Virus record (IMG/VR): IMGVR_UViG_3300045988_057894 | Coordinates: 1-54,712 of that record | Length of the DNA stretch: 54,712 bases | Origin: a virus | Reading direction: 5' to 3' (one strand) | Shown here: positions 1 to 54,712 of the stretch, piece by piece | Position numbering within the stretch: position 1 is the first letter of the stretch | Layout: the number at the start of each line of letters is the position of its first letter | Notes under the pieces: generated by a model | Told to the model about the DNA's origin: nothing | Seen by the model: only the letters and a program-made list of their open reading frames with translations | Database searches by the model: none | Translations under genes and position numbers: made by a program

Positions 1-119
1 AACAGTGCGTCAGATGCGAAAGGCATCGCATTGGTGGGGTCGTTCGTCCAATAGGCGGCAATCGCAGCCGGGGCAAAGACTTCCTTAAGATTCAGTGCCA
101 TGTTGTTTTACCTCTTATT
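1..119. repeat. Terminal direct repeat identical to 54594-54712 (overlap of a circular assembly)
   Basis: Both copies read aacagtgcgtcagatgcgaaagg...gttttacctcttatt. Bases 1-101 duplicate the 5' end of the capsid gene on the minus strand. Confidence 0.9.
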
Positions 120-462
120 AAGCGTTCACGCTGATGTTGTTACGGCAGAAGATGCCAGGGATGGCGGTCTTGAGTGCAGTAATCGCATCAGAATCATAGG
201 TAAAGCCGGAGCTTGCAGCGGCCTTCTTGGTGTCGATAACGCCACAAATCAGCAGGGAAGCGTTGGGATTCTCTGCCGGGTAAACGTCATACAGCAGAAT
301 GCCGTCTGCGGTGGCAGAGGTTGCTTTCTTGCCAGCCAGTGTCATGGGATAGCCAGCCTTAACCGTAGCAGTTTCGGTCACGGTAAAAGGGATGGCGGTG
401 TAGTCATTGGAAGCAAGGATGGTATCGTTGATTCCGTTGACCGTGTTTCGGGTAAACTTCAT
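118..462 (-). CDS. Head decoration protein-like (114 aa)
   Basis: AAGGAGG 5 nt before the ATG at 462. Small Ala/Thr/Gly-rich protein between scaffold and major capsid genes, the usual decoration-protein slot. Confidence 0.55.
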   Translation of the reverse strand: MKFTRNTVNGINDTILASNDYTAIPFTVTETATVKAGYPMTLAGKKATSATADGILLYDVYPAENPNASLLICGVIDTKKAAASSGFTYDSDAITALKTAIPGIFCRNNISVNA

Positions 463-475
463 GTTTTCCTCCTTG

Positions 476-1057
476 TTAATGGAAAGCACTCATTGCGTCA
501 CTCGATGCCTTAGAAGTATTTGCGTTCTGCTGTGCAAGGCTCTTAGCAAAAGCTACGCCCTCACTGTCAGAGCTATCCTTCCCATTCGCACCCGGAGGTG
601 TAGGCATATCCTTCAGCAGAGAAGCCTTGTAAGCGGTGTCGTGGGCGGTCATAAACTCCGACTGGAACTTAAATACCTTGTCTATTTCACCGTCAGCCAG
701 TGCAGATGCAGCTTTGCCAGCCAGTTCAGCGTCATAACCCTGTGCAACAAACTTTTCACGGTAAGATGCAAGGGTCTTTTCCTTGACGAGGTTTTCCTTG
801 TCGGCAGTCAGGGCTTCAATCTGTTTCTGCATCTCTGCCAGCTTGTCAGCCTGTTCCTGTGCAGCGTTCTCGTCATCGGTGCGCTTTGCCTTGAGCTGCT
901 TCTTGTACTCGGCAGCTTCGCCGTTAGCTTTCGTCACGGCGTTGCGCAGCTTCTCAACCTCTGCGCTAGGGTCTGCAACCTTTTCAAGCGCAGAAATGAT
1001 TTCATCGGCGGTCATGCCCTCTTTGTAAGCATCACCAAGCAACACATTGAGTTTCAT
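476..1057 (-). CDS. Capsid scaffolding protein
   Basis: GGAGGA RBS before the ATG at 1057. Acidic, coiled-coil-rich sequence (EKLRNAVTKANGEAAEYKKQLKAK...) located between portal and capsid. Confidence 0.65.
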   Translation of the reverse strand: MKLNVLLGDAYKEGMTADEIISALEKVADPSAEVEKLRNAVTKANGEAAEYKKQLKAKRTDDENAAQEQADKLAEMQKQIEALTADKENLVKEKTLASYREKFVAQGYDAELAGKAASALADGEIDKVFKFQSEFMTAHDTAYKASLLKDMPTPPGANGKDSSDSEGVAFAKSLAQQNANTSKASSDAMSAFH

Positions 1058-1168
1058 ATCGTTAATTTCCTCCTGCGTTTTTTTACCGTTGCTTCCCTGC
1101 AACGCTGCGAAATTTGTATCCCGGCTTCCCTGCCGGAATATATCAGCCCGAAAATTCGGGGTGATTCT

Positions 1169-1399
1169 TTATTCCTTTAGATAAATTCTTTTGTACGGTT
1201 CAATGCCACTATCCAAAATGGATTTTTCACGCGCCGAATTTCGGTCAGGGTGCGTCCATTTGAATTTTCCACATTTCGTGCAAATATACTCGCACTCCAT
1301 TTCGCGAGGTTCGTTTCCGTTGATACCGTGCGTCCAATGCCAACGAGAAAGCGTATAGTCATGTTTGCAAAACAACTGTTTCCAAAAATCACGCATCAT
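1169..1399 (-). CDS. Small Cys/His-rich hypothetical protein
   Basis: ORF overlapping the portal stop. GGAG lies 6 nt before the ATG at 1399. Contains CKHD...CEYICTKCG. Start choice is uncertain. Confidence 0.4.
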   Translation of the reverse strand: MMRDFWKQLFCKHDYTLSRWHWTHGINGNEPREMECEYICTKCGKFKWTHPDRNSAREKSILDSGIEPYKRIYLKE

Positions 1400-2903
1400 C
1401 TTTTTCTCCATCCGCATTGTTTGGCTGTTTATCAACCGAGTTCTCGGCATTCGTGTCGGGAACACCCTGTTTAGGTTGTTCCTGCGGTTTCGGTGCCTTC
1501 CCATCCTCGCCCAGCTTGCCAGCGGCAATCAGGAAGGGCTTGCTCATTTCGTAAGCAGCCTGCGGGTCAGGGAACAGACCGGGCGTAGTGAACGCCAACT
1601 GCGGGTCAATCGGCTGCTGAATCATCTGCGCAAAAATCTGAACCTTGCTCTGCTGGTTGTCGTACTGACGGCGTGGCAGCTTGATGTTGATGTCACTTGC
1701 CATCAGCTTAGAACCAGCCGTATCGCGCAGGATTTTCAGCATTACGGACAGGCTCTGACGTTCAGCATACTTGAACATATTCTCGTACTGCTGCGCCCTT
1801 GCTTCGGTGTGGTTCCAGCCGTTACGAACGATAACTGCGCCCACGTTGTCGGACGTTGCGTTCTCACTGCCAGTGGCACTAGGCATGGCAGTCAGACTGC
1901 GGTATACATTCAACATGGAATCAAGCAGCGTCTGGCTCTGCTGCTGGTCAAGCTCGTTTGCAAGCTGCGCGACCGAAGCTGGCTGACCGGAAGATGACTT
2001 CAGGCACATTGCACCCATAGCCTTAACAGCTTTTAAGGCTTCTTCATCCACAAGGCAATTGGTAAACACCATGATGGACTGGATGAACTGTGCCACACCG
2101 TCCAAACGGTTGCTTTCAAGGTCGTTGATGGCATCCAACACAGGAATAGCAGGCTCAAACAGACCCATCCGCTCCGGGTTCAACTTGTATTCGACCATCG
2201 GTAGCATTCCGAGAGAATGGCTCTCCATTTTCGTAACCTTGCCGTTGTCGATTTCAAAGTACTGGTTCGGCGTATACACACAAATCAGGTCGTTCAGGTC
2301 ATTCTGATAATTGCGTGGAATGTGCAGCACGTTGGCGATGGGCTTGTGCCCGATACCAGAGTTGTAAATCACATACGCCATATCCGGGTCTGGAACGTCC
2401 ACCAGCAGGGGCGTTTCATCTGGGTAGTTGCCGTTGTACCCCTTGTCAGGGAGAACAATGCGGTATCCCTGTCCGCACTCCAACATCCACTGCCAGAGCC
2501 ACCGATCAAGCGCATCCTTGCCCTCGTACTGCAAGGCGTTGGATAGGCGGGCGATTTCCTCACCGTCACCTGTTGCTGTTTCAGACCGCACATAAGAGCA
2601 AGGAGTGCCGCTCATGTAGCCTGTGTAAAAGCCCACGCACTCATTGGCGTGGTTTTCTACAATGCGGTTAGTGATTTCAGCGTGGTACTCTTTCGTGCGA
2701 TGGAGGACGGGCTGACTACCCAAGTAGTAGTTGTGTAGAAAGCGAATCTCGTTCTTGTTCAGCAGATGAATAGGCTCTGCCTTGCCCATGACCACTTTCA
2801 GAATGTTCGTCCGATTGATTTCCGTCTCCGGCGTTTCAATCGGTCTGCGTCCGGTCAGTGGCTCATTTAAAAAGCCGCCAACAACCATCTGATACTCAGC
2901 CAT
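1389..2903 (-). CDS. Portal protein (SPP1 gp6-like by motif recollection)
   Basis: 504 aa with AAGGAGG before the ATG at 2903. Size and position between terminase and scaffold fit. N-terminal FLHNYYLG...HRTKEY region resembles gp6-type portals. Confidence 0.85.
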   Translation of the reverse strand: MAEYQMVVGGFLNEPLTGRRPIETPETEINRTNILKVVMGKAEPIHLLNKNEIRFLHNYYLGSQPVLHRTKEYHAEITNRIVENHANECVGFYTGYMSGTPCSYVRSETATGDGEEIARLSNALQYEGKDALDRWLWQWMLECGQGYRIVLPDKGYNGNYPDETPLLVDVPDPDMAYVIYNSGIGHKPIANVLHIPRNYQNDLNDLICVYTPNQYFEIDNGKVTKMESHSLGMLPMVEYKLNPERMGLFEPAIPVLDAINDLESNRLDGVAQFIQSIMVFTNCLVDEEALKAVKAMGAMCLKSSSGQPASVAQLANELDQQQSQTLLDSMLNVYRSLTAMPSATGSENATSDNVGAVIVRNGWNHTEARAQQYENMFKYAERQSLSVMLKILRDTAGSKLMASDINIKLPRRQYDNQQSKVQIFAQMIQQPIDPQLAFTTPGLFPDPQAAYEMSKPFLIAAGKLGEDGKAPKPQEQPKQGVPDTNAENSVDKQPNNADGEKDDA

Positions 2904-2920
2904 GCGTTCCTCCTTTCTGA

Positions 2921-2972
2921 CAAAATAAAAAGCGCAGCAAGACAAACCTGTTAAGGTCTATCTCACTGCGCT
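2921..2972 (-). terminator. Rho-independent terminator just upstream of the portal gene
   Basis: Minus strand AGCGCAG...CTGCGCT stem followed by TTTTTATTTT. It closes the tRNA / small-ORF transcription unit. Confidence 0.5.
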
Positions 2973-2995
2973 TACAACTGCGCTTCAAAAGCTAT

Positions 2996-3184
2996 TCAGT
3001 TCTTGAACTTCGGTACGGAGACCCATGTATCTTTTGGAAGGTTGGAATCTCCAATTGTAATCCAATGGCAAAGAGGGCACAGAAGAGAGAACTTACCTTC
3101 CACTTCGCCAAGATAACGTCCGCAATCACACGGATTGCCGTTTGCGTCTTTCCGAGGACGCTTGCATCGTACTTTTGCTACCAT
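2996..3184 (-). CDS. Small zinc-ribbon-like hypothetical protein (62 aa)
   Basis: GAAAGGAG RBS. Two Cys pairs (CDCG, CPLC). Confidence 0.45.
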   Translation of the reverse strand: MVAKVRCKRPRKDANGNPCDCGRYLGEVEGKFSLLCPLCHWITIGDSNLPKDTWVSVPKFKN

Positions 3185-3352
3185 CTGTGCTCCTTTCGTT
3201 GGATTTCTGGAAACAGGCTGTTTGGCACAGACCCGTCAGAAGCCACCGGGAAACTATTCGCACTTCCGGTCGTGCTATTCTCCGCCCGGAGAAAGCCATT
3301 GCAGCCTTTACATTCAGTTGTCGGACAGACGTAAACGGGTCGGATGCAATTT

Positions 3353-3430
3353 TGGTGCTACATAATGGATTTGAACCAATGTATGCTCGGATATGAGCCG
3401 AGTGCTCTAACCATACTAAGCTAATGTAGC
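3353..3430 (-). tRNA. tRNA with CAT anticodon (elongator Met or Ile2-lysidine type), CCA encoded
   Basis: Hand-folded cloverleaf. Acceptor GCTACAT/ATGTAGC, D arm GCTT..GAGC, anticodon arm CTCGG-CTCATAT-CCGAG, T loop TTCAAAT (one T:T mismatch in the T stem), then ACCA. Confidence 0.8.
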
Positions 3431-3557
3431 ATAAAAACCCGGCTTGATTGGTTAACCGCCGCTCTTTGCAATGTCATGTCTAAACATCACATTGAGAGCC
3501 GGGAATAGCGGTGGAGGTTTTGGAGAATAAGTCCATGCAAAGCTAGGTAGTTGGTTG

Positions 3558-3639
3558 TGCTGCGTAACGGAATCGAACCGTTGCTTGCCAGCCATGGGGG
3601 GAGACAGGCTGGCATTCCCCAAACAATTGGAAACGCAAC
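3558..3639 (-). ncRNA. Aberrant tRNA-like element
   Basis: Acceptor GTTGCGT/ACGCAGC and a canonical T arm AACGG-TTCGATT-CCGTT. The anticodon position holds a 7-bp stem (GCCAGCC/GGCTGGC) with a 13-nt loop TGTCTCCCCCCAT. D arm is TTCCAA-TTGT-TTGGGG. Confidence 0.4.
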
Positions 3640-3783
3640 ATATAAAGTCCGGTGAAGGTGAAAGAGTGAGAAAACCTCCACCGGCGAAAGGAGGAATATG
3701 CTTGTTGACACGCACGCGAGTAAAATGACAAACCCCGCGTGCAAGCTATTCCTTTAAGGGAAGCCACAAAACTTCCTGCGTAC

Positions 3784-3813
3784 ATTATAAGCCTTGTCAA
3801 GTGGTAAAATCAA
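3784..3813 (-). promoter_or_regulatory. Sigma-70-type promoter facing the ORF-free region and tRNAs
   Basis: Minus strand TTGATT, 18-nt spacer, TATAAT, located just downstream of the terminase stop. Confidence 0.5.
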
Positions 3814-3852
3814 ATAAATAGACCCAGCGAACACAATATATTGTGTTTTTCA

Positions 3853-5520
3853 TCAAAATGGCCTCTTGACAGGCTCAATTTTACTGATTCCGTTATATAA
3901 TTCATCGGCAAGCTGTGCCAGACTATCCGGTGCATCATCGTGCGGAACTTTGCCAAGCTGCGTGAACATCGTCACCTGTTCCATGAACGCCTTGTACTCT
4001 TTCGACTGGTGCTTTTCATCAAGGAAATAGAACCGTTTGATGTCCGGCGCATACTGGATGATTCTTGACAGCTTGCTTTGACCACTTGGCGCACGCTGGC
4101 TACGAACAGAGCAGTGATAGCCCTGCTGCCGGAGCTGGCTGTCCACTACGTCACAATATTCATCACCGCCGTTGTTGGCTTCGCCACGCATCACGTTGAT
4201 TTTGTGCTGGATAATTTTGCCCACAACTTCCGGTCTGGTCACAGTCTTGTCTCCGTTATTGAACACAAGGTCAGGAATGAACACGGCATCTCCGTACACA
4301 TAAGCGATAGGACAGGCGGTGAAGTCACCGCCACCCCATGCAATATCCATGACCATGAGCTTGCGATCGGGCTCTCCATCCGGAAGAATGCCGTTGTAAT
4401 ACCGTAATTCATCGGCAGGGAACAGCAGACCTTCACGCACATAAGGCTTGCCCATGTACTTTGCCCACCATGTTGCATCGTCAATACTGGCTTTCATATC
4501 GGCATAGTAGGCATCGTCAAAGCCAACGCCATAGTCATAATTGAAGTTGCTGTGTCCGTTCTCGTCTACCGCAGGAATCACACGGAATCTGTACTTTGGG
4601 TTGTCCGCATACTGGTTCTGAATGCGTCCCAGAGGGTCAAGCACGTTCCAGCGCGTACCGACCATCAGCTCTAATGCGCCTTGCTTTTTACGGTCTTTCA
4701 GCTGGTTCAGATAGGCATCGTACTTGTTATTCAGACGCTCAACGTTCAGGCTTTCCTCCAAGTCCTCAATTAGGTCATCGCTGTACAGAACGCCGCCCTC
4801 GCCAATTTCAACAGCACCAGTTAGCGTACCGCCGATGGAACGACAGGTCAGGGTTGGGAAGCGCTTCTTTCGGTTCAGGTCAACGCTTTCGTCCTTTGCG
4901 CTCTTATCCACAAGCTGAACGTCAGGAAAGATTTTGCCCCAGTTGTAGGTTACAGGGTCGGTGATGATGGACAGCACTTCACCATAGAAGCCGTTTGTCA
5001 GCTTGTCGGAATGTCCGCTCATAACCGATGCAACATCAGGGCGGTTGCCCATTAACCATGTGATAAAAAATATACAGAGCGTACTTTTTCCAGTTCTCGG
5101 GGGCTGACTGACCCCCAGAAATTCTACACGATGGAAAAACAAGTCCTCTAGGTCACGAACCAGCGTCAAAAGCACCTTGCGTCTCGGCTGATAGAACTTC
5201 TTCTCCGGCGCACGATTCCATTCAAGGTAAATGCAATAGCTGTCGAACACATCTTTTGCTTCAAACAGGTACGTCCGGCTGATAATATCATAGACCTTCG
5301 CCACGTCCTCGCCTGTTTTCATCTTGCCCATCATGGTTGCACAGACGGAGCGCAGCTCACCAGAGTATTTGTAGGCATCGAACCGTTTGTCCTGCGGCAG
5401 AGCGTCTTTCAGGTTCACCACCGCCTGAAACCAGTCCTCATAGACCTGTGCTTCGGTCGGATTCTGCTTTGCATACGCTTTGATGCTATCAATGATGGCG
5501 ATACACTGCTTTGGCTGCAT
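3853..5520 (-). CDS. terL: Terminase large subunit
   Basis: 555 aa. Walker-A-like PPRTGKST, a C-terminal nuclease-like block (MDIAWGGGDFTACPIAYVYG), and the portal gene downstream. Confidence 0.88.
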   Translation of the reverse strand: MQPKQCIAIIDSIKAYAKQNPTEAQVYEDWFQAVVNLKDALPQDKRFDAYKYSGELRSVCATMMGKMKTGEDVAKVYDIISRTYLFEAKDVFDSYCIYLEWNRAPEKKFYQPRRKVLLTLVRDLEDLFFHRVEFLGVSQPPRTGKSTLCIFFITWLMGNRPDVASVMSGHSDKLTNGFYGEVLSIITDPVTYNWGKIFPDVQLVDKSAKDESVDLNRKKRFPTLTCRSIGGTLTGAVEIGEGGVLYSDDLIEDLEESLNVERLNNKYDAYLNQLKDRKKQGALELMVGTRWNVLDPLGRIQNQYADNPKYRFRVIPAVDENGHSNFNYDYGVGFDDAYYADMKASIDDATWWAKYMGKPYVREGLLFPADELRYYNGILPDGEPDRKLMVMDIAWGGGDFTACPIAYVYGDAVFIPDLVFNNGDKTVTRPEVVGKIIQHKINVMRGEANNGGDEYCDVVDSQLRQQGYHCSVRSQRAPSGQSKLSRIIQYAPDIKRFYFLDEKHQSKEYKAFMEQVTMFTQLGKVPHDDAPDSLAQLADELYNGISKIEPVKRPF

Positions 5521-5562
5521 AAAAAATAGGCACCCCCTACCTGAAAATGTAAAGAGTGCCTA
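5521..5562 (-). terminator. Rho-independent terminator after the recombinase gene, abutting the terL ATG
   Basis: Minus strand TAGGCAC...GTGCCTA stem then TTTTTT, followed immediately by ATG (5520). Confidence 0.55.
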
Positions 5563-5612
5563 CAACTGCACAAAAATCAAATATTCAGTTTTATTTTAGG
5601 TTTCGAACAATT

Positions 5613-6188
5613 TCACCTGTTCTGTTCAGCAATCCGATACCATGTCTGGCGGGTCACGCCAAGCTGTTTGGCAGCGTCCGTGACCGTGAGAATGCGCTTC
5701 TCCACCTGCTCATGGAGAACGTCAAAGAGATTACGGTCATACTCGGTGGGCTTGCGGCCTTCCCTGTAATCGGGGCGCTGACTAGCAATCTTCTTGCCCT
5801 CTCTGGTGCGTTCAACAATCATATCACGCTCAAACTGGGCAAACACAAGGAACATACCTCTCATAGCCCTACTAGCAGGGGTGTTGTCCATAACACCAAG
5901 ATTCAGCACGTTCACCCGGATTCCTTTTTCAATCCATGAATCAATCAGTTCATACCCACCGACAAGGCTTCTGGCAACACGATCTAGCTTTGTCACAACG
6001 ATTGTATCACCGCTCTGGACTTCCGCTTCTAGCTTGTCCAGTTCCTTGCGTTCCATTTTAGTTCCAGTATATACCTCTTTGAAAATCTTAGTTGCGCCAG
6101 CAGCCTTAAGGGCTTCTTCCTGCGATTCAAGGCTGTTGCCGTCAATCGCCTGACCGGCGGAACTGACACGAGCGTAACCGTAAATCAT
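5613..6188 (-). CDS. Small serine recombinase (resolvase/invertase type)
   Basis: 191 aa. N-terminal YARVSS catalytic-serine motif and a C-terminal HTH ([10 protein letters not shown]). Too short to be a large serine integrase. Confidence 0.88.
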
Positions 6189-6204
6189 TCAGGTTCACCG
6201 TCCT

Positions 6205-6432
6205 TCACTCTATGTCGATGCCCTCGCAATTTTTGAACTGCGCATCACGAGGAACAACTACAATTTTATATCCCATCATATTCAGCATTTCGTTTAGCTT
6301 ATTAACGCTAATATTTTTTTGAGAAAGACGTTCGCTTAAAGTTGGCTGTTTAATTTTAAGCCTGCTGCAAAGCTCCGCTTGTTTTATGTCCTCTTTTCTC
6401 ATAACCTCTTTTACTGCTTCTCCTGCTTTCAT
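6205..6432 (-). CDS. XRE-type HTH protein
   Basis: IKQAELCSRLKIKQPTLSERLSQKNISVNKL helix-turn-helix. Sits 16 nt upstream of the recombinase gene. Confidence 0.65.
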   Translation of the reverse strand: MKAGEAVKEVMRKEDIKQAELCSRLKIKQPTLSERLSQKNISVNKLNEMLNMMGYKIVVVPRDAQFKNCEGIDIE

Positions 6433-6546
6433 TTTTTGCATCCTCTCTTTCTTGATGCTATTATATCAGATGAACCCTATAAAATCAAGACATTTCTGAT
6501 ATTTCCACAATTTCCCAATGAACGCCCTTTATATTATATATAAATA

Positions 6547-6578
6547 TACTCTAGTATGTATTTATACATACTAGAGTA
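6547..6578. promoter_or_regulatory. Perfect 15-bp inverted repeat (operator or recombination-site candidate)
   Basis: tactctagtatgtat tt atacatactagagta, in the AT-rich gap between divergent operons. Confidence 0.45.
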
Positions 6579-6675
6579 GTATAAGGGTGTTTACTTAGTT
6601 AATCACAATCAGGTAGAAAATTTTCTATAATAAGGAGTAATTTTATCAAACTTCATTTCCGTAAAACTTTGGGTC

Positions 6676-6704
6676 TTGACAAGCATATTTTCACGCTTTA
6701 TACT
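6676..6704 (+). promoter_or_regulatory. Promoter of the RHH/antirepressor operon
   Basis: TTGACA, 17-nt spacer, TATACT. Confidence 0.55.
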
Positions 6705-6731
6705 TGTTCCAGCGAAAGCGAGGTGATAGGC

Positions 6732-6911
6732 TTGGCAAGACGAGCAGAAACCTCGGAACGTGATAAGCTGCGCATGATAAGCACCCGGCTCACTGAGAGC
6801 CAGATCGCAAGCATGGAGAGCAGCGCAAAGGCATTGGGTATCTCAAAGGTCGATGTTATCCGCATGGGTATCGAGTGGGTGGCATCCTACGTTGAGAACA
6901 TCAAGGCGTAA
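6732..6911 (+). CDS. Ribbon-helix-helix (CopG/Arc-like) protein
   Basis: TTG start 6 nt after GAGGTG, downstream of the promoter. MISTRLTESQIASMESSAKALGISKVDVIRMGIE fits the RHH pattern. Confidence 0.55.
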   Translation: MARRAETSERDKLRMISTRLTESQIASMESSAKALGISKVDVIRMGIEWVASYVENIKA

Positions 6912-7068
6912 AAAAATAAGCTACCAGCGAGTACTTTGGACGGTCACGCTGATAGCTTATCCACATCACGAAACGAGAACCTGCAACCACCAAGGGGGCA
7001 GTCTCCCTTTTCGGAATCTATTATACCAAAGATGGCCTACTCTTGCAAGATAGAAAGGTCAAATTTAT

Positions 7069-7803
7069 ATGAATAATAATCTCGAAACCATCCGAATCTT
7101 CTCTGAAGATGTTATCCCTGTGTACGACACCGACACTGGTGAAAAGGTTGTGCTGGGTCGGGAACTGCACGAGCGGCTCAAAATCAAGACCGCATACAAA
7201 GATTGGTTCCCTCGTATGTGCGAGTATGGTTTTGTTGACGGAAAAGACTATGGCTCATTTTTGAGCAATAGGTCTGATGGGCTTGCTGGAAAGCCCAGAA
7301 CCGACCATATTATCACTCTGGACATGGCGAAGCACATTGCAATGATTCAGCGGACACCGCGGGGTATGGAGATTCGCCAGAAGCTGATTGACCTTGAAAA
7401 GAACGTATCCGTCAACCAGTTCGCAGGGCTTTCTAAGGAACTGCAAGCAATCCTTGTGATTGACCAGCGCACCATGAAGCAGGAGCAGCGCATTTCCGCT
7501 CTTGAGAACACCATGACCATCGACTACAACCAGCAGCGTGTGTTGAAGCGTGTTGTGAACACGGTAGTTATCAACGCTCTTGGTGGCATGGATAGCCCGG
7601 CCTACAAGAGCCGCAGCGTCTCTCAGAAGCTGTTCATGGAATGCAACCGAGACATTCAGGACTGGTTCAATGTGAACAGCAGAAACAACGTGCCGAAGAA
7701 GCGGTTTGATGAAGCTGTCGAGTACATCAAGAAGTGGAGACCGTGTGCGAACTCTGTTATGTTGGTTCAGGTCACGAACGGCCAGACCCAGATGCCCATG
7801 TGA
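7069..7803 (+). CDS. Phage antirepressor (N-terminal Ant/ORF6N-like domain, C-terminal ORF6C-like domain)
   Basis: IPVYDTDTGEKVVLGRELHERLKIKTAYKDWFPRMCEYGF...DHIITLDMAKHIAM is typical of AntA/KilAC-type antirepressors. Confidence 0.75.
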   Translation: MNNNLETIRIFSEDVIPVYDTDTGEKVVLGRELHERLKIKTAYKDWFPRMCEYGFVDGKDYGSFLSNRSDGLAGKPRTDHIITLDMAKHIAMIQRTPRGMEIRQKLIDLEKNVSVNQFAGLSKELQAILVIDQRTMKQEQRISALENTMTIDYNQQRVLKRVVNTVVINALGGMDSPAYKSRSVSQKLFMECNRDIQDWFNVNSRNNVPKKRFDEAVEYIKKWRPCANSVMLVQVTNGQTQMPM

Positions 7804-7816
7804 AAGGAGAAAAACT

Positions 7817-8107
7817 ATGCTTACTGCAGATAAGATTCAGGATATGGGGGAATACCTCAACTACGCTTTCGAGACCATGCTGAAGCTCTGGCGCACCGTT
7901 GACTACGGCGAATGCGTCCACGAGCCTGTTATCGCTTGTGACGGAAAGGTTGTCGATAGCGGTCAGCTTTCCTTTGAAACGGACGAAAACGGCGAGATCG
8001 AGCCGGTTCTGCTCCGGGACAGCAAGTGCATTATGCGCGATGTGAAGTATTGGATGCCCTTGCCTAATGTTGAGTATCATCCCTATCACGCTGAAATCGT
8101 GAAGTAA
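7817..8107 (+). CDS. DUF551-like hypothetical protein
   Basis: AAAGGAG RBS. C-terminal YWMPLP motif is shared with two other ORFs in this window. Confidence 0.55.
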   Translation: MLTADKIQDMGEYLNYAFETMLKLWRTVDYGECVHEPVIACDGKVVDSGQLSFETDENGEIEPVLLRDSKCIMRDVKYWMPLPNVEYHPYHAEIVK

Positions 8108-8121
8108 ACAGCCTATAAGAA

Positions 8122-8159
8122 AAGCCAGTGGTTAGAGAACATCTAGCCGCTGGCTTTTT
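8122..8159. terminator. Hairpin terminator between convergent genes
   Basis: AGCCAGTGG...CCGCTGGCT stem followed by TTTTT. Confidence 0.6.
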
Positions 8160-8170
8160 ATGTTATGCGA

Positions 8171-8800
8171 TTATTCCTCTACGAGGTCTGCGTACTTCAC
8201 TTCAATGCGGGGCAGTTCATCGGTAGTGCTGGTCAATGCTCTGGTGATTTTTTCAAGCCCGGTGAACTCGCCATAGACGGTGATAATATCATCGCCCAGA
8301 ATCTTCACAGCATCGCCACCGCGCTTATCCAGCATATAATACTCGTCATCAGTATAGAATCCGTATCCGCTGTTGTCCGTGTAGGTTCTCCATGCTTTTT
8401 CGCTGCCGGAAAAGTTTGCGTCAATAATCTGTGAGACCTTTACCTTGACTACAATCTTAGTTCCTTCATATTTTTCAGGATAACGGCACAGTTCCTTATA
8501 GTCCACAGTCTGGCACTCTGCCTTGTAATCGTCCTCGCTGATCTCAGGCACAACAGATGCAACGGAAGAAGCGGTCGATTCACTTGCCTTAGATGTTGCT
8601 TTACTGCTGCTTGCAGAGCTGTCAGAGCTGCTACCAGAGCCGCCAATGGCAGACAGAACAATCAGTACGATAATAGCGATGAACCACCAGCGTTTGTAGA
8701 TGGGCGGTTTATTCTTACCGCCACACTGAGGGCAGACCTTTGCACTTGCGGCAATCTCTGCACCACAGTGCTTGCACGTTGTCATTTTACTTTTAGCCAT
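8171..8800 (-). CDS. Membrane-anchored protein with an N-terminal zinc ribbon
   Basis: GGGAGG RBS. CKHCG...CPQCG, then a TM helix (WWFIAIIVLIVLSAIGG), a Ser-rich linker and a globular C-terminal domain. Confidence 0.65.
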   Translation of the reverse strand: MAKSKMTTCKHCGAEIAASAKVCPQCGGKNKPPIYKRWWFIAIIVLIVLSAIGGSGSSSDSSASSSKATSKASESTASSVASVVPEISEDDYKAECQTVDYKELCRYPEKYEGTKIVVKVKVSQIIDANFSGSEKAWRTYTDNSGYGFYTDDEYYMLDKRGGDAVKILGDDIITVYGEFTGLEKITRALTSTTDELPRIEVKYADLVEE

Positions 8801-8930
8801 TGTAGATTCCTCCCTTTCAAGGCTTCTAAGGCAAGTATAGCACAGAACACAGACCCTTTGTAGGGGTCTTTTTATTTTTGCGGGAATTTTTTGAATTGTG
8901 CATAGAGAGCAAGATTAAAACTTGTGCAAA

Positions 8931-10139
8931 TCACTTCACTTTCTTCATTGGTCTGCCATTAGGAAGCTGCGGCGACTTGATGGCCTGTTCCCATGTCATT
9001 CCTTTCTTCTTCACTCTATAAGTAACGGTAGGGACAAGCAGCCCGTATTGTTCACACCATTCTGACAAAAATTTTGTTTCTCCATCCATCGTAATTGTCA
9101 TGCCGTGTTTTTTGTAAAACTCGGGTCTGTTGAACTCGCTTCGTGGACGCTGATTTGTCATCTGTTCTTTCATTGTCGCCCATCGACAGTTTTCGGGACA
9201 GTAATTTCCGTCATTGTTAATTCGGTCAATGCTTAACTCGTCACTATATCCATGAGATAATGCCCAATCTTGAAATGCCTTGTAATCGTCAATCCATTCA
9301 TCGCAAATAGAAATTCCTCTTGCGCCATAATATTTATAAGCAATCGACTTGGGGTTATAGCATCTCTGGTGCATACCATACCAAATATTAGCGATTCGAT
9401 GATTTACGCATCCGTATGTTTTTGATTCCATCCTTCTTGCAACGCAATTAACGCCACAAGATTTTGCTGTTCCGTTTGAAAGCAACGCTGAACGAACATT
9501 TTTAACATTACCGCAGTCACATTTACAAGGGAACGTACGATTTCTCTTGTTATACGCACCGATGATTTCAAGATGCCCAAATCTGCGACCAATCCAATCT
9601 TTGGAATCGTATTTTCCATAATTAAAATTGCAAGGGCATTTTTCAGCAACGCCATCAACTACTTTCTTTCCAGAGCGTTGCGACTTCTTGTGGCATCTAG
9701 TGCATTCACAAAGCCAACCATTGCCGCCTAATATTTCAAGCACTTTCCAAGTGCCAAACACCTGTCCAACATATTTTTCGTCATGGTATGGGTACAGATG
9801 CAAATATATTTTTTGAGCATCGGCTTCTTTTTGTTTTTTTCGGATTTTTTGGCGCTCTTCTCTTGCCGTTGCATTTTTTGCAAGTCTTACTGCTTTGCGT
9901 TCTTCTTTCATACAAGCACAATGTCCAGAGTTTTTCCCAGTAACATAATCCTTGCCGTTACGGGTCGTTCTAATCGCCCCGCAATGAACGCATTTTAACG
10001 TCCATATTTGTTTTGCACTATTCCTCATATCATCTGCGGGCTGAACATCAATAACTTCAAAATCGCCGTATCTTTTACCGATTCGTTCCTTGTAAAATCC
10101 ATCGCACCACTTTTCTAGCGACCATTCAGTTTTTTCCAT
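8931..10139 (-). CDS. Homing-endonuclease-like (HNH-associated) DNA-binding protein with three Cys-rich repeats
   Basis: Three repeats of the type FG.L.I.......C.C.CG. C-terminal SIDRINNDGNYCPENCRWATMKEQ motif is typical of phage HNH-type proteins. Confidence 0.6.
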   Translation of the reverse strand: MEKTEWSLEKWCDGFYKERIGKRYGDFEVIDVQPADDMRNSAKQIWTLKCVHCGAIRTTRNGKDYVTGKNSGHCACMKEERKAVRLAKNATAREERQKIRKKQKEADAQKIYLHLYPYHDEKYVGQVFGTWKVLEILGGNGWLCECTRCHKKSQRSGKKVVDGVAEKCPCNFNYGKYDSKDWIGRRFGHLEIIGAYNKRNRTFPCKCDCGNVKNVRSALLSNGTAKSCGVNCVARRMESKTYGCVNHRIANIWYGMHQRCYNPKSIAYKYYGARGISICDEWIDDYKAFQDWALSHGYSDELSIDRINNDGNYCPENCRWATMKEQMTNQRPRSEFNRPEFYKKHGMTITMDGETKFLSEWCEQYGLLVPTVTYRVKKKGMTWEQAIKSPQLPNGRPMKKVK

Positions 10140-10172
10140 GTAATCCTCCTTGTATCGTTATTTTCTGATTCC

Positions 10173-10201
10173 ATTATACCACTTTTTTAGTGGAAGTACA
10201 A
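10173..10201 (-). promoter_or_regulatory. Promoter of the 8931-10139 gene
   Basis: Minus strand TTGTAC, 17-nt spacer, TGgTATAAT (extended -10). The spacer holds the palindrome CCACTaaaaaAGTGG. Confidence 0.55.
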
Positions 10202-10555
10202 TGTTTATTACACTATATGTGGGGCTTCTTTTATGTGGCAAGGATGGATGAAGTGTTCACCCACCCCACCCCCGGCGTTCCCTGTATACCCCGCCGGTGC
10301 ACCCGGAACGGATACACGGTACAGGTAGCAGCGTAGGCCGTGCCAGATGCAAGGCAGACCACGCCGCGCACCGGCACACACGCCCGGACGCTGGACACGC
10401 TGCACCGGTCTGCACCCGATACTAGACAGGCCGCGCCGGGCAGATCGTACCGGCGGGCAACGTGTCCGAAACTGTGCAGATATGTACAACACAATTTTAC
10501 CATTTTGTGCCAGAAAAACAAATCAGAAAAATCTTATATTTTTACTCAAAAAGTA

Positions 10556-10583
10556 TTGACATATAAGATATATCTGATATAAT
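10556..10583 (+). promoter_or_regulatory. Promoter of the plus-strand small-gene cassette, with repeated operator-like sites
   Basis: TTGACA, 16-nt spacer, TATAAT. AAGATATATCTGATA and AAGACATATCTGATA flank the -10. Confidence 0.6.
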
Positions 10584-10648
10584 AGAATCAAGATAAGACA
10601 TATCTGATAAACCACATCACGAAACACCAAAACAGGAGGACAAAAACC

Positions 10649-10837
10649 ATGAAACTAGAATTCAGAACCAAGAACACCGCATACGGAATGGCGCACTATC
10701 TGTGCATCGACACTAACGCCAAAACCTTTTCCCGCGTCCCTGACGGCTGGGTATCTAAGGACGTGCCTGTTGTAGCAAAGCGGGACATGGACACACTCAA
10801 GGCGCAGGCCATTGCAGACGGTTACACGGAGGTTTAA
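10649..10837 (+). CDS. Hypothetical protein (62 aa)
   Basis: AGGAGG RBS. First gene after the promoter. Confidence 0.55.
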   Translation: MKLEFRTKNTAYGMAHYLCIDTNAKTFSRVPDGWVSKDVPVVAKRDMDTLKAQAIADGYTEV

Positions 10838-10840
10838 ACC

Positions 10841-11038
10841 ATGACAAGAACCGATGAAATCAACGCTGAAATTCGCAATCAGGCCGTGCGCCTTTATCCC
10901 AAGTGTGCCGGGCTGTTTGAGTTGCCGTTGATGGTATACACTCAGATTGTAGCGGACAACCTGACCCGCTCCAAGCCGTACCGTTTGAGCGTTGAGCGGT
11001 GTAAAAAAATCATTCTGGCGATGCCGGAGTTTGACTAA
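10841..11038 (+). CDS. Hypothetical protein (65 aa)
   Basis: Starts 3 nt after the previous stop and shares the cassette. Confidence 0.55.
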   Translation: MTRTDEINAEIRNQAVRLYPKCAGLFELPLMVYTQIVADNLTRSKPYRLSVERCKKIILAMPEFD

Positions 11039-11053
11039 TGGAGGCTTTACAGT

Positions 11054-11149
11054 ATGATCACTTTGGACTTTACCCAGTGGGCGGCGCTCTGGTATATTGG
11101 CGGCATGATCTCCGGCGCACTCGTTATGATCGCATTTCTTAACAGCTGA
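11054..11149 (+). CDS. Possible 31-aa membrane peptide
   Basis: GGAGG 8 nt upstream of the ATG. Hydrophobic core WAALWYIGGMISGALVMIAFL. Below the ORF-track size cut-off. Confidence 0.35.
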   Translation: MITLDFTQWAALWYIGGMISGALVMIAFLNS

Positions 11150-11162
11150 GGGGGCGCACAAA

Positions 11163-11438
11163 ATGACATACACGGCAAATAAAAAGGCATACAGCCTGTT
11201 AGAATCCCTTGCATATTGGATGGCTGAGATCTCCTATTGCAGGGAAAAAGACCCGGATGACATCGGTTTTTTAGACAAGGCAGATAAAACGATTCATTTT
11301 CTGTTTGGTCAGCTTGACCGGTCAGGCGTCCCGTTTTGGGCGCAAAACTCAGCGCTTGCAATCGGTGAGAATTGGAGAGAATACGAGCGGCGCAACCTTA
11401 GAACGCTATTCACGAACAAAGGGATTTTGGAGGGCTGA
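11163..11438 (+). CDS. Hypothetical protein (91 aa)
   Basis: ORF in series with its neighbours. No recognisable motif. Confidence 0.55.
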   Translation: MTYTANKKAYSLLESLAYWMAEISYCREKDPDDIGFLDKADKTIHFLFGQLDRSGVPFWAQNSALAIGENWREYERRNLRTLFTNKGILEG

Positions 11439-11443
11439 AAAAA

Positions 11444-11707
11444 ATGACCACATTCGAGGAAAAAGTGAACGCATACCGCGAAAACAAGCGGTTGATTGAA
11501 GAGCTTGAAGCAATGAATGATGCCGTAAAGGCTGAAATTATCGATATGATGCACGGCGCACCTGAAATGGTGCAGGGCACGGCAAAAGCCATTTACAGGG
11601 ATGTTTCTTCCGTCCGGCTCGATAGCAAGCTTTTACAGGCAGCACACCCGGATATTTACGCCGAGTGTAGCAAAAAGACCGTTTACAAGCGTTTTAGCGT
11701 GGTATGA
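11444..11707 (+). CDS. Hypothetical protein (87 aa)
   Basis: Closely follows the previous ORF. Coiled-coil N-terminus. Confidence 0.55.
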   Translation: MTTFEEKVNAYRENKRLIEELEAMNDAVKAEIIDMMHGAPEMVQGTAKAIYRDVSSVRLDSKLLQAAHPDIYAECSKKTVYKRFSVV

Positions 11708-11803
11708 GGGGGTGCGACAAGTGATATTATCCTGTATTCTGTTTGTTTTTTGGTTTTTCAGCGCTTTGTTCAAGGCGAGCAAATAAGGAGGGCTTATTAT
11801 ATT

Positions 11804-11959
11804 ATGACTAGCAAGGGATATAATGCAATGACCGGACTGTACACCACCCGATACTATGCACGCAAGGCCGCAACCGGTGCAGACGTTGTCGTCAAGGTCT
11901 GCGGCGGCTATACCATCATGACCGCGGCAGATTATAACGTCTGGCGGCGCCAGCGCTGA
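11804..11959 (+). CDS. Hypothetical protein (51 aa)
   Basis: AGGAGGG upstream of an internal ATG. Last gene before a strong terminator. Confidence 0.45.
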   Translation: MTSKGYNAMTGLYTTRYYARKAATGADVVVKVCGGYTIMTAADYNVWRRQR

Positions 11960-11976
11960 CCCTCTTCCCATTTCTA

Positions 11977-12006
11977 CCCCGCCCACGTTGGCGGGGTTTT
12001 TCTTTT
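11977..12006 (+). terminator. Rho-independent terminator of the plus-strand cassette
   Basis: CCCCGCC cacgtt GGCGGGG followed by TTTTTCTTTT. Confidence 0.7.
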
Positions 12007-12628
12007 GCCTTGCACCTGCTGAGGGTGCGGGGCTTTTATTTTGCCCGGCGGCGCATGAGCCGCATACAAGCGTTTACGGCGGCTTTTCTGTTGCAGATGC
12101 AATTTATACAGCCAAAATGCCAAAACCGTTTACGGGGCTTCGCAGAAGCGTTTCCGTTGATTTGACCCATTCCAGCCCATACAATACAGCGGCCACACAA
12201 ACCGCCTATATACCGCCTGCGGCACGTTGGAGCGTATCACAGCGCCGCAGCACCTCCACCGATACCAGATACCAGCGCCACGCCGGACGCTGTACAGGTC
12301 AGCACAGCCGCCCTATTATAATAAGGTATATAATGGTGTAGAGGTGCGCCCCTGTTATGGATCCATGCCAGACAGTGCAGCACATCGCAGACCATGCCAG
12401 CCCGGCGGGGTCAGCCCCTGCCGCCTGTGGATTGCTGGCAAGTGCTGACACACTACCAGCAGCACAGACCCGGCGCACCTGCTGAGGGGTCAGCGCATCC
12501 ACCTGTACAGGGACAGCCCGGCACCCTACACCCGGCGGGGCAGTCCAGCGGCGGGTGGCGCGGAACCATTAGCAGCTACCGCCGCATCTCTTTTCGGGCT
12601 TTCGCCCGATAGCTAATAGAGGTCAGCA

Positions 12629-13295
12629 ATAGTCGCAGCGTTCCGGCTGGAATAGTCGTAACAGCTTTTGGAATAGTCGTAGCCGATAGTCGTAGGTTCT
12701 CCCGGCGGATAGTCGTAGAATAGTCGCAAAGTCGTCAGACGACCACTGTTTGAAAGTCCTATATATAGTATAGTAACGAGCTATCCACTGATAGTCGTAA
12801 AGTAATAGTCGTAGCGTTTTCTTACGAGCCTTCGTCAAATAGTCATGTATTTTTTGTGTGAAATAGTCGTTTGCCTTTTAGGGAGAGAGAAGTGCGATAG
12901 TTGCTAAATCCTCAAACCACCTCAAAATCAATATGTGTCAAGACACCAGTCAATTTTAATCTCCATCGCATTACCTCAAAATCCTTAGCAATCGTACTTA
13001 TTATAATAGTCGCAGACAATTACTCAATCTTTTTAACTATTATTCTGCTAAAATAGTCGTATCATCCGGTTCGGTTTGTTTTTCTCCGATTTAATTACCG
13101 ACAACTACAATCATATTATACTAACCAACTAGGATTATTCATTCGGTAAATACCTCAATACTTTTAACTATCTAATAAAACTATCCAACTGGTCAGTTGC
13201 TTTCAACTTGTAATCAACCACTCATACTGCTATGCAACATTTTTACATATTCAACCGACTACAAAATGAAGTCAATTCTCCATGTGAAATAGTCG
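12629..13295 (+). repeat. Iteron field: 12 exact ATAGTCG cores plus 2 variants, all in one orientation (candidate phage origin)
   Basis: Cores start at 12629, 12652, 12673, 12686, 12709, 12720, 12791, 12805, 12839(v), 12863, 12897(v), 13006, 13053 and 13289. An AT-rich tract with a second repeat family (tac(c)tcaat..ttttaacta) spans 12900-13260. Confidence 0.75.
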
Positions 13296-13529
13296 TAGCA
13301 GTTGATGGCTTAGATGCCGTTACTCCATGCAGGTTAGATGTTGTTGCTGTTAGAGGTCACCCGGTCGGCGCGGTGCGCCGGACGATAGACGGTGACGTAG
13401 CGTGGAGGTTAGCTGAACGGTCTGCTTATATTCAGCCAATAAGAGCCTGACGACAGATGCTAGTTACGGTCTGCTCTGCTGGCTAACGGTGTAGCTTTGG
13501 AGATAGAGGGTTGTAGGGGGAAAGAACCT

Positions 13530-14234
13530 TTACAAACGATTGAACTCTGGTTCACTGTACTGCCGCTTCTCCCGCTCCTTGTCAATCCACATATCAGCAA
13601 AGGCCTTCCAGTTTGTTATAGGCTTTCCGGTCTTGGTCATCCAGCCTGTTCCCTCATAGTAGTTCATGAACTTGATGGCAAGCCTGTTCTCACATCCAGC
13701 ATCCAAAAAATACTCGCTCACGTCCTCGAAGTCCGGCGTGATGGCGTTTCCATCGGGCGGGTCGCCCGCTTTCTTAATAACTTTTTTTCTTTTCTTTTCT
13801 TCTATATTAAGGAGGTGAACGATTGTTCCCCTCACAGGTGAAGTATCGTTCCCCTCAGAGGTGAATGATTGTTCACCTCCCTTTTCGCTTTTTGACGATT
13901 CTTCCGGCACTTTGACGTATATCTTATCGGGCTTGTTCTTTCCTTCACGCTTGCGCTCGATCAACCCGGCTTCTTCCAGCTCTTTCAGAGACTTCTTGAC
14001 CCATCGTTCCGTGAATCCAGTATCAGCAGCAAGGTCTTTGATGGGATACACGATGTATACTCGCCCCAGTTGGTCAGCAAACTTTCCGCTTCTGCTTGCC
14101 CTCTGTGACGACCTTGCACGATTGAACAGGTAAACGTAAACAATTTTCTCTGTTGGGCTAACGTCAATAGTCGAGAGGAATCGAGGGTAGACCATGTACC
14201 CATTGACCTTTGTATCGGCTGTCATGTACTCCAT
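13530..14234 (-). CDS. Winged-helix replication initiator / replisome-organiser-like protein
   Basis: GGAGGAG RBS. wHTH-like YIVYPIKDLAADTGFTERWVKKSLKELEEAGLIERKREG and a C-terminal NWKAFADMWIDKEREKR motif. Adjacent to the iteron field and upstream of nothing else. Confidence 0.65.
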   Translation of the reverse strand: MEYMTADTKVNGYMVYPRFLSTIDVSPTEKIVYVYLFNRARSSQRASRSGKFADQLGRVYIVYPIKDLAADTGFTERWVKKSLKELEEAGLIERKREGKNKPDKIYVKVPEESSKSEKGGEQSFTSEGNDTSPVRGTIVHLLNIEEKKRKKVIKKAGDPPDGNAITPDFEDVSEYFLDAGCENRLAIKFMNYYEGTGWMTKTGKPITNWKAFADMWIDKEREKRQYSEPEFNRL

Positions 14235-14407
14235 TTTCTCCTCCTGCAATAGTTGTAGACTTCTACAATGCGCTCACAGCCCCGTAGAGCCGTGCCAAAG
14301 CCGTTTTCTGTGTTTGGTCGATAAGTTTGTCGTCTAATGCTAAAAGCGTTTATATGGCTTCTGTGCGCGTATATGCAAAAGGCTGCCATTGCTGACAGCC
14401 CATGCGC

Positions 14408-15613
14408 TCAGTCCATCCAAGTGTACTCTTGGAACCGTTGAATCTGCTTGTTAAACGTGATGGGAAGGTCGCCTATCTCGCCTTCCTTGTTCTTGCTTAG
14501 TCGGAACAGGCACTTGTCGGGGTTGTCGCCGGACAGAAGGATGATTGCATCTGCGTCCTGTTCAATCTGCCCGCTCTCTCGCAAGTCGGAGTTTGTAGGC
14601 GTTGCTCCGGGCTTGGATGGGTTTCGATTGAGCTGCGCCAGTGCCACCACAACAATGCCTGTGGTCTGTGCCAGTTCGTGCAGGGCAATGGATATAGCTG
14701 TAATGGCGGCATATCTGTCCTTTGCGCCTGTTTCGTGGATGAGTTGAAGATAGTCTACAAAGATGACCTGAGCCTTTTTACGTAGAGCCTGAGCCTTCAT
14801 CCACGCCACGTTCTTACCGGCAGCGGAGCGGATATATAAGGGCATTTTCATGTTTTTTGCCTGTCCGTCAATCTCATTCAAGCTGACCGCCTTATTTTTC
14901 ACCGTGTCCAGAGGGCAGTATATTTGATTAGCCATCAGACGTGCGCCCAGCTTGCGTTTGCTGGTTTCTAAGCTGAAATAGTACACGGTATAGTCCTGCT
15001 TTGCCATGCTTGCTGCTATTTGCAAGGACAGGGCTGTCTTGCCCGCAGACGGTCTGCCGCCGATGATGATGAAATCACCCGATGAGATGTGCAGTGCTTC
15101 ATCCAGACGTTCTAGGCCTGTCTTGATATACACAGGCTTCTCGTCCATGTGAAGCACATAGTCGTTCAGCACATCCTCGTATGTCCACGCATCTTCTTCC
15201 CCAGCTTTCAGGCTCATTGCTTCGCCCATCTGCTGGTAAATGTCTGATAGATCAGAATAGTCGGTAAGCTCGCTGGTCATCTGAAATGCCAGACCTTGCA
15301 CACGAGTGAGTGCAGCTTGTTCTCTGATAAGCTGTGTCCAACGCTGCATTTGCTCCCTGTCAATTCGCACACACTCTGATTCACAGGTTTGTACACACGC
15401 CAAGAGCGTCTGCGCTACGTCTGGATGCTGCGTGTTTATCTCGACTATATCTATCTTACCCCTAGCCGTCCAATAGCCCTGAACAGCCGCAAAAGCGTCT
15501 CTCAGCTCAGGTCTGAATAAGTCAAGTTCAAGGCCTGGTATGATTTCATCCACAACGCCCGGCTTGCAGAGCATCAGCGCACCGATAAATACCGTTTGAA
15601 CGTCCATTGTCAT
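14408..15613 (-). CDS. dnaB: Replicative DNA helicase, DnaB family
   Basis: Walker A GGRPSAGKTALSLQIA and the FVDYLQLI and ALAQLNR motifs. ATGA overlap with the upstream gene. Confidence 0.88.
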   Translation of the reverse strand: MTMDVQTVFIGALMLCKPGVVDEIIPGLELDLFRPELRDAFAAVQGYWTARGKIDIVEINTQHPDVAQTLLACVQTCESECVRIDREQMQRWTQLIREQAALTRVQGLAFQMTSELTDYSDLSDIYQQMGEAMSLKAGEEDAWTYEDVLNDYVLHMDEKPVYIKTGLERLDEALHISSGDFIIIGGRPSAGKTALSLQIAASMAKQDYTVYYFSLETSKRKLGARLMANQIYCPLDTVKNKAVSLNEIDGQAKNMKMPLYIRSAAGKNVAWMKAQALRKKAQVIFVDYLQLIHETGAKDRYAAITAISIALHELAQTTGIVVVALAQLNRNPSKPGATPTNSDLRESGQIEQDADAIILLSGDNPDKCLFRLSKNKEGEIGDLPITFNKQIQRFQEYTWMD

Positions 15614-16250
15614 AGTCTAGGAAACTCCATCTCCGTACTTTGCTCGTACTGTTCATCCTGTTTTAATGCGTAAATGTCCTGCCACCCGGCATAGATGCTC
15701 TGGTCGAGAATGGCTTTCCAATCATGCCGATCAAACTTTTCCAGCTTGTTGCAGAGCATTTGTTTCGCCCGGTCTGTCATAGGCTTTTTGATTCTTGTAC
15801 GCATCTGTGCGAACTCTCGCAGGGATTCCAACAGGGCTTTATCGCCATGAGCAAAGTCGGAGAAGATGTCAGGTTTCTTTTTGACTGCACTCTCCGGCAG
15901 GGTCTTGACGTTCATTTGACCGTCAGTTGATACAATGGACTCATTGTCATCTGACTTTGAGCTCATAGATGAGCTGACTTTCATCTCATTTATGGCATGA
16001 GGATGAGCTGACTTTCGTGTAGACCATCCTTTTGACGCAATATCGCTTCTTTTTGATTCTTCATCGAGCAGATGTTTAATCAAAATGAAACAAGATTCTG
16101 CTTTTTTTTTGAGTTCAAAGTTGCGTCTTTTTCTTCAAAAACGTATGCACAGATTGCATCGTAGAGTTCCAACTTCTCTTTACTTTTGAGTGTGGAGATG
16201 GCTTCAAAGTAATATCGTTGAAATGTAAAGCTGTCTCGTTTTTTGTCCAT
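15610..16250 (-). CDS. Replisome-organiser-like protein encoded in two frames joined at an A9 run
   Basis: A 56-codon ORF (16250-16080) reads MDKKRDSFTFQRYYFEAISTLKSKEKLELYDAICAYVF. The -1 frame is open from 16134 to 15610 and ends in a conserved phage C-terminal-type domain (LLESLREFAQMRTRIKKPMTDRAKQML). Confidence 0.55.
16101..16110 (-). promoter_or_regulatory. A9 run containing A AAA AAG in the upstream frame (candidate -1 frameshift / slippage site, or a homopolymer miscall)
   Basis: Minus strand reads TCA AAA AAA AAG. An 11/12-bp AT-rich hairpin (16089-16047) starts 11 nt downstream. Confidence 0.4.
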
Positions 16251-16262
16251 ACCTATCCCCCA

Positions 16263-16544
16263 TTAAAACAGGCCCTCAGCGTCAGACTCACGCAGCCAGC
16301 CTTCGCCCGGAATGTTTACTATCTCATAATACTGCCGTGCAACGTAAATTGTTTTCTGCCCGTCCTCAGCGATCAGACCGACAATTAGATAGTTGCCAGC
16401 AGCCATAAAGAACCAAGGGTTGCTCTTGTAAGTCTCGCCCTTCATCCAGTTCTTCATTTTGTTCACAGCTTTTTCGATGTCCTTGTCGGGGCAGTCCGGG
16501 TTGTCGTATGCAAAGAAATCCTCAGGAAATTTAAGCTTTTTCAC
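16263..16544 (-). CDS. Hypothetical protein (93 aa)
   Basis: GTG start overlapping the upstream stop (GTGA). Confidence 0.55.
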   Translation of the reverse strand: MKKLKFPEDFFAYDNPDCPDKDIEKAVNKMKNWMKGETYKSNPWFFMAAGNYLIVGLIAEDGQKTIYVARQYYEIVNIPGEGWLRESDAEGLF

Positions 16545-16717
16545 TTTCTAAATCCCTCTCTCGTTCTCATAATTCGCTTATGCGCCTTGACAGGCCTTGT
16601 GCCTTTGCCGTATGCCGGGCGAATATGCTTCGCCTTGATGTACCCGCAAGGCGGCTTCGGCCCAAAGTCGAAAAAGCTCAAGTCCATAATGATGATGCCA
16701 AACTTCTTGTTCGTCAT
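16541..16717 (-). CDS. Possible basic 58-aa protein
   Basis: AAGGAG 7 nt before the ATG at 16717. Translationally coupled on both sides. Below the ORF-track cut-off. Confidence 0.4.
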   Translation of the reverse strand: MTNKKFGIIIMDLSFFDFGPKPPCGYIKAKHIRPAYGKGTRPVKAHKRIMRTREGFRK

Positions 16718-16729
16718 ATTTACTGCTCC

Positions 16730-16927
16730 TTACGCATACCATTTCGGTGCTTCGTCAAAGATTTCCACTCCTTTTGCAAAGCCCAGCTTTTCTAAGGTTT
16801 CACACATGATGCCGTCCATCATGCTGTGAACGATTTCTTCATCATCACCGTACTTTTTGTATGCTTCCTGCATTTCTGCCGTGAATGCGTCAACCATATC
16901 TTGCGTAACAACGATATTGTTTTTCAT
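16730..16927 (-). CDS. Hypothetical acidic protein (65 aa)
   Basis: AGGAGGG 5 nt before the internal ATG at 16927. Confidence 0.5.
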   Translation of the reverse strand: MKNNIVVTQDMVDAFTAEMQEAYKKYGDDEEIVHSMMDGIMCETLEKLGFAKGVEIFDEAPKWYA

Positions 16928-16935
16928 AAGCCCTC

Positions 16936-17169
16936 CTACACCATCGGAAACGCCATCCAATGCGTCACCGTCACATCTTTCGGCAGTCTCTCGCCTATCT
17001 CATCCCAGAACTGACCGTCCGCGTAACAGCCTAGAAAGTACGCTGTCGGCGAGATTTCTTGCAACATTTTTCCATTTTCATCACGCCACGTTGTCTTAGT
17101 CGCAAGCAACAAAGGATGCGTCCGTTCTCGTGGCGGTTCGCTTGCTGGATGCTAGAGGGTGTTAGCCAT
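16936..17169 (-). pseudogene. DUF551-like ORF interrupted by an in-frame TAG at codon 6
   Basis: ATG GCT AAC ACC CTC TAG (17154-17152), then 71 open codons ending ...VTVTHWMAFPMV. This C-terminus is paralogous to the HWMPLP tails at 7817-8107 and 20319-21182. Confidence 0.45.
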
Positions 17170-17171
17170 TT

Positions 17172-17396
17172 TTATACCCCTGCCTTGTACATCGTATATA
17201 AGACCACAAATCCAATCGAAAAAGTAAAAATGTGGAGAATTACATCCGCAAGAAGCTTTATCTTTTCATCGGAAATTTCGTTCAAAAATATATCCCATAT
17301 CAAAATTTTTTCAATGAGATATGCTATCCCACATATAAATGTTCCAACCAGAAAAGAAGCTAAAACCACAATCAACGCATTTCCAAGATTACTCAT
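17172..17396 (-). CDS. Small two-TM membrane protein
   Basis: Hydrophobic stretches ALIVVLASFLVGTFICGIAYLI and ILHIFTFSIGFVVLYTMY. AT-rich codons. Confidence 0.5.
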   Translation of the reverse strand: MSNLGNALIVVLASFLVGTFICGIAYLIEKILIWDIFLNEISDEKIKLLADVILHIFTFSIGFVVLYTMYKAGV

Positions 17397-17628
17397 TCTC
17401 TTTTTTCTCCCATTCCTTGCATCCACGTTCATCCCACACGAAGTCTGCAACGTGTTCTGACTGGTCGTTCACGCACACGCCCTCCGGCTCTGCGTACCAT
17501 TTGCAAGAGCCGCAGGACGGCTCAGATTTGTTCTTGCAGGATTCTGCTGTGCATCGGATAGCCTTACCAGCGGAGAACTGTTTGATGCCAATGCAGGAGC
17601 AATGTTTGGTGGTGCAGTAGAAGTTCAT
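17389..17628 (-). CDS. Cys-rich hypothetical protein (79 aa)
   Basis: GGAAGGAG RBS. About 12 Cys residues. Confidence 0.5.
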   Translation of the reverse strand: MNFYCTTKHCSCIGIKQFSAGKAIRCTAESCKNKSEPSCGSCKWYAEPEGVCVNDQSEHVADFVWDERGCKEWEKKENE

Positions 17629-17858
17629 TCCTCTATCTCCTTCCATCCGATAAACTCACATAAGCCAACAGTGTTGTTGGCGCAACGATGAATGAGAACT
17701 TTATCGCTTATTTTGAATTTCGCGATAAACCCAATTTTGCTTTCTCCCATTTCGTTTTCAAACATCCAATCAACAATGTCTTTATCGATTCTGACATCGC
17801 CTTCGTCCGTCATGGTTGCAAAGCACTGTTTGCATCTGTATAAAGCGCACTTTTTCAT
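17625..17858 (-). CDS. Cys-containing hypothetical protein (77 aa)
   Basis: ATGA-type coupling to its neighbour. CxxC at the N-terminus. Confidence 0.5.
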   Translation of the reverse strand: MKKCALYRCKQCFATMTDEGDVRIDKDIVDWMFENEMGESKIGFIAKFKISDKVLIHRCANNTVGLCEFIGWKEIEE

Positions 17859-18058
17859 CTTCTCTGCCCTTTCTTTCCCCTGTTGAACCGCTCGATCACT
17901 CGCTTATACTCTGCATAACACTCCGGACACAGGTCGCCTGTGTCCCTGCGCCATCCCCAGTCTTTGAAATATTCGTCAGGGTTCATCATCCTGCCGCCAA
18001 GAACCGCTCCGCAGCGGTCGCATACTCGCTTGTGGTAGATTCCTCTGTCAGTCTGCAT
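17855..18058 (-). CDS. Zinc-ribbon hypothetical protein (67 aa)
   Basis: CDRCG ... CPEC pairs. Confidence 0.5.
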   Translation of the reverse strand: MQTDRGIYHKRVCDRCGAVLGGRMMNPDEYFKDWGWRRDTGDLCPECYAEYKRVIERFNRGKKGQRR

Positions 18059-18062
18059 ATTA

Positions 18063-18599
18063 TCATCCTTCCACATAACACCAGCTTTGGGGCGGGCGCT
18101 TTAAGCACTTATTACAAAAACGTCTATTCGTTTCGCCCCATTCTTCTACTTGACAATTACATCTCACTTTATTAAAATCGCAAACTCCTCTGTTTCCCAT
18201 GAGAATGCAATAATGAGTAAACTCAAACAAAAATTTTGGATGTTCATACATTTTCACATTGGAAATGCTCCATGCCCAGCCTTTCCTTCCGACATAATCC
18301 AAGATTTCTTTTTTTCTAAGACCGGACATCTCTTCAAATCCTTCTGGCAAGCAATCCGATTCTGGCGTAATTTCGTACAGATGATTGCAAGTAAACTCTC
18401 CAATAACTTTTCCGTCCAATTGTTCAAAGTACCCATCGCACTCTTTGAACCATCCGGTTTTGGTTTTTGTGCAATAAACATAACATTTGAAAGGTTCATC
18501 CCCCATATTGGGCTTCGTTTTTCGTATTTCAAGAGTTTTTATGCCGAGGAAAATAAGATTGCACCAACTTGGGTTGATACTTAATAAAACTGACTTCAT
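18063..18599 (-). CDS. ASCH-domain protein with a Cys-rich tail
   Basis: N-terminus SINPSWCNLIFLGIKTLEIRKTKP matches the ASCH signature (..QPWA..I..G.KT.EIR). Confidence 0.65.
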   Translation of the reverse strand: MKSVLLSINPSWCNLIFLGIKTLEIRKTKPNMGDEPFKCYVYCTKTKTGWFKECDGYFEQLDGKVIGEFTCNHLYEITPESDCLPEGFEEMSGLRKKEILDYVGRKGWAWSISNVKMYEHPKFLFEFTHYCILMGNRGVCDFNKVRCNCQVEEWGETNRRFCNKCLKRPPQSWCYVEG

Positions 18600-18602
18600 T
18601 TT

Positions 18603-19385
18603 TTATTCGTCCTCCCCCACGTCCTTAAACAGGATTTCTTTATAGGCTTTCCAGTCTTTGATTTTGCACGGAATATCCGTGCCGGGTACGGCCTTTTTCA
18701 GCCCATCCATCTGCCAGACGTTCCATGAGATGGTGTCTGCAATGCAGTCAAGAAAAATGGGCATGAAGCCGATTTCCAGCTTTTCAGCCTCAAACCGATA
18801 CCTAAAATTTTCGATTAGCGTCAGGAATAGGTTGCACCTTGCCAGCAAGAGATTGTCTCCCTGCCACTCATAGCCGTATGTCGATGCGTAGGCGTTAATT
18901 GCCCAGCACATCCACATATCGTAGTCGTGGAACTGCTCTGCCAGAATATTCAGCTTTCTGTCCAGCAGACCGATTCTGTCTGGCACGGCAATTATCTGCC
19001 CTGTGGTGGTATCGTATCGACTTGTCAGGAACGGTGCTTCGCCACAGGTTACTTCAAGACAAGTCTTGTTGATGTACTCCTTCCAGTCCTCGCCCTTTAG
19101 GTCGTTTTCGGCAACGTCTGTCATCTTCTCACAAACCCAAGTCGGCGTAAACACCTCTGCTTTCTTGTTGGTTCGCTTCTTTTGGTCTGCCAGCCGTTTC
19201 TGTACACGAGGGACAAGCTGAACCTTGTCCAGCTGTTCCAGCGTGATTTCATCTGCAAAGCCAACGTCCAGTTCGGGCGGTGGGTCTGTCGCCCAGATGA
19301 TGTTCTTGCCTGTCGTGTGGTCTTGCAAGAGGACAGGCAGGAACGTGCGTAGGCAGGGGTCGGAAAAATCAATCAAAGTTCCCAT
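18603..19385 (-). CDS. DNA-methyltransferase-like / restriction-modification-associated protein, catalytic motif not seen
   Basis: KKAEVFTPTWVCEKM and LEVTCGEAPFLTSRYD resemble the start of some N6-adenine methylase families. I found no (D/N)PP(Y/F) motif. Confidence 0.4.
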   Translation of the reverse strand: MGTLIDFSDPCLRTFLPVLLQDHTTGKNIIWATDPPPELDVGFADEITLEQLDKVQLVPRVQKRLADQKKRTNKKAEVFTPTWVCEKMTDVAENDLKGEDWKEYINKTCLEVTCGEAPFLTSRYDTTTGQIIAVPDRIGLLDRKLNILAEQFHDYDMWMCWAINAYASTYGYEWQGDNLLLARCNLFLTLIENFRYRFEAEKLEIGFMPIFLDCIADTISWNVWQMDGLKKAVPGTDIPCKIKDWKAYKEILFKDVGEDE

Positions 19386-19567
19386 TTGTCAGCCCTCACC
19401 ATGATTGTGTTCTTCTCTTTCAGCCAGTCCTTGACGCAATGAAAGCAATGCTCACGGTTCTGGCAACGCTCCGGGTCACGATGTTTGATAAGTTCGCAGA
19501 TGCCCCGCGTAAAGTTTTCTGTAATATCTTCGTCCGTCATGGAACGGATAAAATCGCCGTTAGTCAT
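19373..19567 (-). CDS. Hypothetical protein (64 aa)
   Basis: ATG overlaps the end of terS. Contains CxxxxxxCxxC. Confidence 0.45.
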   Translation of the reverse strand: MTNGDFIRSMTDEDITENFTRGICELIKHRDPERCQNREHCFHCVKDWLKEKNTIMVRADKWEL

Positions 19568-20315
19568 GTTCCACCACCTCTCTGTACTCCACGTCAATCC
19601 CTTTTGGCAAAGCCGTCTGATACTTCTGAGCCAACTGCTCTGCGCTCTGGGCATCACCCAACGGCTGTTCAGGCGGTGCAACGGTGACTTCCACGTTGTC
19701 ACGCATACCAAAGTAGTTCTTGGCTCGGAAAATCCACTCTGCCGGGTTCTCCTGACCGTACATACCGTTGTACGCCCACATGGATTGCATTTGCAGAATC
19801 AGTTTCAGGATGTACTTCTGCTGCAAGCTGTCGTCACGGCGCTTGCCCGCCATAATCTGCTTCAGGCTCACCCATTCGATGCCCAGCACCAGTGCAATCC
19901 ATTCCACCACAGGGGAGATTCTGGCTTCGATGCAAGCGTCAAAGAAGAAGTCAAGACGTTGCTGCACTTCAATCGGGTTGTTCATGTCCACGCTCGGAAG
20001 GTCGCCAAAATACTTAGCTGCAATCATGCCGATGACCTTCTTGTCCTCTTCGTCACCAATCCTCGACTGCAAATCGCCTGTGTTCATCATCTTCAGCTTC
20101 TCGATAGCCAACGCCTGTTGCTCCTTTACCTTCTTACTGACCTGTGATCGGATGCTCTTGTTCTTGTTAAGGTTCTGTATCCGCTTCTTCTCACGCTCTT
20201 TTTCACGCTTCGCAGCGGCTTGCTCTTTTGCCTTTTGCGCCCGCTTCTCACGCTTTTTCTTTTCAGCTTCGGTCAGCGGCGGCCTGCCACGACCACGCTT
20301 CGGGGGTGTTGCCAT
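19560..20315 (-). CDS. terS: Terminase small subunit (gp3-packaging-like)
   Basis: Basic N-terminus. ISPVVEWIALVLGIEWVSLKQIM HTH and ENPAEWIFRAKNYFGMRDNVEV resemble the PT.EGLAL.LG and N.AGAIF.LKN.FGY.D motifs of small terminases. Confidence 0.7.
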   Translation of the reverse strand: MATPPKRGRGRPPLTEAEKKKREKRAQKAKEQAAAKREKEREKKRIQNLNKNKSIRSQVSKKVKEQQALAIEKLKMMNTGDLQSRIGDEEDKKVIGMIAAKYFGDLPSVDMNNPIEVQQRLDFFFDACIEARISPVVEWIALVLGIEWVSLKQIMAGKRRDDSLQQKYILKLILQMQSMWAYNGMYGQENPAEWIFRAKNYFGMRDNVEVTVAPPEQPLGDAQSAEQLAQKYQTALPKGIDVEYREVVEHD

Positions 20316-20318
20316 GTG

Positions 20319-21182
20319 TCAGACCTCCTTTGGCAGTTCAGGAAGGGGCATCCAATGCGTAACGCTCCATGTTTTTGACGATAAATAAGAGCGGCGTTTC
20401 CAAATGTTCGTTTCTACATCGTAAAACGCCCTATCAACAAATCTAACAGAAAGTCCTTGAGCGACAACTAAATATGCGCCAGATTTTTCTGGTGTTCTGC
20501 TATCAATCGCAATCCAGTCTTTCATTTTTACTCCTTCAACACGCTTCTGTCCTTCGCAGTAAAGCGGGTTGATGGGCAAGTGTTCGCTGTGCGTGTAGTC
20601 CCATACATCATCATCAGACCAATCTACAATAGGGTTGACGGTCGTCTTGCCTTTGACGTTGCACGTTTCAAACAGCTTTCTCTTCTCGTCATTGTCGCCC
20701 ATGAGGATGATGCGCTTCTCTTTGTCTTTGTGCATCAGTTCCATCACGCCACGACTGTTTTTGCGCCGTGCAGATTCTGCCCACCGAACGCCTGTGGCAA
20801 TAAACCGATTCTTTCCCGTGTTTTCCTTCAGAACATCACAGCAATAGCGTACAAGCCTTGTCGGTGGCATCAGCTTTTGCGGAATCAGCGTCCACATGGA
20901 CACGGGCTTGTCCTTGTATCGTGGCATGACAATGGAACATTTGACTCCACGTTCTTCCATCGCCTTGAACTGCTCACGAATGAAATAGACCGTCTCCGGC
21001 GCATCTGCGGTAGTATGGCTGTTGACCACCTCAAAGTTAATTCCTGCACGTTCAGCCAGAGCCACAAGCACCTGTGAATCCTTACCGCCAGAGTATGTGA
21101 CCATGAGCGGCTTCTTGTACCGATGCTCAGACAGCCGTGCAGCGCCCTGCAACCGTGCGATAGCAATCTGTTCCTTGTCCAT
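20319..21182 (-). CDS. PAPS-reductase-family protein fused to a DUF551-like tail
   Basis: PLMVTYSGGKDSQVLVALA P-loop-like motif of PAPS reductase / ATP-PPase enzymes. C-terminus ends THWMPLPELPKEV. Confidence 0.8.
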   Translation of the reverse strand: MDKEQIAIARLQGAARLSEHRYKKPLMVTYSGGKDSQVLVALAERAGINFEVVNSHTTADAPETVYFIREQFKAMEERGVKCSIVMPRYKDKPVSMWTLIPQKLMPPTRLVRYCCDVLKENTGKNRFIATGVRWAESARRKNSRGVMELMHKDKEKRIILMGDNDEKRKLFETCNVKGKTTVNPIVDWSDDDVWDYTHSEHLPINPLYCEGQKRVEGVKMKDWIAIDSRTPEKSGAYLVVAQGLSVRFVDRAFYDVETNIWKRRSYLSSKTWSVTHWMPLPELPKEV

Positions 21183-21184
21183 TA

Positions 21185-21442
21185 TTACCTCCACCTAACG
21201 TCCTCTATAATGTTTGAATTTTCAGGTGTGCAAACCTCGTACAGAGTACATACAGTTTTCCTTCCGCAAATCGGACAAATAGGAATTTCCCCGTTGTCTG
21301 CCATCGCAGTTGCAACGCGTTCATCACACACAGAAATGGCAGTATTGCAGAAGTAACAAGTGAACATTGCTCTTTTAATACGGCAAGACTTTGGGTTTAT
21401 TGAAGTGATTTCCGAAATGGCTTCTACCGAAAATACTGCCAT
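21185..21442 (-). CDS. Zinc-ribbon hypothetical protein (85 aa)
   Basis: AAGGTGGAG RBS. CYFC...CPICG. Confidence 0.5.
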   Translation of the reverse strand: MAVFSVEAISEITSINPKSCRIKRAMFTCYFCNTAISVCDERVATAMADNGEIPICPICGRKTVCTLYEVCTPENSNIIEDVRWR

Positions 21443-21549
21443 CAGCTCCACCTTTCTCTCAGCTCTTTTTCGACCTGTTCTGACTTTGCGGTGATGTAAT
21501 CTGCAAACTCGTCAGGGGTCATGTCCTCTTCCTTGAACTGCCCAACCAT
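21442..21549 (-). CDS. Possible 35-aa acidic peptide
   Basis: Fills the gap between two genes. Its TGA overlaps the next ATG. RBS is weak. Confidence 0.25.
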   Translation of the reverse strand: MVGQFKEEDMTPDEFADYITAKSEQVEKELRERWS

Positions 21550-21562
21550 CTCCCAGTACCTG

Positions 21563-21805
21563 TCACCGTCCCATCGGCTGGTATCGGTTTAGGCAGCGCG
21601 GGTTATTGCAAAATCGATCGCTTCCGATGATGCGCAGCGGCTTCCCGCAGTAGGGGCAGAAGTCCGGGAGCTGTTGTGGCGTGGCAGATTCCATGTCTGC
21701 CTTTGACGCACCGGTTTGCATCAGCTTAATCACGCAGTAAGCGGAACCCGGCTGCGCTGCCGCAATGCAGCTCTGACGTGCTGGGCATTTTGAGCAATCG
21801 TACAT
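21563..21805 (-). CDS. Cys-rich hypothetical protein (80 aa)
   Basis: GGAGGAG RBS. CSKCP...CPYCG. Confidence 0.5.
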   Translation of the reverse strand: MYDCSKCPARQSCIAAAQPGSAYCVIKLMQTGASKADMESATPQQLPDFCPYCGKPLRIIGSDRFCNNPRCLNRYQPMGR

Positions 21806-21807
21806 CG

Positions 21808-22122
21808 TCACTCCTCCATCTTTGCGCCACAGTTCGGGCAATAGTGATAAAGACGGGGTGCAGCTATCGCTTCACTAGGAAACTTGCAGTTCGAGCACAC
21901 CCAAAAGGCATCGTCGAAGCAGACGCTCTCTTCCCAGTGCGCCACCGGCCGCAGTGTTTCCGGGTCGATAATAGGGGCGTTTTTGATGGCTTCCAGCACA
22001 TCTTCGAGCGTGTCATAAGCGGCGTTATTCCAGTCTGGTCTGTTGTCTCCGGGCAAGCTCATTTGCCAGTCGGAGATATATCTGCCAAGCGCATTTGCAT
22101 CAATCAATCGTTTATCGCTCAT
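21808..22122 (-). CDS. Hypothetical protein with a C-terminal zinc ribbon (paralogue of 32739-33065)
   Basis: AAAGGAG RBS. N-terminus KRLIDANAL and C-terminus CSNC...YHYCPNCGAKMEE. Confidence 0.55.
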   Translation of the reverse strand: MSDKRLIDANALGRYISDWQMSLPGDNRPDWNNAAYDTLEDVLEAIKNAPIIDPETLRPVAHWEESVCFDDAFWVCSNCKFPSEAIAAPRLYHYCPNCGAKMEE

Positions 22123-22328
22123 TTCTGTTCTCCTTTCAGCCAGTCGTTCAGCTTTGCCATGCAAGAGGGGCAAAGAAACGGCTCATCATAGCAATCGCAA
22201 CTCCAGTAGTCCCATGCGTCATGTACGTTCTTGTCAACCAGAATCACGGCGTTGGGCTTATGTCTCCCCATCTCATCGGGCGGTTCAGGATCAAACATTT
22301 CTCCGCAGCGGTCACATTTCATGCTCAT
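22119..22328 (-). CDS. Zinc-ribbon hypothetical protein (69 aa)
   Basis: CDRCG...CPSC. ATGA coupling. Confidence 0.5.
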   Translation of the reverse strand: MSMKCDRCGEMFDPEPPDEMGRHKPNAVILVDKNVHDAWDYWSCDCYDEPFLCPSCMAKLNDWLKGEQK

Positions 22329-22845
22329 ATTCTTTCTCCAATCTCTTTAGCAGCCCATCCACGTCATACCGCCAATGGACACGCAGCCTTTTCGCTTTAA
22401 CCTCTATCCCCTCTTGCTCTGCCCACTGCCAAGGGATACTTCTTCGGCTCTCGTTGTAACGGAACGACAGAACCTTGCTGGCAGGGATTGCAAAGGTGCG
22501 GTTGACTGTTCTGTAATTGACTATCACATGGGCGGTCTGACCGCTGTACCCCATTGCATCCACCATGTCAGTGATGTGCTTTTCCTTGCGGTACTTGCGC
22601 TTTGCTTTGTCGTACTTGCCGAATACCTTTTCCAGAGGGATAGAGGGCGTTTCAATGGTTTTCAGCTCGAACAGGTGGTTCATCGGGTATCGGTACACAA
22701 GGAAGTCGCAGATGTTATCAATGGAAAACGACAGGTTCTCGTTGCCGCCGTAGTAGGTGGCAGCACTGTCTTTCAATCTGTAGCACCACGCATCGGATGG
22801 GACGGATGCCTTGAAGTCTGCTTCAAATTGCTTGCCGGTGTTCAT
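22312..22845 (-). CDS. PD-(D/E)xK nuclease, RecU-like Holliday-junction resolvase (putative)
   Basis: GKQFEADF...ICDFLVY...LFELKT matches the G..FE / DF / E.K arrangement of RecU-type resolvases. Sits in the recombination module. Confidence 0.5.
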   Translation of the reverse strand: MNTGKQFEADFKASVPSDAWCYRLKDSAATYYGGNENLSFSIDNICDFLVYRYPMNHLFELKTIETPSIPLEKVFGKYDKAKRKYRKEKHITDMVDAMGYSGQTAHVIVNYRTVNRTFAIPASKVLSFRYNESRRSIPWQWAEQEGIEVKAKRLRVHWRYDVDGLLKRLEKEYEHEM

Positions 22846-23030
22846 TCGTTGCCCTCGATTTTTTTGGCTTCTCTGATACGCAGCCGAGCAAGTTCGCTAT
22901 TTGCATATCGCAGTTGCCAGCTACCAAACCAGCCTTTGTGAACAAGTTTTCCGGCGCAGTAAACAAACTCCTGCTTCATCAAGTCATCAAGTGAAATGAT
23001 GTAACTGCCCGGCTTATACTTTCTTTTCAT
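22842..23030 (-). CDS. Hypothetical protein (62 aa)
   Basis: ORF coupled on both sides. Confidence 0.45.
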   Translation of the reverse strand: MKRKYKPGSYIISLDDLMKQEFVYCAGKLVHKGWFGSWQLRYANSELARLRIREAKKIEGNE

Positions 23031-23245
23031 CCTCGTTCACCTCTAAATTCACTTCCGAGAAACCGCTTCTTGTTACGTTCTCGGTGCTTGTCCTCATAAT
23101 CACGGTGGTACACGCTCTGGCTGTGGTTCAGCTCATACACGAACGCCTTGCGTTCCTCGAAGTCTTTCTTCTCTGCCTTATATTTCTCGCAGGTGTCGTG
23201 GCAGGCTTGGTGGCGTGATGGGCAGTTGAGACAACAGGCAATCAT
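23027..23245 (-). CDS. Cys-rich hypothetical protein (72 aa)
   Basis: CCLNCPSRHQACHDTC at the N-terminus. Confidence 0.45.
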   Translation of the reverse strand: MIACCLNCPSRHQACHDTCEKYKAEKKDFEERKAFVYELNHSQSVYHRDYEDKHRERNKKRFLGSEFRGERG

Positions 23246-23326
23246 CTTTCCAAACGCCCGTCCAGCCAGATAGCGCAGCTCTTATATAAGGTAGGCGGTT
23301 CGCCTTTTGTCCCGGTAGCGTAACCG

Positions 23327-23746
23327 TTAGTCAAAAGGGAGGTCAGAACTGTCGTCAATCACAAAAAAGTCATCCGTGTTGCCCTGAGAGTAGTTCTGCG
23401 GTGCACCCTGCGCCCGATCAGCGGGCTTGCTGTCTGATTTTCCACCGCAGAAGTCAACTTTGTTCGCCATGATTTCCGTTGCGGTGCGGTTGTTCCCCTG
23501 CTTGTCAATATACTTTCGGGTCTGGATTCTACCAGTCACCAAAATCAGACTACCCTTCTGGAACCACTTGGAAACGAACAGTGCCGTGTTGCCAAATGCG
23601 GTGCAGTTGAAGAAGTCGGTCTCCTTCTGACCGCCACTCTGGCGGTCGCAAGCAATGCTGAACGTGCAAACATCCTTGCCGGACTTCGTAACCTTAGCTT
23701 CGGGCGTGTGAACCAAACGCCCCTGAATTGCGATAGAATTGAGCAT
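23327..23746 (-). CDS. ssb: Single-stranded DNA-binding protein
   Basis: OB-fold N-terminus (GRLVHTPEAKVTKSGKDVCTFSIA) and an acidic tail ending DDSSDLPFD. Confidence 0.88.
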   Translation of the reverse strand: MLNSIAIQGRLVHTPEAKVTKSGKDVCTFSIACDRQSGGQKETDFFNCTAFGNTALFVSKWFQKGSLILVTGRIQTRKYIDKQGNNRTATEIMANKVDFCGGKSDSKPADRAQGAPQNYSQGNTDDFFVIDDSSDLPFD

Positions 23747-23749
23747 TAT

Positions 23750-24358
23750 TTAGCCCTCCTTCGGCTGTTTCTGAGCACAGTCCCAACACAGGACGCGCCC
23801 AAAGCGTTTCTTTGTGCTTCTTGCGGTTTCCAGCGGCGATACGGTGCGGTTGTTGTACTGAATAGGCTGCAACTGCTTTCCACAGCAAGAGCATGGGGGG
23901 ATGGTTTCCGCTTCCGTTTGCTTCTGTGCGGGCTTGTTTGCCCTGCTTGTGGTCTGCTTCTGGTACTCGTCCGTGTCAGCGTCCTTCGTATCGTCAATGC
24001 AGAACAGACCGTTCAGAGCGTACTTTCTAGCGTAGCTACTTGCAGTGCCGGTAATCTGCGAATCGTCCATGCCCTTCTTGAGCTCAGGCTCACGAGCGTA
24101 TGCAGTCACCGTGTAGGCGGCACCATCCTGCGATTCAACTGTTGCAGTGGCTTCGATGTAGTGCCAGCTATCAACGATAACAGGCTTGTCAGAAAGCCGC
24201 AGCACAAGGCTATGCGCTTTCAAGATTGGCTTGACCGCTTCGAGAATGTCCTCGCAGGAACGGTACTTGTAACCGCCAAATTTGTTCATCTGCCCCTTCG
24301 GGGCTTTCAGCTCTGACTGAACAGCCATCAGAGCTTCATGGATTTTGCTGTTGTCCAT
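23750..24358 (-). CDS. erf: ERF-family single-strand annealing protein
   Basis: LMAVQSELKAPKGQMNKFGGYKYRSCEDILEAVKPIL is the ERF signature region. Confidence 0.78.
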   Translation of the reverse strand: MDNSKIHEALMAVQSELKAPKGQMNKFGGYKYRSCEDILEAVKPILKAHSLVLRLSDKPVIVDSWHYIEATATVESQDGAAYTVTAYAREPELKKGMDDSQITGTASSYARKYALNGLFCIDDTKDADTDEYQKQTTSRANKPAQKQTEAETIPPCSCCGKQLQPIQYNNRTVSPLETARSTKKRFGRVLCWDCAQKQPKEG

Positions 24359-24425
24359 ACGTTTCCTTTCTTCGGCTTCATTAGGCTTCATTGTTCATGC
24401 TTTGGCTTAATACGGCTGTATAAAA

Positions 24426-24641
24426 TTAACCAGCCATCAGTTCTGCCAACTGCGCACGGAGGTCTTTCAACTCCGCTTCCCTATCTTCAATTTCAGACTG
24501 CAAGTCCTCAATTTCAGCCAGACGGTCAGCTTCTTTGGCTTCTGCCATCTGCTCGTTGGTCATAAAGTACACGCCGTCTTCAGGTTCAATTGCTCCCCCA
24601 AATCGGTCGAGAGCGCCAGAACAATCATACATCGGATTCAT
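24426..24641 (-). CDS. Coiled-coil hypothetical protein (71 aa)
   Basis: GAGGAGG RBS at the internal ATG. Confidence 0.45.
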   Translation of the reverse strand: MNPMYDCSGALDRFGGAIEPEDGVYFMTNEQMAEAKEADRLAEIEDLQSEIEDREAELKDLRAQLAELMAG

Positions 24642-24655
24642 CGTTTGTAACCTCC

Positions 24656-24865
24656 TCAAAAAACAAGGCAAAAGATGAGCAAGGCGATTGCGAACGTAGC
24701 CGCGCAGGCTACAATTGTGCCCAAAGCTTTATCGAAACGTTCCTGGTCGGCATCCTTCTTGCGGCGGGCGTTGCGAATCCGCTGCTGTGCAGGGCTAGAA
24801 GTCATCCGGATGAAGTAGTCCTGATCATTTTCAAATCGAGCTTTCGTTGCGTCTTTGCTTTCCAT
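24656..24865 (-). CDS. C-terminally TM-anchored hypothetical protein (69 aa)
   Basis: GGAGG RBS. Tail reads LGTIVACAATFAIALLIFCLVF. Confidence 0.45.
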   Translation of the reverse strand: MESKDATKARFENDQDYFIRMTSSPAQQRIRNARRKKDADQERFDKALGTIVACAATFAIALLIFCLVF

Positions 24866-24890
24866 AGTTAAAACCTCCAAAATTTCCGTG

Positions 24891-25082
24891 TTATAGTTGA
24901 GGGCGTCCTTTTTTTCGCTGTTCTTTAATTTGCAACGCACTGTACCACTGGTCTTTGTCAATTTCGATGGTAGACCACCGGTAGTTACATACAAGGCACT
25001 TCTTGCGGCGAGCGATGCTATCGGGGGCAGACCGGCTGTCAACCGTTGTAATGTTGTCACTACCGCACATCGGGCATTTCAT
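24891..25082 (-). CDS. NrdR-like zinc-ribbon protein (no ATP-cone)
   Basis: MKCPMCGSDNITTVDSRS...RRKKCLVCNYRWSTIE mirrors the NrdR N-terminal zinc ribbon. Confidence 0.55.
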   Translation of the reverse strand: MKCPMCGSDNITTVDSRSAPDSIARRKKCLVCNYRWSTIEIDKDQWYSALQIKEQRKKGRPQL

Positions 25083-25342
25083 CGTGCATCCCTCCACTTG
25101 TTGGTATGAGCGGGAATGCGGTTTAACTTCCCCATCCGTTCGTTATCTTCATGCTCTTTTTCCGCGCTCACTCCAAGCGCGCACAAAACCAGAGCGGTAG
25201 CTAGTAACATCAGTGAAACAAATGCCCATACAAGCATCTGTACTGCAGTCTCGCATCCATTTATTGTATCGCCACAGCTAACGGCTACGATTGCAGCGAC
25301 GATACCAAGTATGATAAGCACGTTTCCTTTTACGGTTTTCAT
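25079..25342 (-). CDS. Membrane protein (87 aa, 2 TM)
   Basis: Two hydrophobic helices. ATGA coupling. Confidence 0.5.
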   Translation of the reverse strand: MKTVKGNVLIILGIVAAIVAVSCGDTINGCETAVQMLVWAFVSLMLLATALVLCALGVSAEKEHEDNERMGKLNRIPAHTNKWRDAR

Positions 25343-25599
25343 TTTGTCCCTTCTTTCAGAATGATATCAAATAAAAATGGTTTACTCGCATCAATCACAA
25401 CTACCGCGTTTAGCACTTGAGCTATTTTTGCAAGCGTATCAGCCTTAACGCCCGTCTTGTACGGTGCTTTATTCGGACTTGTAATATTGTATATCGTTGG
25501 AGCTGACACGCCGCTTTTGCGGATAAGCTCTGATGCCTTCATATCGCGTTCTTCAAGAGCGGCTTCCAGCGTCATTCTTTTCATCATTTTTGCTGCCAA
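25339..25599 (-). CDS. XRE-type HTH protein
   Basis: MKASELIRKSGVSAPTIYNITS...ADTLAKIAQVL. Confidence 0.55.
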   Translation of the reverse strand: MAAKMMKRMTLEAALEERDMKASELIRKSGVSAPTIYNITSPNKAPYKTGVKADTLAKIAQVLNAVVVIDASKPFLFDIILKEGTK

Positions 25600-25774
25600 A
25601 ATTAAAAATCCATCCGGTTGTCATTACAGAGGCTGCCACGATGATTCCCCATGTGCCTTTTGCGCCGACCAGTAGTTCAATGAGATGTACCAGCCACAGG
25701 TTCAACAGAAACGCTGCCAGAACCAACGCCATGACGATGCCCCAGATCAGGGCGATTTCCACCAGTGCTTTCAT
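25553..25774 (-). CDS. Membrane protein (73 aa)
   Basis: Two hydrophobic helices and an AAAGGA RBS. Overlaps the next ORF by 47 nt. Confidence 0.4.
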   Translation of the reverse strand: MKALVEIALIWGIVMALVLAAFLLNLWLVHLIELLVGAKGTWGIIVAASVMTTGWIFNFGSKNDEKNDAGSRS

Positions 25775-25855
25775 CTTTGTCCTTTCTATTTGTGTATGTG
25801 TTCCAGCCGGTCTTTCTCACGGCTGTGCCAGCGGATTTCCCGCTTTCCGTAATAC

Positions 25856-26266
25856 TTACCGTTCATAGGTCAGCTCCCCTGTTGCAAGCATCTGCGACAC
25901 CTCGCCGTAATGCTTGCCCAGCTTGTCCGCAAGAGCTTGTACTTCTCCGATGGACGGAAACGTCTTTTCCAGCTTCTTCTTTTCTTGCTGTTTTGCTTTG
26001 TACGCTGACTTCGCGTTCAGGTTCGCCTTTGCGTTGTAGGCTTTCTTAGCGCATCCATTGTGGTACTTCTGTGATGCCACTTTTTTCAGCATCGGCTTGC
26101 CGCAGTATGCGCAGAACACTTTTTTCGGCTTGAATATAACTCCAGCTCTTTCATGTTCTTTATGGCGCTCCTTGTAAACCTTGCGCTTGCACTCGGAACA
26201 GTACCGTCTTGTAGGTCTGACCACACCAAGATACAGTCCGCAACGCTCACAGTACTTTTCTTCCAC
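25856..26266 (-). CDS. Basic multi-zinc-ribbon protein (136 aa)
   Basis: GTG start after GAGGAG. CERCG..CSEC..CAYCG motifs. Confidence 0.5.
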   Translation of the reverse strand: MEEKYCERCGLYLGVVRPTRRYCSECKRKVYKERHKEHERAGVIFKPKKVFCAYCGKPMLKKVASQKYHNGCAKKAYNAKANLNAKSAYKAKQQEKKKLEKTFPSIGEVQALADKLGKHYGEVSQMLATGELTYER

Positions 26267-26438
26267 GCTGCATCTCCTCTTTCAGTCTGGCTTCCCGATT
26301 GTGGCGTTCAAAGCACTGGTTCAGCATCTTTTCCATCCACAACACCTTGTTGACTTCGTTCCGGGAAACGCCCTCCGCCATTGCAAGTTTCAACCTGCGC
26401 TTCCGGCTCGGTGCTTTGTAAAAGTACGTCACCAGCAC
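26247..26438 (-). CDS. Small basic, possibly DNA-binding, protein
   Basis: ORF only. Start codon uncertain. Confidence 0.35.
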   Translation of the reverse strand: MLVTYFYKAPSRKRRLKLAMAEGVSRNEVNKVLWMEKMLNQCFERHNREARLKEEMQRGRKVL

Positions 26439-26803
26439 TCACCAGCCTTTTTGATGATGAACGTTGGCACTTCCCTGCCGGTAGCCCGGCACAGACAAAC
26501 GCACTTGCCAATCCAAATGTTCCAGTAGAATGGGTCTGTCATACAGAACGTGTTGGAATGGTTTTGGCTGTCTTCATCCAGCATCCACAGCGAAATTGCA
26601 TTGTCTGCCTTCGACCAGCTGATGCTGTATCCGTCCAAGCACAACTGCTGCATAATCTGCATTGCCAGACGCTTTGCTTCGGCGAGCTCGTCTGCCGTCC
26701 ACTTAAGCTTGTCCGCTTCGTAGGCCTCAACCGCCTTGTCAATGGCGCGGTGCGCTTCTTCTGGGTATTCAAGGTCTACCTTTAAGGTGATAATCTGCTC
26801 CAT
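26429..26803 (-). CDS. Hypothetical protein (124 aa)
   Basis: GGGAGG RBS at the internal ATG. Confidence 0.5.
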   Translation of the reverse strand: MEQIITLKVDLEYPEEAHRAIDKAVEAYEADKLKWTADELAEAKRLAMQIMQQLCLDGYSISWSKADNAISLWMLDEDSQNHSNTFCMTDPFYWNIWIGKCVCLCRATGREVPTFIIKKAGECW

Positions 26804-26805
26804 GT

Positions 26806-27592
26806 TCAGTCCTCCCATCCTCCGAAATCTTGCTGTTCTGCAACAGCCCTAGTCTCGATTCTCGGCGTGATGCCTAGCTTCTTGAGCTGCTCATGGATGA
26901 GCTTTTCACCCTCGACCGTCCAAACCGTCGTGTTCGGGATATAAGTCTTACCATTAGAGCGCTGAATAGCCTTACCTTTGCGGTTCTTAGTGTAGCCCTT
27001 GCCCTGATAGGGTTTGTACAGTACCCACTGACCGTCACTGTCTTTGTACTGGACTCGCTGGCTGTAAAGCAGCTTGTTCAGCTTTTCAGCAGTCAAACCG
27101 TAATCCTTTGCAATGCTGGTGGCTGTCCGGCAGTTGTCCGCAATGCACACAGCACGAGCAAACTCAGCATCCGGTGTCAGCTCTGCAATCCGCTTGTCCT
27201 TCTCCTCCAGCTCCTCATGCGCTGCGATCAGTGCAGTTGCGAGAAGCTGCGACCTGGTAAGCTGCGGCGCGTTGTAGCTTCCAGTCTTACGAATTGCAGG
27301 AAGCACATCGTTCGTGACCCATCTGTGGAACGGAGCCGCTTCCGGTTTGTCGCTGCGGAGAATGACATGGTACAGACCGCTTTCATTGACAACCGTTACG
27401 TTCTGTGTGCCACCGGGGGGTGTGAATCTGATTCATACCCTTTTCATCATCATCCAAACGCTCTGCGACTTTTGCTGTCGTACCAAGATGAAGAACTTCA
27501 CACACATCTTTCAGAACGAACCACGCTTCACCGTCCACATCAACAGTGCGAACCTTGCTATTCTGATATTCAAAAACTTGAATGTTTGCCAT
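26806..27592 (-). pseudogene. Bro-N / KilAC antirepressor split by a frameshift in a C6 (plus-strand G6) run
   Basis: ORF 27592-27383 is a Bro-N domain ending ...IHTPRWHTERNGCQ*. With one fewer C at 27415-27420 it reads IHTPGGTQNVTVVNESGLYHVILRSDKPEAAPFHRWVTNDVLPAIRKTG and continues into ORF 27306-26806 (KilAC-like). Confidence 0.75.
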
Positions 27593-27605
27593 TTTCTCTC
27601 CTTTC

Positions 27606-27827
27606 TTATGCTCCCGAATCCTGAATGTTCAAAATCCGGCAGATGCTTTTCTTGATTCCGGGCGTTTCCAGCTTTCCAGTCTTAACCTTGAAAAGGTAAG
27701 AACGGTCAAAATATCGTCCGGTATCCTCCTTGACTTTTTTAATCAACCAGTCGTTGGTCTTGTCTTTTTGGATAAGAGCAATCTCGATTTGTTTGCCAAA
27801 GTCACACAGAGGTTTTTTTTCAGCCAT
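27606..27827 (-). CDS. Cro-like early regulator (first gene of the leftward early operon)
   Basis: GGAGGTG RBS. Divergent from the CI-like repressor and immediately downstream of an operator-bearing promoter. Confidence 0.55.
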   Translation of the reverse strand: MAEKKPLCDFGKQIEIALIQKDKTNDWLIKKVKEDTGRYFDRSYLFKVKTGKLETPGIKKSICRILNIQDSGA

Positions 27828-27844
27828 TATTTCACCTCCGGCTA

Positions 27845-27969
27845 TTGATTTTTACGCATAAGTGTAATATAATGAAGTTGCTAGAAATCATTCATTACGC
27901 CTTCGCGGTACGGTCTTAGTATAATACGCTTCCGCGTAAAATGCAAGGCTTTTTTAAGCGTTCGCGTAA
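27845..27969. promoter_or_regulatory. Immunity switch: divergent promoters with four 16-bp operator-like sites (TTACGC-N4-GCGTAA)
   Basis: Plus strand TTGATT-17-TATAAT (27845-27873). Minus strand TTGCAT-17-TATACT (27946-27918). Sites at 27852-67, 27895-910, 27924-39 and 27954-69. Two of them lie inside promoter spacers. Confidence 0.6.
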
Positions 27970-28003
27970 TTTCAGCAAACCTTACAATGCGAGGACTGGA
28001 ATT

Positions 28004-28333
28004 ATGGCAAACTTGTACGAAAATATTGAAAAACTCTGCAAGCAGCGCGGAGTAAATGTGACTATAATGTGCAAGGAATCGGGTGCAAGCCGTGGGTCTT
28101 TGACCGATTTGAAAAACGGTAGAAAGCAAAGCTTGAAATATGAAACGCTCGATAAGATAGCTTCTTATTTTGGAACAAGCGTAGATGCTTTGGTTTCTGG
28201 CAACCAAAAAGAAAACCCGCACCAGCAGCCGCAAAGTGAAGTCGATGCAGCAGTGGAGCGGATTAGAAAAAAGCTTGAATCTATGCCGACAGCGCAGCGT
28301 GAAGCGCTGATGAACCTAATCGAGAAGATGTGA
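28004..28333 (+). CDS. CI-like XRE-family repressor
   Basis: GAGGA RBS. LCKQRGVNVTIMCKESGASRGSLTDLKNGRKQSLKYETLDKIASYFG HTH. Divergent from the cro-like gene. Confidence 0.72.
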   Translation: MANLYENIEKLCKQRGVNVTIMCKESGASRGSLTDLKNGRKQSLKYETLDKIASYFGTSVDALVSGNQKENPHQQPQSEVDAAVERIRKKLESMPTAQREALMNLIEKM

Positions 28334-28342
28334 GGTAAGCCC

Positions 28343-28477
28343 GTGTATTATTTGTTGTGCGGCTGTGCCTTTTGCTTCTGGTTCATGCAGGCCTTGTTAA
28401 AAGGCAATGACCGTGTGCTATATAGCAACAGCAGAAAATATCGTTACCGTAGAAACCGAAAAAAGAACTGGTTCTGA
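28343..28477 (+). CDS. Possible 44-aa hydrophobic/basic peptide
   Basis: GTG 6 nt after GAGGT and followed by a terminator. Below the ORF-track cut-off. Confidence 0.3.
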   Translation: MYYLLCGCAFCFWFMQALLKGNDRVLYSNSRKYRYRRNRKKNWF

Positions 28478-28493
28478 CCCGGTAAAATAAAAA

Positions 28494-28536
28494 CCCCTTG
28501 TGCCGGGCTGGTGTAGCTCTGTGCAAGGGGTTTTCT
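28494..28536 (+). terminator. Rho-independent terminator of the repressor transcript
   Basis: CCCCTTG...CAAGGGG stem then TTTTCT. Confidence 0.6.
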
Positions 28537-28537
28537 G

Positions 28538-28639
28538 TTATTCCAGGTCTAATGCTTTCTCCGCTGCCGGAATCTTATCAGGGTGTTCCAACAGCCATGC
28601 GATAAACCTGTCAATCTTAGCTCTTTCTTGTTCGCTCAT
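28538..28639 (-). CDS. Possible 33-aa peptide
   Basis: GGAGGA 9 nt before the ATG at 28639. Reads MSEQERAKIDRFIAWLLEHPDKIPAAEKALDLE. Confidence 0.3.
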   Translation of the reverse strand: MSEQERAKIDRFIAWLLEHPDKIPAAEKALDLE

Positions 28640-28830
28640 TGTAGCATATCCTCCCGATCAGTAAAAATGAATGTTCATTTGATACGATTATACACCTTTC
28701 AGTTGTACAGTCAATACAATTTGAACAACTTCGTAAAAATCGAACGTTTTCTTTGCATCCGTTACTTTACATCGGGGAAGCCACGAGCGTTCAAGTCAAA
28801 AGGGACAACGCCTATCCATCTTTTCTCCAA

Positions 28831-29034
28831 TCACAGTTCTACGAACTGCCCGTTAATTTTTTCGATGTTCTCTGCCGGGTCACATCCATTATCTAAGGCG
28901 GCTACGGCACGCTCTAGGACAGCTTTTGCTTCTTCGTAAGCAAACTTATCGGCATTGCTGTTTGCAAGGTTGTAGACCAGCTTTAAGGCGGTCTGGCGGG
29001 CATAGGGTATAAGCATGGTGTCGATTTGATTCAT
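28831..29034 (-). CDS. Hypothetical helical protein (67 aa)
   Basis: GGGAGGG RBS. Confidence 0.45.
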   Translation of the reverse strand: MNQIDTMLIPYARQTALKLVYNLANSNADKFAYEEAKAVLERAVAALDNGCDPAENIEKINGQFVEL

Positions 29035-29250
29035 AGACTAGCCCTCCCACGGCTTTGGCGTTCTGCTTTCGGTCGGTTCAGATGCGGGCATCCCGTCAAT
29101 GATAATCATGTTGTTACCTCCTGCTTGATTATTTTTTCGATGTTACAGTTATAACACAGGCTGCTGTTGGTTCTCCATAGCAGCTTTTTCCATTTTTTGG
29201 CTTGTCGAATCCAGCAGTTTTGCCGGATTTTGTTGAAAGGGTGGGAATTT

Positions 29251-29844
29251 ATGGATGAATATTTGGTAAGAACGGCCAAAGCATTAGAGATGGCACGGAT
29301 ACGTTCCGGCTTAAGCCAGCAGAAATTAGCCGCACGAATGGGCGTGAATCGTGGCACGATTTCCAACTGGGAGCAAGGTCTGGCAGCCATCTCCCTGCCA
29401 ATGGCTATGCGCTGGTTCACCTGCTGCGGCGTATCGGTGGCTCGATACATGGACGCTTGCATTCATCCGGGGCTGCTGGAGCATCTGGAGGACGACCTTT
29501 CCAGCATGGGAAAGCGTAAGATTCTCATAGATGCCATGATGGAGTGTTCCTCCTATGAGATAGATGCCTTGTTGTACATTCGGTACGGAGATCACGGCTC
29601 AGACCACATCGGCGTGTTGACGGAGATTCTGGCAAACCTCCACACGCCGTTGAAGGACAGGGTCGCTGTCTGCCGGATGGTATCGGGAAACTATGAGATA
29701 ACACAGGCTACCGGAACAGACCCAGACCCGAACGGAACCGCCCCGAAGATGGGAATACTCTATCAGGCGCAAGATGCTGGAACTGAAGCCGCTATGAAGT
29801 CCAACGATTCTTATACCGTGAACCCAAATAATATAACTGGCTGA
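29251..29844 (+). CDS. XRE-family HTH regulator with a ~130-aa C-terminal domain
   Basis: ARIRSGLSQQKLAARMGVNRGTISNWEQG HTH. Lies directly upstream of the plasmid-type origin. Confidence 0.65.
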   Translation: MDEYLVRTAKALEMARIRSGLSQQKLAARMGVNRGTISNWEQGLAAISLPMAMRWFTCCGVSVARYMDACIHPGLLEHLEDDLSSMGKRKILIDAMMECSSYEIDALLYIRYGDHGSDHIGVLTEILANLHTPLKDRVAVCRMVSGNYEITQATGTDPDPNGTAPKMGILYQAQDAGTEAAMKSNDSYTVNPNNITG

Positions 29845-30130
29845 TTGTCGAATTATCGTAGTTTTTTAAGAACATTTTGTCCACGTTCATCCACTTTTTG
29901 TACACCTATCGGACAAATTTACCTTGTCATTCCGTCCCCCATAGGCTGCAAATCGACAGTATTCGCGCTGAATAAATAACGAATTATCGTTAATCTGATG
30001 TTTGTGTTTGAATAGTTCGTCAATCCGTCCCCCATAACACCGGCTCAAAAGTTTTTCATCCACATTTTGTACACGTTAGATAAGACTAATCATTGTCGGA
30101 AAGACTTTATTCAGCAAATGGAAGGTTGAG

Positions 30131-30139
30131 TTATCCACA
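30131..30139 (+). promoter_or_regulatory. Consensus DnaA box
   Basis: Exact TTATCCACA, about 100 bp upstream of the iterons and next to an AT-rich tract (30215-30245). Confidence 0.6.
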
Positions 30140-30245
30140 AGCTGGAATGGAAAAAACAAAGAAATTGTTGAAAATTATCGTCATCGCCTATTTAACGATG
30201 ATATTTAACCTCTTGTTTATTTCTTGTTTAATATATAATATGTAG

Positions 30246-30343
30246 ATGGGGGACGAAATGACAAAGCATGGGGGACGTTTTGACAAGTCATGGGGGACGT
30301 TTTGACGACCATATGGGGGACAAAAAGACAAGTCATGGGGGAC
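30246..30343 (+). repeat. Five direct iterons (core ATGGGGGAC) at 22/22/23/22-bp spacing
   Basis: Cores at 30246, 30268, 30290, 30313 and 30335. Inverted copies GTCCCCCAT at 29934-42 and 30027-35. A partial inverted copy (acgtcccc) lies inside the rep promoter spacer. Confidence 0.85.
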
Positions 30344-30351
30344 AAAAATGG

Positions 30352-30380
30352 TTGACACGTCCCCAAAAATGTGGTATAAT
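30352..30380 (+). promoter_or_regulatory. Promoter of the rep-par operon, overlapped by a partial iteron
   Basis: TTGACA, 17-nt spacer, TATAAT. The spacer contains cgtcccc, suggesting autoregulation by Rep. Confidence 0.65.
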
Positions 30381-30407
30381 CATACCAGAAAAAAGGAGGC
30401 GTGAATC

Positions 30408-30767
30408 ATGAAAAAATATTTTCTGCTTGGTGAGGACATCGACCGCACCGAAATCACCGCAGAGGAAGCTACGCAACGTCAATTCGATGGTGATTATCGG
30501 GTTGTTGTTGAAGATGACGAACCCGCCGTCAAGGTTGACTCTGTTGCGATCAGTGCGACAGCGGAGCCGGATTGGGAGCCGTTCGCGTTCCCGGAAAAGC
30601 CCGGCTATCGCCTGACTGGGCACATCATCACCCGGTACGACAACGAGGGACTGTCTGACCGTATGGATTCCGTCCCTGCTGATGCCATCAAGACGGAGGA
30701 GCAAAACCGGTGGAGTTGGAAAGTTGGGCTTTTGCCACTACTCCATCATTGCCAGCCCTGTGTATGA
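30408..30767 (+). CDS. Acidic hypothetical protein (119 aa), first gene of the rep operon
   Basis: AAGGAGG RBS. The 3' end overlaps a second open frame (30682-30867) that runs up to the rep RBS. Confidence 0.5.
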   Translation: MKKYFLLGEDIDRTEITAEEATQRQFDGDYRVVVEDDEPAVKVDSVAISATAEPDWEPFAFPEKPGYRLTGHIITRYDNEGLSDRMDSVPADAIKTEEQNRWSWKVGLLPLLHHCQPCV

Positions 30768-30877
30768 CATTATTGCTACCGCAGCCTGCGGTGGTTGCGA
30801 AGGGTGCAAGCGCATGACCTGCTCCCGCCGTCAGAACGGCGTGAAGTGCCGTAATTATAGGGTATAAGGAGGAGCGG

Positions 30878-31957
30878 ATGCCAAAAATATCAGACAATAA
30901 CCTTGTCGAGAAAAGCAAATCCCTTGTTTGGGCGAAATTTAGGGACTACACCGCAGGAGAACTTCGGTTGTTGGAGGTTTACCTATCAAGAATAAATCCG
31001 AGAGACCCAAACAGCAGCCGTGTGGAGTTCTCGTTGGCAGAGTACAGAGACCTGCTGGGGTTAAAAAGCCTTGATGCACGAAGGATTGAGCCGCAGATCA
31101 AGCACTTTCTAGGCAATACAGTGTCGATTCCCATTGACAAAGAGAAGGGCACGTTTGAGAGTTTTGTCCTTTTCACAAGGGCAAAACTGGATTATGTGCC
31201 GGAAACAAGGTCTTATGTTGTGGCAATCACTTGCAACCCTGATCTTCGCCCCATCTTTTTTGATATTGCCGAAAGCGGGTACGTTCGGTATCGTCTGCGC
31301 TACACATCACGGATGAAATCACAGTACAGCATCCTGCTTTATTCTATTCTTCGGGACTGGTTGAATATGGACAACAAACCGCATGAAATCAGTCTGAAAA
31401 GGCTAAGAGAACAGCTCGGTGCGATGGAAGCAAGCTACGATGTTTACAAGAACCTTCGTAAACGAGTGCTTGATGTTGCAGTGGATGAAATCAATGCTGT
31501 GTCTGACATCGTGGTGACCTATGAACCGGTTCTTGTGGCACGAAAGGCCGTGGCAGTCAAGTTTAAGCCCAAAATTAAAGCGTCTGAGACACTGATTGAA
31601 GCTCAGGCAAGCGAAATATCGACCGAACCTCAAAAATCCACCAGAAAGCCCCGTAGAAGCGGATACGAGGATTTTGACTGGTCTGTGTGTGACGAGCTGG
31701 AAAAGCAAGACTGCATTGACGTGGCAAAAGTGGTTGAGAAGTGGATGAAGAAAGAGCATCCAGAAATCAAGCTGCCGAGACGCAGAGAAGCGGTTTACGA
31801 GACGGTAAAGGCAGCGTATAAGGATATTTTGTCTTTGGACAGGTCTCCGTTCCCCGACAGACCTGTTGGTTATCTGATTAGAAGCGTGGACAAGGCAGGT
31901 ATCGTAGACAAGTATATGCCAGCGTTTTATTCCATTGAAGCGCTTAACAGCAAATAA
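30878..31957 (+). CDS. Plasmid replication initiator, Rep_3 (RepB/RepE-like) family
   Basis: TAAGGAGG RBS. N-terminus NNLVEKSKSLVWAKFRDYTAGELRLLEVYLSRI, then YSILLYSILRDW, ISLKRLREQLG, YKNLRKRVLDVAVDEINAVSDIVVTYEPV. This pattern fits iteron-binding initiators, and iterons lie directly upstream. Confidence 0.8.
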   Translation: MPKISDNNLVEKSKSLVWAKFRDYTAGELRLLEVYLSRINPRDPNSSRVEFSLAEYRDLLGLKSLDARRIEPQIKHFLGNTVSIPIDKEKGTFESFVLFTRAKLDYVPETRSYVVAITCNPDLRPIFFDIAESGYVRYRLRYTSRMKSQYSILLYSILRDWLNMDNKPHEISLKRLREQLGAMEASYDVYKNLRKRVLDVAVDEINAVSDIVVTYEPVLVARKAVAVKFKPKIKASETLIEAQASEISTEPQKSTRKPRRSGYEDFDWSVCDELEKQDCIDVAKVVEKWMKKEHPEIKLPRRREAVYETVKAAYKDILSLDRSPFPDRPVGYLIRSVDKAGIVDKYMPAFYSIEALNSK

Positions 31958-31972
31958 AGAAAGAGTGATAAA

Positions 31973-32746
31973 ATGGCAAAAATCATAGCTATCGCCAACC
32001 AGAAGGGCGGCGCAGGCAAAACCACCACAAGCACCTGTCTGGCTGGCGCGTTGCAGTTGCTTGGCAAGAAAGTCTTACTGGTAGACTGCGATGCCCAGTG
32101 CAACGCAACGGACACTTACGGCGCACAGACAGAGGACGTATGTACTTTGTTCGATGTAATGACCCGTCAGGGCACGGTAGAGGAAGGAATCCAGCACTGC
32201 GAAGCTGGTGACATTCTGCCGTCAGACAATGCATTGAAGGACATTGACGAGCAGCTTGTCCGGGACATGGGCAAGAACTTCCGGCTGCGTGAAGCACTGG
32301 AATCCGTGTCTGAACAGTACGATTACATTGTTTTGGACACTCCCCCGCAGCTCGGTCTTGCGCTTGTAAACGCTCTGATTGCCGCCAACAGCATCATCGT
32401 GCCCATTACGGCAGACCGATATGCACTGGCTGGTCTGAGCCAGCTTTCGCAGACCATTGGCGACGTTCGCAGATACTTCAACCCGACCTTGAAGATTGAA
32501 GGTCTGCTTCTGAACCAGTACAAGAGCCGTGAGAACCTGTCTAAAGAGGTCGTGGAACAGCTCCCTGTGATTGCACAGAGCATGGGCACAACCCTGCTGG
32601 ACGTGAAAATCAGACCGTCTATGGGCGTTCGCAAGTCACAGGCAGAACGACACAGCCTGTTTAGTGGTGACACGGCAAAGAGCACCAGTGCAGAGGACTT
32701 CAAGGCGTTGGCGCAGATGATTGTGAAAGGAGAAGAAAATGAGTAA
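31973..32746 (+). CDS. parA: ParA/Soj-type partition ATPase
   Basis: Deviant Walker A IAIANQKGGAGKTTTS and VLLVDCDAQCNAT. 257 aa with no N-terminal HTH (type Ib-like). Confidence 0.9.
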   Translation: MAKIIAIANQKGGAGKTTTSTCLAGALQLLGKKVLLVDCDAQCNATDTYGAQTEDVCTLFDVMTRQGTVEEGIQHCEAGDILPSDNALKDIDEQLVRDMGKNFRLREALESVSEQYDYIVLDTPPQLGLALVNALIAANSIIVPITADRYALAGLSQLSQTIGDVRRYFNPTLKIEGLLLNQYKSRENLSKEVVEQLPVIAQSMGTTLLDVKIRPSMGVRKSQAERHSLFSGDTAKSTSAEDFKALAQMIVKGEENE

Positions 32747-33065
32747 GAAGATTGTAGACGTTGCTCCCTTGATGGAATATTATAAAAACAGACTTCTTGA
32801 AGAAGGTGACAATCAAGCGTTGGAAGATGCGTTAGAAAGGTTAAGAGCGTTAAGAAATGCTGATGTGCAAGATTTACAGACAAAAGCAACATGGGAACGT
32901 CCAGAGGGTTTGACTTTTATTATTCAGGACGATTATGATAACAGCCATGCAGAGCAAGCAATTAAATGCAGTAATTGTGGTGGTATGATTTCCGAAAGCG
33001 ATTTCGACAAGTGGATTTGGAATTTTTGCCCAGTATGCGGCGCAAAAATGGAGGAAGAAAAATGA
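32739..33065 (+). CDS. Zinc-ribbon protein inserted between parA and the parG-like gene (paralogue of 21808-22122)
   Basis: Overlaps the parA stop. C-terminus CSNCG...NFCPVCGAKMEEEK. Confidence 0.55.
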   Translation: MSKKIVDVAPLMEYYKNRLLEEGDNQALEDALERLRALRNADVQDLQTKATWERPEGLTFIIQDDYDNSHAEQAIKCSNCGGMISESDFDKWIWNFCPVCGAKMEEEK

Positions 33066-33634
33066 AATCAACCAGCAAAAAATCCTCTGGCTTGCTTGGA
33101 GGCTTTGATTTCCAGCCTGTTTTTTCGGAACCAGTATTAAGCCAAAGTGAGCCAAAGGAAGAAGAAGTAAGCCAAACAAAGCCGAATAATGCCGAACAAG
33201 CACTAATTAAGCCTAGTGATGCCATAGACAGCCATGCACAGCCAAGTGAAGCGGAATTAAGCAGTATTAAGCCGAAGCAAGCCAAAGACAGCAAAAGCCA
33301 GCCAAGTGATGCCGTGTTAGGCGAAGGTAAGCCGAAGAAGCTGAAACAGGCAAAGGAAACGAAACGGCTGATTGAACAGGGCAATATTCCCGGCGCACTG
33401 GCTGAAGCTGGTTTGACAAAGAAAAAAATCCCGATGCCGGAATCGCATCAGGGCGTTGCAAGCGGTGATGGCAAGCGTTCAAAGCGCATTACCATCCTTA
33501 TGAGCGAGGAGGAGCGCAAGTACATCAACCGTGAAGCCAGACGGCACGGAATGACCATCGGACAGTTCGTGTACGCTCTGGCTGCTGCTGCGGCAGATGG
33601 GAAGATTGAATTGGAGGATTTCTTAGATGAATGA
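33062..33634 (+). CDS. ParG/omega-like ribbon-helix-helix protein with a long repetitive N-terminal region
   Basis: ATGA coupling. C-terminus KRITILMSEEERKYINREARRHGMTIGQFVYALAA fits RHH. N-terminal 130 aa is low-complexity (SQ.KP / SEPK repeats). Confidence 0.6.
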   Translation: MKSTSKKSSGLLGGFDFQPVFSEPVLSQSEPKEEEVSQTKPNNAEQALIKPSDAIDSHAQPSEAELSSIKPKQAKDSKSQPSDAVLGEGKPKKLKQAKETKRLIEQGNIPGALAEAGLTKKKIPMPESHQGVASGDGKRSKRITILMSEEERKYINREARRHGMTIGQFVYALAAAAADGKIELEDFLDE

Positions 33635-34517
33635 TAGTGAACGACGCCTTATTCGATTTGTTTGCGATGGTGATATGCGAAACGCGCAAAAAGCCGTTAA
33701 AATCATTTTGGGTTCTATATCATCCAAAAAAGATGAGCGGTTCAAAGAAAATATGCTTCGCAAGTTGGAAAGCAAAAGAGAATTTATTGAATTGCCATAT
33801 AACTTACAGCATCTTTTGATCGCAGAGGATACAGAAGAATTTCCGGAAGCAAGATTCCTTCTTAGGAACGAAGAAAAAAGTATAACGCAGAAAACTGTTG
33901 CCATTTATCGAGCATCTGAAAAATTAAATGAAATGGGCATTCCTTATTTGCCAGCATTGATGCTTTATGGGCAAAGCGGATGCGGAAAAACCATGCTGGC
34001 TAGGTATATCGCTCATAAAGCAAAACTTCCGTTTTTGAGGATTCAATTTTCAAGTCTAGTTGATTCGCACTTGGGGCAAACACAGTCTAACCTTGCAAGA
34101 ATCTTTGATTATGTAAGAACTGCGCCTTGTGTACTTTGCTTTGATGAAATAGACGCGGTAGGTATGGCTCGTGGTCAAAAAGATGACGTTGGAGAAATGA
34201 ACCATGTGGTTATTGCGATTATGCAGGAAATGGATAGATTGCCGAACAATGTCATTATTATTGGAACGACAAACCGATTTGATAGGCTTGACCCTGCACT
34301 TGCAAGAAGATTTCCGTTGCAATACGAATTAAAGCCGTTGTGCCGTGCGGATGCAGAAATACTTTCCAAAAGGTTCTTTGAATATGCAGGAGCACAATAT
34401 GAAAACATAGCTTATGAAGATCACATCCCCGCATCTACTGTTATCAAAGAATGTACAGAACGAATTGTAAATCAAGTTCTGAATCAAGAGGATTTTTTTG
34501 GAGGATTGACAATATGA
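33627..34517 (+). CDS. Classical-clade AAA+ ATPase
   Basis: Walker A GQSGCGKT, Walker B VLCFDEID, sensor-1 GTTNR and LDPALARRF. GGAGGA RBS overlapping the parG-like stop. Confidence 0.85.
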   Translation: MNDSERRLIRFVCDGDMRNAQKAVKIILGSISSKKDERFKENMLRKLESKREFIELPYNLQHLLIAEDTEEFPEARFLLRNEEKSITQKTVAIYRASEKLNEMGIPYLPALMLYGQSGCGKTMLARYIAHKAKLPFLRIQFSSLVDSHLGQTQSNLARIFDYVRTAPCVLCFDEIDAVGMARGQKDDVGEMNHVVIAIMQEMDRLPNNVIIIGTTNRFDRLDPALARRFPLQYELKPLCRADAEILSKRFFEYAGAQYENIAYEDHIPASTVIKECTERIVNQVLNQEDFFGGLTI

Positions 34518-34711
34518 AAAAGTTCGTTGTTCTTTTTGAAGGATGGAACGAAAAGCACGACCATGAATGTATGTGCTATGTTATTGATGCGGATGATGAC
34601 TTTGAAAGCATTTTGAGTGTTGAAGAACAGGCAGAGAGGATGGCTCGAAACGAACATCCTCACCTGAAAAGTTTTGAGACGCTTTACATCAAAGAACTGC
34701 TTAACAGATAA
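34514..34711 (+). CDS. Hypothetical acidic protein (65 aa)
   Basis: ATGA overlap with the AAA+ gene. GGAGGA RBS. Confidence 0.55.
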   Translation: MKKFVVLFEGWNEKHDHECMCYVIDADDDFESILSVEEQAERMARNEHPHLKSFETLYIKELLNR

Positions 34712-34735
34712 AAGCTGAGATTTAAGGGTTGAACA

Positions 34736-34984
34736 ATGAAAATTGTAAATCATCGAGAGTTTGATAAAGAATATTTTGAAGCCAAAAAGAAGCTTTATGG
34801 AACGGATATTGAACTTATTCAAGACGGGGATGGAATTGATACCCCAATGAAGGTGAAAATTGCAATTCCTGGAGTGATGATGGATTTTGAGGAAGCAGCC
34901 GTGTTTGCAGAAAAAATTTCCAAAGCCGCAAATATCGCAAAAGAATTTAAGTACAATGGATATTTTCTGGATTGGAATGACTGA
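34736..34984 (+). CDS. Hypothetical protein (82 aa)
   Basis: AAGGG RBS. AT-rich codons. Confidence 0.55.
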   Translation: MKIVNHREFDKEYFEAKKKLYGTDIELIQDGDGIDTPMKVKIAIPGVMMDFEEAAVFAEKISKAANIAKEFKYNGYFLDWND

Positions 34985-35065
34985 TGTTTACTAAAACCAA
35001 TCATTTATAGGACTGCACAAGATAGAATGGAAAGATTACCGAAAGATTTCTTGGAGGATTGACGA

Positions 35066-35497
35066 ATGGGCGTAACCATCAAATGCAAAAAGACTGGGCG
35101 TGAAATGGATGTGGGATATTTCGGTTTTTTCAAGTTGAGAACGAAAGTTGCAGAACTTGTTGGTTCGGAAGTCGGAGAACACTATAAAAAACTTGATGAC
35201 ATTTTCGATATGCCATCTCCCGAAAAAGAACATGCTCTTGAATCGTACGATAACGAAACAGAACGATTGATTGAAAGCAAAATGCTTCCGATTAAAATTG
35301 CAGACTTCCTTTACCAGTCTGATTGCGATGGAAAAATCCGATATGGTGCTTGCAAGGAAATCTTAAAAGCCATAGGCGATTATGACGATAGCATTATTTA
35401 CGGATATGCAGGTAGAGAAAATCCCGCAAGGTTCAGAGACTTCAAAGAAATCCTTCAAGATTGTGTAGACAATAAGTGCTTTATGATTTGGAGATAA
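35066..35497 (+). CDS. Hypothetical protein (143 aa)
   Basis: GGAGGA RBS. Followed by a strong terminator. Confidence 0.55.
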   Translation: MGVTIKCKKTGREMDVGYFGFFKLRTKVAELVGSEVGEHYKKLDDIFDMPSPEKEHALESYDNETERLIESKMLPIKIADFLYQSDCDGKIRYGACKEILKAIGDYDDSIIYGYAGRENPARFRDFKEILQDCVDNKCFMIWR

Positions 35498-35502
35498 CAA
35501 GA

Positions 35503-35545
35503 AACCCCTGTGTAGCCGTTAAAAACTACACAGGGGTTCTTTTTT
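35503..35545. terminator. Bidirectional terminator between convergent operons
   Basis: 13-bp stem AACCCCTGTGTAG / CTACACAGGGGTT flanked by A- and T-runs. Confidence 0.75.
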
Positions 35546-36182
35546 ACTTATCAGCAATGCAATCCCAGTAGAGATACGCCTTACCGTCAACAGCGTCCGT
35601 GTCATCAAGGAACGCCTTTGCCATGTCAGCGTAGAAGCCCGGAGTGTCAACAGACTGGCGTTTTGCGACCTGACAATAATCCGAGTACATCATGTTCATC
35701 ACAGCCCAGAAATCGTTCGGGTCACAGGTGATGTTGCGCTGTTTGGCAACGTCCTGTGTCTGTTCCAACGTCCAGTGACAACCCTTCGTGCCGTCAGCAT
35801 TCACCATGCTGTCGCACCATTCCTCCGCTTCATCGTGGGTGAGGTGCTGGCGTGGCATCCTGATCGAGCGGCTGTCTGCGCCGCCACGCTCATACTGCCC
35901 AGAGTGCTTGTCCCAGTCACCGTTCTGCGAGAAGCCGATTTGCGGCATTCTGCGCCCATATTCTACGTCAGGATAACGGGGGATAGGGTAGGGGTCGATG
36001 TAGCGGTTCTCCTCTTGCGGATAGTATGGATAGCGGTCGCTGCCATCTTCCAGCTTGCGCAGACGGCGTTCCAGCTCACGCTCCCTGCGATCGCGCTCTT
36101 CCTCAAGGCGGTCACGTTCCGGCTCACGGTCTTTGTCGTGGTCGCGGAGCATCATCATGCGGCGAAAATTAGTCTTGCCCAT
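35544..36182 (-). CDS. Hypothetical protein: R/E/D-rich, Pro/Tyr-rich N-half with a globular C-half
   Basis: GAGGAGG RBS. DREPERDRLEEERDRRERELERRLRK, then YPYYPQEENRYIDPYPIPRYP. C-half has HWTLEQT...MNMMYSDY. Confidence 0.55.
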   Translation of the reverse strand: MGKTNFRRMMMLRDHDKDREPERDRLEEERDRRERELERRLRKLEDGSDRYPYYPQEENRYIDPYPIPRYPDVEYGRRMPQIGFSQNGDWDKHSGQYERGGADSRSIRMPRQHLTHDEAEEWCDSMVNADGTKGCHWTLEQTQDVAKQRNITCDPNDFWAVMNMMYSDYCQVAKRQSVDTPGFYADMAKAFLDDTDAVDGKAYLYWDCIADK

Positions 36183-36196
36183 AATCTAATACCTCC

Positions 36197-36568
36197 TCAA
36201 GAAATGGACGCAGGCGCACCGGCGTGGGAACGGCAGAAGTAGCCAAGATACTTAAACGTGCCGGTGCTGGTTGCGGACGTTGCTACACGGGTAGCGTAGC
36301 GGGTGCGGGTGTGGATGCTCTCGGCGGTTGCCTGCGCGCAGTTGCAGTCGGTCAGAGGGTATGCGGTCGTGCCTGCACCGATGGTAATAACCACAGGGGC
36401 GTTGATGGTGGTCGTGTCCGGCAAGCTCTGAGCAACAACGATACAATACTTCTCTCCGTTCTGGTATGCGCCAGCAGGGATGTTGATGGTCAGAGTATCG
36501 TCGGCAAACGTGACTGCCTGACTGATGACCAAGTGCGGGCAGAGTTTGCAGCTTGTTTTGCAAGCCAT
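36197..36568 (-). CDS. Cys-bearing beta-rich hypothetical protein (123 aa)
   Basis: AGGAGG RBS. Reads MACKTSCKLCPHLVISQAVTF...CIVVAQSLP...DCNCAQ. Confidence 0.55.
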   Translation of the reverse strand: MACKTSCKLCPHLVISQAVTFADDTLTINIPAGAYQNGEKYCIVVAQSLPDTTTINAPVVITIGAGTTAYPLTDCNCAQATAESIHTRTRYATRVATSATSTGTFKYLGYFCRSHAGAPASIS

Positions 36569-36653
36569 AGTGTTTTCCTCCTAAAAAATCAGGGGCAGAG
36601 GTGTCTTACCCCTGCCCCGATGGTTCACCCGGTGTTATCGGGGAGTGTGTAGG

Positions 36654-37526
36654 TTAGCAGCAGCCGCAGCAGTTCACGCCAACGTTAGGGTTTGCCACCT
36701 GATAAGCGGGAATCGGACGAGGATTGACCCGGTTCAGGATGGTATCGGTCTGCTGAGACATCACGGTGGTCAGAAGCGCATTCTGACGATCCTGAGAAGC
36801 GGCGAACTTCAGGCTCTGGTTCTCAGCGGTCAGAGTGGCAATCTTATCCTGCGTGAAGTAGTCCATCATGCTGCGGAAGTTGGCGTTGCAGTTGTCCATG
36901 ACGGCACGGGCGTTATCTGCGATAGCCTGACGGGTAGCGCAGTCTTCCGTTGCGATGGTATACTTCAGGTCGCCGATGAGCTGCTTGTTCTCGCAGCAGC
37001 AGGATGCCAACTGCGTGGCAAGTGCGGTCTGGCCAGCCTGCCGAGCGTTGCTTTCCTGCATGATAGCAAGGTTGATGGCGTTGTCACCGTTGGACACGCT
37101 GCGTTCCAGACCGTTCACAAGCTGTGCGTTCTGGTAGCCGAGCTGGCAGATCGCACTGTTTACGCCTGCAAAGCCATTGGCAATGTTGGCATTGATGCCA
37201 TTGATCTGTGCCAGCTGGTCATAGCCCAGAGAGCAGATACCGCTCTGGATGCCAGCCAGAGAGCGAGAGGTGTCCTGCTGGTAGAAGCCCTCCGACAAAG
37301 CCGCACGAGTATCTGCGCCGCCCTGACCGGTTGCGCCAGTGCCGACCAGATAGGGGATGTAGCTGTTCATGCCGTTGTCGCCGCCGTTCCGACCGTAGCC
37401 GTTTGTACCCCAGCCGAAGATGATGGCGAGGATGATAACCGCCCACAGACCTTCGTTGCCGAAGAAACCGCCGTTGTTATTACCGCCGTCCTGCCCAGCC
37501 AGATAGCCAGTTGCAAAATCGTCCAT
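36654..37526 (-). CDS. Gly-rich, single-TM, coiled-coil protein ending CCGCC
   Basis: AAAGGAG RBS. GGNNNGGFFGNEGLWAVIILAIIFGWGTNGYGRNGG, repeated N/Q/Cys heptad-like segments, a CCC cluster and a terminal VNCCGCC. Confidence 0.6.
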   Translation of the reverse strand: MDDFATGYLAGQDGGNNNGGFFGNEGLWAVIILAIIFGWGTNGYGRNGGDNGMNSYIPYLVGTGATGQGGADTRAALSEGFYQQDTSRSLAGIQSGICSLGYDQLAQINGINANIANGFAGVNSAICQLGYQNAQLVNGLERSVSNGDNAINLAIMQESNARQAGQTALATQLASCCCENKQLIGDLKYTIATEDCATRQAIADNARAVMDNCNANFRSMMDYFTQDKIATLTAENQSLKFAASQDRQNALLTTVMSQQTDTILNRVNPRPIPAYQVANPNVGVNCCGCC

Positions 37527-37648
37527 AACAAAACTCCTTTCAGTTTTGCGTTATGCTATCCCACCGCCGTATGCGATGGGCGAAGCCAAACAAAAGCGGT
37601 TTTTATCAAGTCCGCAAAACTGAGAAGCGTTTCGCTTAGAGGGATGCT

Positions 37649-37900
37649 TTACCGAGGCAGCGTCAGGTTCAGGACGCTTGCAAGCTGGTTCAGGTCGATG
37701 CCCCGCTCTTTGGCGAGGTTCTGCGCCATCGTCCTGAGCTGCGTTTCGTTTTTGCCCTGAATCAGGTTCAAGCCCTGCATGATAGGGGCGTTTTGCCCGC
37801 TCAACTGCTGGATAAGCCCCATCGGGTTCTGCCCGGCACGAGCCAGATTTGCAAGCTGCATGATGGGGCTGTGCGTAATCATGTCAAACGGAGAGGGCAT
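37649..37900 (-). CDS. Small Q/N/L-rich hypothetical protein (83 aa)
   Basis: AAAGGAG RBS at the internal ATG. Internal repeat PIMQLANL / PIMQGLNL. Confidence 0.5.
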   Translation of the reverse strand: MPSPFDMITHSPIMQLANLARAGQNPMGLIQQLSGQNAPIMQGLNLIQGKNETQLRTMAQNLAKERGIDLNQLASVLNLTLPR

Positions 37901-37902
37901 TG

Positions 37903-38421
37903 TTATTCTCCTTTCTTCGCTGTGGCAGTGGGCTTGGAAAAGCTCTTTTGCCACTTTTCCAGTTCATCCAGCCTGTGGACGAGGGCGTTATACTCTTCAA
38001 TAGGCACATACTGCTGTGTCGGTGCAGCGGTCTGCTGTGCCTGTTGCGCCTGTATCTGCCGCCATGCTTCCGGGCTGTAAAACTCCTGCACATAGGATTC
38101 ACAGGTGTCTGGATTCAGCCGCTTGCAGTAGATCACGCCGCTGCGCAAGTCTGGGCAGTAGGTCGGTCTGCCGTACAGATCAGACGGTATCGCCAAAAAC
38201 TCCTCCCTGCTGGAAACAGGCCTGCCCAGCAGCCAACCGCCGTCCTGTACCGACTGCTGAACAGGCTGTTGCCCATTCATCGGCTGCGGACGCTGCGGCT
38301 GTACCTGCTGCATCTGCGTGTTTGGCAGGGGAGTGGCAAGCCCTACCGTGCCCATGCCGCCGTAAGGATTGACAGGCTGCTGCGGAACGTAGGGCGCTCC
38401 GGGTGTTGGATAATAGCTCAT
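37903..38421 (-). CDS. Protein with a Q/P-rich N-terminal region (172 aa)
   Basis: AGGAGGG RBS. First 60 aa are about half Pro/Gln (YYPTPGAPYVPQQPVNPY...QPQRPQPMNGQQPVQQ). Confidence 0.55.
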   Translation of the reverse strand: MSYYPTPGAPYVPQQPVNPYGGMGTVGLATPLPNTQMQQVQPQRPQPMNGQQPVQQSVQDGGWLLGRPVSSREEFLAIPSDLYGRPTYCPDLRSGVIYCKRLNPDTCESYVQEFYSPEAWRQIQAQQAQQTAAPTQQYVPIEEYNALVHRLDELEKWQKSFSKPTATAKKGE

Positions 38422-38505
38422 AATACATCCCTCCTATTGCGCCAAGTATACCGCACCGGCAAAAAGCGAAGGACAACGAACGCACAACGAAGGACAAATA
38501 TAAAC

Positions 38506-38576
38506 TGATACAACTGATACAAAATGAAAAAAAAATAAGGCAAAGTCTGGAGACTATGCTTGTATCACTTGTATCA
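38506..38576. promoter_or_regulatory. Inverted pair of tandem TGATACAA sites in a divergent promoter region
   Basis: TGATACAAcTGATACAA (38506-22) and TTGTATCAcTTGTATCA (38560-76). The second abuts an extended -10, TGgTATAAT, of the plus-strand regulator gene. Confidence 0.55.
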
Positions 38577-38622
38577 GTTTTGTGGTATAATCAGTACAGT
38601 AAAAAAAATGGAGGAAACAAAT

Positions 38623-39120
38623 ATGGAAAACACAACTATCCGCAACCTTGGCAAGCTGTATCGCTTGCTGGACGAAGCCTGCACCCCTGACCATGCAAAT
38701 CAGGCAGACCTCAGCAACGCCACGCGGTTTCCTGTGCGCGGCGTGATGATGAAAATCACGCTGGCGCACAAGCTCCGCAGGATGACCCCGGAGCTTGACA
38801 ACGCTTGCTCTTACGTCCTGAAGGATGTAGACCTTGAGGACGTGGATAACAGCTTTGCGCTCAAGGCGTTGTCGATGCAGCAGCAGGGACTGTTCGTGAT
38901 TGGGTATAACTCGCCCGATTATAAAACTCTCGGCGTGTCCGCTGTCAAAATTAAGGCCGCTCGGGAAAATGCCGGTCTGACCATTCGGGCGCTGTCGGAA
39001 AAGACCGGGTTGTCCACCGCGACCATCCAACACGCAGAAGCCGGAAAGCCTACCCGAATGGCCACGCTCAAGAAAATTGCTGAGGCGTGTGGCGTGTCTC
39101 CGGAAGATTTACAAGGGTAA
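38623..39120 (+). CDS. Regulator with a C-terminal XRE-type HTH and an unknown ~110-aa N-terminal domain
   Basis: GGAGGA RBS. LTIRALSEKTGLSTATIQHAEAGKPTRMATLKKIAEACG. Confidence 0.65.
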   Translation: MENTTIRNLGKLYRLLDEACTPDHANQADLSNATRFPVRGVMMKITLAHKLRRMTPELDNACSYVLKDVDLEDVDNSFALKALSMQQQGLFVIGYNSPDYKTLGVSAVKIKAARENAGLTIRALSEKTGLSTATIQHAEAGKPTRMATLKKIAEACGVSPEDLQG

Positions 39121-39465
39121 TAAAAAAGCGCCCACACAGAAAAATCCGCATGAGCGCTTAAAGATATAAATATACTTATATAAAATGATGCAAAATAGAA
39201 AGTTTGAACGTTTTACTTGCAAAAAATCAAGAGCGGAACCGCCCATAGGCAATGCCGCTCTCTACAAAGGCCGTAGCATTTCAATCTGGGACTCCTAAGT
39301 GCATAGGAATGTAAAACGGGATGAACCGCTTCCAACTATGGAAGTGTTTAGGATATCGCCTAACAAGATACCAATCGCCAAAAAGGTGGAAGGTTGTATA
39401 GTATTTTGCGATTCTTGCCACTCGTTCTTCTTTTGTATTGCACATAAGCATCACCATATAAAATC

Positions 39466-39625
39466 GTCTCCCGCATAGTACGCACTGTAAGTAGGCGGGC
39501 GGGAGACTGTATCATCTTAAAAGACCCGCCATGATACGCATCGTTGAGAGGCTTAGCGGGTTCAGATATCCACCCTAATGCGCTTCTTCGAGAGGCCGGG
39601 TGGATTTGTTAAGATAATTATACCA
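39466..39625 (-). ncRNA. Candidate small RNA(s): three tandem GC-rich hairpins behind an extended -10 element
   Basis: Stems at 39568-605 (8 bp), 39523-62 (7 bp, followed by TTTT on the minus strand) and 39466-507 (9 bp). TGgTATAAT at 39625-17 (minus). Two loops share GCCTCTC. Confidence 0.3.
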
Positions 39626-39631
39626 TAATTC

Positions 39632-39672
39632 GTGCAAAAAGAAAAGCGGCAGACCCGAAAGCCTGCCGCTTC
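39632..39672 (-). terminator. Rho-independent terminator of the late/lysis operon
   Basis: Minus strand AGCGGCAG gctttcgggt CTGCCGCT followed by TTTTCTTTTT. Confidence 0.65.
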
Positions 39673-39714
39673 AATGCGTTTCACAAGAAAACGCACCCAA
39701 TTAAAAGTATAGTA

Positions 39715-40183
39715 TCACACATCCAGCATTTTTTCAATGCTTTTCAGCCGATAGCTTACCGCCGTCCGGCTGTAATGCGTCTGTGCTGCAATGTCCGGCA
39801 GCGGGAGCCGCTCCACATACCGCAGTAAGGCTATCTTACGGTCTACCCTCCCAAGCGGTGCGTTTTTGATGGCGGCGGTCATCTGCTGTCGGTCAAGTCC
39901 TTGCAGCGCAGTGGGCAGCACTACACGAGCCGCCGCCACAAGCAGCACCGAGCCAGAAGGGTTGCGGCAGCTGTCCGGCGTTACGCACCATATTGCCAAT
40001 GACGGCAAAATGGTGACGTTTTGTCACCAGTTTCGTGACCTCACGAAATTGTTCTTGTGCGGCGAACATCTTGCCAATAGCAGCTAAATAGCTGTAAAAA
40101 ACACTGTTATTGTCAAAATGGGAGATGACACCAACTAAAAACGGCATTTTTAGCTGGTGTTGCTCGTATGTAGTGCTTGCCAT
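39715..40183 (-). CDS. Two overlapping ORFs that together resemble one small sigma/ArpU-like late regulator
   Basis: ORF 40183-39893 supplies a plausible N-half. ORF 40008-39715 ends in a region-4-like HTH (IALLRYVERLPLPDIAAQTHYSRTAVSYRLKSIEKML). The ORFs overlap by 116 nt in different frames. Confidence 0.4.
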
Positions 40184-40193
40184 GATATCCTCC

Positions 40194-40526
40194 TTACTTC
40201 CCGATCGCGGGCTTTTTCTCCGACAATGCCTTCTTCATCATGCTGACAGCCTTTTCGATCACGCTGTCCAGCACTTCATCGGTGATAAAGGGCTTCAGCC
40301 AGTCCGGCAGTGCGCCGCGCAGCGCGGCAAAAACCTGCGCCTTTTTCTTTGCGCCCTGACCGCTGCCCATGATGCTGTTTTCTGCCAGGGTCACCAGCTC
40401 CAAGGCCCACTGCTTGACGTACTGCTTATAGCCTAGGCGGATGGCGCCCACTGCCAGCGCGGCGAAGCCAACGACCATCAGCACCAGTGCGATGGGTGCG
40501 GGGATAAAGTTAAAGATTGCTTCCAT
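40194..40526 (-). CDS. Holin (LL-H-like)
   Basis: AAAGGAG RBS. N-terminal TM (IPAPIALVLMVVGFAALAVGAI) followed by a charged helical tail. Downstream of the endolysin. Confidence 0.55.
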   Translation of the reverse strand: MEAIFNFIPAPIALVLMVVGFAALAVGAIRLGYKQYVKQWALELVTLAENSIMGSGQGAKKKAQVFAALRGALPDWLKPFITDEVLDSVIEKAVSMMKKALSEKKPAIGK

Positions 40527-40899
40527 GATTTGTTACTCCTTTCAGCAGGTAGTTGTTGATATCGGATTTACTTTTTTGCATACCTTCGCGGTTGTTGCCG
40601 GAAAGTTGTGCATCCAGAAGATTCTGCACCCCAACAAGGACGAGACGCATTTCTTCATCAATGCCGTCAAAGCGGCGCAGGTCTCTTGCAAGGGCCTGTG
40701 TGTGTTGAAGCTGCCCCTGTTCCAGCACACCAAGTCTTTTGTCGAACGCATCCATTCGCTTGTTCTGCGCGTTGTCCGGCTCCTGCGCCTTTTTGATGTA
40801 CTTGTGGATAATTTCCAACACCTTGTCGATGGTGATGGCCGCAGCGCACAGGCTGCCCAGGATGCCCAGCACCCACAGCAAAGCTTCTTTTTCGGTCAT
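40510..40899 (-). CDS. N-terminally TM-anchored coiled-coil protein (lysis accessory / holin-like)
   Basis: GGGAGGG RBS. LLWVLGILGSLCAAAITI TM. Located between the endolysin and the holin. Confidence 0.45.
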   Translation of the reverse strand: MTEKEALLWVLGILGSLCAAAITIDKVLEIIHKYIKKAQEPDNAQNKRMDAFDKRLGVLEQGQLQHTQALARDLRRFDGIDEEMRLVLVGVQNLLDAQLSGNNREGMQKSKSDINNYLLKGVTNHGSNL

Positions 40900-41573
40900 T
40901 TGCCCTCCCGGAGACGGTCAAGCCCCTTTTTCGCAATAATTTTGGCGTAGTCCTTATAGGGCACAGACAAGTCCACGCCGGAAACCTTGCCCGGTATTGC
41001 ATCCATAACGCCGGGAATCTTGCCATTGCTGGTGTACTGCCACATACCAAACGGCCAGCCCGGTTCGGGCTTCTTGCCGCGGTATGCCGCCAGCCAGACG
41101 TCGTATGGCTTGAGCGCCGCGCCGGTCATGTACAAGTTATCGCGGCCAAAGCACAGCCCGGTGTACAGCATGGCGTAAAAGCCCCAACTTTCCACTGTGC
41201 CCAGCGCATGGGCTGCAATGTCCGTCAGGGTCTGCTTGTCCAGCGGGGCCTGCACATAGCTGTCCTCGACGTCAACCGCCACGGGCAGCTGCACCGTCTT
41301 GCCGGTCAGCACCTTTCGCAGCAGGGCAAGCTCTGCGTCCGCTTCTGCCGTGTTGACCGCCTTGCAGTAGTAGTACACGCCGCAGGGGATGCCCAGCCGC
41401 TTGCACTCGGCATAGTTGCGCTCAAAAGTGGGGTCAATGTACGGCTTGCTGGGCTTGTCTTTGGCGCTGTTGCCCAGCGCCCGCAGCATCGCGCCGGAAA
41501 CAAGGCCGCTTGCCTTTACCTTGTCCCAATTGATAGTACCCTGCCACTTGGATACGTCCATAATAGACTTCAT
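40896..41573 (-). CDS. Endolysin, GH25 muramidase family
   Basis: MDVSKWQGTINWDKVKASG start and the later VAVDVED motif are typical of GH25 lysozymes. Confidence 0.82.
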   Translation of the reverse strand: MKSIMDVSKWQGTINWDKVKASGLVSGAMLRALGNSAKDKPSKPYIDPTFERNYAECKRLGIPCGVYYYCKAVNTAEADAELALLRKVLTGKTVQLPVAVDVEDSYVQAPLDKQTLTDIAAHALGTVESWGFYAMLYTGLCFGRDNLYMTGAALKPYDVWLAAYRGKKPEPGWPFGMWQYTSNGKIPGVMDAIPGKVSGVDLSVPYKDYAKIIAKKGLDRLREGK

Positions 41574-41578
41574 TTAAA

Positions 41579-41749
41579 TTACCTCCTTTCCAGCACTTCG
41601 CCAGTAATGTTCTGATACTCTTCAGGCGTGATTTCGCCGCTCTCCACACGTTCGGCCAAAATCTTTTTGACATTTGCACGGCGGCTTGCAGGCATTTCGT
41701 CCCAAGTCTTCGTACCGGCAACCAAACGTTTTGCCCAGATTTTATCCAT
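41579..41749 (-). CDS. XkdX-like small tail-module protein (56 aa)
   Basis: GGAGG 6 nt before the ATG at 41749. Reads MDKIWAKRLVAGTKTWDEMPASRRANVKKILAERVESGEITPEEYQNITG. Below the ORF-track cut-off. Confidence 0.5.
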   Translation of the reverse strand: MDKIWAKRLVAGTKTWDEMPASRRANVKKILAERVESGEITPEEYQNITGEVLERR

Positions 41750-41760
41750 GTTAAACCTCC

Positions 41761-42126
41761 TTACTCTCCGTTGACTGCTTCATCCAGCTCGCAGATTGCA
41801 TCCTCAATGGCGCTCATGCGCTCATCATTAGCCGCATCCTGCTCACACATAGCATCCTGCAGCTCTGCAGCAGCTTTTGCCGACCGCTCTGCCAAAGGGC
41901 CGGTCTTGTCGGTCATTCGGTAGTGGCGGTCGATCTCGTACCAGTCGTAGCAGCGCCCCCCCGCGTCCTCCGCGCTGCGTAGCTTGCGGATGACCCGGAA
42001 GCTGTCGGTGATGGTCTGGTCGGGATACTCCCGCTCGAGCTGGTGATAGCCGGTCAGGTCGGTGTGGGCGTCGCCGACGGTCTTGAGGACTTCAGCGCCG
42101 CCCTTTGTGCCAAAAACATAATCCAT
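41761..42126 (-). CDS. Hypothetical tail-module protein (121 aa)
   Basis: AAAGGAG RBS. Sits between the fibre and XkdX-like genes. Confidence 0.5.
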   Translation of the reverse strand: MDYVFGTKGGAEVLKTVGDAHTDLTGYHQLEREYPDQTITDSFRVIRKLRSAEDAGGRCYDWYEIDRHYRMTDKTGPLAERSAKAAAELQDAMCEQDAANDERMSAIEDAICELDEAVNGE

Positions 42127-42234
42127 GTCAGATTCTCCTTTCTCCGCTGATTGCGATACCGTGCAAGCGCCCCTTGCGGGGTGTACTAGCCCGCTCCAAA
42201 AATGCCTATCTTCACCGTGGGGTGTGCGGCCCCC

Positions 42235-44199
42235 TCAGACTCCCCCGTTGGGGAGTTCTTGGAGACGACAGCCGATGTTCGAGTACGTGCTCGAATCCGA
42301 GTATTGGCTGACGCAGAACAGGCCAAAGTTGGGGCCACGGCCATAGCCAGCGCCAACGTCGAGGCACGGGCTCGAAGAGTCGAAGCCCCAGTAATCGCAC
42401 GAATAGGTCTTGGTGTTGCCGCTTGAAGCCGTAGGGATAAAGAGCGGATACCCGCCGGTCGTCTTGACCGTAAAAGTGGACGGATAACCGTTCGACGGAG
42501 TGCCGACTGCCGTGCCGCCGCTGCTGTCGCTGAAGTTTGCGGGGTTGAGGATAATGTTGAGGCCGTTGCTGTTGTAGTAGCAGCCATCGCACCAGTCCAG
42601 CACGTTATCCCACAGGCCCTCGATGTTGCGGTACTGCGTCCCGCAGCCGTAAGTGGTGCGGCTGCTCTGGGTCGTGCCGGTGTGGTAGGGCATCGAGTCG
42701 GTGTAGCCCATCGACTGCTTGGAGCTGCCGTTGCCGCAGCCGTAGCCGATGACTTCCTGACTGTTCCAGTCGCAAAATTCGACGATGTACAGCAGCCAGA
42801 TGGTAAACCGCATCGCAAAATCGCTCTGCCAGATGGTGAAGCCGAGCTTGTGGATGTTGGAGCGGGCCGTGCTGCGGGTAATGTCCATCTTGGGGAGGCC
42901 GAGGTCGCCGGCGCTGCTCTTGTATCCGCTGTTGCAGTGGTAGCGGCCAACGTACACCACATCCCGCTCGCCGTGTCCGTCCCCTCTGTCCATGTGGGCA
43001 GGGCTGACGCTGTAGCCCTCCACCGCGCGGTCGGCGATCTGGATGGTCATGCCCCTGCCGTTCTGGGTAAGCTTATACCAAAATTTCGGGATGGCAACCA
43101 TCGTGCCGCCGGTGCGCTCGCTTTTTACCATGCCCGCCCAAGGCTGCAAATTGTCAAAGGGACTGCCGTAGCTGCTTGCCCCCGCCACGTAAGGCACCGG
43201 GTCGGTAAACTCTGCCGCCTCGTCGGTGCGGCTCCACTTGGTGGTGCTGGTGCCGTCCCAGCTTGCGCCGTAGATGTGGGCGTAGGCCAGCTCAAGGGGG
43301 TAGTCCTTGTACTCGGTGACTTCCACGGTGGCGGTGGTGGTCTCCTCGCCCAGCGTGGCCGTTACCGTCCACGTGCCAGCGATGGACAGATAGAGCTTGA
43401 TGCTGCCGCTCTCCGGCACCGTGCCGGAGACGGTCTTGTCCCCGCACTGGGCGGTGACGGTGCTTCCCGCCTTGACTGTCACGGTCAGGGTGTAGTAGGT
43501 CAGGGTCAGGGTCTTAGTGCGGCAATACTCCGCCTGCACCGTCTCCGTGGCCACGCCGGTGCCGAGCGTGGCAGTGACGGTCCACTCTCCGTCGTGGGGC
43601 AGGGCCGCAGAGAAGTTGCCGTCCGCAGCCACGCCGCTCACGTCTTTCTCGCCGTCCGAGAGGATGATGGAGCTGCCTGCCTCGGCCTGCACCACCACCC
43701 GGGGCCGTACGATGCCTCCCACCGCCGCCGCGTCCGCCGCCGCGCCGGAGATGGTGAGGGTCTTGTCGGTCTCGATTTTGATAGCGTTGATGCGGTCGCC
43801 CACGGCTTTTGCATCTGCAGGCGCATCAGCTATGGTCAATGTTTTGTCAGTGCTTGCGCGGATTCCTGCTAAAGCTGCTGCTGCTTCGGCTTTTTCTTGC
43901 GCGATTTCGGCGCCAGACTGGCTCTTACTAGCCGCTGTGGCAGAATTGAAAGCGTCCTGCTGACTCTTAGCGGCATTAGAAGCACTGGCGGCAGCAGCAT
44001 TTGCTTGACGAATTGCTTCTTCCTTCGCAACATCTGCTCCTGCAACATCTGAAAGCGTATTCAGCGTCTCCGCGTTCATGGGAGTGCCTTCGACAATCGG
44101 TTCATCGTTGCGAATCAGCGTAACAACTTCAGACGAGCCGTTTGCCTTCGTCATCGTCCACCGGTTAGGGTACTTTGCTTCACGATCAACAAAGTGCAT
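42235..44199 (-). CDS. Tail fibre / receptor-binding protein
   Basis: GGAGGTG RBS. N-terminus HFVDREAKYPNRW, Ala-rich coiled segment, Ig-like repeats. C-terminal domain has YRNIEGLWDNVLDWCDG, typical of phage fibre tips. High GC. Confidence 0.72.
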   Translation of the reverse strand: MHFVDREAKYPNRWTMTKANGSSEVVTLIRNDEPIVEGTPMNAETLNTLSDVAGADVAKEEAIRQANAAAASASNAAKSQQDAFNSATAASKSQSGAEIAQEKAEAAAALAGIRASTDKTLTIADAPADAKAVGDRINAIKIETDKTLTISGAAADAAAVGGIVRPRVVVQAEAGSSIILSDGEKDVSGVAADGNFSAALPHDGEWTVTATLGTGVATETVQAEYCRTKTLTLTYYTLTVTVKAGSTVTAQCGDKTVSGTVPESGSIKLYLSIAGTWTVTATLGEETTTATVEVTEYKDYPLELAYAHIYGASWDGTSTTKWSRTDEAAEFTDPVPYVAGASSYGSPFDNLQPWAGMVKSERTGGTMVAIPKFWYKLTQNGRGMTIQIADRAVEGYSVSPAHMDRGDGHGERDVVYVGRYHCNSGYKSSAGDLGLPKMDITRSTARSNIHKLGFTIWQSDFAMRFTIWLLYIVEFCDWNSQEVIGYGCGNGSSKQSMGYTDSMPYHTGTTQSSRTTYGCGTQYRNIEGLWDNVLDWCDGCYYNSNGLNIILNPANFSDSSGGTAVGTPSNGYPSTFTVKTTGGYPLFIPTASSGNTKTYSCDYWGFDSSSPCLDVGAGYGRGPNFGLFCVSQYSDSSTYSNIGCRLQELPNGGV

Positions 44200-44650
44200 A
44201 GTAAGGTTCACCTCCACATACCGGTTCTGAGCAGTAAAGCAAATGATTGTTGGCTATCGTTTCGATATCCAACAAAATTTGTTCCACTTGATTGATAATT
44301 ATAAAATGCAGATAACTTAAAGAGTCGGGAGTTGCTGGGGTATCGTTTTTGCCGCTGCATAAAGCACGAACGGATTTAATGTTGGAAATCCAGCGAGAAG
44401 CGTCCGAAACGGTAAGATACCCATTTACATCCCAGTTTGTTTTAGTGGAAACAGAAACATTCAAAATGTTTGCGATTTCTTGGATTCCGCTTTCAATACG
44501 GTTATAGTCCATATAACTCAAAGCACCATTCATGCCAGCCGCCCATTCTGCCTGTTCTTCTTCCGTCCATGTTCCGTTTTTTGCCTTCGATACGATTGAT
44601 TTGACCCGTTCAACATCGGAAGCAGTCCTGTCTGTAATCCATTGAGTCAA
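44186..44650 (-). CDS. Tail-fibre-associated protein
   Basis: WITDRTASDVERV...GMNGALSYMDYNRIE motif, as seen upstream of fibres in Firmicutes phages. Confidence 0.55.
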   Translation of the reverse strand: MTQWITDRTASDVERVKSIVSKAKNGTWTEEEQAEWAAGMNGALSYMDYNRIESGIQEIANILNVSVSTKTNWDVNGYLTVSDASRWISNIKSVRALCSGKNDTPATPDSLSYLHFIIINQVEQILLDIETIANNHLLYCSEPVCGGEPYYALC

Positions 44651-46254
44651 CGAGTATCAACTCCTTCCAACAAATACCCTTCAACAGTTCCGTGGAAACA
44701 ACCAGAATACTGATAAGAAAAACTAGTTGTCAAAAGGGTTGAAGAGTATCCGAATTGATGGTGAACCAACACGTAATCCAATGCATCGAAATGCGGACTT
44801 GCGCGATATTTCAACGAAACCTTTCGACGATTGGAGAGCAGCTTGTACGCTTCTGTCAAGATGTTTTTGTCTTGGCTGAGAATGCTTTCGGAGAGCATTT
44901 TGTTGTTCACGGTTTGCGTAGCGCCGCTTCCGGTCGGAGATTCCGGATAAGAGTAGGCCTTATTTGTGGTGCTTGTTCCATCAGAAGATTTCACTTCAAT
45001 GGAGCAAGTCACGTTTTTTAAGGGCGAAGAGAATGTGATTTCAGGCCAGTTGAAATTGTTGATGATATCAATTTCACCGGCAAGGTTTGCTTTTGCCGAA
45101 GAAATATCCGGAATGCGATCAATGATGATTGTTCCGTCCCGGGTCTGGTACATTGTCATTCCTGCGGCGTTTGCGACCATTTGCAGAATGTCGGCATCTT
45201 TATAGCTGTTTTTATCTTGCTTTGTAATGTCTGTACTATAATTTTTAAGTTCACTGGAAATTCGGAAATTTTCCGAACCACCATCCAAAAGCTCAAGGGC
45301 ATCGTAAGCCATCTCGTAGAGCGTGCCATACATTCTACCGGTGTAATTGGATGTCATTAAAGAACCGAATGCATCTCGTGCTGTAAAACTCGCTTCGATG
45401 CTGTTGGACGGAACGCTCCACTCAGAAAGATAAAACTTTCCGCCGTTAATCCATTCAATCGTTCCGTCCAAATCCATACCGTATTCCACAGAGATGGGCT
45501 GACGCTCGTACAGGTATTTGTAAAGACCTTCCGGGTTGATCGGGTTCCATTTCTGCGTGCTGTTATCCACAGTAAAGGTGACACTATCATTTGGCAGCTG
45601 ACCGCTGATGGGGTCTCGAACGGAATCGTGCTTGTACGAAAAAATATCGTTCTTATTGAAAACGATAAATTGGCCAAGCTTTATTTGCTCCAGCCGTGCG
45701 CGGCGATTGTCTAAACACCATGATAAGATTTGAATGGAAATAGAATCATAGCCTGCGATTTCCCAACTGATATCCGAAACAGCGGATTTATTATCCGTAA
45801 CCGTTTTTGTGGATACGATTGTGCCCCCGGAATAAGTTGTCAACTTAAAACTCGTAGGCCACTCCTCAAAAGTTGCCGACCAGGTAATGGTAATACCAGG
45901 AATCGTTGTAGTGTGAATTTTGCTGAACGACAACGTAATGACCGGGTGGTTGTAACTTGAAACGCAATTTTCGCTGATATAACCAGCTTCTTGCGGGTCA
46001 ACGTTATAATCAGGGAGGGCAAAGCTCCCATCCAAAACACTGAAGTTTAGTTCACCAGTAGAATATTTTGTGTAGTTTTGCTTTTCGGTTTCAACGATAG
46101 AAGAAGCGTTGCTGAAAAACGTTTCTCCATTCGTGCTAGGCATTGCATCTTCTTGCAAGCCGGGTTCTGTAACACCGTATGTGATTTTAACAAACATCTC
46201 CGGAACAAGCGTTTCGGAGAATTTATCAAGCCATTTCTGAGAAGGTTGTACCAT
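44647..46254 (-). CDS. Tail-tip / baseplate hub-like protein (535 aa)
   Basis: GGAGG RBS. Second gene after the tape measure. Call rests on position. Confidence 0.6.
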   Translation of the reverse strand: MVQPSQKWLDKFSETLVPEMFVKITYGVTEPGLQEDAMPSTNGETFFSNASSIVETEKQNYTKYSTGELNFSVLDGSFALPDYNVDPQEAGYISENCVSSYNHPVITLSFSKIHTTTIPGITITWSATFEEWPTSFKLTTYSGGTIVSTKTVTDNKSAVSDISWEIAGYDSISIQILSWCLDNRRARLEQIKLGQFIVFNKNDIFSYKHDSVRDPISGQLPNDSVTFTVDNSTQKWNPINPEGLYKYLYERQPISVEYGMDLDGTIEWINGGKFYLSEWSVPSNSIEASFTARDAFGSLMTSNYTGRMYGTLYEMAYDALELLDGGSENFRISSELKNYSTDITKQDKNSYKDADILQMVANAAGMTMYQTRDGTIIIDRIPDISSAKANLAGEIDIINNFNWPEITFSSPLKNVTCSIEVKSSDGTSTTNKAYSYPESPTGSGATQTVNNKMLSESILSQDKNILTEAYKLLSNRRKVSLKYRASPHFDALDYVLVHHQFGYSSTLLTTSFSYQYSGCFHGTVEGYLLEGVDTR

Positions 46255-46257
46255 ATA

Positions 46258-46635
46258 TTAGACCTCCACAAGAGAAAGCGTGCATCCAGTCCAGCCCATA
46301 ACATTGCCATTGGTCGGGCATCTGCGCCACATTCCGGACGTTCGGTCGGACACGTACATCTGCCGGGTGTCGTATCCGGCCTTAGCTTGATTATAAAATC
46401 GAACGGTACAATAAAAGTTTGTGGTAAAAAGATTTAAGACGGTCGCCCATTGTTTTGCGGTAAGGAAATTCCATTTCATGTTTACTTTCGCTACATCATG
46501 TCGAACAACGGAGCCGACCACTTTGCCTTGTACATTACGGCCGGAATCCACAATGGTACTGGTGGTAGCTTCATAGGAGGACGGTTCAGGAAACTCTACG
46601 CCGTTTACCGTTACCAGTGCTGGAATATTTGCCAT
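46258..46635 (-). CDS. Distal-tail-like protein (125 aa)
   Basis: AAGGAGG RBS. Immediately downstream of the tape measure. Call rests on position. Confidence 0.55.
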   Translation of the reverse strand: MANIPALVTVNGVEFPEPSSYEATTSTIVDSGRNVQGKVVGSVVRHDVAKVNMKWNFLTAKQWATVLNLFTTNFYCTVRFYNQAKAGYDTRQMYVSDRTSGMWRRCPTNGNVMGWTGCTLSLVEV

Positions 46636-46650
46636 AGAACCGCCACCTCC

Positions 46651-49600
46651 TTAGTAGCTATAAATTTCACTGCCCATTAAAGATTGCCCGCGAGAATTCT
46701 GCTGCTTTTCAACAGACGCAGTGATTTGCTTTCCGTCGATGTAAAGCTTGATTTCCTTGCCACCGTTGATTTCGTCGCCGTACCGCTGGAAAATATCAAG
46801 AAATGCGTTGTAGCAACCGTTATAAACCGAGCTTCTAAGCTCTTCTGCGCTGACGCCTGGATTGGTAGTATACGAACCGCTAGATACAGTTCCGGATCCG
46901 GTCGTTTTGTCGTAATCGCTCGTGCCTGGATACTTGGAAATATCGGTGATGACAGAAGAATCAGACTTGGACGAAGAGAACTTTCCGCCAAGCGCCCCGA
47001 CAATGCCAGTAATGGCAGCTGCGATCGCAACACCACCTGCAATCAGGAGAACGCCGGTGGGAATGCCAAGAGACGTCAGGACACTGCCGATGGTTTGGAG
47101 CAACCCCATGAATGCCGTGCCAACTTGCCCAATCAGGCCAGCTACGCCAGCAATAATACTGGGGAATTGGCTCAAAACGCCGCTAGACAAACCAACGCTA
47201 ATTGCATTGCCCGCAACTGCCATCGGGCCGGACATACTTGCAAAACTCGTCATGATTTTATTTCCAAGCCCAACGGCTTGACTTGCAATGTTTCCGAACT
47301 GTGAAGTGATGCCGGCAAGGATGTTTTGTCCAATTCCCTTTGCAGAAACAAGAGCTTTTGCGCCAACGTCCTTCAAGGCTTTAGTCAGCGTGGAAATCAG
47401 GTTGGAAGTGTAGGACTTCACTTGATTCCGGTTTTCTTCACCCATTGCCTGCCAGATGATAGCTGCGGTATTAGTAGCAACAGTCTGAATATCACCGCTT
47501 TTTACAGCTTCAACCATTCCTTTAATAGTCCCAACAAAATCGTTTTTAAGGCCACTGTCGATTTCGCTCCACTTAGAGTTCAGCGTGTTCACGATGTTAT
47601 CAACAAATCCGGTTGCAACGCTAGAGCCATAGTCAATCATCTCGTTGCCCTTCTGCTGAACAGCGTTTGCCAGATTGGTCATGGCTTGTTCAACGTAAGG
47701 AAGTGCTGCAGTGATACCGTTCGCAAGGCCTTGGTCAATAAATTCACCAAAGCGCTCAAACAGAGCGGAGGGAGAGTGAATTTCAGTGTCGTTCGTAAAC
47801 TTATCAATAATAGCTTTTGCAAGATTTGCCGCAGCGCCTTTTGCGGTTTCAATGCCGCTTTTGATACCATTTACGAGGCCCTGCCAAATGTTTTTGCCTG
47901 CTTCAAACATTTTGGAAGGAAGAGAAGCAATAGCATTTGCAACGGCTGTTACCATATCGGAAGCAGCTTTTGCGGCATCTTTTGCCCACGTTTTGATATC
48001 ATCGATAAATCCACGAACAGCTCTCGCACCGTTTTCGACGTGTTCATCGAGATGTACGAACCATGTAACAACATCCTTTACCCAATTGATAAGGTCAGCA
48101 AAACCAAGAACCGCCTTTTCGATGAAGTTACCGTTCATCTGAATATCAAGACGGTCGGTTTCACTCACTCCATTGGTAATCCATCCGACAAACACTCCGA
48201 TATCGTGAATCAGCTGAGCAATGCCCATGACGGCATTCTCGATGAAGTTACCGTTCATCTGTAAGTCAAGCCTGTCAGTTTCGGAAACACCGTTCTGAAT
48301 CCATCCAATAAAAATTGCGAAATCATTGATAAGGTTTCCAATGGCTGTAATTGCGTCACCTACAAAATCAGCAACTTTTTCGCCCATAGACTTGAAAGCA
48401 TTGAACCAGTCCGTTTCCATCTCAAAAGCTTCTTTTTGACTTTCGCTACCAAGACCACGAACTGCAACAGTGATAGCTTCAAAACCAAGAACAGCAAGAC
48501 CGGCTACAGGATGACCGCTAACAATAAGACCGATGCCCATAAGTGTTGTAATTAAATCACCAACATCAAGATCAAGGTCTTTTACAGCGTCAGAGATTGT
48601 TTTGAACGCAGAAGAAATACCCTCCTGCCAACTTTCTGGAATGAGATTCCAGATTACTTGCTTTAAGTTAGAAAAAGATTCTTTCAGGTATTTGATGGAT
48701 TCTCCGAGTTTTCCATCTGTGAGTGATATATTCCAACCCTGCCTAAGCCCTTCCGCAGCAAGGTAAATCATAGCTTGAACACGTTCAAGGCCTTTTCGGA
48801 ACGCTTCACTGTTTTGGTATAGGTCAACAAAACGAGCAACCATGATGCCAACAGCGACAGCTGCTCCCATAATGGGAGACTTCCAAAGCTTGAGAATTCC
48901 TTCAATTAAAGAGCCATCGCCTTTGATTTTATTGAGAGCTTCAAGCAAAGCGTTGCCAATAGCCCACGTTGCAAATCCGGCAGAAATACCAGCAATCAAT
49001 GGCGCAAGCTTTTCCAGCTTTGCCTTGATTTCGTCCACGGCGTTGCCAACATAGTTCTTGAACATATCGTAGCCGGACAGGTCTACATCACCCAAGATGT
49101 TGCCAGCAGATGCGCCGCTACCAGAGCCGGAGCTTCCCTGTGTGGGGTCAATGATGTTCAGTTCATCAAAGCCCATCGTGTAGTCCTTGAGGGCTTTGGC
49201 AGCTTTCTTTGTCGAATCGGTTGTGTTATCCATTGCGTCACCGATGCCACCAACGCTGTCAGCGCTCTTAGTGAAATCAGTAAACACGACCTTCACACCC
49301 ATCAGTTTTGCCACCCATTCAACGAACTCTCGAATGAGCTGTACGGCGGCAATCAGCGGGGGAAGAATGGATTTCATGGCAGGGTAGAGCAGAGAGCCAA
49401 CAGACTTCGCCAGCATATCCAACTGCGCTTTCAGAATCTTAATCTGGTTCGCAGGACTCTGGATGGTCTGTGCAAGGTTGCCCTGCACGTTGGCAGTCTG
49501 CTTCATAATGGCAATGTAACGCAGAACCGCCTTATCTGCCTGAGACAGACTAGAAACCTGCTTGTTAAAGCCCAAAGCTAGAAGCTCCTGCTGCAACCGT

Positions 49601-50682
49601 GCCTGAGACAGGTCAATGCCCAAACGACGAATAGGCTCAATCTCACCAGAGATTGCGGAGGACATTGCGGTAAAGGTCTCTGCAACGTCCTTGTTCCAAT
49701 AGGAGCCTTCATCATAGGCAAGCTGAGTCAGGTTCTTAGACAGAATGTATGCCTTGTCGCTGGTCAGGCCAAACGAAGTACCCAAGCTCTGAATGGTAGC
49801 CATGTAGGTCATTGCTTTGGTCGGATCAACGCCAAGCAAGCCCTGCATCTTGCTAATGAGCGTATCAGCTTCACCGCTCAAATTGCCCATAGCATTATGA
49901 AACAGGTCTGTTGCTTCATAGAAGTCGTTAAACTTCGCAACAGCGTTGCCAAGATACTCAGCGATAGCTTTCAACGAAACCAGCTTTGCCATATTCCGCA
50001 TAAAGCCGTTCATCTGATTGGACAGGCTGAGATAGCTCTTGCGCTGCTTTTCGTTGGCAGCAGTCACACGGTTAGCCTGTGTAACCACCTTGCTCAACTG
50101 CGGAGGGAGCTTCGCAAAAGCGTTGCCCACCTTTTCAAGCTGAGATACAAGGGGAGAAAGAGCAGCAGAAATCTTCTGACAAGAGCTTGCAAAAGAATCA
50201 AGGTCAGTCGCTTTCAGCTTGTCGGTCAGGTCAGGAACCTTTCCGATCGCATTGAAAGCACTGCCAAGAGCTTTAAGGTTCGATGCATCCAGAATGGACA
50301 GCGGAGCCAAAGCGTTAGTGAGCTGAGTAATGCTTCCAGACATGGAGTAAAAGTCCACGCCGTTCAAGCCAGACACAGCCGCAGGAATCTTCTTGATTGC
50401 ATTCACGACCGTGTTGATGCTCTTTGCGCTTGCGGTCGTGTTGACGTTGGAGAGCCCATTCAGAAAGCTGGTGATTTTGTCCAGCCCGGACATTCCAGCG
50501 GATGCCTGTTTAAGCGTTGCAATGGAACCAGCCAGCTTGTCAAGGCTATTCACAACCTTTGCCACGTTGCCCTTTGTGCGCAAATTAGAAATGGCGGTAG
50601 CGAGCTTGTCGATATTAAGCTCTGCGCCCTGCGATTCCGCAGAAATCTCTACGGATAAGCTCGTAATATCAACATCAGCCAT
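46651..50682 (-). CDS. Tape measure protein (1343 aa)
   Basis: Very long, Ala/Gly/Ile-rich, helical, with hydrophobic segments. Follows the G/GT chaperones. Contains a 120-bp internal tandem duplication. Confidence 0.85.
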   Translation of the reverse strand: MADVDITSLSVEISAESQGAELNIDKLATAISNLRTKGNVAKVVNSLDKLAGSIATLKQASAGMSGLDKITSFLNGLSNVNTTASAKSINTVVNAIKKIPAAVSGLNGVDFYSMSGSITQLTNALAPLSILDASNLKALGSAFNAIGKVPDLTDKLKATDLDSFASSCQKISAALSPLVSQLEKVGNAFAKLPPQLSKVVTQANRVTAANEKQRKSYLSLSNQMNGFMRNMAKLVSLKAIAEYLGNAVAKFNDFYEATDLFHNAMGNLSGEADTLISKMQGLLGVDPTKAMTYMATIQSLGTSFGLTSDKAYILSKNLTQLAYDEGSYWNKDVAETFTAMSSAISGEIEPIRRLGIDLSQARLQQELLALGFNKQVSSLSQADKAVLRYIAIMKQTANVQGNLAQTIQSPANQIKILKAQLDMLAKSVGSLLYPAMKSILPPLIAAVQLIREFVEWVAKLMGVKVVFTDFTKSADSVGGIGDAMDNTTDSTKKAAKALKDYTMGFDELNIIDPTQGSSGSGSGASAGNILGDVDLSGYDMFKNYVGNAVDEIKAKLEKLAPLIAGISAGFATWAIGNALLEALNKIKGDGSLIEGILKLWKSPIMGAAVAVGIMVARFVDLYQNSEAFRKGLERVQAMIYLAAEGLRQGWNISLTDGKLGESIKYLKESFSNLKQVIWNLIPESWQEGISSAFKTISDAVKDLDLDVGDLITTLMGIGLIVSGHPVAGLAVLGFEAITVAVRGLGSESQKEAFEMETDWFNAFKSMGEKVADFVGDAITAIGNLINDFAIFIGWIQNGVSETDRLDLQMNGNFIENAVMGIAQLIHDIGVFVGWITNGVSETDRLDIQMNGNFIEKAVLGFADLINWVKDVVTWFVHLDEHVENGARAVRGFIDDIKTWAKDAAKAASDMVTAVANAIASLPSKMFEAGKNIWQGLVNGIKSGIETAKGAAANLAKAIIDKFTNDTEIHSPSALFERFGEFIDQGLANGITAALPYVEQAMTNLANAVQQKGNEMIDYGSSVATGFVDNIVNTLNSKWSEIDSGLKNDFVGTIKGMVEAVKSGDIQTVATNTAAIIWQAMGEENRNQVKSYTSNLISTLTKALKDVGAKALVSAKGIGQNILAGITSQFGNIASQAVGLGNKIMTSFASMSGPMAVAGNAISVGLSSGVLSQFPSIIAGVAGLIGQVGTAFMGLLQTIGSVLTSLGIPTGVLLIAGGVAIAAAITGIVGALGGKFSSSKSDSSVITDISKYPGTSDYDKTTGSGTVSSGSYTTNPGVSAEELRSSVYNGCYNAFLDIFQRYGDEINGGKEIKLYIDGKQITASVEKQQNSRGQSLMGSEIYSY

Positions 50683-51109
50683 CACTACCACCATCACTTT
50701 CCATCATAGAGAACATCATTCTCTTGATTCGCTCCTGCGCCTCAACTGCGCGTTGGTATTCATACTCGTCTTTCTCCTTTTGGGTAAGGGGAATCGGCCT
50801 ATCCATGTACTTGATGGGGCTAGACCCTTTCTTTCGGAACATATTGCCAACCGTAGAGGAAAGCGCAGATGCCATGTAAAAGCCGTTTCTCCATGCTTCT
50901 GCATTGGCTCTGCGGGCGCGAAGTTCTTCCGCGTCCCGGTATACCTTCGCCAACCAGACATCGCCGTACCAGAATTGGTCGTATGTCATGCCAATGGAAA
51001 TGTAATAGGCTTCTACATCGTGGAACAGCTTGGAGAAGGAGAATGGTTCTCCCTCTCCGTCTGCTTCCTGAGATTGTGCGGTTACACAATCTCCCACGTT
51101 GCGTTTTTT
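50675..51109 (-). CDS. Tail assembly chaperone T-extension (expressed as a G-T fusion by -1 frameshift)
   Basis: Frame is open from just upstream of the slippery site and has no RBS of its own. Ends overlapping the tape-measure start. Confidence 0.6.
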   Translation of the reverse strand, partial: KKRNVGDCVTAQSQEADGEGEPFSFSKLFHDVEAYYISIGMTYDQFWYGDVWLAKVYRDAEELRARRANAEAWRNGFYMASALSSTVGNMFRKKGSSPIKYMDRPIPLTQKEKDEYEYQRAVEAQERIKRMMFSMMESDGGSDG

Positions 51110-51429
51110 GCGGTCTTGTCCTCAGTGTCAGTTGCCAGCAGGGACTTGGAAGCATCCACGAACATCTCAAGCAGAACGCCCATCAGGTCTTCCTTATCCT
51201 CGATGTGCTGGAACATTTCGTCCACGACCTTGCGCTTGATGCCCTTATTCCGTGCAATGAAAGCACCATAGAACAGGGCGCGAGAGTTGGACAGCAGATT
51301 GGTCATCTGGGTGTACTGGCCAATCTGAAAACCTGCACGTTCGGTGGCTTCCACGCTGTCACGAGTGAAAGTCAGCTCGTAAGTGTTCTTACCATCGGGG
51401 GAATGAAAGTTGATAACCTTAGCAGCCAT
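51082..51429 (-). CDS. Tail assembly chaperone G
   Basis: AAAGGAG RBS. 115 aa, between the major tail protein and the tape measure. Confidence 0.68.
   Translation of the reverse strand: MAAKVINFHSPDGKNTYELTFTRDSVEATERAGFQIGQYTQMTNLLSNSRALFYGAFIARNKGIKRKVVDEMFQHIEDKEDLMGVLLEMFVDASKSLLATDTEDKTAKNATWEIV
51103..51109 (-). promoter_or_regulatory. Slippery heptamer A AAA AAC for the G/GT programmed -1 frameshift
   Basis: In the G frame it reads GC A AAA AAC. The -1 frame continues AAA AAA CGC AAC GTG GGA, which is the T ORF. Confidence 0.65.
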
Positions 51430-51513
51430 AATAAATGCTCTCCTTTATAAATAGGGGCAGAACCAAATCCGATGTTCAGTTCTGCCCAGTTTGATTGATT
51501 CGATTTTTGCGGT

Positions 51514-51951
51514 TTAGCCGCCATTGACAGTCAGGGCCTCGCTGAACTCAGGCTTCTTGGTGAAGATGCAGTTGATGGTCATTTCCACAACCTCGTCCAC
51601 GCCAAAGCCGGACAGGCCAACCTGATGCATACCCTGCCAAGTGAAGCCGGAGCCGTCCTGCATCTTCAGGGCGTAATACTTCACGGTGTTGCTCTCGGAA
51701 GTCTCATCATAGCCAGCCTCCTTGACCTTCTTGTAGTCAGTCTTGTTGTAGTTGGCAGTAAAGGACTTGGTGTCACTCTGGATAATGCCAAAGATGTTGA
51801 CCTGCATAGGGTCAGACAGAGTAGTGGCATCCAGAAGGTTAGGTTCGGAGATTAGGTCGGGTACATCCTTGATGTCGCACAGCTTCGTCAGAGCGGTTGC
51901 GCTGTCGCCACAATACAGGGTGGTATTCAGACCGGAGATAGCAGTACTCAT
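51514..51951 (-). CDS. Major tail protein
   Basis: AAGGAGG RBS. 145 aa, located upstream of the chaperones. Confidence 0.68.
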   Translation of the reverse strand: MSTAISGLNTTLYCGDSATALTKLCDIKDVPDLISEPNLLDATTLSDPMQVNIFGIIQSDTKSFTANYNKTDYKKVKEAGYDETSESNTVKYYALKMQDGSGFTWQGMHQVGLSGFGVDEVVEMTINCIFTKKPEFSEALTVNGG

Positions 51952-51966
51952 AGAATGTTTACCTCC

Positions 51967-52368
51967 TTAGTTTCGGTAAATCATTCCGTCCTCTCCGATT
52001 GTTGCCCCGTAGCTGCAATCAATCCGATAGACGGAATTGTTGTACAGCCCACTCAACGGGGCAAACGACTTGCGATAAAATTTAAGCGGTTCAAGAACAG
52101 AATCCACGATGCCAACAATGGAACGTGCTTCTGCAATGCGTCCGGTGTTCTTGTTAGAGTAGACCCGCACACGCAGGGAAACGGCGGCGTACTTGCTGTG
52201 ACCAGCAGAATCAATGTGCACAGGAAGATTGTTGTTTTCCTCTATCTGCACACACGGAAACTTCTTGACATTGCTGTCATTGATTTCACCAGTAACAAAG
52301 ATGCCGGGAACTTGCTTTCGCAGCTCCTTAGCAACGGCCGTGAAGATAGAATTGAAATAATCAATCAA
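51967..52368 (-). CDS. Tail terminator / tail completion protein
   Basis: Position between the neck proteins and the major tail protein. Confidence 0.55.
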   Translation of the reverse strand: MIDYFNSIFTAVAKELRKQVPGIFVTGEINDSNVKKFPCVQIEENNNLPVHIDSAGHSKYAAVSLRVRVYSNKNTGRIAEARSIVGIVDSVLEPLKFYRKSFAPLSGLYNNSVYRIDCSYGATIGEDGMIYRN

Positions 52369-52886
52369 CTATTCCAAACCTCCCTCCACGTTGCTTCGAC
52401 CTGAGAAGCCATTTCCTCAACAGCCCCCCACATAGCCATAGCTGGCTCGTTGCCGTCGGTGTAATTCAACTGACCTTTGCCGTCCACTTCCTTAACAGGA
52501 GTGCCAGCATTGCCGGATTCTCCGTAGTAATACCATCTGCGGTTTGCACCTTGCCCTTTGCCGTAGGAGCCATGCGCCCCAACGCCGGGCGGTAGTTCGC
52601 CGCCATATCCGTTGTGATGCGCGCCAGTGCCAAACTCGATAAAGGCAACTGCTTTGCCCTCTGCAATGATGGTGCAGGTGTTTCCGTTCTGCTCAACACG
52701 GCAAGAGACATCGTTGCTACCGGCATATTCTGCATTCGCAAAGCGAACTTTCGCCACATCAAGCCCTCTATCAGCCAACGCCCTCGCAAACTCCTGTGCT
52801 TTTTGATTCAGGGTGGTCTTGTACTCCTGTATCTGACGTTCCGCATCACGAAGTCCGGCATCGCTCAACCTCACTTTAATTTTCAC
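52365..52886 (-). CDS. HK97 gp10-like head-tail joining protein
   Basis: AVAFIEFGTGAHH motif and position. Confidence 0.6.
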   Translation of the reverse strand: MKIKVRLSDAGLRDAERQIQEYKTTLNQKAQEFARALADRGLDVAKVRFANAEYAGSNDVSCRVEQNGNTCTIIAEGKAVAFIEFGTGAHHNGYGGELPPGVGAHGSYGKGQGANRRWYYYGESGNAGTPVKEVDGKGQLNYTDGNEPAMAMWGAVEEMASQVEATWREVWNS

Positions 52887-53250
52887 TTGCAGCCACCTCT
52901 TTCAGCGCATACAACGTGTCCGTGATATGCTCTGCGACCTTGACCACAATGTAGTTAAAAGGCTTTGAAACGTCCGTCTGAAACCAGACGTGCGTGCCCT
53001 CATAAAGTGGAGTGTTATGCTTTTTGCTGGATGAACTGACCACATAGCTGTAATCCGTGAACGCCCCAAAAGGGCTTGCTTCCGCAGAACCAGTAGGCGG
53101 GCTGACGTTCAGAATCAGCTTTGCAGGGTCACTCCACGTCTGCGATGTCTCGCCAGTTTCGTTTCCCCATTCGTCCACAACAGGCGTTTTCTCGCCAACA
53201 GGGTTCGAGTACCACAGCGGGCGCTTGTCCAGCGGGCTTCCATTGAACAT
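52876..53250 (-). CDS. Head closure / head-tail adaptor protein
   Basis: Call rests on position in the connector cluster. Confidence 0.5.
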   Translation of the reverse strand: MFNGSPLDKRPLWYSNPVGEKTPVVDEWGNETGETSQTWSDPAKLILNVSPPTGSAEASPFGAFTDYSYVVSSSSKKHNTPLYEGTHVWFQTDVSKPFNYIVVKVAEHITDTLYALKEVAASEN

Positions 53251-53594
53251 CAGCCGATAACACCTACTCTCGGAACAACTTCATTCAGCAGAGACTGCGC
53301 CACATCGGAGCTTTCCCACACACGAGTGATGCCGTTGTTGGTATAGCTCGTCTGTCCATTTGCGCCGATGTGGTTATACAGTTCCGCTGCAATGCGTATC
53401 TGCAACGACTCATATTGCGAGGGCAGCTCGTCCGGTCTGTTACCAAAGGGGTAGCCCTGTGCAAATATCTTGTCTTTGGCGAAATCAAGCAGCAGGTCGA
53501 AGAGTGGGTAGTCCTCGTCCGTGATTTCACGGTCAAGTGCTGGGGCAATGTACTGCCCCAGCTTGACTGCCGATTCAGAATACTGGTCTCCCAT
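53250..53594 (-). CDS. gp6-like head-tail connector protein
   Basis: First gene after the capsid gene. About 114 aa, acidic and helical. Confidence 0.55.
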   Translation of the reverse strand: MGDQYSESAVKLGQYIAPALDREITDEDYPLFDLLLDFAKDKIFAQGYPFGNRPDELPSQYESLQIRIAAELYNHIGANGQTSYTNNGITRVWESSDVAQSLLNEVVPRVGVIG

Positions 53595-53614
53595 GCTGCT
53601 TTCCTCCTTTCGCC

Positions 53615-54694
53615 TTAGTAAGCCTTGATGCAGTACACAGCGTCCATGCGCTCAAAGGACGGCAGGACGATTTCGGAAGCGTAGACGTTGGCGTTGACCG
53701 GATGAACGGTCAGCTCAGTGGTGATGGCAACGCCAGTGTTCACGATGGACACGGATGCGCCAGACTGACCAGACAGCAAGTCGGCCTCTTCAGGAGTAGT
53801 GCCGTACCAAGTGCTGCCCAGAGCGCCGGAAGGAGCAACCACCACCATGCCATCGGGCAGGTACTTCTCACTTGCGCTGTACTGGTCTGCCTTGAACATC
53901 TTGTCATAAAGATGGATGGTCAGACCGGTTGCAGATTCGATAATCTGCCGTGCTTCGGCATCCAGCAGAACAGCATTTGCCTTTGCGGTGACGGTCATGA
54001 ACCGGTTCTTCACCTCGTCCGCAGCAATCATGTTGCGGAAGGTTGCGGTGTTCATGTAAACCTCAGTCACGACCTCGCCCACGCTCGCCAGAACAGCATC
54101 CTTTGCGGCGTTCAGGTCGGCAATGGGGGTGGCGGTGGCAGCAGACCACTTAGACTTTGCGACACCACTGATATCCTTAAAGTTGGTGGACTTCCAGCCG
54201 CCGTCCGGGTCGTAGTTGTAGGTGTAGTTCACGCCGTTTGCCTTGATGGTGATGCCAGGAATGCCATTGGCGGGAGCCAGAAGCTGCCAGATCATGCGCT
54301 CAGGAACGATACGCGCACCAGTGATAAGCTGTGCGGTGTCATCGTACAGACGGTTCATCACGTCGCGAGCATAGGGGTCGTTGCTGTCCAGAACACGCAG
54401 GATTTCCTGACGGTCTTTCTCGCCCAGATGGTAGCCCTCACGGAAGAACGGCATCTCGGTCTCATCGAACTTAAAGCCCTCACGGGTGCGGAAGGTGGCC
54501 TTTGCATCAAATGCGCTGGGCATCAGAGAAACGCCAACGCCCTTGTGACCACGAAGCCACTTCAGGTCGAGACCGGCCTTCTTCTTTGCGGGGAACAGTG
54601 CGTCAGATGCGAAAGGCATCGCATTGGTGGGGTCGTTCGTCCAATAGGCGGCAATCGCAGCCGGGGCAAAGACTTCCTTAAGATTCAGTGCCAT
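53615..54694 (-). CDS. Major capsid protein (lambda gpE-like family by recollection)
   Basis: 359 aa. Follows the scaffold and decoration genes across the circular junction. Its first 101 nt are duplicated at 1-101. Confidence 0.82.
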   Translation of the reverse strand: MALNLKEVFAPAAIAAYWTNDPTNAMPFASDALFPAKKKAGLDLKWLRGHKGVGVSLMPSAFDAKATFRTREGFKFDETEMPFFREGYHLGEKDRQEILRVLDSNDPYARDVMNRLYDDTAQLITGARIVPERMIWQLLAPANGIPGITIKANGVNYTYNYDPDGGWKSTNFKDISGVAKSKWSAATATPIADLNAAKDAVLASVGEVVTEVYMNTATFRNMIAADEVKNRFMTVTAKANAVLLDAEARQIIESATGLTIHLYDKMFKADQYSASEKYLPDGMVVVAPSGALGSTWYGTTPEEADLLSGQSGASVSIVNTGVAITTELTVHPVNANVYASEIVLPSFERMDAVYCIKAY

Positions 54695-54712
54695 GTTGTT
54701 TTACCTCTTATT
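54594..54712. repeat. Second copy of the terminal overlap (identical to 1-119)
   Basis: Base-for-base identity, read by eye. Confidence 0.9.

What the first reader, a model, noticed from the sequence alone, without database searches (positions are those of the whole stretch)
3185..3852. 670-bp ORF-free, self-contained transcription unit inserted between terminase and portal
The usually tight terL-portal junction is interrupted by a unit with its own promoter (TTGATT-18-TATAAT, 3813-3784) and terminator (2972-2921).

The unit contains:
- about 150 nt of leader
- a tRNA-like element
- about 125 nt of spacer
- a tRNA (CAT anticodon)
- about 170 nt more of non-coding sequence
- a 62-aa zinc-ribbon ORF

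A 13-nt perfect long-range complement, CGGTGGAGGTTTT (about 3669-3681) and AAAACCTCCACCG (about 3507-3519), brackets the tRNA-like element. A GACCCGT/ACGGGTC pair brackets the distal part.

Large ornate phage-borne RNAs of the ROOL/GOLLD class are known to sit next to tRNAs in Firmicutes prophages. This locus is worth testing as such an RNA or as a new one.
Basis: partly seen in the sequence, partly recalled or inferred. Interest (0 to 1): 0.65.

Follow-up and report, generated by a model that had tools for sequence, protein, structure and literature searches.

The report
Phage tRNA operon with pseudo-tRNA
Between the terminase and portal genes of a very common human-gut phage sits a self-contained, non-coding unit: a small tRNA operon holding one real tRNA, a conserved tRNA-shaped relic that cannot decode, and a pseudoknot; it is not a ROOL/GOLLD-type giant RNA.

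Summary
Window 3185-3852 (RNA on the minus strand) is non-coding, has its own sigma-70-type promoter and ends at a strong terminator after a 62-aa Cys-rich ORF. It holds a tRNA(CAU) and a tRNA-shaped element.

In 143 distinct alleles from about 160 related gut-phage contigs, local helices show strong covariation (94.8% of cells paired against 36-46% in slid controls). Supported elements are three leader hairpins, the tRNA-like cloverleaf, a newly found H-type pseudoknot just 5' of the tRNA, the tRNA itself and trailer hairpins.

- No ROOL, GOLLD, tmRNA or other Rfam family matches.
- The 13-nt long-range complement and the GACCCGT/ACGGGTC pair show no covariation; the 5' arm of the 13-mer forms a covarying local hairpin instead.
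- No long-range helix was found.
- Segments reassort as independent cassettes.

The best reading is a moron-like accessory tRNA operon. The tRNA-like element is a duplicated, anticodon-less paralogue of the neighbouring tRNA, probably kept as an RNase P/Z processing or tRNA-mimic module. This is a new variant of a known kind, of moderate interest. Function and host are unknown.

The parts
3830..3847 (-). 18-bp perfect palindrome AACACAATATATTGTGTT between the terL stop and the promoter. Possibly an operator or a weak terL 3' hairpin. Present only in the major promoter class.
   Evidence: Read. Not conserved in the minor promoter classes.
3784..3813 (-). Sigma-70/sigma-A-type promoter: -35 TTGATT (3813..3808), 18-nt spacer, -10 TATAAT (3789..3784). 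The inferred start site is near 3777.
   Evidence: 10 of 12 consensus positions. Both hexamers and their spacing are kept in all four diverged promoter classes. The -10 positions are invariant in A1.
3759..3776 (-). P1, a 5'-terminal hairpin GGAAG..CUUCC.
   Evidence: 95% paired. The divergent class has GGAGU..ACUCC, read from A1.
3693..3752 (-). P2, a long hairpin with a sequence-conserved apical loop UUUUGUCAUUUUUAC.
   Evidence: Helices 2-4, with 10 pairs changed on both sides. Loop invariants are listed.
3686..3696 (-). Single-stranded UUCCUCCUUUC, resembling the anti-Shine-Dalgarno sequence. It is an 11-nt perfect complement of the portal ribosome-binding site (2907-2917) and a 9-nt complement of the small-ORF SD.
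   Evidence: inverted repeat I4. The CUCCUUUC core is present in nearly all alleles. No covariation test is possible because both sides are invariant.
3649..3684 (-). P3, a local hairpin CCGGUGGAGG / CCUUCACCGG with a CU-rich loop UUUUCUCACUCUUUC.
   Evidence: 97.8% paired with 5 covarying pairs. 7 covarying pairs and 137 cells in 143 alleles.
3558..3639 (-). tRNA-like element: invariant acceptor stem GUUGCGU/ACGCAGC plus A73 and an ACAAC tail, with no encoded CCA. It has a D arm, a 7-bp 'anticodon' arm with an 11-13-nt C-rich loop, and a canonical T arm.
   Evidence: 92% paired, 12 pairs changed on both sides, acceptor invariant; no consistent anticodon; own CM gives 96 bits, and the same CM hits the neighbouring tRNA at 36 bits; similarity to the neighbouring tRNA beats 1000/1000 shuffles. 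Not called as tRNA by the Rfam model or by default ARAGORN.
3438..3512 (-). H-type pseudoknot domain, ending 7 nt before the tRNA 5' end. Stem a is ACCGCU (3512..3507) / GGCGGU (3460..3455). Stem b is CCCGGCU (3503..3497) / AGCCGGG (3444..3438). A hairpin is inserted between them and the third loop is A-rich. A conserved CCUC(C) motif (3517..3513) precedes it.
   Evidence: 99.4% paired, 7 pairs changed on both sides, 0/500 shuffles reach the observed covariation score or percentage paired.. Many invariant unpaired bases.
3353..3430 (-). True tRNA with anticodon CAU and encoded CCA. In other alleles this slot holds three kinds of CAU tRNA, a UAU (Ile) version, a CGU (Thr) tRNA, or anticodon-less tRNA-shaped variants.
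   Evidence: 62.5 bits.
3278..3350 (-). Trailer hairpins: AUUGCAUCC/GGCUGCAAU (3350..3298) and UUCUCC/GGAGAA (3293..3278). They travel as a cassette with the tRNA type.
   Evidence: Helices 21-23, with 8 pairs changed on both sides; 11 cassette types.
3185..3280 (-). The most conserved block of the unit, the 5' UTR of the small ORF. It has hairpin ACCGG/CCGGU (3270..3245), hairpin 3241..3205 and the SD GAAAGGAG (3197..3190).
   Evidence: Only one cluster among 143 alleles, mean distance 0.07. Helices 25-28 are almost invariant. An alternative fold pairs GUUUC with the SD.
2996..3184 (-). 62-aa Cys-rich, zinc-ribbon-like ORF. Two allelic families (62 aa and 60 aa) share the motif C-x-C-[GN]-RYLGEV[DE]G..C-x-x-C.
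   Evidence: No Pfam or PHROG hit. Only close homologues exist. AlphaFold pLDDT is 60.
2921..2973 (-). Intrinsic terminator: a 20-pair stem followed by UUUUAUUUUG, ending 18 nt before the portal ATG (2903).
   Evidence: Conserved across alleles, mean distance 0.07.

Best explanation
The unit is a moron-like accessory operon inserted at the terL-portal junction of an abundant human-gut phage that is probably a phage-plasmid.

A constitutive-type sigma-A promoter drives a transcript of about 850 nt that stops at a strong terminator just before the portal gene. The transcript is a chain of independently folding modules:
- a 5' leader of three hairpins;
- a tRNA-shaped but anticodon-less paralogue of the neighbouring tRNA;
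- an H-type pseudoknot spacer;
- a true tRNA, usually CAU, probably an AUA- or AUG-decoder;
- trailer hairpins;
- a highly conserved 5' UTR;
- a tiny Cys-rich protein gene.

Shown: the promoter and terminator signals and their conservation, the non-coding nature of the region, the helices and their covariation, the paralogy of the two tRNA-shaped elements, the cassette-like reassortment, and the absence of the unit from more distant relatives.

Inferred: host RNase P and RNase Z cut at both tRNA-shaped modules. This would release the functional tRNA, the pseudo-tRNA, the leader and spacer RNAs, and the small-ORF mRNA. The pseudo-tRNA would then be retained for its tRNA shape, as a processing site or tRNA mimic, and not for decoding.
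For: - Promoter and terminator found, and conserved across diverged alleles.
- Non-coding: frames are broken in most alleles.
- Structure: 161 pairs, 94.8% of cells paired against 36-46% in slid controls; 65 pairs changed on both sides against 23-30; 0/500 shuffles.
- tRNA-like cloverleaf: covariation in the D, anticodon and T arms with an invariant acceptor stem. Its CM also hits the neighbouring tRNA, E=2e-7. Its acceptor stem and 5' flank are nearly identical to those of the neighbouring tRNA.
- No consistent anticodon.
- Slot 2 also tolerates anticodon-less tRNA shapes in 13 of 143 alleles.
- Position -1 before both tRNA-shaped elements is U in at least 90% of alleles.
- One allele lost the pseudoknot and tRNA by recombination between the paralogous 3' acceptor ends.
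- Segments reassort in more than 50 combinations.
- Relatives with about 50% TerL identity have a tight junction. A relative with 62% identity carries a different 2-kb insertion at the same place.
- This matches the published definition of a moron (PMC2629481).
Against: - No expression or end-mapping data exist. Processing by RNase P/Z is inferred from shape only.
- A plain tRNA operon does not explain several features. The tRNA-like acceptor stem and its ACAAC tail are invariant in every allele in which the element was found (142 of 143 unique alleles; the search pattern found none in L099), while the true tRNA varies. The pseudoknot is conserved at unpaired positions too. CCUCC-type motifs recur.
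- The host is unknown, so benefit through codon supply cannot be assessed. AUA is rare in the phage, 4.9 per 1000 codons.
- The terminator directly upstream of portal means the late transcript must read through it. The unit could therefore also have a regulatory role.
Confidence: 0.55

Rival explanations
1. A single large ornate RNA of about 600 nt, either of the ROOL/GOLLD class or a new class. The tRNA and tRNA-like elements would be embedded domains of one global fold.
For: - Strongly negative folding z-score for the 606-nt stretch, -6.6.
- Many covarying helices and one pseudoknot.
- Length is conserved at about 965-1004 nt despite 66-98% identity.
- ROOL and GOLLD lie near tRNAs in prophages (PMC5737381).
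Against: - No ROOL, GOLLD or other Rfam hit at E<=10.
- No long-range helix shows covariation among 143 alleles.
- The proposed long-range helices fail the covariation test.
- Segments reassort independently.
- The pseudoknot plus tRNA can be deleted.
Confidence: 0.07
2. A cis-regulatory leader. The anti-SD-like tracts (UUCCUCCUUUC, the P3 loop CUCUUUC, ACCUCC) and the conserved 96-nt 5' UTR would sequester the ribosome-binding sites of the small ORF and/or portal. Cleavage at the tRNA-shaped modules, or binding of the Cys-rich protein, would release translation.
For: - 11-nt perfect complement between 3686-3696 and the portal RBS at 2907-2917.
- The full-length MFE pairs the leader tract with the small-ORF SD.
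- The 3' block is the most conserved part of the unit and can fold to occlude the SD.
- The CUCCUUUC core is kept in nearly all alleles.
Against: - Any CCUCC tract is complementary to any strong Firmicute SD, so the match carries little information.
- Both partners are invariant, so there is no covariation (84% paired, 0 pairs changed on both sides).
- The 8-mer is not enriched: 3 on this strand in 54.7 kb.
- The distance in cis is 500-780 nt.
Confidence: 0.15
3. A tRNA mimic or decoy. The anticodon-less tRNA-shaped RNAs would titrate or evade host tRNA-targeting defence nucleases or other tRNA-binding proteins, extending the known role of phage tRNAs in counter-defence.
For: - Selection keeps the tRNA shape but not an anticodon.
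- The acceptor stem is invariant, which suggests sequence-specific recognition by a protein.
- Slot 2 also holds anticodon-less variants.
- Phage tRNAs with altered anticodon loops are reported to evade anticodon nucleases (PMC10264068, PMC11555353).
Against: - No defence system or host is known for this phage.
- The published cases are decoding-competent tRNAs.
- No test is possible with these tools.
Confidence: 0.1
4. A late-gene control region like lambda pR'-6S RNA-tR'. A constitutive promoter would make a terminated leader transcript unless an antiterminator lets RNA polymerase run into portal and the structural genes. The structured leader would be the antitermination or pause element.
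For: - A near-consensus promoter, and a strong terminator ending 18 nt before the portal ATG with no room for another promoter.
- Hairpins with conserved loops lie immediately after the start site.
Against: - terL lies upstream of the promoter, so the packaging and head genes would be split between transcription units.
- About 850 nt including two tRNA-shaped genes and an ORF is far longer than known leader RNAs.
- No Q-, N- or LoaP-like gene was identified next to it.
Confidence: 0.1

Closest known systems
Phage morons: independently expressed gene(s) inserted into a late operon (definition in PMC2629481)
   Same: Own promoter and own terminator. Inserted between two morphogenesis genes that are adjacent in related phages. 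Contents are in rapid flux: extra genes in some alleles, and a different 2-kb insert in a relative with 62% TerL identity.
   Different: The main cargo is RNA (a tRNA, a pseudo-tRNA and a pseudoknot) rather than a lysogenic-conversion protein. Expression from the prophage has not been shown.
Phage tRNA gene clusters with co-transcribed stable non-tRNA RNAs, e.g. the T4 tRNA region with species 1 and 2 RNAs (my own knowledge, not checked here). Also bacterial tRNA-mRNA co-transcripts such as the E. coli tRNA-tufB operon (own knowledge).
   Same: tRNA(s), tRNA-related stable RNAs and an mRNA on one precursor, presumably resolved by RNase P and 3' processing.
   Different: No sequence relation. 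Here the extra RNA is a clear paralogue of the adjacent tRNA, with an expanded C-rich loop in place of the anticodon loop and an invariant acceptor stem.
ROOL (RF03087) and GOLLD (RF01998) RNAs
   Same: Phage- or prophage-borne, adjacent to tRNAs, several hundred nucleotides, function unknown (PMC5737381; PMC12286853).
   Different: No covariance-model match. No multistem-junction architecture or long-range helices. The modules recombine independently.
tRNA-like processing or mimic modules: MALAT1 mascRNA, gammaherpesvirus-68 tRNA-miRNA units, the bacterial Y RNA (YrlA) tRNA-like domain, and plant-virus TLS with an upstream pseudoknot domain (own knowledge)
   Same: A tRNA-shaped fold without decoding function, with the acceptor and T arm kept. 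It may be recognised by RNase P/Z or the CCA-adding enzyme.
   Different: None of these is homologous. YrlA replaces the anticodon arm by a Ro-binding stem. Here there is a full cloverleaf with a large C-rich loop, inside a DNA-phage tRNA operon.
Phage tRNAs that evade tRNA-targeting defences through anticodon-loop changes (PMC10264068; PMC11555353)
   Same: Phage-encoded tRNA variants whose anticodon loops depart from the host type.
   Different: Those tRNAs still decode. The element here has an 11-13-nt loop and no consistent anticodon.

Membership tests
ROOL RNA (RF03087) | Match to the Rfam covariance model | tested here: not met
   No hit at the gathering threshold on the window. None at E<=10 on 2850-3950. 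None at E<=0.5 on seven divergent alleles.
ROOL RNA (RF03087) | [quoted passage not shown] | tested here: not met
   Only local helices plus one local pseudoknot are supported. No long-range helix shows covariation.
GOLLD RNA (RF01998) | Match to the Rfam covariance model | tested here: not met
   no hit.
tRNA (RF00005): the slot-2 element at 3430..3353 | Cloverleaf scoring above the Rfam gathering threshold, with a 7-nt anticodon loop | tested here: met
   62.5 bits against a threshold of 29. ARAGORN calls anticodon CAU.
tRNA (RF00005): the tRNA-like element at 3639..3558 | Match to the tRNA model and a 7-nt anticodon loop with a defined anticodon | tested here: not met
   No RF00005 hit at E<=10 or in seven other alleles. 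The loop is 11-13 nt. With introns allowed, ARAGORN gives Asp, Gly, Thr or Val depending on the allele.
tRNA-like structure: tRNA-shaped, non-decoding | Acceptor stem plus T arm with the GUUCRA T-loop, and D and anticodon arms maintained by covariation | tested here: met
   92% paired, 12 pairs changed on both sides. The CM cross-hits the true tRNA, E=2e-7.
tRNA-like structure: tRNA-shaped, non-decoding | Recognition by RNase P, RNase Z or the CCA-adding enzyme | not testable with these tools
   Needs in vitro cleavage assays or end-mapping.
tmRNA | tRNA-like domain with a tag reading frame, as detected by ARAGORN or Rfam | tested here: not met
   no tmRNA found.
Moron | Inserted into an operon whose flanking genes are adjacent in related phages | tested here: met
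   Maintenon and MT836094 have terL, then at most a 46-aa ORF, then portal within about 140-200 nt.
Moron | Own promoter and own terminator | tested here: met
   Consensus matches that are conserved across diverged alleles. This is sequence evidence only.
Moron | Expressed independently of the late operon, e.g. from the prophage | not testable with these tools
   No transcript data are available.
HDV-like or other small self-cleaving ribozymes (considered for the pseudoknot) | Rfam model match, and a conserved catalytic C in the strand joining to P2 | tested here: not met
   No Rfam hit. The joining strand lacks any C in several allele classes (read).

The most novel reading that the evidence does not exclude
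The invariant-acceptor pseudo-tRNA, the sequence-conserved pseudoknot and the CCUCC-bearing leader would together form a new family of phage RNAs that exploit tRNA shape rather than decoding.

One form of this reading: RNase P/Z 'punctuation' releases small RNAs with anti-SD seeds that tune translation of portal and late genes. Another form: the pseudo-tRNA acts as a decoy for tRNA-binding host factors or defence nucleases, in one of the most abundant phage(-plasmid) lineages of the human gut.
Probability: 0.2. Interest if true: 0.65.

Novelty: new variant of a known kind. Interest (0 to 1): 0.4.

Why it matters
The phage lineage is very common in human-gut viromes: at least 595 IMG/VR contigs encode this TerL.

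It carries a tRNA-shaped RNA under clear purifying selection for shape, and for an exact acceptor-stem sequence, but not for an anticodon. Next to it is a pseudoknot conserved at unpaired positions as well.

If these turn out to be more than processing scaffolds, they would add a case to the open question of why phages carry tRNAs and tRNA-like genes: codon supply, counter-defence, or regulation. The many natural alleles already available form a ready-made mutational series for experiments.

If they are only processing scaffolds, the locus is an ordinary accessory tRNA operon.

Tried and rejected
1. ROOL, GOLLD, tmRNA, ribozymes, riboswitches and 6S: Rfam at the gathering threshold on the whole window, at E<=10 on the region and at E<=0.5 on seven divergent alleles gave only tRNA.

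3. An exhaustive helix scan over 143 alleles for any long-range covarying stack: none. It did reveal the local pseudoknot.

4. Hidden protein genes: all mechanical ORFs are broken in most alleles. A 19-codon plus-strand ORF behind a perfect SD (GAAAGGAGGAATATG) loses its ATG or its frame in other allele classes (read).

5. Trans targets in the phage. The complement of the P3 loop matches the parA ribosome-binding site 14/15, and the P2 loop matches 12/15. The parA site is unchanged in two contigs whose P3 loop differs, so this is probably chance. The complement of the C-rich loop and the invariant 12-mer have no other site in the window.

6. Other copies of the tRNA-like element or of the 3' block in the window or in distant relatives: none.

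7. Host or prophage context. The tRNA-like pattern gave 0 hits in 185,579 species genomes. TerL found only two MAG relatives at 62-67% identity. There is no PLSDB match.

8. HDV-like topology of the pseudoknot: rejected, as there is no conserved catalytic C and no model hit.

9. Function of the small protein: no Pfam or PHROG hit and only close homologues. The AlphaFold model was too poor (pLDDT 60) to search. A resemblance to Mu Com recalled from memory was not supported by Pfam.

10. An attempt to link the element to the published IMG/VR candidate structured RNAs failed, because no supplementary files are held for that paper.
Full report
**Setting.** The genes in window 1-5520 run on the minus strand. 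terL is 5520..3853 (PHROG terminase large subunit, E=3e-55). Portal is 2903..1389 (PHROG portal, E=6e-43). Between them lie 668 nt without a conserved ORF (3852..3185), a 62-aa Cys-rich ORF (3184..2996) and a terminator. The RNA strand is the minus strand.

**Checking the observation.**
- The consensus scan finds one promoter-like site, TTGATT-18-TATAAT at 3813..3784, and a 20-pair terminator at 2973..2930 followed by a T-run.
- ARAGORN and Rfam find one tRNA, anticodon CAU, at 3430..3353 (62.5 bits) and nothing else in the 54.7-kb window.
- The 606-nt stretch folds far better than its shuffles, z = -6.6.
- The 13-nt perfect complement exists at 3509-3521 / 3671-3683.
- GACCCGT and ACGGGTC exist at 3341..3335 and 3236..3230.

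**Relatives.** TerL retrieves at least 595 IMG/VR contigs, nearly all from human-gut samples and mostly 55-60 kb. The 80 best-scoring loci share 98-99% TerL identity; a second query returned 80 further loci of the same lineage. I extracted the terL-to-portal interval from 157 loci and obtained 143 distinct alleles.
- Interval length is 965-1004 nt in most alleles, although identity to the window ranges from 66% to 98%.
- Flanking terL and portal DNA is 90-95% identical.
- The interval is therefore not hypermutating. It exists as several old, diverged allele classes.
- Phages with about 50% TerL identity (Clostridium phage Maintenon, MT836094) have a tight junction with at most a 46-aa ORF.
- A Bacillota MAG with 62% TerL identity has a different 2-kb insertion at the same place.
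- The unit is thus a lineage-specific insertion at a junction that tolerates insertions.

**Non-coding nature.** The seven mechanical ORFs of 57-89 aa inside the region keep an open frame in only 4-47 of 143 alleles. The 62-aa ORF is intact in 134.

**Promoter and terminator.** The segment upstream of the start site falls into four diverged classes. Across them the spacer sequence changes, but -35 TTGAyT and -10 TAnAAT stay 17-18 nt apart. The terminator segment is conserved, mean distance 0.07.

**Structure.** I derived a structure domain by domain with RNAalifold on 75 alleles and counted pairs.
- 161 pairs in 30 helices; 94.8% of cells form standard pairs, against 36-46% when partners are slid by 1-3 columns.
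- 65 pairs have changes on both sides, against 23-30 in the slid controls.
- The covariation score is 0.194 against about 0.05, and 0 of 500 column shuffles reach the observed values.
- Supported elements in 5'-to-3' order: P1 (3776..3759); P2 (3752..3693), a long hairpin whose apical loop UUUUGUCAUUUUUAC is conserved in sequence; a single-stranded UUCCUCCUUUC tract (3696..3686); P3 (3684..3649); the tRNA-like element; a spacer domain; the tRNA; two trailer hairpins (3350..3278); and a nearly invariant 96-nt block (3280..3185) that ends in the SD of the small ORF.

**The tRNA-like element (3639..3558).**
- Its acceptor stem GUUGCGU/ACGCAGC, discriminator A and following CAAC are invariant in every allele in which the element was found (142 of 143). 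The D, 'anticodon' and T arms covary: 12 pairs changed on both sides in a 24-sequence alignment, 92% paired against 37-44% slid.
- The T-loop is canonical (UUCGAUU or UUCAAAY).
- The anticodon position holds a 7-bp stem with an 11-13-nt loop that contains a C-run in most allele classes (CCCCC in four of the five classes; the L002 class has only CCC).
- Neither the Rfam tRNA model nor default ARAGORN calls it. With introns allowed, ARAGORN assigns Asp, Gly, Thr or Val depending on the allele, so there is no real anticodon.
- A covariance model of the element scores 96 bits on itself and 36 bits (E=2e-7) on the neighbouring true tRNA, and finds nothing else.
- In most alleles its acceptor stem differs from that of the neighbouring tRNA (GUUGCAU/AUGCAGC-A-CCA) at one pair, and the 5' flanks share CCGGGCUUU(A)UAU. 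The global similarity beats 1000 of 1000 shuffles.
- It is therefore a duplicated copy of the adjacent tRNA that lost decoding but has been kept in shape.

**The tRNA slot.** Across alleles the second slot holds three unrelated CAU tRNAs, a UAU (Ile) version of one of them, one CGU (Thr) tRNA, and non-decoding shapes in 13 of 143 alleles. The non-decoding shapes are a 3-nt loop, a GAAA tetraloop or a 10-nt insertion. Rfam still scores two of these as tRNA-like, at 51 and 47 bits. The CAU/UAU alternation on one backbone suggests an AUA-decoding tRNA-Ile2, but I could not settle Met against Ile. AUA is rare in the phage, 4.9 per 1000 codons.

**A pseudoknot.** A helix scan over 143 alleles found two crossing helices in the spacer.
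- Stem a is ACCGCU (3512..3507) with GGCGGU (3460..3455). Stem b is CCCGGCU (3503..3497) with AGCCGGG (3444..3438).
- A covarying hairpin lies between them, and an A-rich 7-11-nt third loop follows.
- Counted on A1, the domain is 99.4% paired, has 7 pairs changed on both sides, and no shuffle reaches the observed covariation score or percentage paired (one of 500 reaches the count of pairs changed on both sides).
- Many unpaired bases are invariant.
- It ends 7 nt before the tRNA 5' end.
- Its strand order resembles HDV-like ribozymes, but no Rfam model hits it and the joining strand lacks a conserved C, so I do not file it there.

Tested directly.
- The 13-mer helix is 82% and 69% paired (its two parts), with no more covariation than shuffles: 3 pairs against a shuffled mean of 6.9 for the three test helices together.
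- Where the 5' arm changes (for example CCGGCGAAUG), its local partner changes with it (CAUUCGCCGG), while the distal arm stays CCUCCACCG.
- The GACCCGT/ACGGGTC pair is 73% paired, and its 3' arm lies in a conserved local hairpin.
- No other long-range helix with covariation exists.

**Modularity.** I clustered nine segments separately. The counts were 4 promoter, 8 leader, 5 tRNA-like, 12 spacer, 7 tRNA, 11 trailer, 1 3'-block, 4 ORF and 2 terminator types, combined in more than 50 arrangements. One allele lost the pseudoknot and tRNA by recombination between the paralogous acceptor 3' ends. Others gained a second small gene after the Cys-rich ORF. This is cassette behaviour. It does not fit a single co-evolving global fold.

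**Comparison with known families.**
- ROOL and GOLLD are excluded by covariance models and by architecture (PMC5737381).
- The unit meets the sequence-level criteria of a moron (PMC2629481): insertion into an operon that is contiguous in relatives, with its own promoter and terminator.
- Its content is a tRNA operon. The nearest analogues are phage tRNA clusters that also yield stable non-tRNA RNAs, and bacterial tRNA-mRNA co-transcripts (my own knowledge).
- Non-decoding tRNA shapes used as processing signals or mimics are known elsewhere, such as mascRNA, MHV68 and YrlA (my own knowledge). Phage tRNAs with altered anticodon loops have been linked to evasion of anticodon nucleases (PMC10264068, PMC11555353).

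**Mechanism.** The most likely mechanism (0.55) is a sigma-A-driven precursor cut by RNase P and RNase Z at both tRNA-shaped modules. This would deliver a tRNA plus by-products and the small-ORF mRNA, with the transcript ending at the terminator so that portal is not expressed from this promoter. The signals, folds, paralogy and modularity are shown. The processing and the reason the pseudo-tRNA is retained are inferred.

Three features are left unexplained:
- the invariant acceptor stem and ACAAC tail;
- the sequence-level conservation of the pseudoknot and of the 96-nt 5' UTR;
- the recurrent anti-SD-like tracts, including an 11-nt perfect complement to the portal ribosome-binding site. That complement carries little information, because any CCUCC tract matches any strong SD.

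These features keep the regulatory and decoy readings open.

**Limits.**
- There are no transcript data and the host is unknown.
- All alleles come from one phage lineage, so shared ancestry inflates the shuffle statistics. The slid-partner controls do not suffer from this.
- More distant homologues could not be sought, because the public collections can only be scanned with exact patterns.

Noticed in passing
window 30878-32746 (+); 5613-6441 (-): The phage encodes a Rep-like initiator and a ParA ATPase, so it is probably a phage-plasmid. A Hin-type DNA invertase and an HTH protein sit directly upstream of terL. No terS lies next to terL.
   Followed up: partly
window 31959-31981 (+) versus 3660-3674 and 3721-3735: The parA ribosome-binding site and start, GAAAGAGTGATAAAATGGCAAAA, is complementary 14/15 to the P3 loop and 12/15 to the P2 loop of the RNA. 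The parA site is unchanged in two contigs whose P3 loop differs, so this is probably chance.
   Followed up: partly
window 3830-3847: An 18-bp perfect palindrome AACACAATATATTGTGTT lies about 20 bp upstream of the -35 hexamer. It could be an operator. It is present only in the major promoter class.
   Followed up: no
window 2996-3184; loci L005, L018, L023, L027, L059, L062: The small Cys-rich ORF has two diverged allelic families (62 and 60 aa) that share C-x-C-[GN]-RYLGEV[DE]G..C-x-x-C. Neither matches any Pfam or PHROG family. Some alleles carry an extra 121-aa Cys-rich gene or a 63-aa gene before the terminator.
   Followed up: partly
loci L038, L049, L074, L076, L079 (tRNA slot): The same tRNA backbone occurs with anticodon CAU in some contigs and UAU in others. 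This suggests the 'Met' call is really an AUA-decoding tRNA-Ile2. One further allele among the 143 unique alleles (locus not identified) carries tRNA-Thr(CGU) instead.
   Followed up: partly
locus L108: A 792-nt allele lacks the pseudoknot and the true tRNA. The junction lies in the near-identical 3' acceptor ends of the pseudo-tRNA and the tRNA, which indicates deletion by homologous recombination between the paralogues.
   Followed up: partly
locus L044 (about 3395-3414): A 19-nt tandem duplication of the 3' half of the P1 hairpin (GAAGTTTTGCAGCTTCCTCT) lies at the 5' end of the transcript.
   Followed up: no
locus L165 4662-6650: A Bacillota MAG prophage with 62% TerL identity has a 2-kb insertion with two unrelated ORFs at the same terL-portal junction. 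This suggests the junction is a recurrent insertion site.
   Followed up: partly
window 3209-3220 and 3600-3611: CAGCCUGU(U/C)UCC occurs both in the pseudo-tRNA anticodon arm and in the conserved 3' hairpin. The match is at the level expected by chance for a 1-kb region.
   Followed up: no

Follow-up and report, generated by a model that had tools for sequence, protein, structure and literature searches.

Which protein reads a field of short, same-sense repeats that adjoins the replication genes of a gut phage? The window analyzed here (the whole stretch of 54,712 nt, positions 1 to 54,712 of IMG/VR virus record IMGVR_UViG_3300045988_057894) carries such a field, and a sequence-only reading had taken it for the iteron origin of the adjacent initiator, one of two origins on a single circle. 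Our analysis points elsewhere. We put the probability at roughly 55% that the array is a terminase-loading (pac-type) site read by the small terminase (TerS), based on comparison of related and distant phage sequences.

The heptamer ATAGTCG occurs 16 times in the window (3.3 expected; 0 of 100 shuffles reach 16), and 12 of the 16 copies fall on the + strand within 12629-13295. The exact 9-mer ATAGTCGYA is present in 11 of these 12, and the array consensus is R-ATAGTCG-Y-A. The proximal block (12629..12903, + strand) comprises nine exact sites (at 12629, 12652, 12673, 12686, 12709, 12720, 12791, 12805, and 12863) and degenerate copies at 12728 (AAAGTCG), 12839 (ATAGTCA), and 12897 (ATAGTTG); the 34/24-bp spacing in relatives suggests that the copies at 12839 and 12897 are exact sites there. 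The earlier count (14 sites in one orientation, 12 with the exact 7-mer) was fair, given 12 exact and three degenerate copies on the same strand, and the 11-23 bp reported between proximal sites agrees with the measured distances (23, 21, 13, 23, and 11 bp). Across the array, site spacing peaks at 11, 23, 34, 47, 58, and 71 bp. The AT-rich stretch reported within the field is also real (GC 0.30-0.37 over 12800-13300). Its core (12904..13288, GC ~0.30-0.34) holds exact sites at 13006 and 13053 as well as other short repeats that are not conserved, and is followed by a distal exact site (13289..13297, + strand) that adjoins a conserved 50-bp block (13230-13279). The second repeat family said to lie here does occur in the window (three TACCTCAAAATC-like copies and a 23-mer present twice), but 39 of 75 relatives lack ACCTCAA and the family is not conserved.

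Genes on the + strand (10649-11959), closed by tandem terminators (11976-12043), converge here on minus-strand genes, and a GC-rich noncoding segment with four same-strand GGTCAGC copies (12010..12628) follows the array. In distant phages, a GC-rich segment with GCTGA(T/C)C motifs likewise follows it. Promoter and terminator scans of the field gave background levels except for the two terminators that close the + strand operon. Rfam searches (gathering threshold for the whole window, E-value mode for 11700-13600) returned just a tRNA and sub-threshold noise, and thus lend no support to a structured RNA in the 1.5-kb noncoding region. On the other side are the genes for the initiator (13530-14234, minus strand), a DnaB-type replicative helicase (14408-15613, minus strand), and a DUF6291/DnaD-like replisome organiser (15610..16250, minus strand; split here by a frameshift at an A9 run that is A7 in 66 relatives), so that the field does lie downstream of this module, as the sequence-only reading had it. 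A further degenerate site, ATAGTTGTA (14249..14257, + strand), lies ~15 bp upstream of the initiator start codon, where it overlaps the palindrome TTGTAGActTCTACAA; most relatives have an exact ATAGTCG at this position.

The array is kept in more than 100 related gut phage contigs. It has 7-14 copies at every locus, among ~80 close relatives, that extends far enough downstream, and in one relative of 76% identity, and copy number changes by unit indels. Motif columns are 95.6% conserved versus 78.8% for spacer columns and, among 75 relatives, sites of the proximal block are 97-100% conserved versus 73-95% for their flanks. The adjacent AT-richness is also kept, the minimum GC per 200 nt being 0.29-0.39 in 75 of 75 relatives.

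Conservation of the array does not depend on the neighboring replication genes. Arrays occur with DnaB allele A both with RepA_N (the family of the 13530-14234 initiator; 79 loci) and without it (17 loci), and with DnaB allele B in both states as well (10 loci with RepA_N, 31 without; RepA_N presence was defined at 80% identity, and L084, with a 76%-identical initiator, is thus counted in the latter group). Loci L091, L109, L203, and L330 are examples of these combinations. Overall, the array is present in ~47 relatives without the initiator gene and also beside an initiator allele of just 35% identity (L097, L200), so its presence does not track that of the adjacent initiator. Nor does the array change between the two DnaB alleles or between two organiser alleles that are unrelated to each other.

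The initiator itself appears to have an origin of its own. In the protein, a linker joins a winged-helix N-terminal domain to a C-terminal domain. The N-terminal domain matches those of RepA proteins in the PDB (4PTA, E 4.8e-7; 4PT7, 5KBJ, and 4PQL, ~1.6e-4 to 1.7e-4), and the protein matches PHROG replication-initiator families. Homologues are assigned to PF06970; the score of the window protein for this family, 22.9 bits, is below the cut-off of 30. Within the gene (13770..13880, minus strand) we found three semi-palindromic direct repeats of 22/23 bp (13812-13879) and, after them when read in the sense of the gene, an A-rich tract (13770-13811). The repeats encode the linker of the protein, and synonymous variation falls ~10-50-fold precisely at them. 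Among 62 unique alleles, third-codon variability is 0.001-0.006 in this segment versus 0.03-0.17 elsewhere in the gene. The initiator gene of L084 has four copies of the same repeat, and three other RepA_N alleles (L200/L097, and those of ICE genes in L085 and L087) each have four 23-bp intragenic repeats of unrelated sequence. The arrangement, with a RepA N-terminal domain and central semi-palindromic repeats plus a poly-A tract encoding the linker, is that of RepA_N replicons, and in pSK41 the Rep boxes sit centrally within rep (PMC5703833). It is therefore likely, judging from this signature, that the second origin of the circle comprises the intragenic repeats and A-tract at 13770-13880. 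The RepA_N initiator would bind the three 23-bp repeats and the A-tract in the linker region of its own gene, and the lytic-type replication module would thus have its own origin, away from the array.

The claim of two replication systems on one circle accordingly stands, but with a different likely second origin. Both modules are present on the 54,593-bp circle: a plasmid-type replicon at ~30-33 kb, with Rep_3 (30878-31957), five ~22-bp iterons with a ATGGGGGAC core (30246..30343, + strand), DnaA boxes, and ParA (31973-32746), and a module of RepA_N initiator, DnaB, and DnaD-like organiser at 13.5-16.3 kb. The field motif is, as had been stated, unrelated to the Rep_3 iterons. What finds no support is the placement of the second origin at the array, as the iterons of the 13530-14234 protein; it probably lies elsewhere. 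Phage P1 has an oriR/RepA plasmid replicon and an oriL/RepL lytic replicon. The circle studied here resembles it in pairing a plasmid-maintenance replicon that has partition genes with a separate, presumably lytic module, and differs in the protein families involved (Rep_3 and ParA vs. RepA_N and DnaB) and in that the division of labor is presumed. Known RepA_N replicons (pSK41, pTZ2162, pAD1; the RepA of PLE) share with the 13530-14234 protein the N-terminal domain and, mid-rep, three to four semi-palindromic direct repeats that lie beside a poly-A tract and encode the linker (PMC5703833, PMC7145576). The differences are that the initiator described here, known from sequence, is found in a phage beside a phage DnaB and a DnaD-like organiser, and that some members of the family carry this cassette whereas others do not.

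What does accompany the array across lineages is terS, the sole gene consistently linked to it. In the window, this gene (19560..20315, minus strand) encodes a P22 gp3-like small terminase with an N-terminal AT-hook-like motif (KRGRGRP). PF16677 matches 12 of 23 family members (best E 1.4e-13). Foldseek searches gave 11 matches with E <= 0.001 in BFVD, of which 10 bear the name terminase small subunit or DNA-packaging protein. In the PDB they gave 3p9a (prob 0.75, TM 0.52-0.57), which is P22 gp3, a TerS that forms nonamers and the structural relative that matters here. The gene for the large terminase (TerL) lies apart (3853..5520, minus strand), directly downstream from a serine recombinase gene, and inspection of the genes beside it revealed no TerS. 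When we looked for cultured relatives whose ends have been mapped, the search gave one distant annotated TerS alone, from a Pseudoalteromonas phage.

The linkage was evident from both directions. When viral contigs were scanned for the motif, terS was upstream of the array and in the same orientation at all 38 loci where terS was covered. The array begins no more than 33 nt from the terS end at 16 of the 38 (in 13 cases precisely at -21, and otherwise at -33, -28, -22, or +11), and two Clostridia MAG loci found in a genome scan (L216, L325) also start at -21, for a total of 18 terS-abutting loci. The distant loci of this type have no shared replication gene nearby. At the other 22, all from the phage family of the window, the array is 5.2-8.1 kb downstream from terS (6.3 kb in the window). 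When the scan started from TerS, 53 of 80 diverse terS loci proved to have 3-14 copies of CGACT(A/T)T on the same strand, in an array that begins at the stop codon, with no such array on the opposite strand in those 53; in other loci of the 80, this position is taken by another short repeat. The + strand sites of the window read as CGACTAT in the sense of its minus-strand terS gene. Contigs that end 135-444 bp after terS are more frequent than expected (8 of 80 vs. ~2), a weak signal that may reflect assembly breaks at repeats. It should be noted that, when genome contigs were scanned for the triple motif, most hits were unrelated tandem repeats (periods of 8-33 bp) spread over many phyla, the exceptions being the L216 and L325 terS-array loci and two curiosities, L286 and L238.

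Thus, the window has both a small terminase gene and a cis-site genetically linked to terS, as would a pac site, and from these we infer binding by TerS and a function in packaging. A ring-shaped TerS oligomer would load at the array on concatemeric DNA, after which the large terminase would make the first cut. The 9-14 same-sense 10-bp sites, phased at ~11.7 bp and multiples thereof, could offer one DNA face to the helix-turn-helix motifs of the TerS ring, and the AT-rich stretch is a plausible target of the AT-hook-like tail of TerS or, alternatively, a plausible cut zone. The ancestral layout, still seen in distant relatives, would be an array that starts inside the final 21 nt of terS; in the family of the window, a mosaic early/replication module of 5-8 kb lies between the two. 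This distance counts against the packaging interpretation, because pac sites are not usually as far from terS as the 6.3 kb seen here.

Among characterized systems, one close comparison is with the pac region of SPP1/SF6, where small terminase G1P binds a pacL-pacC-pacR region that has boxA/B/C direct repeats, and for which wrapping of the DNA around a helix-turn-helix ring, with motifs about one helical turn apart, has been proposed (PMC4737164). The two share sets of short direct repeats that are linked to terS and flank a central region. However, the SPP1 repeats are few and extend across promoters and the 5' start of terS, whereas the arrays described here have 9-14 one-polarity 10-bp copies, located at the 3' end of terS (distant phages) or 5-8 kb downstream (this family), and the TerS fold family is P22 gp3-like rather than SF6-like. 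With P22, the likeness is in the protein, a TerS of the same family (PF16677 in relatives; structural match 3p9a). In P22, however, pac lies inside gene 3 and consists of one asymmetric ~22-bp site, whereas the array is multicopy and outside the gene.

The relationship between TerS and the motif is not straightforward. TerS proteins that are ~98% identical are followed by a GTAACTTT array in L355/L354 and by a CGACTAT array in L356, and because of this pairing TerS is not a simple one-to-one determinant of specificity. Different TerS sub-lineages have different motifs at the same place and, conversely, the motif is unchanged in L330, where TerS is only 38% identical, which we count against reading by TerS. 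The two swapped motifs have a common ACT(A/T)T core, and CAACTAT variants are found within CGACTAT arrays. A 110-aa NUMOD-like protein was considered as a general reader and rejected: it co-varies with the motif in the L346/L349/L356 sub-lineage, but the window lacks it and in L353/L354 it is truncated. More tentatively, and at well below even odds, gut Firmicutes phages of a large clade whose TerS is P22-gp3-like may use a previously undescribed modular pac cassette, in which 9-14 sites of 10 bp, all of one polarity and phased at ~11.7 bp, surround an AT-rich core, normally start in the last terS codons, can work from 5-8 kb away, and can be swapped (CGACTAT for GTAACTTT) between ~98%-identical TerS proteins.

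The packaging interpretation is also weakened because the array and its AT-rich stretch resemble an origin, and a host factor may be the reader. Twelve exact direct repeats adjoining a stretch with GC of 0.30-0.34 would suit an iteron origin. Same-sense short repeats flank a 400-bp region whose AT-richness is kept in all relatives, and the array is at the end of the replication module. This layout, with short repeats flanking an AT-rich stretch on the 3' side of an initiator gene, also resembles SaPI/P4-type origins. A lytic origin read by the DUF6291/DnaD-like organiser, another phage protein, or a host factor would account for this, and relatives without RepA_N (L091, L330) need an origin for their organiser and DnaB; we found none. 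We nevertheless consider such an origin unlikely. The array is constant across the organiser and DnaB alleles, and distant arrays abut terS with no shared replication gene near. The cumulative GC skew has no turning point at the field, which is weak evidence, and its global minimum is at the Rep_3 origin, and a DnaA-box scan found none in the field; both favor the Rep_3 origin alone. When k-mers of the AT-rich region were contrasted between groups of loci with different DnaB/organiser alleles, no clean organiser-specific repeat emerged, and the RepA_N intragenic repeats dominated the signal. Further, SaPI/P4-type iterons co-vary with the adjacent initiator, whereas the ATAGTCG array is independent of it. 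The proper look-alike of such origins is found in L354 and L356 (and similarly in L346), where a separate, classical iteron plus AT-rich candidate origin directly follows the primase-helicase gene; these phages appear to have another origin, and therefore their terS-linked array would not be the replication origin.

Somewhat more doubtful is that the array serves another regulatory or structural protein, either as a polar barrier to replication or transcription where the operons converge, or as a repressor sink that controls the initiator gene. The location at the meeting point of + and minus-strand genes, the single polarity of all sites, and the site that overlaps the palindrome upstream of the initiator would fit, and the occurrence of different motifs with near-identical TerS hints at another reader. 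However, no candidate protein co-varies generally with the array (the NUMOD-like protein does so in one sub-lineage), and the fixed start at -21 relative to the terS end across lineages is hard to explain without TerS.

Type Ib centromeres are typically arrays of short direct repeats, and the array could in principle be a partition centromere for ParA (31973-32746) and a ribbon-helix-helix (RHH) protein (~33062-33634) in the plasmid state, far from the par operon. No centromere-like repeat array was found beside that operon and, in a Clostridia MAG contig (L286), dense 12-bp-periodic ATAGTCG repeats lie directly upstream of a ParA (38% identical) and RHH pair. We consider this improbable. In the window, parA is 19 kb from the array rather than adjacent, as a type Ib centromere would be, the RHH proteins of the window and L286 have no similarity, and what constantly neighbors the array in unrelated phages is terS rather than par genes. 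Chance may account for the L286 match, given that ATAGTCGYA tandem repeats occur in many unrelated genomes.

Least probable is the original proposal that the ATAGTCG sites are the iterons of the 13530-14234 winged-helix initiator at a lytic origin: the array adjoins the 3' end of the gene and most relatives have an extra site just upstream of its ribosome-binding site, but we reject it because the initiator gene holds its own allele-specific repeats under synonymous constraint (within rep, as in other RepA_N replicons; PMC5703833), because the array survives in the ~47 relatives without the gene and is the same beside the 35%-identical allele, and because distant arrays abut terS.

The correction of an attractive annotation carries a general message: a repeat field beside an initiator and an AT-rich stretch need not be the origin of that initiator. 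For this abundant gut phage-plasmid-like element, the likely second origin is now placed inside the RepA_N gene, and the RepA_N cassette and the DnaB and organiser alleles emerge as interchangeable parts within the phage family. To our knowledge, very few pac sites are known. If the link to terS reflects packaging, the array would allow pac sites to be recognized by sequence in hundreds of gut phages that are uncultured, and would aid prediction of packaging starts, transduction potential, and hijacking by satellites. Pairs of phages with swapped motifs would then be natural experiments on DNA recognition by small terminases and, if the modular cassette exists, recognition would be via the ACT(A/T)T core or via DNA shape and wrapping, rather than by a code of one protein for one sequence.

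ATAGTCG occurs 16 times in the window, against 3.3 expected, and 12 of these copies, all on the + strand, fall within 12629-13295 and belong to an array (12629-13297; CGACTAT when read on the opposite strand) whose site consensus is R-ATAGTCG-Y-A. There are degenerate copies at 12728, 12839, and 12897, and the latter two are suggested to be exact sites in relatives by the 34/24-bp spacings seen there. Site spacings peak at 11, 23, 34, 47, 58, and 71 bp, and the proximal block comprises about nine sites. The setting is a ~1.5-kb non-coding stretch between convergent gene groups: the + strand genes stop at 11959, with two terminators, and opposite them are the minus-strand genes for the initiator, DnaB, and the organiser. 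GC drops to 0.30-0.34 over 12900-13300, in line with the AT-rich stretch described in the sequence-only reading, but the second repeat family reported within it is not conserved in relatives. The ATAGTCG field itself is real. Every relative having enough downstream DNA carries 7-14 copies, including one at only 76% identity in which the spacers have diverged, and column conservation is 95.6% for the motif vs. 78.8% for the spacers. Being kept in this way and better conserved than the DNA between them, the sites are functional.

The array is followed by GC-rich non-coding DNA (12010-12628) in which GC reaches 0.69 and GGTCAGC occurs four times on one strand; after the terS-linked arrays of distant phages, the GC-rich counterpart has a hairpin as well as GCTGA(T/C)C motifs. 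Beside the distal array site, a 50-bp block (13230-13279) shows conservation of 0.92, far above that of the surrounding AT-rich DNA, and includes a dyad (ATGAAG...CTTCAT in locus L084) and a possible -35/-10 pair facing the array. A perfect palindrome (TTGTAGA-ct-TCTACAA; 14249-14268), ~15 bp upstream of the initiator start codon, overlaps a degenerate array site, and most relatives have an exact ATAGTCG at this position. As a possible operator, it would tie initiator expression to the array-binding protein.

Among motif-selected viral loci in which a TerS profile finds a small terminase (TerS), terS is upstream of the array and in the same orientation in 38 of 38. The array begins no more than 33 nt from the terS stop in 16 of these loci, to which two Clostridia MAG loci from a genome scan are added (18 in total), whereas in 22 loci of the window's phage family it is 5.2-8.1 kb downstream. 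When loci were instead chosen by TerS, 53 of 80 diverse terS loci had 3-14 CGACT(A/T)T copies immediately 3' of the stop, on the terS strand only, and the remainder include loci with GTAACTTT, GCAGAA, or CGTGTAGT repeats at the equivalent position. The layout is often bipartite about an AT-rich core of ~140 bp, followed by a GC-rich segment, and the window agrees with this. Contigs end just after terS eight times vs. about two expected, which may stem from assembly breaks.

TerS is ~98% identical between comparison loci L355/L354 and L356, yet the array after it is built from GTAACTTT in the former and from CGACTAT in the latter. Between L354/L355 and L356 (also L346 and L349), the primase-helicase, 104-aa, and TerS proteins are ~97-98% identical, and the array motifs, ATGTAACTTT vs. 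RCGACTATC, sit in the same bipartite layout downstream of terS. The pattern resembles a cassette swap whose breakpoints fall at the terS stop codon and a shared downstream terminator. One reader may serve both motif types, given that ACT(A/T)T is common to them and that CAACTAT variants are found inside CGACTAT arrays.

In the window, the 251-aa product of 19560-20315 (-) is the only protein with a nearby homologue in distant array-bearing phages. It has no direct Pfam or PHROG match, and PF16677, which represents P22 gp3 DNA-packaging proteins, is matched by 12 of 23 members of its family. A search with the predicted structure (core pLDDT about 90) hits annotated small terminases in BFVD, as well as 3p9a, the nonameric small terminase of P22 (prob 0.75, TM 0.52-0.57). 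The protein is the sole TerS candidate, because a serine recombinase gene precedes that of the large terminase (TerL). Directly upstream of TerL, where TerS would be expected (5613-6441, -), are genes for a serine recombinase/invertase (5613-6188) and, ahead of it, an HTH protein (6205-6441); distant relatives (L193, L331) maintain the gene order HTH, resolvase, TerL, portal.

Linkage to terS is tight and polarity-fixed across lineages that share little else, and the position is held even where the motif differs. For these reasons the array points to a terminase-loading (pac-type) site with TerS as putative reader, and we give roughly 0.55 probability to the field being a terminase-linked packaging element. 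The spacing peaks and the roughly nine proximal sites both fit array DNA that would wrap around helix-turn-helix motifs set in a ring, a mechanism proposed for SF6/SPP1 (PMC4737164). Possibly, the array is instead an origin whose reader is a host factor or an unlinked one. However, L354, L356, and L346 have a separate classical origin directly after the primase-helicase gene (TGTTGCAGAAAC iterons, inverted copies, and an AT-rich tract), and the terS-linked array there is therefore a different element. The array may also be the binding field of another regulator, or a distant centromere: in a reindeer-rumen Clostridia MAG (L286, 7160-7790), ATAGTCG repeats, dense and with a 12-bp period, immediately precede a ParA and RHH gene pair, the ParA being 38% identical to that of the window, although the occurrence of this core in centromere-like and iteron-like arrays elsewhere is possibly chance. 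In a Fibrella locus (L238, 1100-2610), 21-22-bp repeats containing ATAGTCGTA adjoin a Rep_3 gene.

The proposal that the array is the iteron origin of the neighbouring initiator is not supported, as the array is kept where RepA_N is absent and the initiator has intragenic repeats of its own. A triple-motif scan of viral contigs gave 120 loci, pooled with initiator-first loci. The array occurs with all four combinations of DnaB allele (A or B; 98% or about 48% identical) and RepA_N: A with, 79; A without, 17; B with, 10; and B without, 31, the last including L084, whose initiator (76% identity) falls below the 80% cut-off. In L091, L109, and L330 the initiator is replaced by a 100-aa gene or non-coding DNA, the organiser is either DUF6291 or an unrelated 234-249-aa protein, and no replication protein is constant across array-bearing loci. 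The replication module (13530-16250; relatives L004-L209) is mosaic within one phage family, with RepA_N presence, DnaB alleles, and organisers in all combinations, and with a 35%-identical RepA_N allele as well. In the window's family, a mosaic early/replication module now separates terS from the array. The organiser gene (DUF6291/DnaD-like, 15610-16250, -) is broken into two ORFs by an A9 run near 16100, where 66 related loci have A7 and keep the gene whole at ~212 aa; the break is a genuine frameshift or else an error in sequencing the homopolymer.

The 234-aa initiator (13530-14234, -) has matches among solved structures of RepA_N N-terminal domains (4PTA, E 4.8e-7), and PF06970 is found in its homologues. 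Inside the gene are three 22/23-bp semi-palindromic direct repeats (GAGGTGAAnnATnGTTCCCCTC; 13812-13879), followed, in gene sense, by an A-rich tract. Across 62 distinct initiator alleles, third-codon variability drops from 0.03-0.17 in the rest of the gene to 0.001-0.006 over gene nt 355-465 (13770-13880), and a collapse exactly there is the signature expected of an overlapping cis-acting DNA element. Four 23-bp repeats, differing in sequence between alleles, are at the equivalent place in the 35%-identical allele of sister phages (L200, L097) and in each RepA_N gene of conjugative elements L085 and L087. The arrangement agrees with that of pSK41, where Rep binds four Rep boxes central in rep and the box DNA codes for a dispensable linker (PMC5703833). 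Most likely, the second origin is intragenic, at 13770-13880.

The window closes into a complete circle of 54,593 bp (54594-54712 duplicates 1-119, a 119-nt assembly overlap), and its relatives are very abundant among human-gut viral contigs. It looks like a phage-plasmid, because phage genes, namely an SPP1-type portal (1389-2945) and a large terminase (3853-5520), share the circle with a Rep_3 initiator (30878-31957), five 22-bp iterons ahead of it (ATGGGGGAC; 30246-30343), and ParA after it (31973-32746). A 1348-aa ORF (46651-50697) is a putative tape measure, judged by its size. Upstream of the direct iterons (29926-30139) are two inverted copies (29934 and 30027) and two DnaA-box matches (30056 and 30131), and the cumulative GC-skew minimum for the entire circle falls in this region. 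The second gene past ParA (33062-33634) encodes a C-terminal ribbon-helix-helix (NikA-like) domain and a disordered N-terminal part that derives from AAGCC-rich repeats of 10/30-nt period (33129-33314); the surroundings of the par operon showed no obvious centromere repeats. The Rep_3 and RepA_N modules thus support the idea that one replicon carries two replication systems, with the second origin probably at 13770-13880. P1 is a precedent for such a replicon, and the window's circle resembles it in carrying two replication systems.

Follow-up and report, generated by a model that had tools for sequence, protein, structure and literature searches.

The window, that is, the whole 54,712-nt stretch of DNA analyzed here, comprises the entire genome, circular and 54.6 kb in size, of a temperate tailed phage from the human gut. 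We take it to be a siphovirus-type phage of a Clostridia-like host and consider it highly likely that its prophage is a low-copy circular plasmid rather than an integrated element. Since it is a complete temperate phage that lacks an integrase and carries partition genes and a plasmid origin that looks functional, it very probably belongs to the phage-plasmids. Our analysis thus supports the prediction of a first-pass annotation that the prophage would be an autonomously replicating and partitioned plasmid, although the plasmid state itself is what we infer from these parts.

The first and last 119 nt of the window are identical, and the contig therefore closes as a circle of some 54,593 bp; virion DNA that is circularly permuted would be just as likely to yield such a circle. 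The virion genes form a complete module (Table 1). Among cultured phages, Clostridium phage Maintenon (57 kb) is nearest by terminase (52% identical), and its integrase adjoins the repressor. The element was not found in isolate genomes, GTDB genomes, or PLSDB plasmids, PLSDB gave no DNA-level matches to the window, and the relatives among phage records were only unannotated human fecal contigs. The iteron-rep module is clearly exchanged between similar genomes and has small plasmids as relatives, which might be taken to mean that the contig is a plasmid-phage assembly chimera or a plasmid with a dead prophage. However, the same gene order recurs in hundreds of assemblies made independently, in different projects and with different assemblers, the virion, lysis, and packaging genes are all intact, and the circle is closed by terminal overlap, making this explanation extremely improbable.

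Table 1. Coordinates of the principal features of the window
Feature	Position	Strand	Remarks
Terminal overlap	1..119	.	Identical to 54594-54712
Portal, tRNA-Met, and large terminase block	1389..5520	-	
Portal	1389-2945	-	
tRNA-Met	3353-3430		Within portal-terminase block
Large terminase	3853-5520	-	
Resolvase/invertase-type serine recombinase, 191 aa	5613..6188	-	Only recombinase in genome
Repeat cluster, 11x RATAGTCGYA	12628..13297	+	Gene-free stretch; candidate lytic origin
Phage-type replication genes	13530..15613	-	DnaD-like initiator and DnaB helicase
DnaD-like initiator	13530-14249	-	
DnaB helicase	14408-15613	-	
CI-like HTH repressor	27941..28333	+	Divergent from early lytic operon
Second HTH_3 regulator	29167..29844	+	Directly upstream of origin
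Distal inverted iteron, type B, copy 1	29886..29905	-	Alternative type (GTGTACAAAAAGTGGA)
Distal inverted full iteron, type A, copy 1	29923..29944	-	Window's own type
Distal inverted full iteron, type A, copy 2	30016..30037	-	Window's own type
Distal inverted iteron, type B, copy 2	30055..30074	-	Alternative type
DnaA box TTATCCACA	30131..30139	+	Position conserved across lineages
AT-rich tract	30140..30245	.	Candidate unwinding element, with 2x TCTTGTTTA
Five direct 22-bp iterons	30246..30356	+	ATGGGGGAC-N5-TGAC...; fifth overlaps -35 box
rep-operon promoter	30352..30380	+	TTGACA, 17 nt, TATAAT; extended -10 TG
Inverted part-iteron CGTCCCC	30358-30364		Candidate Rep operator; first 7 nt of spacer
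119-aa ORF	30408..30767	+	Between promoter and rep
Rep_3 replication initiator, 359 aa	30878..31957	+	WH1, WH2, C-terminal extension of ~120 aa
ParA partition ATPase, 257 aa	31973..32746	+	Deviant Walker A KGGAGKT; no N-terminal HTH; type Ib architecture
Zinc-ribbon ORF, 108 aa	32739..33065	+	Between parA and RHH gene
Candidate centromere-binding protein, 190 aa	33062..33634	+	Three parts
IetA-like AAA ATPase	33627..34517	+	Accessory cargo of rep-par operon; only some relatives
Strong stem-loop terminator	35495..35546	.	Plus-strand operon meets converging minus-strand gene
Lysis and virion genes	40896..54694	-	GH25 endolysin, tail proteins, tape measure, major tail protein, major capsid protein
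Tape measure	46651-50697	-	Within lysis/virion block
Major capsid protein	53615-54694	-	Within lysis/virion block

The 359-aa protein had been proposed to be a Rep_3-like initiator. It matches the Pfam families Rep3_N (7.9e-23) and Rep3_C (7.8e-13) above the curated gathering cut-offs, and its profile matches the solved structures of RepE (1e-13) and R6K pi (2e-7). A tblastn search found a gene similar to Rep in 1,846 PLSDB plasmids, nearly all of the best-listed matches being annotated as replication initiation protein or RepM. The similarity to initiators on which the first-pass annotation had made its reading depend is thus clear and, to judge from its sequence, the protein is a true Rep_3 initiator.

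The iteron origin upstream of rep also proved to be as described. The 54.7-kb window has exactly seven copies of ATGGGGGAC, all of them within the origin region: five direct copies lie at 30246, 30268, 30290, 30313, and 30335 (spacing of 22, 22, 23, and 22 bp), and two are inverted (29934 and 30027). The array was also detected by Tandem Repeats Finder, with a 22-bp period and 4.6 copies (30246-30347). Both distal type A copies extend beyond the 9-mer to full iterons of 20 to 22 nt, and they are accompanied by two type B iterons, of which copy 1 has 17 of 20 columns invariant across four lineages and copy 2 doubles as a single-mismatch DnaA box (TCATCCACA); in every lineage, both specificity types are retained among the distal iterons. 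The annotated DnaA box is present but, because the window holds five exact copies of TTATCCACA, the match at 30131 alone is not significant; its position is conserved, however, since three other lineages have TTATCCACA, TTTTCCACA, or TTTTCCACT there. The AT-rich tract preceding the iterons, likewise as annotated, has an A+T content of 73.6% (versus 51% for the whole window), and its two TCTTGTTTA repeats (30211-30219 and 30222-30230) are found in small Rep_3 plasmids too.

This layout, in which an AT-rich stretch with two TCTTGTTTA copies is followed by five 22-bp iterons, a part-iteron promoter, and rep, is common to four lineages and a small plasmid. The iteron sequence itself varies among elements (GGGGGAC..TGAC, GTGTAC..GTGGA, TACGACCAG...), and the part-iteron in the promoter spacer varies along with it. 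Across sister phages and 3- to 6-kb Rep_3+Mob plasmids, iterons and promoter operator co-vary with Rep, and the rep-iteron module has been exchanged on a backbone about 95% identical.

The rep-operon promoter matches the consensus at 12/12 positions, as nothing else does in the 6.5 kb scanned; its spacer indeed holds the part-iteron noted earlier, in inverted orientation. The plus-strand operon encoding Rep, ParA, and the RHH-type protein is likewise present at the annotated coordinates. It lies on the repressor strand, opposite to the early lytic operon, and runs as far as a bidirectional terminator, a strong one, near 35.5 kb, with start/stop overlaps between the genes from parA through the AAA ATPase. 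The operon also holds two ORFs absent from the first-pass annotation. The one between promoter and rep is present in 4 of 77 measurable type-A relatives, while the start and stop codons of the 108-aa ORF overlap the adjacent genes (translational coupling) and the content of its slot differs between relatives.

A ParA of type Ib size had been claimed, and the size, the lack of an HTH, and the match to Pfam ParA/AAA_31 (1.8e-54) agree with this. In the 190-aa protein, a variable linker of 10-aa repeats joins an N-terminal peptide that is conserved and rich in lysine (MKSTSKKSSGLLGGFDF) to a C-terminal RHH-like domain. This C terminus is probably an RHH domain, on the basis of a NikA-like RHH match in Pfam (2.3e-5; 24.9 bits, short of the curated cut-off of 27); among solved RHH proteins, the 190-aa protein had no sequence match. 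The description of this protein as a ParG/omega-like RHH protein thus probably stands for the RHH domain, through this sub-threshold match, whereas membership in the ParG/omega families is not supported and the likeness to them is one of functional analogy. A search for the centromere of the partition system identified none.

The 191-aa enzyme is, as noted earlier, the only recombinase; it has a Pfam Resolvase domain (6e-34) followed by a short HTH and is conserved in 315 related contigs. The annotated absence of a tyrosine or large serine integrase was upheld: neither Pfam, with all plausible genes run as polyproteins, nor PHROGs revealed such a recombinase, and the integrase of the closest cultured relative, used as a tblastn query, had no match in the six frames of the window. 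No res site was identified when looked for. The phage might nevertheless integrate, using the 191-aa recombinase as an unconventional integrase or a host XerCD-type system, with Rep and Par acting only in a transient episomal phase. Besides the conserved recombinase itself, its weaker match to a PHROG "integrase" family, via the shared catalytic domain, would fit integration, as would five longer related contigs in IMG/VR (75.8 to 115.4 kb; two of the five were checked for a tandem dimer with contig-specific words, and neither is exact). However, the enzyme has a resolvase/invertase architecture, without the large C-terminal recombinase domain, and to our knowledge enzymes of this architecture are not known as phage integrases. 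Related contigs number several hundred (IMG/VR holds Rep relatives on 285), mostly of 54 to 62 kb with break-points scattered round the circle, and the longest contigs of the Rep clusters are 57 to 64 kb despite thousands of member sequences. No host-phage junctions were seen among them, none of about 100 loci examined had host DNA within 10 kb of rep, and contig ends were spread across 35.4-41.8 kb instead of marking a single att point. A complete iteron replicon with a partition ATPase under purifying selection would also be hard to explain if the prophage integrated. We thus regard integration as quite unlikely.

Alternatively, there could be no stable lysogeny, with Rep_3 and ParA serving lytic or carrier-state (pseudolysogenic) replication and not plasmid inheritance. 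PHROGs does include Rep_3-like initiators and ParA-like proteins among its phage families, and no lysogen was observed. However, a separate phage-type replication module is already present, with its own cluster of RATAGTCGYA repeats (11 copies versus 0.2 expected by chance), a candidate lytic origin distinct from the iteron origin. Moreover, rep-par is co-oriented with the CI-like repressors, the genome has three antirepressor-type genes, and assemblies labelled whole-community metagenomes contain the Rep and RHH genes in great abundance. An autoregulated iteron origin together with active partition is a hallmark of low-copy inheritance, which also counts against this second alternative, and we deem it unlikely.

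In the plasmid prophage that we favor, Rep monomers would bind the five 22-bp iterons and, assisted by host DnaA bound to the conserved box, open the neighboring AT-rich TCTTGTTTA element and load a replicative helicase. Rep, probably as a dimer, would repress its own operon by binding the inverted part-iteron between -35 and -10, and pairing between the array and the two distal inverted type A iterons may restrain copy number. ParA and the downstream RHH-type protein would segregate the copies, and the conserved small serine recombinase would resolve plasmid multimers. Lytic growth would depend on the separate, opposite-strand system of DnaD-like initiator, DnaB helicase, SSB, Erf, and the repeats at 12.6-13.3 kb.

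Of the iteron initiators RepE (F), pi (R6K), and RepA (pPS10), the first two share both winged-helix domains with Rep by sequence profile, and the origin here has the iteron array, DnaA box, AT-rich element, and part-iteron operator of such systems. The similarity is only distant (24 to 37% identity to PLSDB plasmid Reps over the aligned stretch), RepE lacks the C-terminal extension of about 120 aa, and the host here is Gram-positive-like. In the pCI305/pWV02-type theta replicons of lactococci and streptococci, which encode Rep_3 initiators, an AT-rich stretch precedes tandem 22-bp iterons, inverted repeats over the rep promoter leader, and rep (PMC4293149). The window matches this layout, although it has five iterons where those replicons have three and a half, additional inverted iterons in distal position, and a partition operon after rep. 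The parts of an R6K/pPS10-type origin are all there, as first suggested, but the Gram-positive pCI305/pWV02 type is no less close a match. The closest non-phage Reps (46% identity over 98% of the length) are those of small Rep_3 + Mob_Pre plasmids of gut Clostridia (e.g., from a [Clostridium] leptum MAG), which share the origin layout, including the TCTTGTTTA repeats and five 22-bp iterons; these very common, mobilizable 3- to 6-kb plasmids have another iteron sequence and carry neither partition nor phage genes.

The partition genes recall type Ib systems (ParF-ParG of TP228 and delta-omega of pSM19035), in which the ParA is likewise small, lacks an N-terminal DNA-binding domain, and is followed by a non-HTH, probably RHH protein, and inc18 plasmids encode a small serine recombinase as well. 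ParG and omega are about 70 to 76 aa long, compared to 190 aa here, and their families do not match the 190-aa protein. Furthermore, in the window the RHH gene is split from parA by a variable ORF, and the par genes follow rep, neither a centromere nor a promoter specific to them having been found. Mycobacteriophages with parABS instead of an integrase form extrachromosomal prophages (PMC7157519). As in those phages, a maintenance cassette replaces the integration cassette among related temperate phages, the integrase-bearing relative here being Maintenon, but host phylum, replication system (Rep_3 iterons in the window), and ParA type differ.

Like the phage-plasmids P1, N15, and SSU5, the element combines full virion genes with plasmid replication and partition and has no integrase; as in P1, replication in the plasmid state and in lytic growth appears to rely on different systems, and a site-specific recombinase with a possible role in dimer resolution is encoded. 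The plasmid state has been demonstrated for these three and is predicted for the 54.6-kb element. No sequence relationship to the named phage-plasmid groups, of which Pfeifer et al. have reportedly compiled catalogues, was found, and the replicon here is a Gram-positive-style Rep_3 iteron origin. Gut viromes are reported to contain many Firmicutes-type phage-plasmid candidates (bioRxiv 10.1101/2025.02.07.636470). Phage-plasmids are already a known kind, and the 54.6-kb element, in all likelihood one of them, is unusually widespread and well preserved.

The window (54,712 nt, 49% G+C) begins with 119 nt that recur exactly at its end, which marks the assembly path as circular, and the genome unit is thus about 54,593 bp. 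Genes were called by a codon-usage score and scanned against Pfam, partly as polyproteins, and selected genes were also scanned against PHROGs. The first-pass annotation had credited the element with a full set of virion genes, and terminase, portal, capsid, tail, tape measure, holin and GH25 lysin genes were all detected. Judged by this gene content, the window is a complete temperate tailed phage. Rfam matched a single tRNA and nothing close to the origin. The early operon encodes a PAPS-reductase-domain protein that is DndC/BrxP-like, with a DUF551-like C-terminal part; a similar gene occurs in Clostridium phage Maintenon, and the protein may act in DNA modification or anti-restriction. A 402-aa cysteine-rich protein with the HNH-like tail motif IDRINNDGNYCPENC had no Pfam or NCBIfam match.

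Features of the phage genome and of its replication and partition region
Feature	Position	Remarks
SPP1-type portal	1389-2945	packaging/head
tRNA-Met (CAT anticodon)	3353-3430	minus strand; between large terminase and portal genes
Large terminase	3853-5520	packaging; Pfam/PHROGs
Resolvase, 191 aa	5613-6188	minus strand
Palindrome, 32 bp	6547-6578	15-nt arms
402-aa cysteine-rich protein	8931-10139	
RATAGTCGYA repeats	12628-13297	lytic origin candidate
DnaD-like initiator	13530-14249	minus strand; early operon
DnaB helicase	14408-15613	minus strand; early operon
PAPS-reductase-domain protein	20319-21194	
Early operon		minus strand; antirepressors, Erf, SSB, PAPS-reductase-like protein, DnaB helicase, DnaD-like initiator
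HTH regulators	27941-28333 and 29167-29844	plus strand
Distal inverted iterons, type B	29886-29905, 30055-30074	GTGTACAAAAAGTGGA
Distal inverted iterons, type A	29923-29944, 30016-30037	copies of ATGGGGGAC at 29934 and 30027
DnaA box	30131	exact match
Five direct iterons	30246-30343	
rep promoter	30352-30380	
119-aa ORF	30408-30767	between rep promoter and rep
rep	30878-31957	
parA	31973-32746	257 aa
RHH protein gene	33062-33634	190 aa
AAGCC periodicity	33129-33314	10-nt period
AAA ATPase	33627-34517	rep-par operon
Operon terminator	~35.5 kb	strong
Accessory zone	35.4-41.8 kb	partly GC-rich
Tape measure, 1,348 aa	46651-50697	tail; also major tail protein and tail proteins
Major capsid protein	53615-54694	head
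Lysis genes		holin, GH25 endolysin

Every feature of the iteron origin that had been proposed from the sequence was present at its assigned position. Exactly seven copies of the word ATGGGGGAC are present in the whole window, all of them inside the origin region, which holds five direct iterons (22-bp repeat, spacing of 22-23 bp) and two inverted copies, both extending to full iterons of 20-22 nt. The AT-rich tract (73.6% A+T versus 51% window-wide) contains two copies of TCTTGTTTA, a repeat kept even in small Rep_3 plasmids. The DnaA box is an exact match, although the match taken alone is not significant because the window holds five exact copies; its position is conserved across four lineages. 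The rep promoter, which has an extended -10, fits the consensus at 12 of 12 positions, as nothing else does among the 6.5 kb scanned; the part-iteron claimed for its spacer was recovered as an inverted CGTCCCC at the spacer start. The parts of a Rep_3-type origin, namely tandem direct repeats of about 17 to 22 bp adjoining rep and, next to these, an AT-rich region and a DnaA box, are thus all found. The layout is like that described for the pCI305/pWV02 theta replicons (PMC4293149), in which 22-bp iterons follow an AT-rich region and inverted repeats cover the leader of the rep promoter, except that those origins have 3.5 iterons and the window has 5. The promoter is separated from rep by an ORF without a family match. 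Among 77 type A relatives (those sharing the iteron specificity of the window) that allowed the spacing between the last iteron and rep to be measured, just 4 have this ORF; in the rest, rep begins about 75 nt past the last iteron.

The protein encoded by rep matched both Rep_3 families used (PF01051 and PF21205) well above their cut-offs, with 81.8 bits for Rep3_N (cut-off, 22.4) and 48.9 bits for Rep3_C (cut-off, 21.1), in agreement with the earlier assignment. A profile built from 20 Rep sequences matched the solved structures of RepE (1REP; 1e-13) and R6K pi (2NRA; 2e-7) over both winged-helix domains, WH1 and WH2, and Rep also matched the PHROG family "replication initiation protein." By tblastn against PLSDB, a similar gene was found in 1,846 plasmids; almost all of the best-listed records annotate it as a replication initiator or RepM, and the highest identity among the listed matches was 36.7%, to a Mediterraneibacter gnavus plasmid. 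From these matches, the window Rep is a Rep_3 iteron-type initiator, predicted to bind the iterons and to support autonomous replication.

Its relatives fall into two classes, phage contigs and small plasmids. Those from close to about 49% identity are encoded by 47- to 62-kb phage contigs with the gene order of the window, while those about 46% identical are the Reps of very common 3- to 6-kb Rep_3+Mob_Pre plasmids, one of which is named from a [Clostridium] leptum MAG. Common to all is the layout of an AT-rich region with two TCTTGTTTA copies, five 22-bp direct repeats, a promoter with an inverted repeat piece and rep. The type A iteron, GGGGGAC-N5-TGAC, accompanies Rep identities of 89 to 95% (the window and the lineages L001 and L118), and the type B iteron, GTGTAC-N5-GTGGA, is found in the sister lineages L095, L105 and L104, whose Reps are 67, 57 and 49% identical, respectively, to that of the window (56% for L105 by a separate global alignment). 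In a small plasmid with a 46% identical Rep, the iteron is TACGACCAGAAAAAACCGGG. Iteron sequence thus changes with the Rep variant, with number, spacing and position unchanged, and the part-iteron in the promoter spacer shifts in step with the array (GTCCCC versus GTACAC). That array, operator and Rep vary together is the strongest argument available, short of experiment, that the region would function as an origin.

ParA and two proteins encoded downstream, DUF7841 and one of 290 aa, are 94 to 96% identical between lineages (94 to 98% for ParA and the downstream genes in the comparison with L095, L103/L104 and L105) while the Reps share just 49 to 67%, indicating that recombination swaps the iterons and the DNA-binding module on a backbone kept at about 95% identity. 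L118 is more diverged throughout (83 to 87%). Comparison of 30246-31957 with L095, L103/L104 and L105 placed a recombination break-point inside rep, and the Rep of L095 is 85% identical in its C-terminal third and 59% in its winged-helix part.

About 300 bp upstream of the array, each lineage carries two inverted type A and two inverted type B iterons, all of full length, whichever Rep it encodes; type B sites are thus found upstream of rep in the window and L118 as well as in L095, L104 and L105. These distal sites are strongly conserved, with 62 of 84 columns (74%) invariant inside the four sites versus 35 of 149 (23%) outside (p = 6e-14). Such conservation might reflect the binding of another conserved protein, or the sites could be relics maintained through frequent recombination. 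We also considered that the iterons of foreign type might be decoys or handcuffing sites that titrate, or pair with, the other-type Rep of a sibling element, which would amount to replicon-level exclusion or incompatibility and could drive the diversification of Rep specificity, but we regard this explanation as improbable.

The partition genes lie in the same operon as rep, with only 16 nt between rep and parA, overlapping starts and stops throughout from parA to the downstream AAA ATPase gene, and a terminator at its end. ParA was rightly described as type Ib in size: it carries KGGAGKT, lacks an N-terminal HTH, matches AAA_31 from residue 2 and has as its best solved relatives ParA/Soj proteins of 255 to 276 aa. 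The putative RHH protein, encoded two genes 3' of parA, had been called ParG/omega-like. An RHH fold was detected only below threshold, as a NikA-like match of 24.9 bits (Pfam cut-off, 27); one source labels a homologue "NikA," and the pattern RITILMSEEERKYINREARRHGMTIGQFV is compatible with strand-helix-helix. Searching the PDB with the sequence of this domain gave no significant match. The protein is not assigned to the ParG/omega families because the Pfam scan at E<=0.01 gave NikA-like only, and its resemblance to them is functional only. Type Ib RHH partners have about 75 aa and the window protein has 190. It consists of a conserved N-terminal peptide, a variable linker of 10-aa repeats and a C-terminal strand-helix-helix-like segment. 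The homologues available for aligning it were all at least 87% identical.

We rejected the periodic AAGCC within this gene as a conserved centromere, since it coincides with the 10-aa repeats of the linker and is missing from L118, where a Q/N-rich linker of equal length replaces them. Co-variation of the distal sites with the RHH protein was not supported either, because L118 has a divergent RHH protein and the same distal sites. Centromere repeats of type Ib systems usually lie 5' of parA, where the window has just the 16 nt after rep. Conserved pairs of CGAATTATCG, like the distal sites, are no more than centromere candidates. The AAA ATPase of the operon resembles the defence ATPase IetA (PADLOC, 1.4e-53) and matched NCBIfam IteA at 8.5e-51, under the family cut-off; no IetS-like partner was seen, and the gene is present only in some relatives.

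The claim that the element lacks an integrase also held, as Pfam and PHROGs found no tyrosine or large serine recombinase in the window, and tblastn with the integrase of Clostridium phage Maintenon gave no match there. Maintenon (57 kb) is the nearest cultured relative, with a terminase 52% identical and portal, capsid and tape measure in common. Its integrase adjoins the repressor, while the repressor-side strand of the window has the origin, rep and par instead. In IMG/VR, relatives of Rep occur on 285 contigs and relatives of the resolvase on 315, many of them shared and most of 54 to 62 kb; in Rep clusters with thousands of sequences, the longest contigs measure 57 to 64 kb. About 100 loci were free of host genes to a distance of 10 kb from rep. 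The element thus lacks an integrase and combines a full structural, packaging and lysis set with genes for plasmid replication and partition, and we are confident, short of certainty, in reading it as a phage-plasmid. Because the element is absent from isolate genomes, GTDB and PLSDB, we infer its host and its plasmid state, the latter with indirect support from the clustering of contigs at 54 to 62 kb and their lack of host flanks. A PLSDB DNA search with the element gave no related plasmid, and the sole result of GTDB scans with Rep alone or with the 20-sequence Rep alignment was a Rep of 37% identity in an Anaerotignum MAG, so that no host was assigned.

A physical end of the genome downstream of rep was also considered. 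About 30 contigs of relatives end within the accessory zone, and contig ends map there to more than 20 different window positions, so that a fixed cos, att or telomere end was rejected; this looks like a hypervariable zone that breaks assemblies rather than a physical end. Five IMG/VR relatives (3300045988_043058, 3300029742_000285, 3300045988_038389, 3300045988_097692 and 3300045988_050806, carrying the loci L240, L245, L038, L056/L135 and L127/L287) reach 75.8 to 115.4 kb versus the usual 54 to 62 kb. For two of the five, of 100 kb and 110 kb, an exact tandem dimer was rejected, as contig-specific 44- to 49-mers occur once only. Nor was a joining of type A and type B elements supported for any of the five: the word marking the type B array was found in only 12 contigs, of 10 to 60 kb.

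The only recombinase found, in line with the first-pass annotation, was the resolvase/invertase-type enzyme; Pfam and PHROGs scans gave no other class. It consists of a Resolvase domain (residues 2-138; 6e-34) followed by HTH_17 (residues 167-190) and matched the PHROG "DNA invertase" (2.3e-50). No invertible segment was seen near its gene. The only striking palindrome, a perfect one within the AT-rich gap upstream of the HTH-resolvase genes, was rejected as the res site because, of 80 relatives sharing the recombinase, 18 have it and 62 lack it. Immediately 3' of the gene for the DnaD-like initiator, a 1.5-kb gene-free stretch contains 11 same-strand RATAGTCGYA repeats, the only ones in the window, against 0.2 expected by chance, which makes it a candidate lytic origin.

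This phage family is very common in data from the human gut. Its near-complete genomes number in the hundreds in IMG/VR; two Rep clusters hold 1,488 and 1,381 sequences, and the RHH protein forms 829 clusters at 90% identity. The hosts are probably uncultured Clostridia, for which almost no phage-plasmid biology exists. The value of the family lies in this prevalence, in a clean origin with specificity variants and in the distal iterons of both types. Its natural Rep-iteron variants could serve as a model of specificity evolution, and the small origin could be used directly as a replicon in genetic tools for gut anaerobes. Lifestyle predictors based on integrases misclassify such phages.

Phage-plasmids, including many candidates from gut Firmicutes, are documented (bioRxiv 10.1101/2025.02.07.636470), and in mycobacteriophages maintenance cassettes stand in place of the integrase (PMC7157519); the category is already established, and the window phage adds another member to it. 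In overall design it most likely resembles P1: the lysogeny-strand operon would provide autoregulated iteron replication, active partition and cargo, the conserved resolvase-type recombinase would probably resolve multimers, and lytic replication would rely on the DnaD-like initiator and the DnaB helicase.

Follow-up and report, generated by a model that had tools for sequence, protein, structure and literature searches.

A late-region accessory cassette of gut Oscillospiraceae/Clostridia phages that may encode a membrane-anchored stalk-and-knob assembly

In the phage fibre modules of lambda (stf-tfa), T7 (gp17), and T4 (gp37 with gp38/gp57A), a fibrous coiled coil and a small fibre-fold beta-sandwich are followed by a helper-like gene, in the late region and on the late strand. 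Collagen-like phage fibres commonly end in BclA_C domains; membrane-anchor-like segments are unusual in tailed-phage fibres. Spore coat and exosporium proteins are rich in Cys, Tyr, and Gly and lack signal peptides (cf. F-ENA and exosporium anchoring). The i-spanin Rz has an N-terminal anchor and a Cys-containing coiled coil. Finally, p16.7 of the Firmicutes phage phi29, an early protein that organises DNA replication and has a DNA-binding end, comprises an N-terminal membrane anchor, a coiled coil, and a distal functional module facing the cytoplasm.

Here, we report that five genes (g1–g5) and a small regulatory gene upstream of them, sig, found in a viral DNA of 54,712 bp (IMGVR_UViG_3300045988_057894; its whole length is called the window below), represent one instance of a self-contained accessory cassette that is widespread in gut Oscillospiraceae/Clostridia phages. 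The cassette shares with the fibre modules the succession of coiled coil, beta-sandwich, and helper-like gene, as well as the late-strand location, but has no sequence homology to them. Unlike in these modules, the presumed stalk and knob are made as two polypeptides, the former with a conserved segment resembling a membrane anchor and about 13 Cys, and the tip is the most conserved part rather than the most variable one; the cassette also has its own regulator, terminator-like element, and RNA leaders, and is swapped between unrelated virion modules. Its proteins resemble BclA and the exosporium nap, ExsY/CotY, CsxA, and CdeC in being Cys-rich, devoid of signal peptides, and probably self-associating, but those of the window have neither significant homology to them nor collagen-like repeats, and their genes lie in a phage late region with no evident sporulation promoter. 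From Rz/Rz1 the cassette differs in having five genes instead of two, and from p16.7 in that its presumed distal module resembles a fibre tip, is a beta-sandwich protein in its own right, and has its gene where the late region ends.

The five co-directional genes occupy the minus strand in the order g1 to g5. An earlier note, made from the letters of the window, had drawn the same open reading frames, and its description holds in most particulars. A GGAG or GGAGG box precedes every ATG by 6–9 nt, and the GC content of 0.535–0.567 (36–39 kb) exceeds that of the flanks (0.38–0.46 and 0.49). The GH25 lysin and Holin_LLH genes of the lysis cassette lie upstream, and Rep3 and ParA of the plasmid module lie downstream. 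The compositions are likewise as described: a P/Q-rich head in g1, MACKTSCKLC at the start of g4, RDRLEEERDRRERELERR in g5, and in g3 a Gly-rich N-terminus, a hydrophobic segment, a CCC cluster, and a CCGCC end. A terminator-like hairpin with a 16-bp stem (35502–35539, minus strand) closes the operon, and this compositionally extreme unit looks co-transcribed. Strong purifying selection acts on all five genes, with dN/dS of 0.060, 0.036, 0.055, 0.053, and 0.058 for g1 to g5, respectively, as computed against 19–55 distinct alleles per gene from close relatives; hence, these are real genes. The corresponding value for sig is 0.205.

The same note regarded the operon as an orphan, which is contradicted by its distribution: the cassette keeps its order and orientation across many phages. 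Moreover, g5 contains the Pfam domain DUF7841, and g1 and g3 belong to PHROG families. Among 88 loci of Oscillospiraceae/Clostridia phages, most contain the genes together in the same order, usually with sig as the first gene. The carriers are temperate phages, phage-plasmids, and at least one apparently integrase-less phage, and the cassette is always located where the late (tail/lysis) genes end, on their strand. Among 80 relatives selected solely by their Rep3 gene, 63 have the full cassette, and most of the others have partial sets, consistent with loci that end at contig ends. Conservation of the cassette is far above that of its flanks. Its DNA is 92–94% identical, whereas only 7 of 82 relatives have a detectable GH25 lysin, and 11 the Xre-type (HTH_3) regulator.

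Three of the proteins are rich in disorder or low-complexity sequence. The 172-aa g1 (37903–38421; phrog_21718, E 1.7e-9; 73/88 loci) consists of a Y/P/Q-rich disordered head, a conserved domain of about 55 aa (RPVxSxEEAxA...GxIYxK), and a C-terminal amphipathic helix (alignment A4). It is followed by g2 (37649–37900), a Q/N/M-rich protein of about 80 aa with NP repeats, which in all 60 of the 88 loci that have it lies between g1 and g3. Its ATG start yields 83 aa and an alternative GTG at 37954 yields 101 aa; since homologues have 66–106 aa, mostly 73–83, the former is favoured. The last gene, g5 (35544–36182, 212 aa), combines a charged R/D/E/Y/P-rich disordered region, very variable in length among homologues, with the C-terminal helical DUF7841 (PF25223, E 3e-26), and directly follows g4 in 52/88 loci. 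When the sequences were read by eye, no signal-peptide-like N-terminus was seen in g1, g2, g4, or g5, which fits an assembly on the cytoplasmic side. Self-association or cross-linking of the cassette proteins through their Cys clusters is plausible.

The recurrent first gene, sig (39715–39882, minus strand), encodes a small HTH protein of the sigma-70-region-4 or LuxR(GerE) type. The window copy matches Sigma70_r4_2 with E 2.5e-4; among 29 family members, matches are to Sigma70_r4_2 (16; best 5.5e-8), Sigma70_r4 (13; 1e-10), and GerE/LuxR (11; 6e-7). With an iterated HMM, sig was found upstream of g1 in 61/88 loci. In most loci, the stop codon of the preceding late gene closely precedes the sig start codon; this leaves no space for a promoter of its own and implies expression in the lytic cycle. 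Directly 3' of sig is a terminator-like hairpin with a 13-bp stem followed by TCTTTTTG (39643–39672, minus strand). Terminator-like elements occur in 27 of 37 unique sig-to-g1 spacers versus 7 of 80 control regions inside g3. A hairpin scan revealed a second such element at 39126–39159 (minus strand); in L087, a near-identical relative, the g1 leader begins within a few bases 3' of it. In most relatives, the layout suggests expression of the cassette downstream of the late operon.

The control region of the window contains, in addition, a divergent gene for an Xre/Cro-type regulator (38623–39120, plus strand; HTH_3 at the C-terminus, E 2.3e-13; N-terminal domain uncharacterised) with a GGAGG box 8 nt 5' of the ATG at 38623. 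Both this gene and an inverted pair of tandem sites had been predicted: four exact TGATACAA sites (38506–38576, within 38502–38580) form two tandem pairs, on inverted 21-nt arms that are 95% complementary and separated by 37 nt. The whole window has six copies of TGATACAA versus 1.6 expected, and the four sites are likely operators of the regulator. The earlier assumption that this regulator is dedicated to the operon is not borne out, as gene and sites together constitute a 625-bp insertion (38499–39123) outside the conserved cassette. It is missing from L087, where window positions 39161–39124 correspond to 3497–3534 in blastn and the match resumes from window position 38498 at 3540; in L005, unrelated ORFs take its place. 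Of 54 close relatives, just 10 encode the regulator, and the distance from sig to g1 ranges from 200 to 2200 bp. The recurrent partner of the cassette is sig instead.

These facts bear on the idea, advanced in the earlier note, that the operon is lysogen-expressed cargo under a switchable repressor, whose products either cross-link into a layer on the cell or spore surface (exosporium-like) or act as a barrier that excludes superinfecting phages. The Xre-type repressor with four operators facing g1 fits it, as do the location at a prophage end beside an integrase or plasmid module, typical of accessory cargo, the Cys-, Tyr-, and Gly-rich composition without signal peptides, the GerE/LuxR similarity of 11/29 sig proteins, and one weak hint for the spore surface, namely that a variant cassette has a BclA_C-like protein in place of g4. 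We nevertheless consider it improbable. The repressor is an insertion in a minority of relatives, and the placement of sig implies lytic expression. The cassette also occurs in a phage that encodes a polymerase and a primase, with no integrase among the annotations seen, and its named hosts include Agathobaculum and Pseudoflavonifractor, which are described as non-spore-forming. Searches gave no significant homology to coat or exosporium families, the BclA_C match being sub-cut-off and outside the g4 of the window, and no PADLOC match.

The putative stalk is the 290-aa g3 (36654–37526; phrog_16490, E 3.5e-40; 81/88 loci), which has an acidic Gly-rich N-terminus, a hydrophobic segment IILAxIFGWG, and a long Cys-studded helical region (alignment A3). 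With a mean of 12.7 Cys, the family has an invariant CCC and a C-terminal CGCC or CCGCC cluster. The hydrophobic core, 14–17 residues long, is present in 42 of 42 homologues and, judged by its hydrophobicity, is predicted to be a membrane anchor, albeit a short one. Its N-flank is acidic (3.4 D/E and 0.45 K/R) and its C-flank is mildly basic (1.2 K/R); this weak charge bias suggests an N-out/C-in topology, in which the remainder of g3 would face the cytoplasm. A knob so oriented would have no obvious target there. Apart from the PHROG family, all matches of g3 are weak and exclusively to coiled-coil families or structures; the best PDB sequence match of its profile, a class-I fusion heptad repeat, is non-significant (E 0.14).

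That match, the Rz-like combination of an N-terminal anchor with a Cys-containing coiled coil, the usual position, among the contexts examined, 3' of the holin and lysin genes, and a layout suggesting post-late-gene expression could all be accommodated by a third-step lysis or egress device, spanin-like in function, in which g3 and a distal partner disrupt an outer layer (e.g., an S-layer) or remodel the membrane after the holin and endolysin have acted. Such a role seems quite improbable, the most doubtful of those considered here. The Clostridia hosts have a single membrane, a lipoprotein or secreted partner is absent and g4 lacks a signal peptide, the charge bias suggests a cytoplasm-facing stalk, opposite to Rz, and the cassettes of L001 and Dulem virus 36 do not adjoin the lysis genes.

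Between g2 and g3 lies a structured leader RNA of 122 nt (37527–37648, minus strand; MFE -43.8 kcal/mol, z -4.14), in which an upstream anti-SD pairs with the g3 Shine-Dalgarno in a long-range helix that encloses two hairpins. All 29 homologous leaders form this duplex (mean z -4.3), and in 24 of them it takes in three or all four of the GGAG bases. In alignment A8, 80.6% of cells are paired versus 39–55% in slid controls, and 11 pairs are changed on both sides, a count reached in 2 of 500 shuffles. As in RBS-sequestering riboswitches and translational operators, the SD-pairing helix closes a three-helix domain with covariation and conserved loop and junction sequences; unlike them, the leader had no match among 4227 Rfam families at E up to 10.

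The most conserved cassette member is g4 (36197–36568, minus strand, 123 aa), with 1669 homologous clusters at 90% identity and at least 587 IMG/VR matches. At 50% identity, the family forms 368 clusters, mostly of about 100–140 aa (typically about 125 aa); those few longer clusters that were examined proved chimeric. The AF2 model is confident (pLDDT 82, pTM 0.75) and shows an eight-stranded beta-sandwich flanked by disorder on both sides, with a Cys motif (C3, C10) at the N-terminus and a tail at the C-terminus. The earlier note had stated that none of the five proteins recognisably resembles a virion, lysis, replication, or known defence protein. Pfam, NCBIfam, PADLOC, and PDB sequence searches indeed match no characterised family; as regards virion proteins, the statement is not supported for g4. 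Outside its own family, the best Foldseek matches of its model in BFVD are long phage fibre proteins of collagen-like, T7, trimeric-adhesin-stalk, and tail-collar types (E 7e-5 to 1e-2, TMq 0.44–0.60), themselves predicted structures that match at TM of about 0.5, with the aligned fibre region not given by the tool. The top PDB structures, a phage baseplate/tail-fibre chain and a capsid spike, match weakly and non-significantly (best E 0.1). In variant cassettes L091–L094, which keep g3 and g5 homologues, the g4 slot holds a BclA_C-like knob protein (E 2e-4, under the Pfam cut-off), distinct from the g4 of the window. No match of g4 to DUF4183, ENA (DUF3992) family, or CotZ-type models was found.

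Upstream of g4, the g3–g4 spacer (36569–36653, minus strand; MFE -31.7, z -3.59) contains, in order, a small hairpin, UGA, a GC-rich hairpin (36592–36618), UGA, a T-run, and the g4 Shine-Dalgarno. In most of 79 unique loci scanned, a hairpin of the GGGGCGG...CCGCCCC-(U)UGA type is the strongest one within 130 nt upstream of g4, and ends about 5–25 nt 5' of its start. Hairpins of at least 7 bp were found in 70 loci, 21 of them with a T-rich tail. Neither this terminator-like intra-operon hairpin with its T-run nor the g3 leader had been described in the earlier note.

The fold of g4 is one reason to consider an accessory virion fibre module comparable to lambda stf-tfa (a side fibre, whisker, or head fibre), in which a g3 trimer would be the shaft, g4 the distal tip, g5 and g2 fibre-assembly chaperones, and g1 an adaptor, and the particle-borne fibre would assist reversible adsorption. 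The weak PDB matches, the BclA_C-like knob of the variant, the helper-like gene immediately 3' of the tip gene, and the late-strand location point the same way. In Dulem virus 36, the cassette comes with no regulator gene, directly follows the receptor-binding protein gene, and looks more like a virion module; in L001, it comes after the gene for a 2548-aa protein. Several observations make this possibility somewhat unlikely. Firstly, the anchor-like segment is conserved in all 42 g3 homologues examined. Secondly, a cassette with g4 60–70% identical is joined to unrelated tail and lysis modules, so that a phage-specific docking domain is not apparent. Thirdly, hypervariability is the norm in receptor-binding tips, but g4 is the best conserved gene. 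Finally, the cassette usually lies past the lysis genes, behind a terminator-like hairpin, with its own regulator and RNA controls.

We tentatively prefer, at well short of firm confidence, a putative membrane-anchored stalk-and-knob assembly, self-contained and under separate control, whose genes lie where the late region ends. In this model, g3 would provide both the N-terminal anchor and the stalk, a long coiled coil dotted with Cys and terminated by a Cys cluster, and g4 a beta-sandwich knob with the phage fibre protein fold. Contact between the two is inferred from their adjacency, co-occurrence, and complementary Cys clusters; the N-terminal Cys motif of g4 may couple the knob to the stalk via metal or disulfide bridging. 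The disorder-rich g1, g2, and g5, the latter with its charged region and DUF7841, could be partner or assembly factors. Control would be layered: the sig protein, made with the late genes, may switch on or anti-terminate the cassette, and the RBS-sequestering g3 leader and the stable hairpin 5' of g4 would set translation and mRNA levels. In this phage, the mobile Xre-type repressor with its four operators, inserted upstream, probably adds extra local control. Our best guess is that the stalk-and-knob assembly would have an envelope-associated role at the end of the lytic cycle, in release or adsorption, rather than in lysogenic conversion.

The window covers most of a phage-plasmid of about 59 kb. 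The gene encoding Major capsid protein E (53615–54694, minus strand) precedes a long late region on the same strand that includes the lysis genes for a GH25 endolysin (40896–41573) and a Holin_LLH protein (40194–40526), while the plasmid module on the plus strand contains genes for a Rep3 initiator (30878–31957) and ParA (31973–32746). Situated between these two groups of genes is a cassette of five minus-strand genes, g1 (37903–38421), g2 (37649–37900), g3 (36654–37526), g4 (36197–36568), and g5 (35544–36182). These reading frames have the positions and compositions ascribed to them in the earlier note. Each of the five ATGs is preceded by a GGAG or GGAGG box, and the GC content of the operon exceeds that of its immediate flanks. 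Upstream, four TGATACAA sites at 38506–38576 are arranged as two tandem pairs within inverted arms of 21 nt, and a Pfam HTH_3 protein (38623–39120) is encoded on the opposite strand. Since coordinates, Shine-Dalgarno boxes, GC content, operators, and the HTH_3 gene are all as described, the initial observation is confirmed. Among close relatives (19–55 distinct alleles per gene), dN/dS is 0.036–0.060 for all five genes, including those encoding low-complexity proteins, and hence g1–g5 are real, constrained proteins.

The operon had been called an orphan. This turned out to be wrong, as the same gene order is found on other contigs with g4 homologues. The g4 protein is homologous to 1669 clusters at 90% identity and 368 clusters at 50% identity, mostly of about 100–140 aa, and has at least 587 matches in IMG/VR. 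The co-occurrence survey proposed in the earlier note was performed with iterated HMMs built from the window proteins and covered 88 loci (84 genome or metagenome loci, three more contigs, and the window); the cassette genes do co-occur elsewhere. HMM matches were observed for g4 in 85 loci, g3 in 81, g1 in 73, g2 in 60, and g5 in 52, many loci being cut by contig ends. With one exception, the matches are co-linear and co-directional. The hosts are Oscillospiraceae and other Clostridia, e.g., Anaerotruncus colihominis, Flintibacter muris, Acutalibacter, Pseudoflavonifractor, and Agathobaculum desmolans. The cassette is thus real and widespread.

In every context examined, the cassette occupies the distal end of the late region and is followed by an integrase gene or a Rep3/ParA module. 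Its upstream neighbors are diverse and include an amidase and a holin (locus L085), GH25 and holins (the window and loci L005, L087, and L091–L094), an r1t holin and a C39-like peptidase (bajarodcaudo virus 5), a 2548-aa protein (locus L001), and an immediately adjoining receptor-binding protein (Dulem virus 36). The latter virus encodes a polymerase and a primase, has its holin and lysin located elsewhere, and shows no integrase among the annotated features seen. In its genome (L090; PP511521.1; 8630–9703), the portal gene is separated from the terminase region by the holin and autolysin genes, which are remote from the tail genes. Behind the receptor-binding protein, where lysis genes are usually found, stands the cassette. 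In L001 (1–6211), the 2548-aa protein, which adjoins the cassette on the upstream side, has Q-rich coiled-coil regions, and no lysin or holin is visible between the two.

The nearest IMG/VR relatives of the window are contigs of 54–60 kb, and one 115-kb contig carries two copies 58,969 bp apart. The window lineage consists of very abundant Rep3/ParA phage-plasmids of about 59 kb (L095–L254); at least 80 IMG/VR contigs, most of them from dataset 3300045988, are 95–98% identical in g4. Within this lineage, the cassette DNA is 92–94% identical. Only 7 of 82 relatives have a detectable GH25 lysin; the lysis genes are mosaic, in contrast to the retained cassette. When 80 relatives were picked solely by the Rep3 gene, 63 contained the complete cassette, and most of the others had partial sets consistent with truncation. 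Essentially all members of this abundant lineage carry the cassette. The transfer of the cassette as a unit among phages with unrelated tails and lysins argues for a function independent of the virion type.

The divergent HTH_3 gene had been considered a dedicated regulator of the operon. Comparison with related loci shows instead that this gene and its likely operators are a local insertion. In L087, the hairpin found in the window at 39124–39161 continues within a few bases into position 38498, and the segment 38499–39123, in which the HTH gene and the operators lie, therefore represents an indel of 625 bp, whereas L005 has other ORFs at the same junction. Among 54 close relatives containing both flanking genes, the HTH_3 regulator is present in only 10, and the length of the junction upstream of g1 ranges from 200 to 2200 bp. 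This junction (38499–39700 in the window, with equivalents in L005, L087, and L095–L174) is an insertion hot spot among near-identical phage-plasmids, with different cargo: an Xre-type regulator with TGATACAA operators in the window, and a 106-aa HTH-like ORF with a 135-aa ORF in L005. A close though sub-threshold match to the Rfam abiF motif (RF03085; 26.8 bits with a gathering score of 37, E = 0.12) was also observed here, at 39524–39560 (minus strand), between the terminator-like hairpin of the gene sig (see below) and a conserved 58-aa ORF (39281–39457); its conserved loop GCCUCUCAACGAUGC is identical, and no AbiF-like gene is found near it.

The recurrent gene upstream of g1 is a different one, sig (39715–39882, minus strand, in the window), which encodes a small HTH protein of about 55–110 aa and was found in 61 of the 88 loci. 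In a comparison with sigma-70 region 4 and LuxR/GerE HTH models, the window copy scores 21.1 bits, under the cut-off of 25.7. Among 29 members of the family, 16 match Sigma70_r4_2 (best E = 5.5e-8), 13 match Sigma70_r4 (1e-10), and 11 match GerE (6e-7). In most loci, the sig start codon is so close to the stop codon of the late gene before it that a promoter would not fit between them. Terminator-like hairpins with a T-run were observed between sig and g1 in 27 of 37 unique spacers, compared with 7 of 80 control regions; the window has two of them, at 39643–39672 and 39126–39159, and further ones between g3 and g4 and after g5. We suggest that the sig protein is expressed together with the late genes and subsequently switches the cassette on, by activation or antitermination. 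Upstream of g1, a search for sigma-A, sigma-K/E/F/G/H, and ECF-type promoter consensus sequences yielded only a recurrent box, "T-run, GCGAAAAT(A)", situated after the hairpin. In many loci (e.g., L001 at about 6440–6500, L012, L022, and L085), the box between the hairpin and the g1 Shine-Dalgarno sequence takes the form "T-run, (A)TGCGAAAAT(A/N)nAGG", and the sequence of the window lineage differs. The box could be an unusual −10 promoter region or a part of an antitermination site. A 96-aa ORF (MASTTYEQHQLK...) is located between the holin gene and sig at 39893–40183 (minus strand), its end overlapping the longest possible sig ORF. It has no Pfam match and is kept in L087, where the gene caller picked it over sig.

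The operon contains structured RNAs. Folding of the g2–g3 spacer (37527–37648) is much more stable than that of shuffled sequences (z = −4.1). Three features are common to about 30 distinct homologous g3 leaders. In a long-range helix, an anti-SD situated upstream pairs with the Shine-Dalgarno sequence of g3; a GCGG/CCGC hairpin bears a conserved UCUUGAnnAAAAA loop; and the loop of a further hairpin reads AGCGYRCGG. The anti-SD:SD duplex was observed in 29 of 29 leaders, and in 24 of them it covers at least three of the four GGAG bases. In an alignment of 17 sequences, 80.6% of cells are paired, compared with 39–55% in slid controls, and 11 pairs are changed on both sides. RNAalifold recovers one helix from the raw MAFFT alignment, the remainder requiring a trimmed alignment and ribosum scoring. 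Rfam covariance models applied to 35300–40300 (E up to 10) produced only chance-level matches for the g3 leader and the g3–g4 spacer. The leader is a candidate new cis-regulatory RNA, supported by covariation, whose read-out would be occlusion of the ribosome-binding site. The g3–g4 spacer carries a small hairpin, then UGA, and then a hairpin of the GGGGCGG...CCGCCCC type about 5–25 nt before the g4 start, and this pattern recurs in most of 79 unique loci scanned. Of 70 loci whose hairpin has at least 7 bp, just 21 show a T-rich tail, so that family-wide the element looks more like a processing or stabilizing hairpin than a plain terminator, although a T-run is present in the window copy. An antiterminator/terminator pairing considered for this spacer (CCCCGAA with UUCGGGG) was rejected, as the complementarity is lost in CCGGC-type variants.

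At the protein level, the cassette members fall outside characterized families; the sole exception is DUF7841, itself a family of no known function. Pfam, NCBIfam, and PADLOC searches with g1–g4 yielded nothing useful, and in PADLOC-DB there were no matches for g1, g3, g4, and g5 and only one for g2 (PDC-S02, E = 0.038). The g1 and g3 proteins fall in PHROGs, all of the matched families being of "unknown function"; the sole "tail fiber" match is that of g1 (E = 0.047), and no sequence homology of g1–g4 to fiber families was found in Pfam or the "tail" PHROGs. A Pfam scan of 40–42 homologues each of g3 and g4 gave scattered chance matches with no consistent weak family. Sequence and profile searches of PDB with g1, g3, g4, g5, and the variant protein of L091 described below produced no significant match; the best hit of the g3 profile, the coronavirus HR1 region (E = 0.14), was read as compositional.

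The g1 protein consists of a Y/P/Q-rich head, a conserved domain of about 55 residues, and a terminal helix. In g5, a charged R/D/E/Y/M/G-rich disordered region of highly variable length is joined to DUF7841 (PF25223; residues 111–202, 92.3 bits with a cut-off of 25.2, E = 3e-26), which in some cassettes is replaced by a different helical C-terminal domain; a literature search on DUF7841 found no publication. Long g5 variants, considered as possible carriers of an extra g4-like domain, have longer disordered regions instead. The g3 protein has an anchor-like segment and a Cys-rich helical region. Its N-terminus is acidic and Gly-rich, a hydrophobic core with the consensus IILALIFGWG is present in 42 of 42 homologues examined, and the C-terminal flank is slightly basic. 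Among its cysteines, about 13 in number, are an invariant CCC and a terminal cluster of the CGCC type, and its weak matches are solely to coiled-coil families and structures. The charge bias weakly suggests an N-out/C-in topology.

This architecture is similar to that of the phage phi29 protein p16.7 and of i-spanins. Spanins, however, require an outer-membrane lipoprotein partner and a host with two membranes, whereas no lipobox or signal peptide was found in any cassette gene, and the hosts are Clostridia with a single membrane. The topology predicted from the charge bias is also the reverse of that of a spanin, and a spanin-like role is unlikely.

The g4 structure was modeled with AF2. A shallow alignment of 40 close homologues resulted in a pLDDT of 46.7, and the addition of distant family members (84 sequences) raised it to 82, with a pTM of 0.75. 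The model is an eight-stranded beta-sandwich with a disordered Cys-bearing N-terminus (residues 1–12) and C-terminal tail. In a Foldseek search of BFVD, the first five matches seem to be g4's own family. The next ones are mainly long phage fiber proteins (E from 7e-5 to 1e-2, TMq 0.44–0.60, probability 1.0, the aligned region being unreported), including collagen triple-helix repeat, T7 tail fiber, trimeric-autotransporter-stalk, tail-collar, and hyaluronidase proteins; one match is a 294-aa DUF7841 protein. Nothing significant was found in PDB (best E = 0.1, TMq 0.41), where the top two non-significant matches are a phage baseplate/tail-fiber chain and a capsid spike. Longer g4-containing proteins, considered as stalk-knob fusions, are chimeric or frame-shifted predictions with ROK kinase, integrase, or lysin fragments and hence supply no evidence of fusion. 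An Fe-S site formed by the CX3CX2C motif of the window g4 was also rejected, as conservation of C7 does not extend to the wider family.

A serious alternative is that the cassette is a virion fiber module, for which the g4 fold match to phage fibers and the position directly behind the receptor-binding protein in Dulem virus 36 both speak. The likeness to fiber-plus-chaperone modules is at the fold level only. We prefer a membrane-anchored assembly for four reasons. Firstly, the anchor is universal in the g3 family. Secondly, the cassette is paired with unrelated virion modules. Thirdly, the "tip" gene is the most conserved one and not the most variable. Finally, the cassette carries its own controls.

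Independent support for a knob slot is provided by the variant cassette of L091–L094, which keeps homologues of g3 and g5 but has g4 replaced by a BclA_C-like protein of 132 aa. The L091 protein matches BclA_C with 21.6 bits (E = 2e-4, profile positions 2–107 of 128), under the 38-bit cut-off. A relationship of this protein to the g4 family was rejected, since hhalign shows no similarity, yet it occupies the same slot, so that two different knob-type beta-sandwich proteins are found there. The variant (6842–9510) occurs in the same phage-plasmid type and in integrase-bearing prophages. Its gene order is a ribbon-helix-helix (ParG-like) regulator, which replaces sig, followed by 134-aa and 75-aa ORFs, a 212-aa g3 homologue, the BclA_C-like protein, and a 169-aa DUF7841 protein. 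The two small ORFs are analogues of g1 and g2 missed by the HMMs, and at the N-terminus of the DUF7841 protein Cys and His replace the charged disordered region.

The BclA_C match, sub-threshold and in a variant, and the protein composition are what favors the suggestion of the earlier note that the cassette is lysogenic cargo for a cell-surface or spore layer. We consider it of low probability, as the repressor is an insertion, sig has a late-gene context, and several of the hosts are described as non-spore-forming. BclA-type proteins also have a collagen-like GXX stalk, whereas no such repeats occur in g1–g5, and the window g4 has no match to BclA_C (PF18573). The Pfam models of endospore appendage (ENA) subunits, DUF3992 and DUF4183, the latter defining F-ENA (PMC12357932), matched none of the 40 homologues of g4 (E up to 1), and no ENA chain was among the top 50 Foldseek matches of g4 in PDB. 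A literature search combining exosporium, prophage, and cysteine-rich found no publication. A Cys-rich self-associating assembly, also suggested in that note, is plausible.

The cassette is a portable, conserved, and separately punctuated block at the end of the late region. In the membrane-anchored assembly that we prefer, g3 would be the stalk, g4 would be the knob, coupled to g3 via complementary Cys clusters, and g5, g1, and g2 might be accessory or assembly factors. Taken further, this leads to a proposal that we regard as a long shot: a previously unrecognized stalk-and-knob apparatus, cross-linked by metal or disulfides, that would be made after the ordinary late genes for egress or post-lysis targeting in single-membrane hosts, under the control of a new class of cis-acting RNAs sequestering the ribosome-binding site. 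If so, it would be a functional counterpart of spanins or of archaeal egress pyramids, or a means of presenting fiber-tip knobs on vesicles and fragments of membrane. We regard the system as a stalk-and-knob fiber-like module; it would be categorically new, were the membrane-anchored, non-virion interpretation correct. The cassette is among the more conserved unexplained gene blocks of human-gut Clostridia phages. Solving its function would annotate thousands of hypothetical proteins and could bring to light a new stage of the lytic cycle in phages infecting single-membrane anaerobes.
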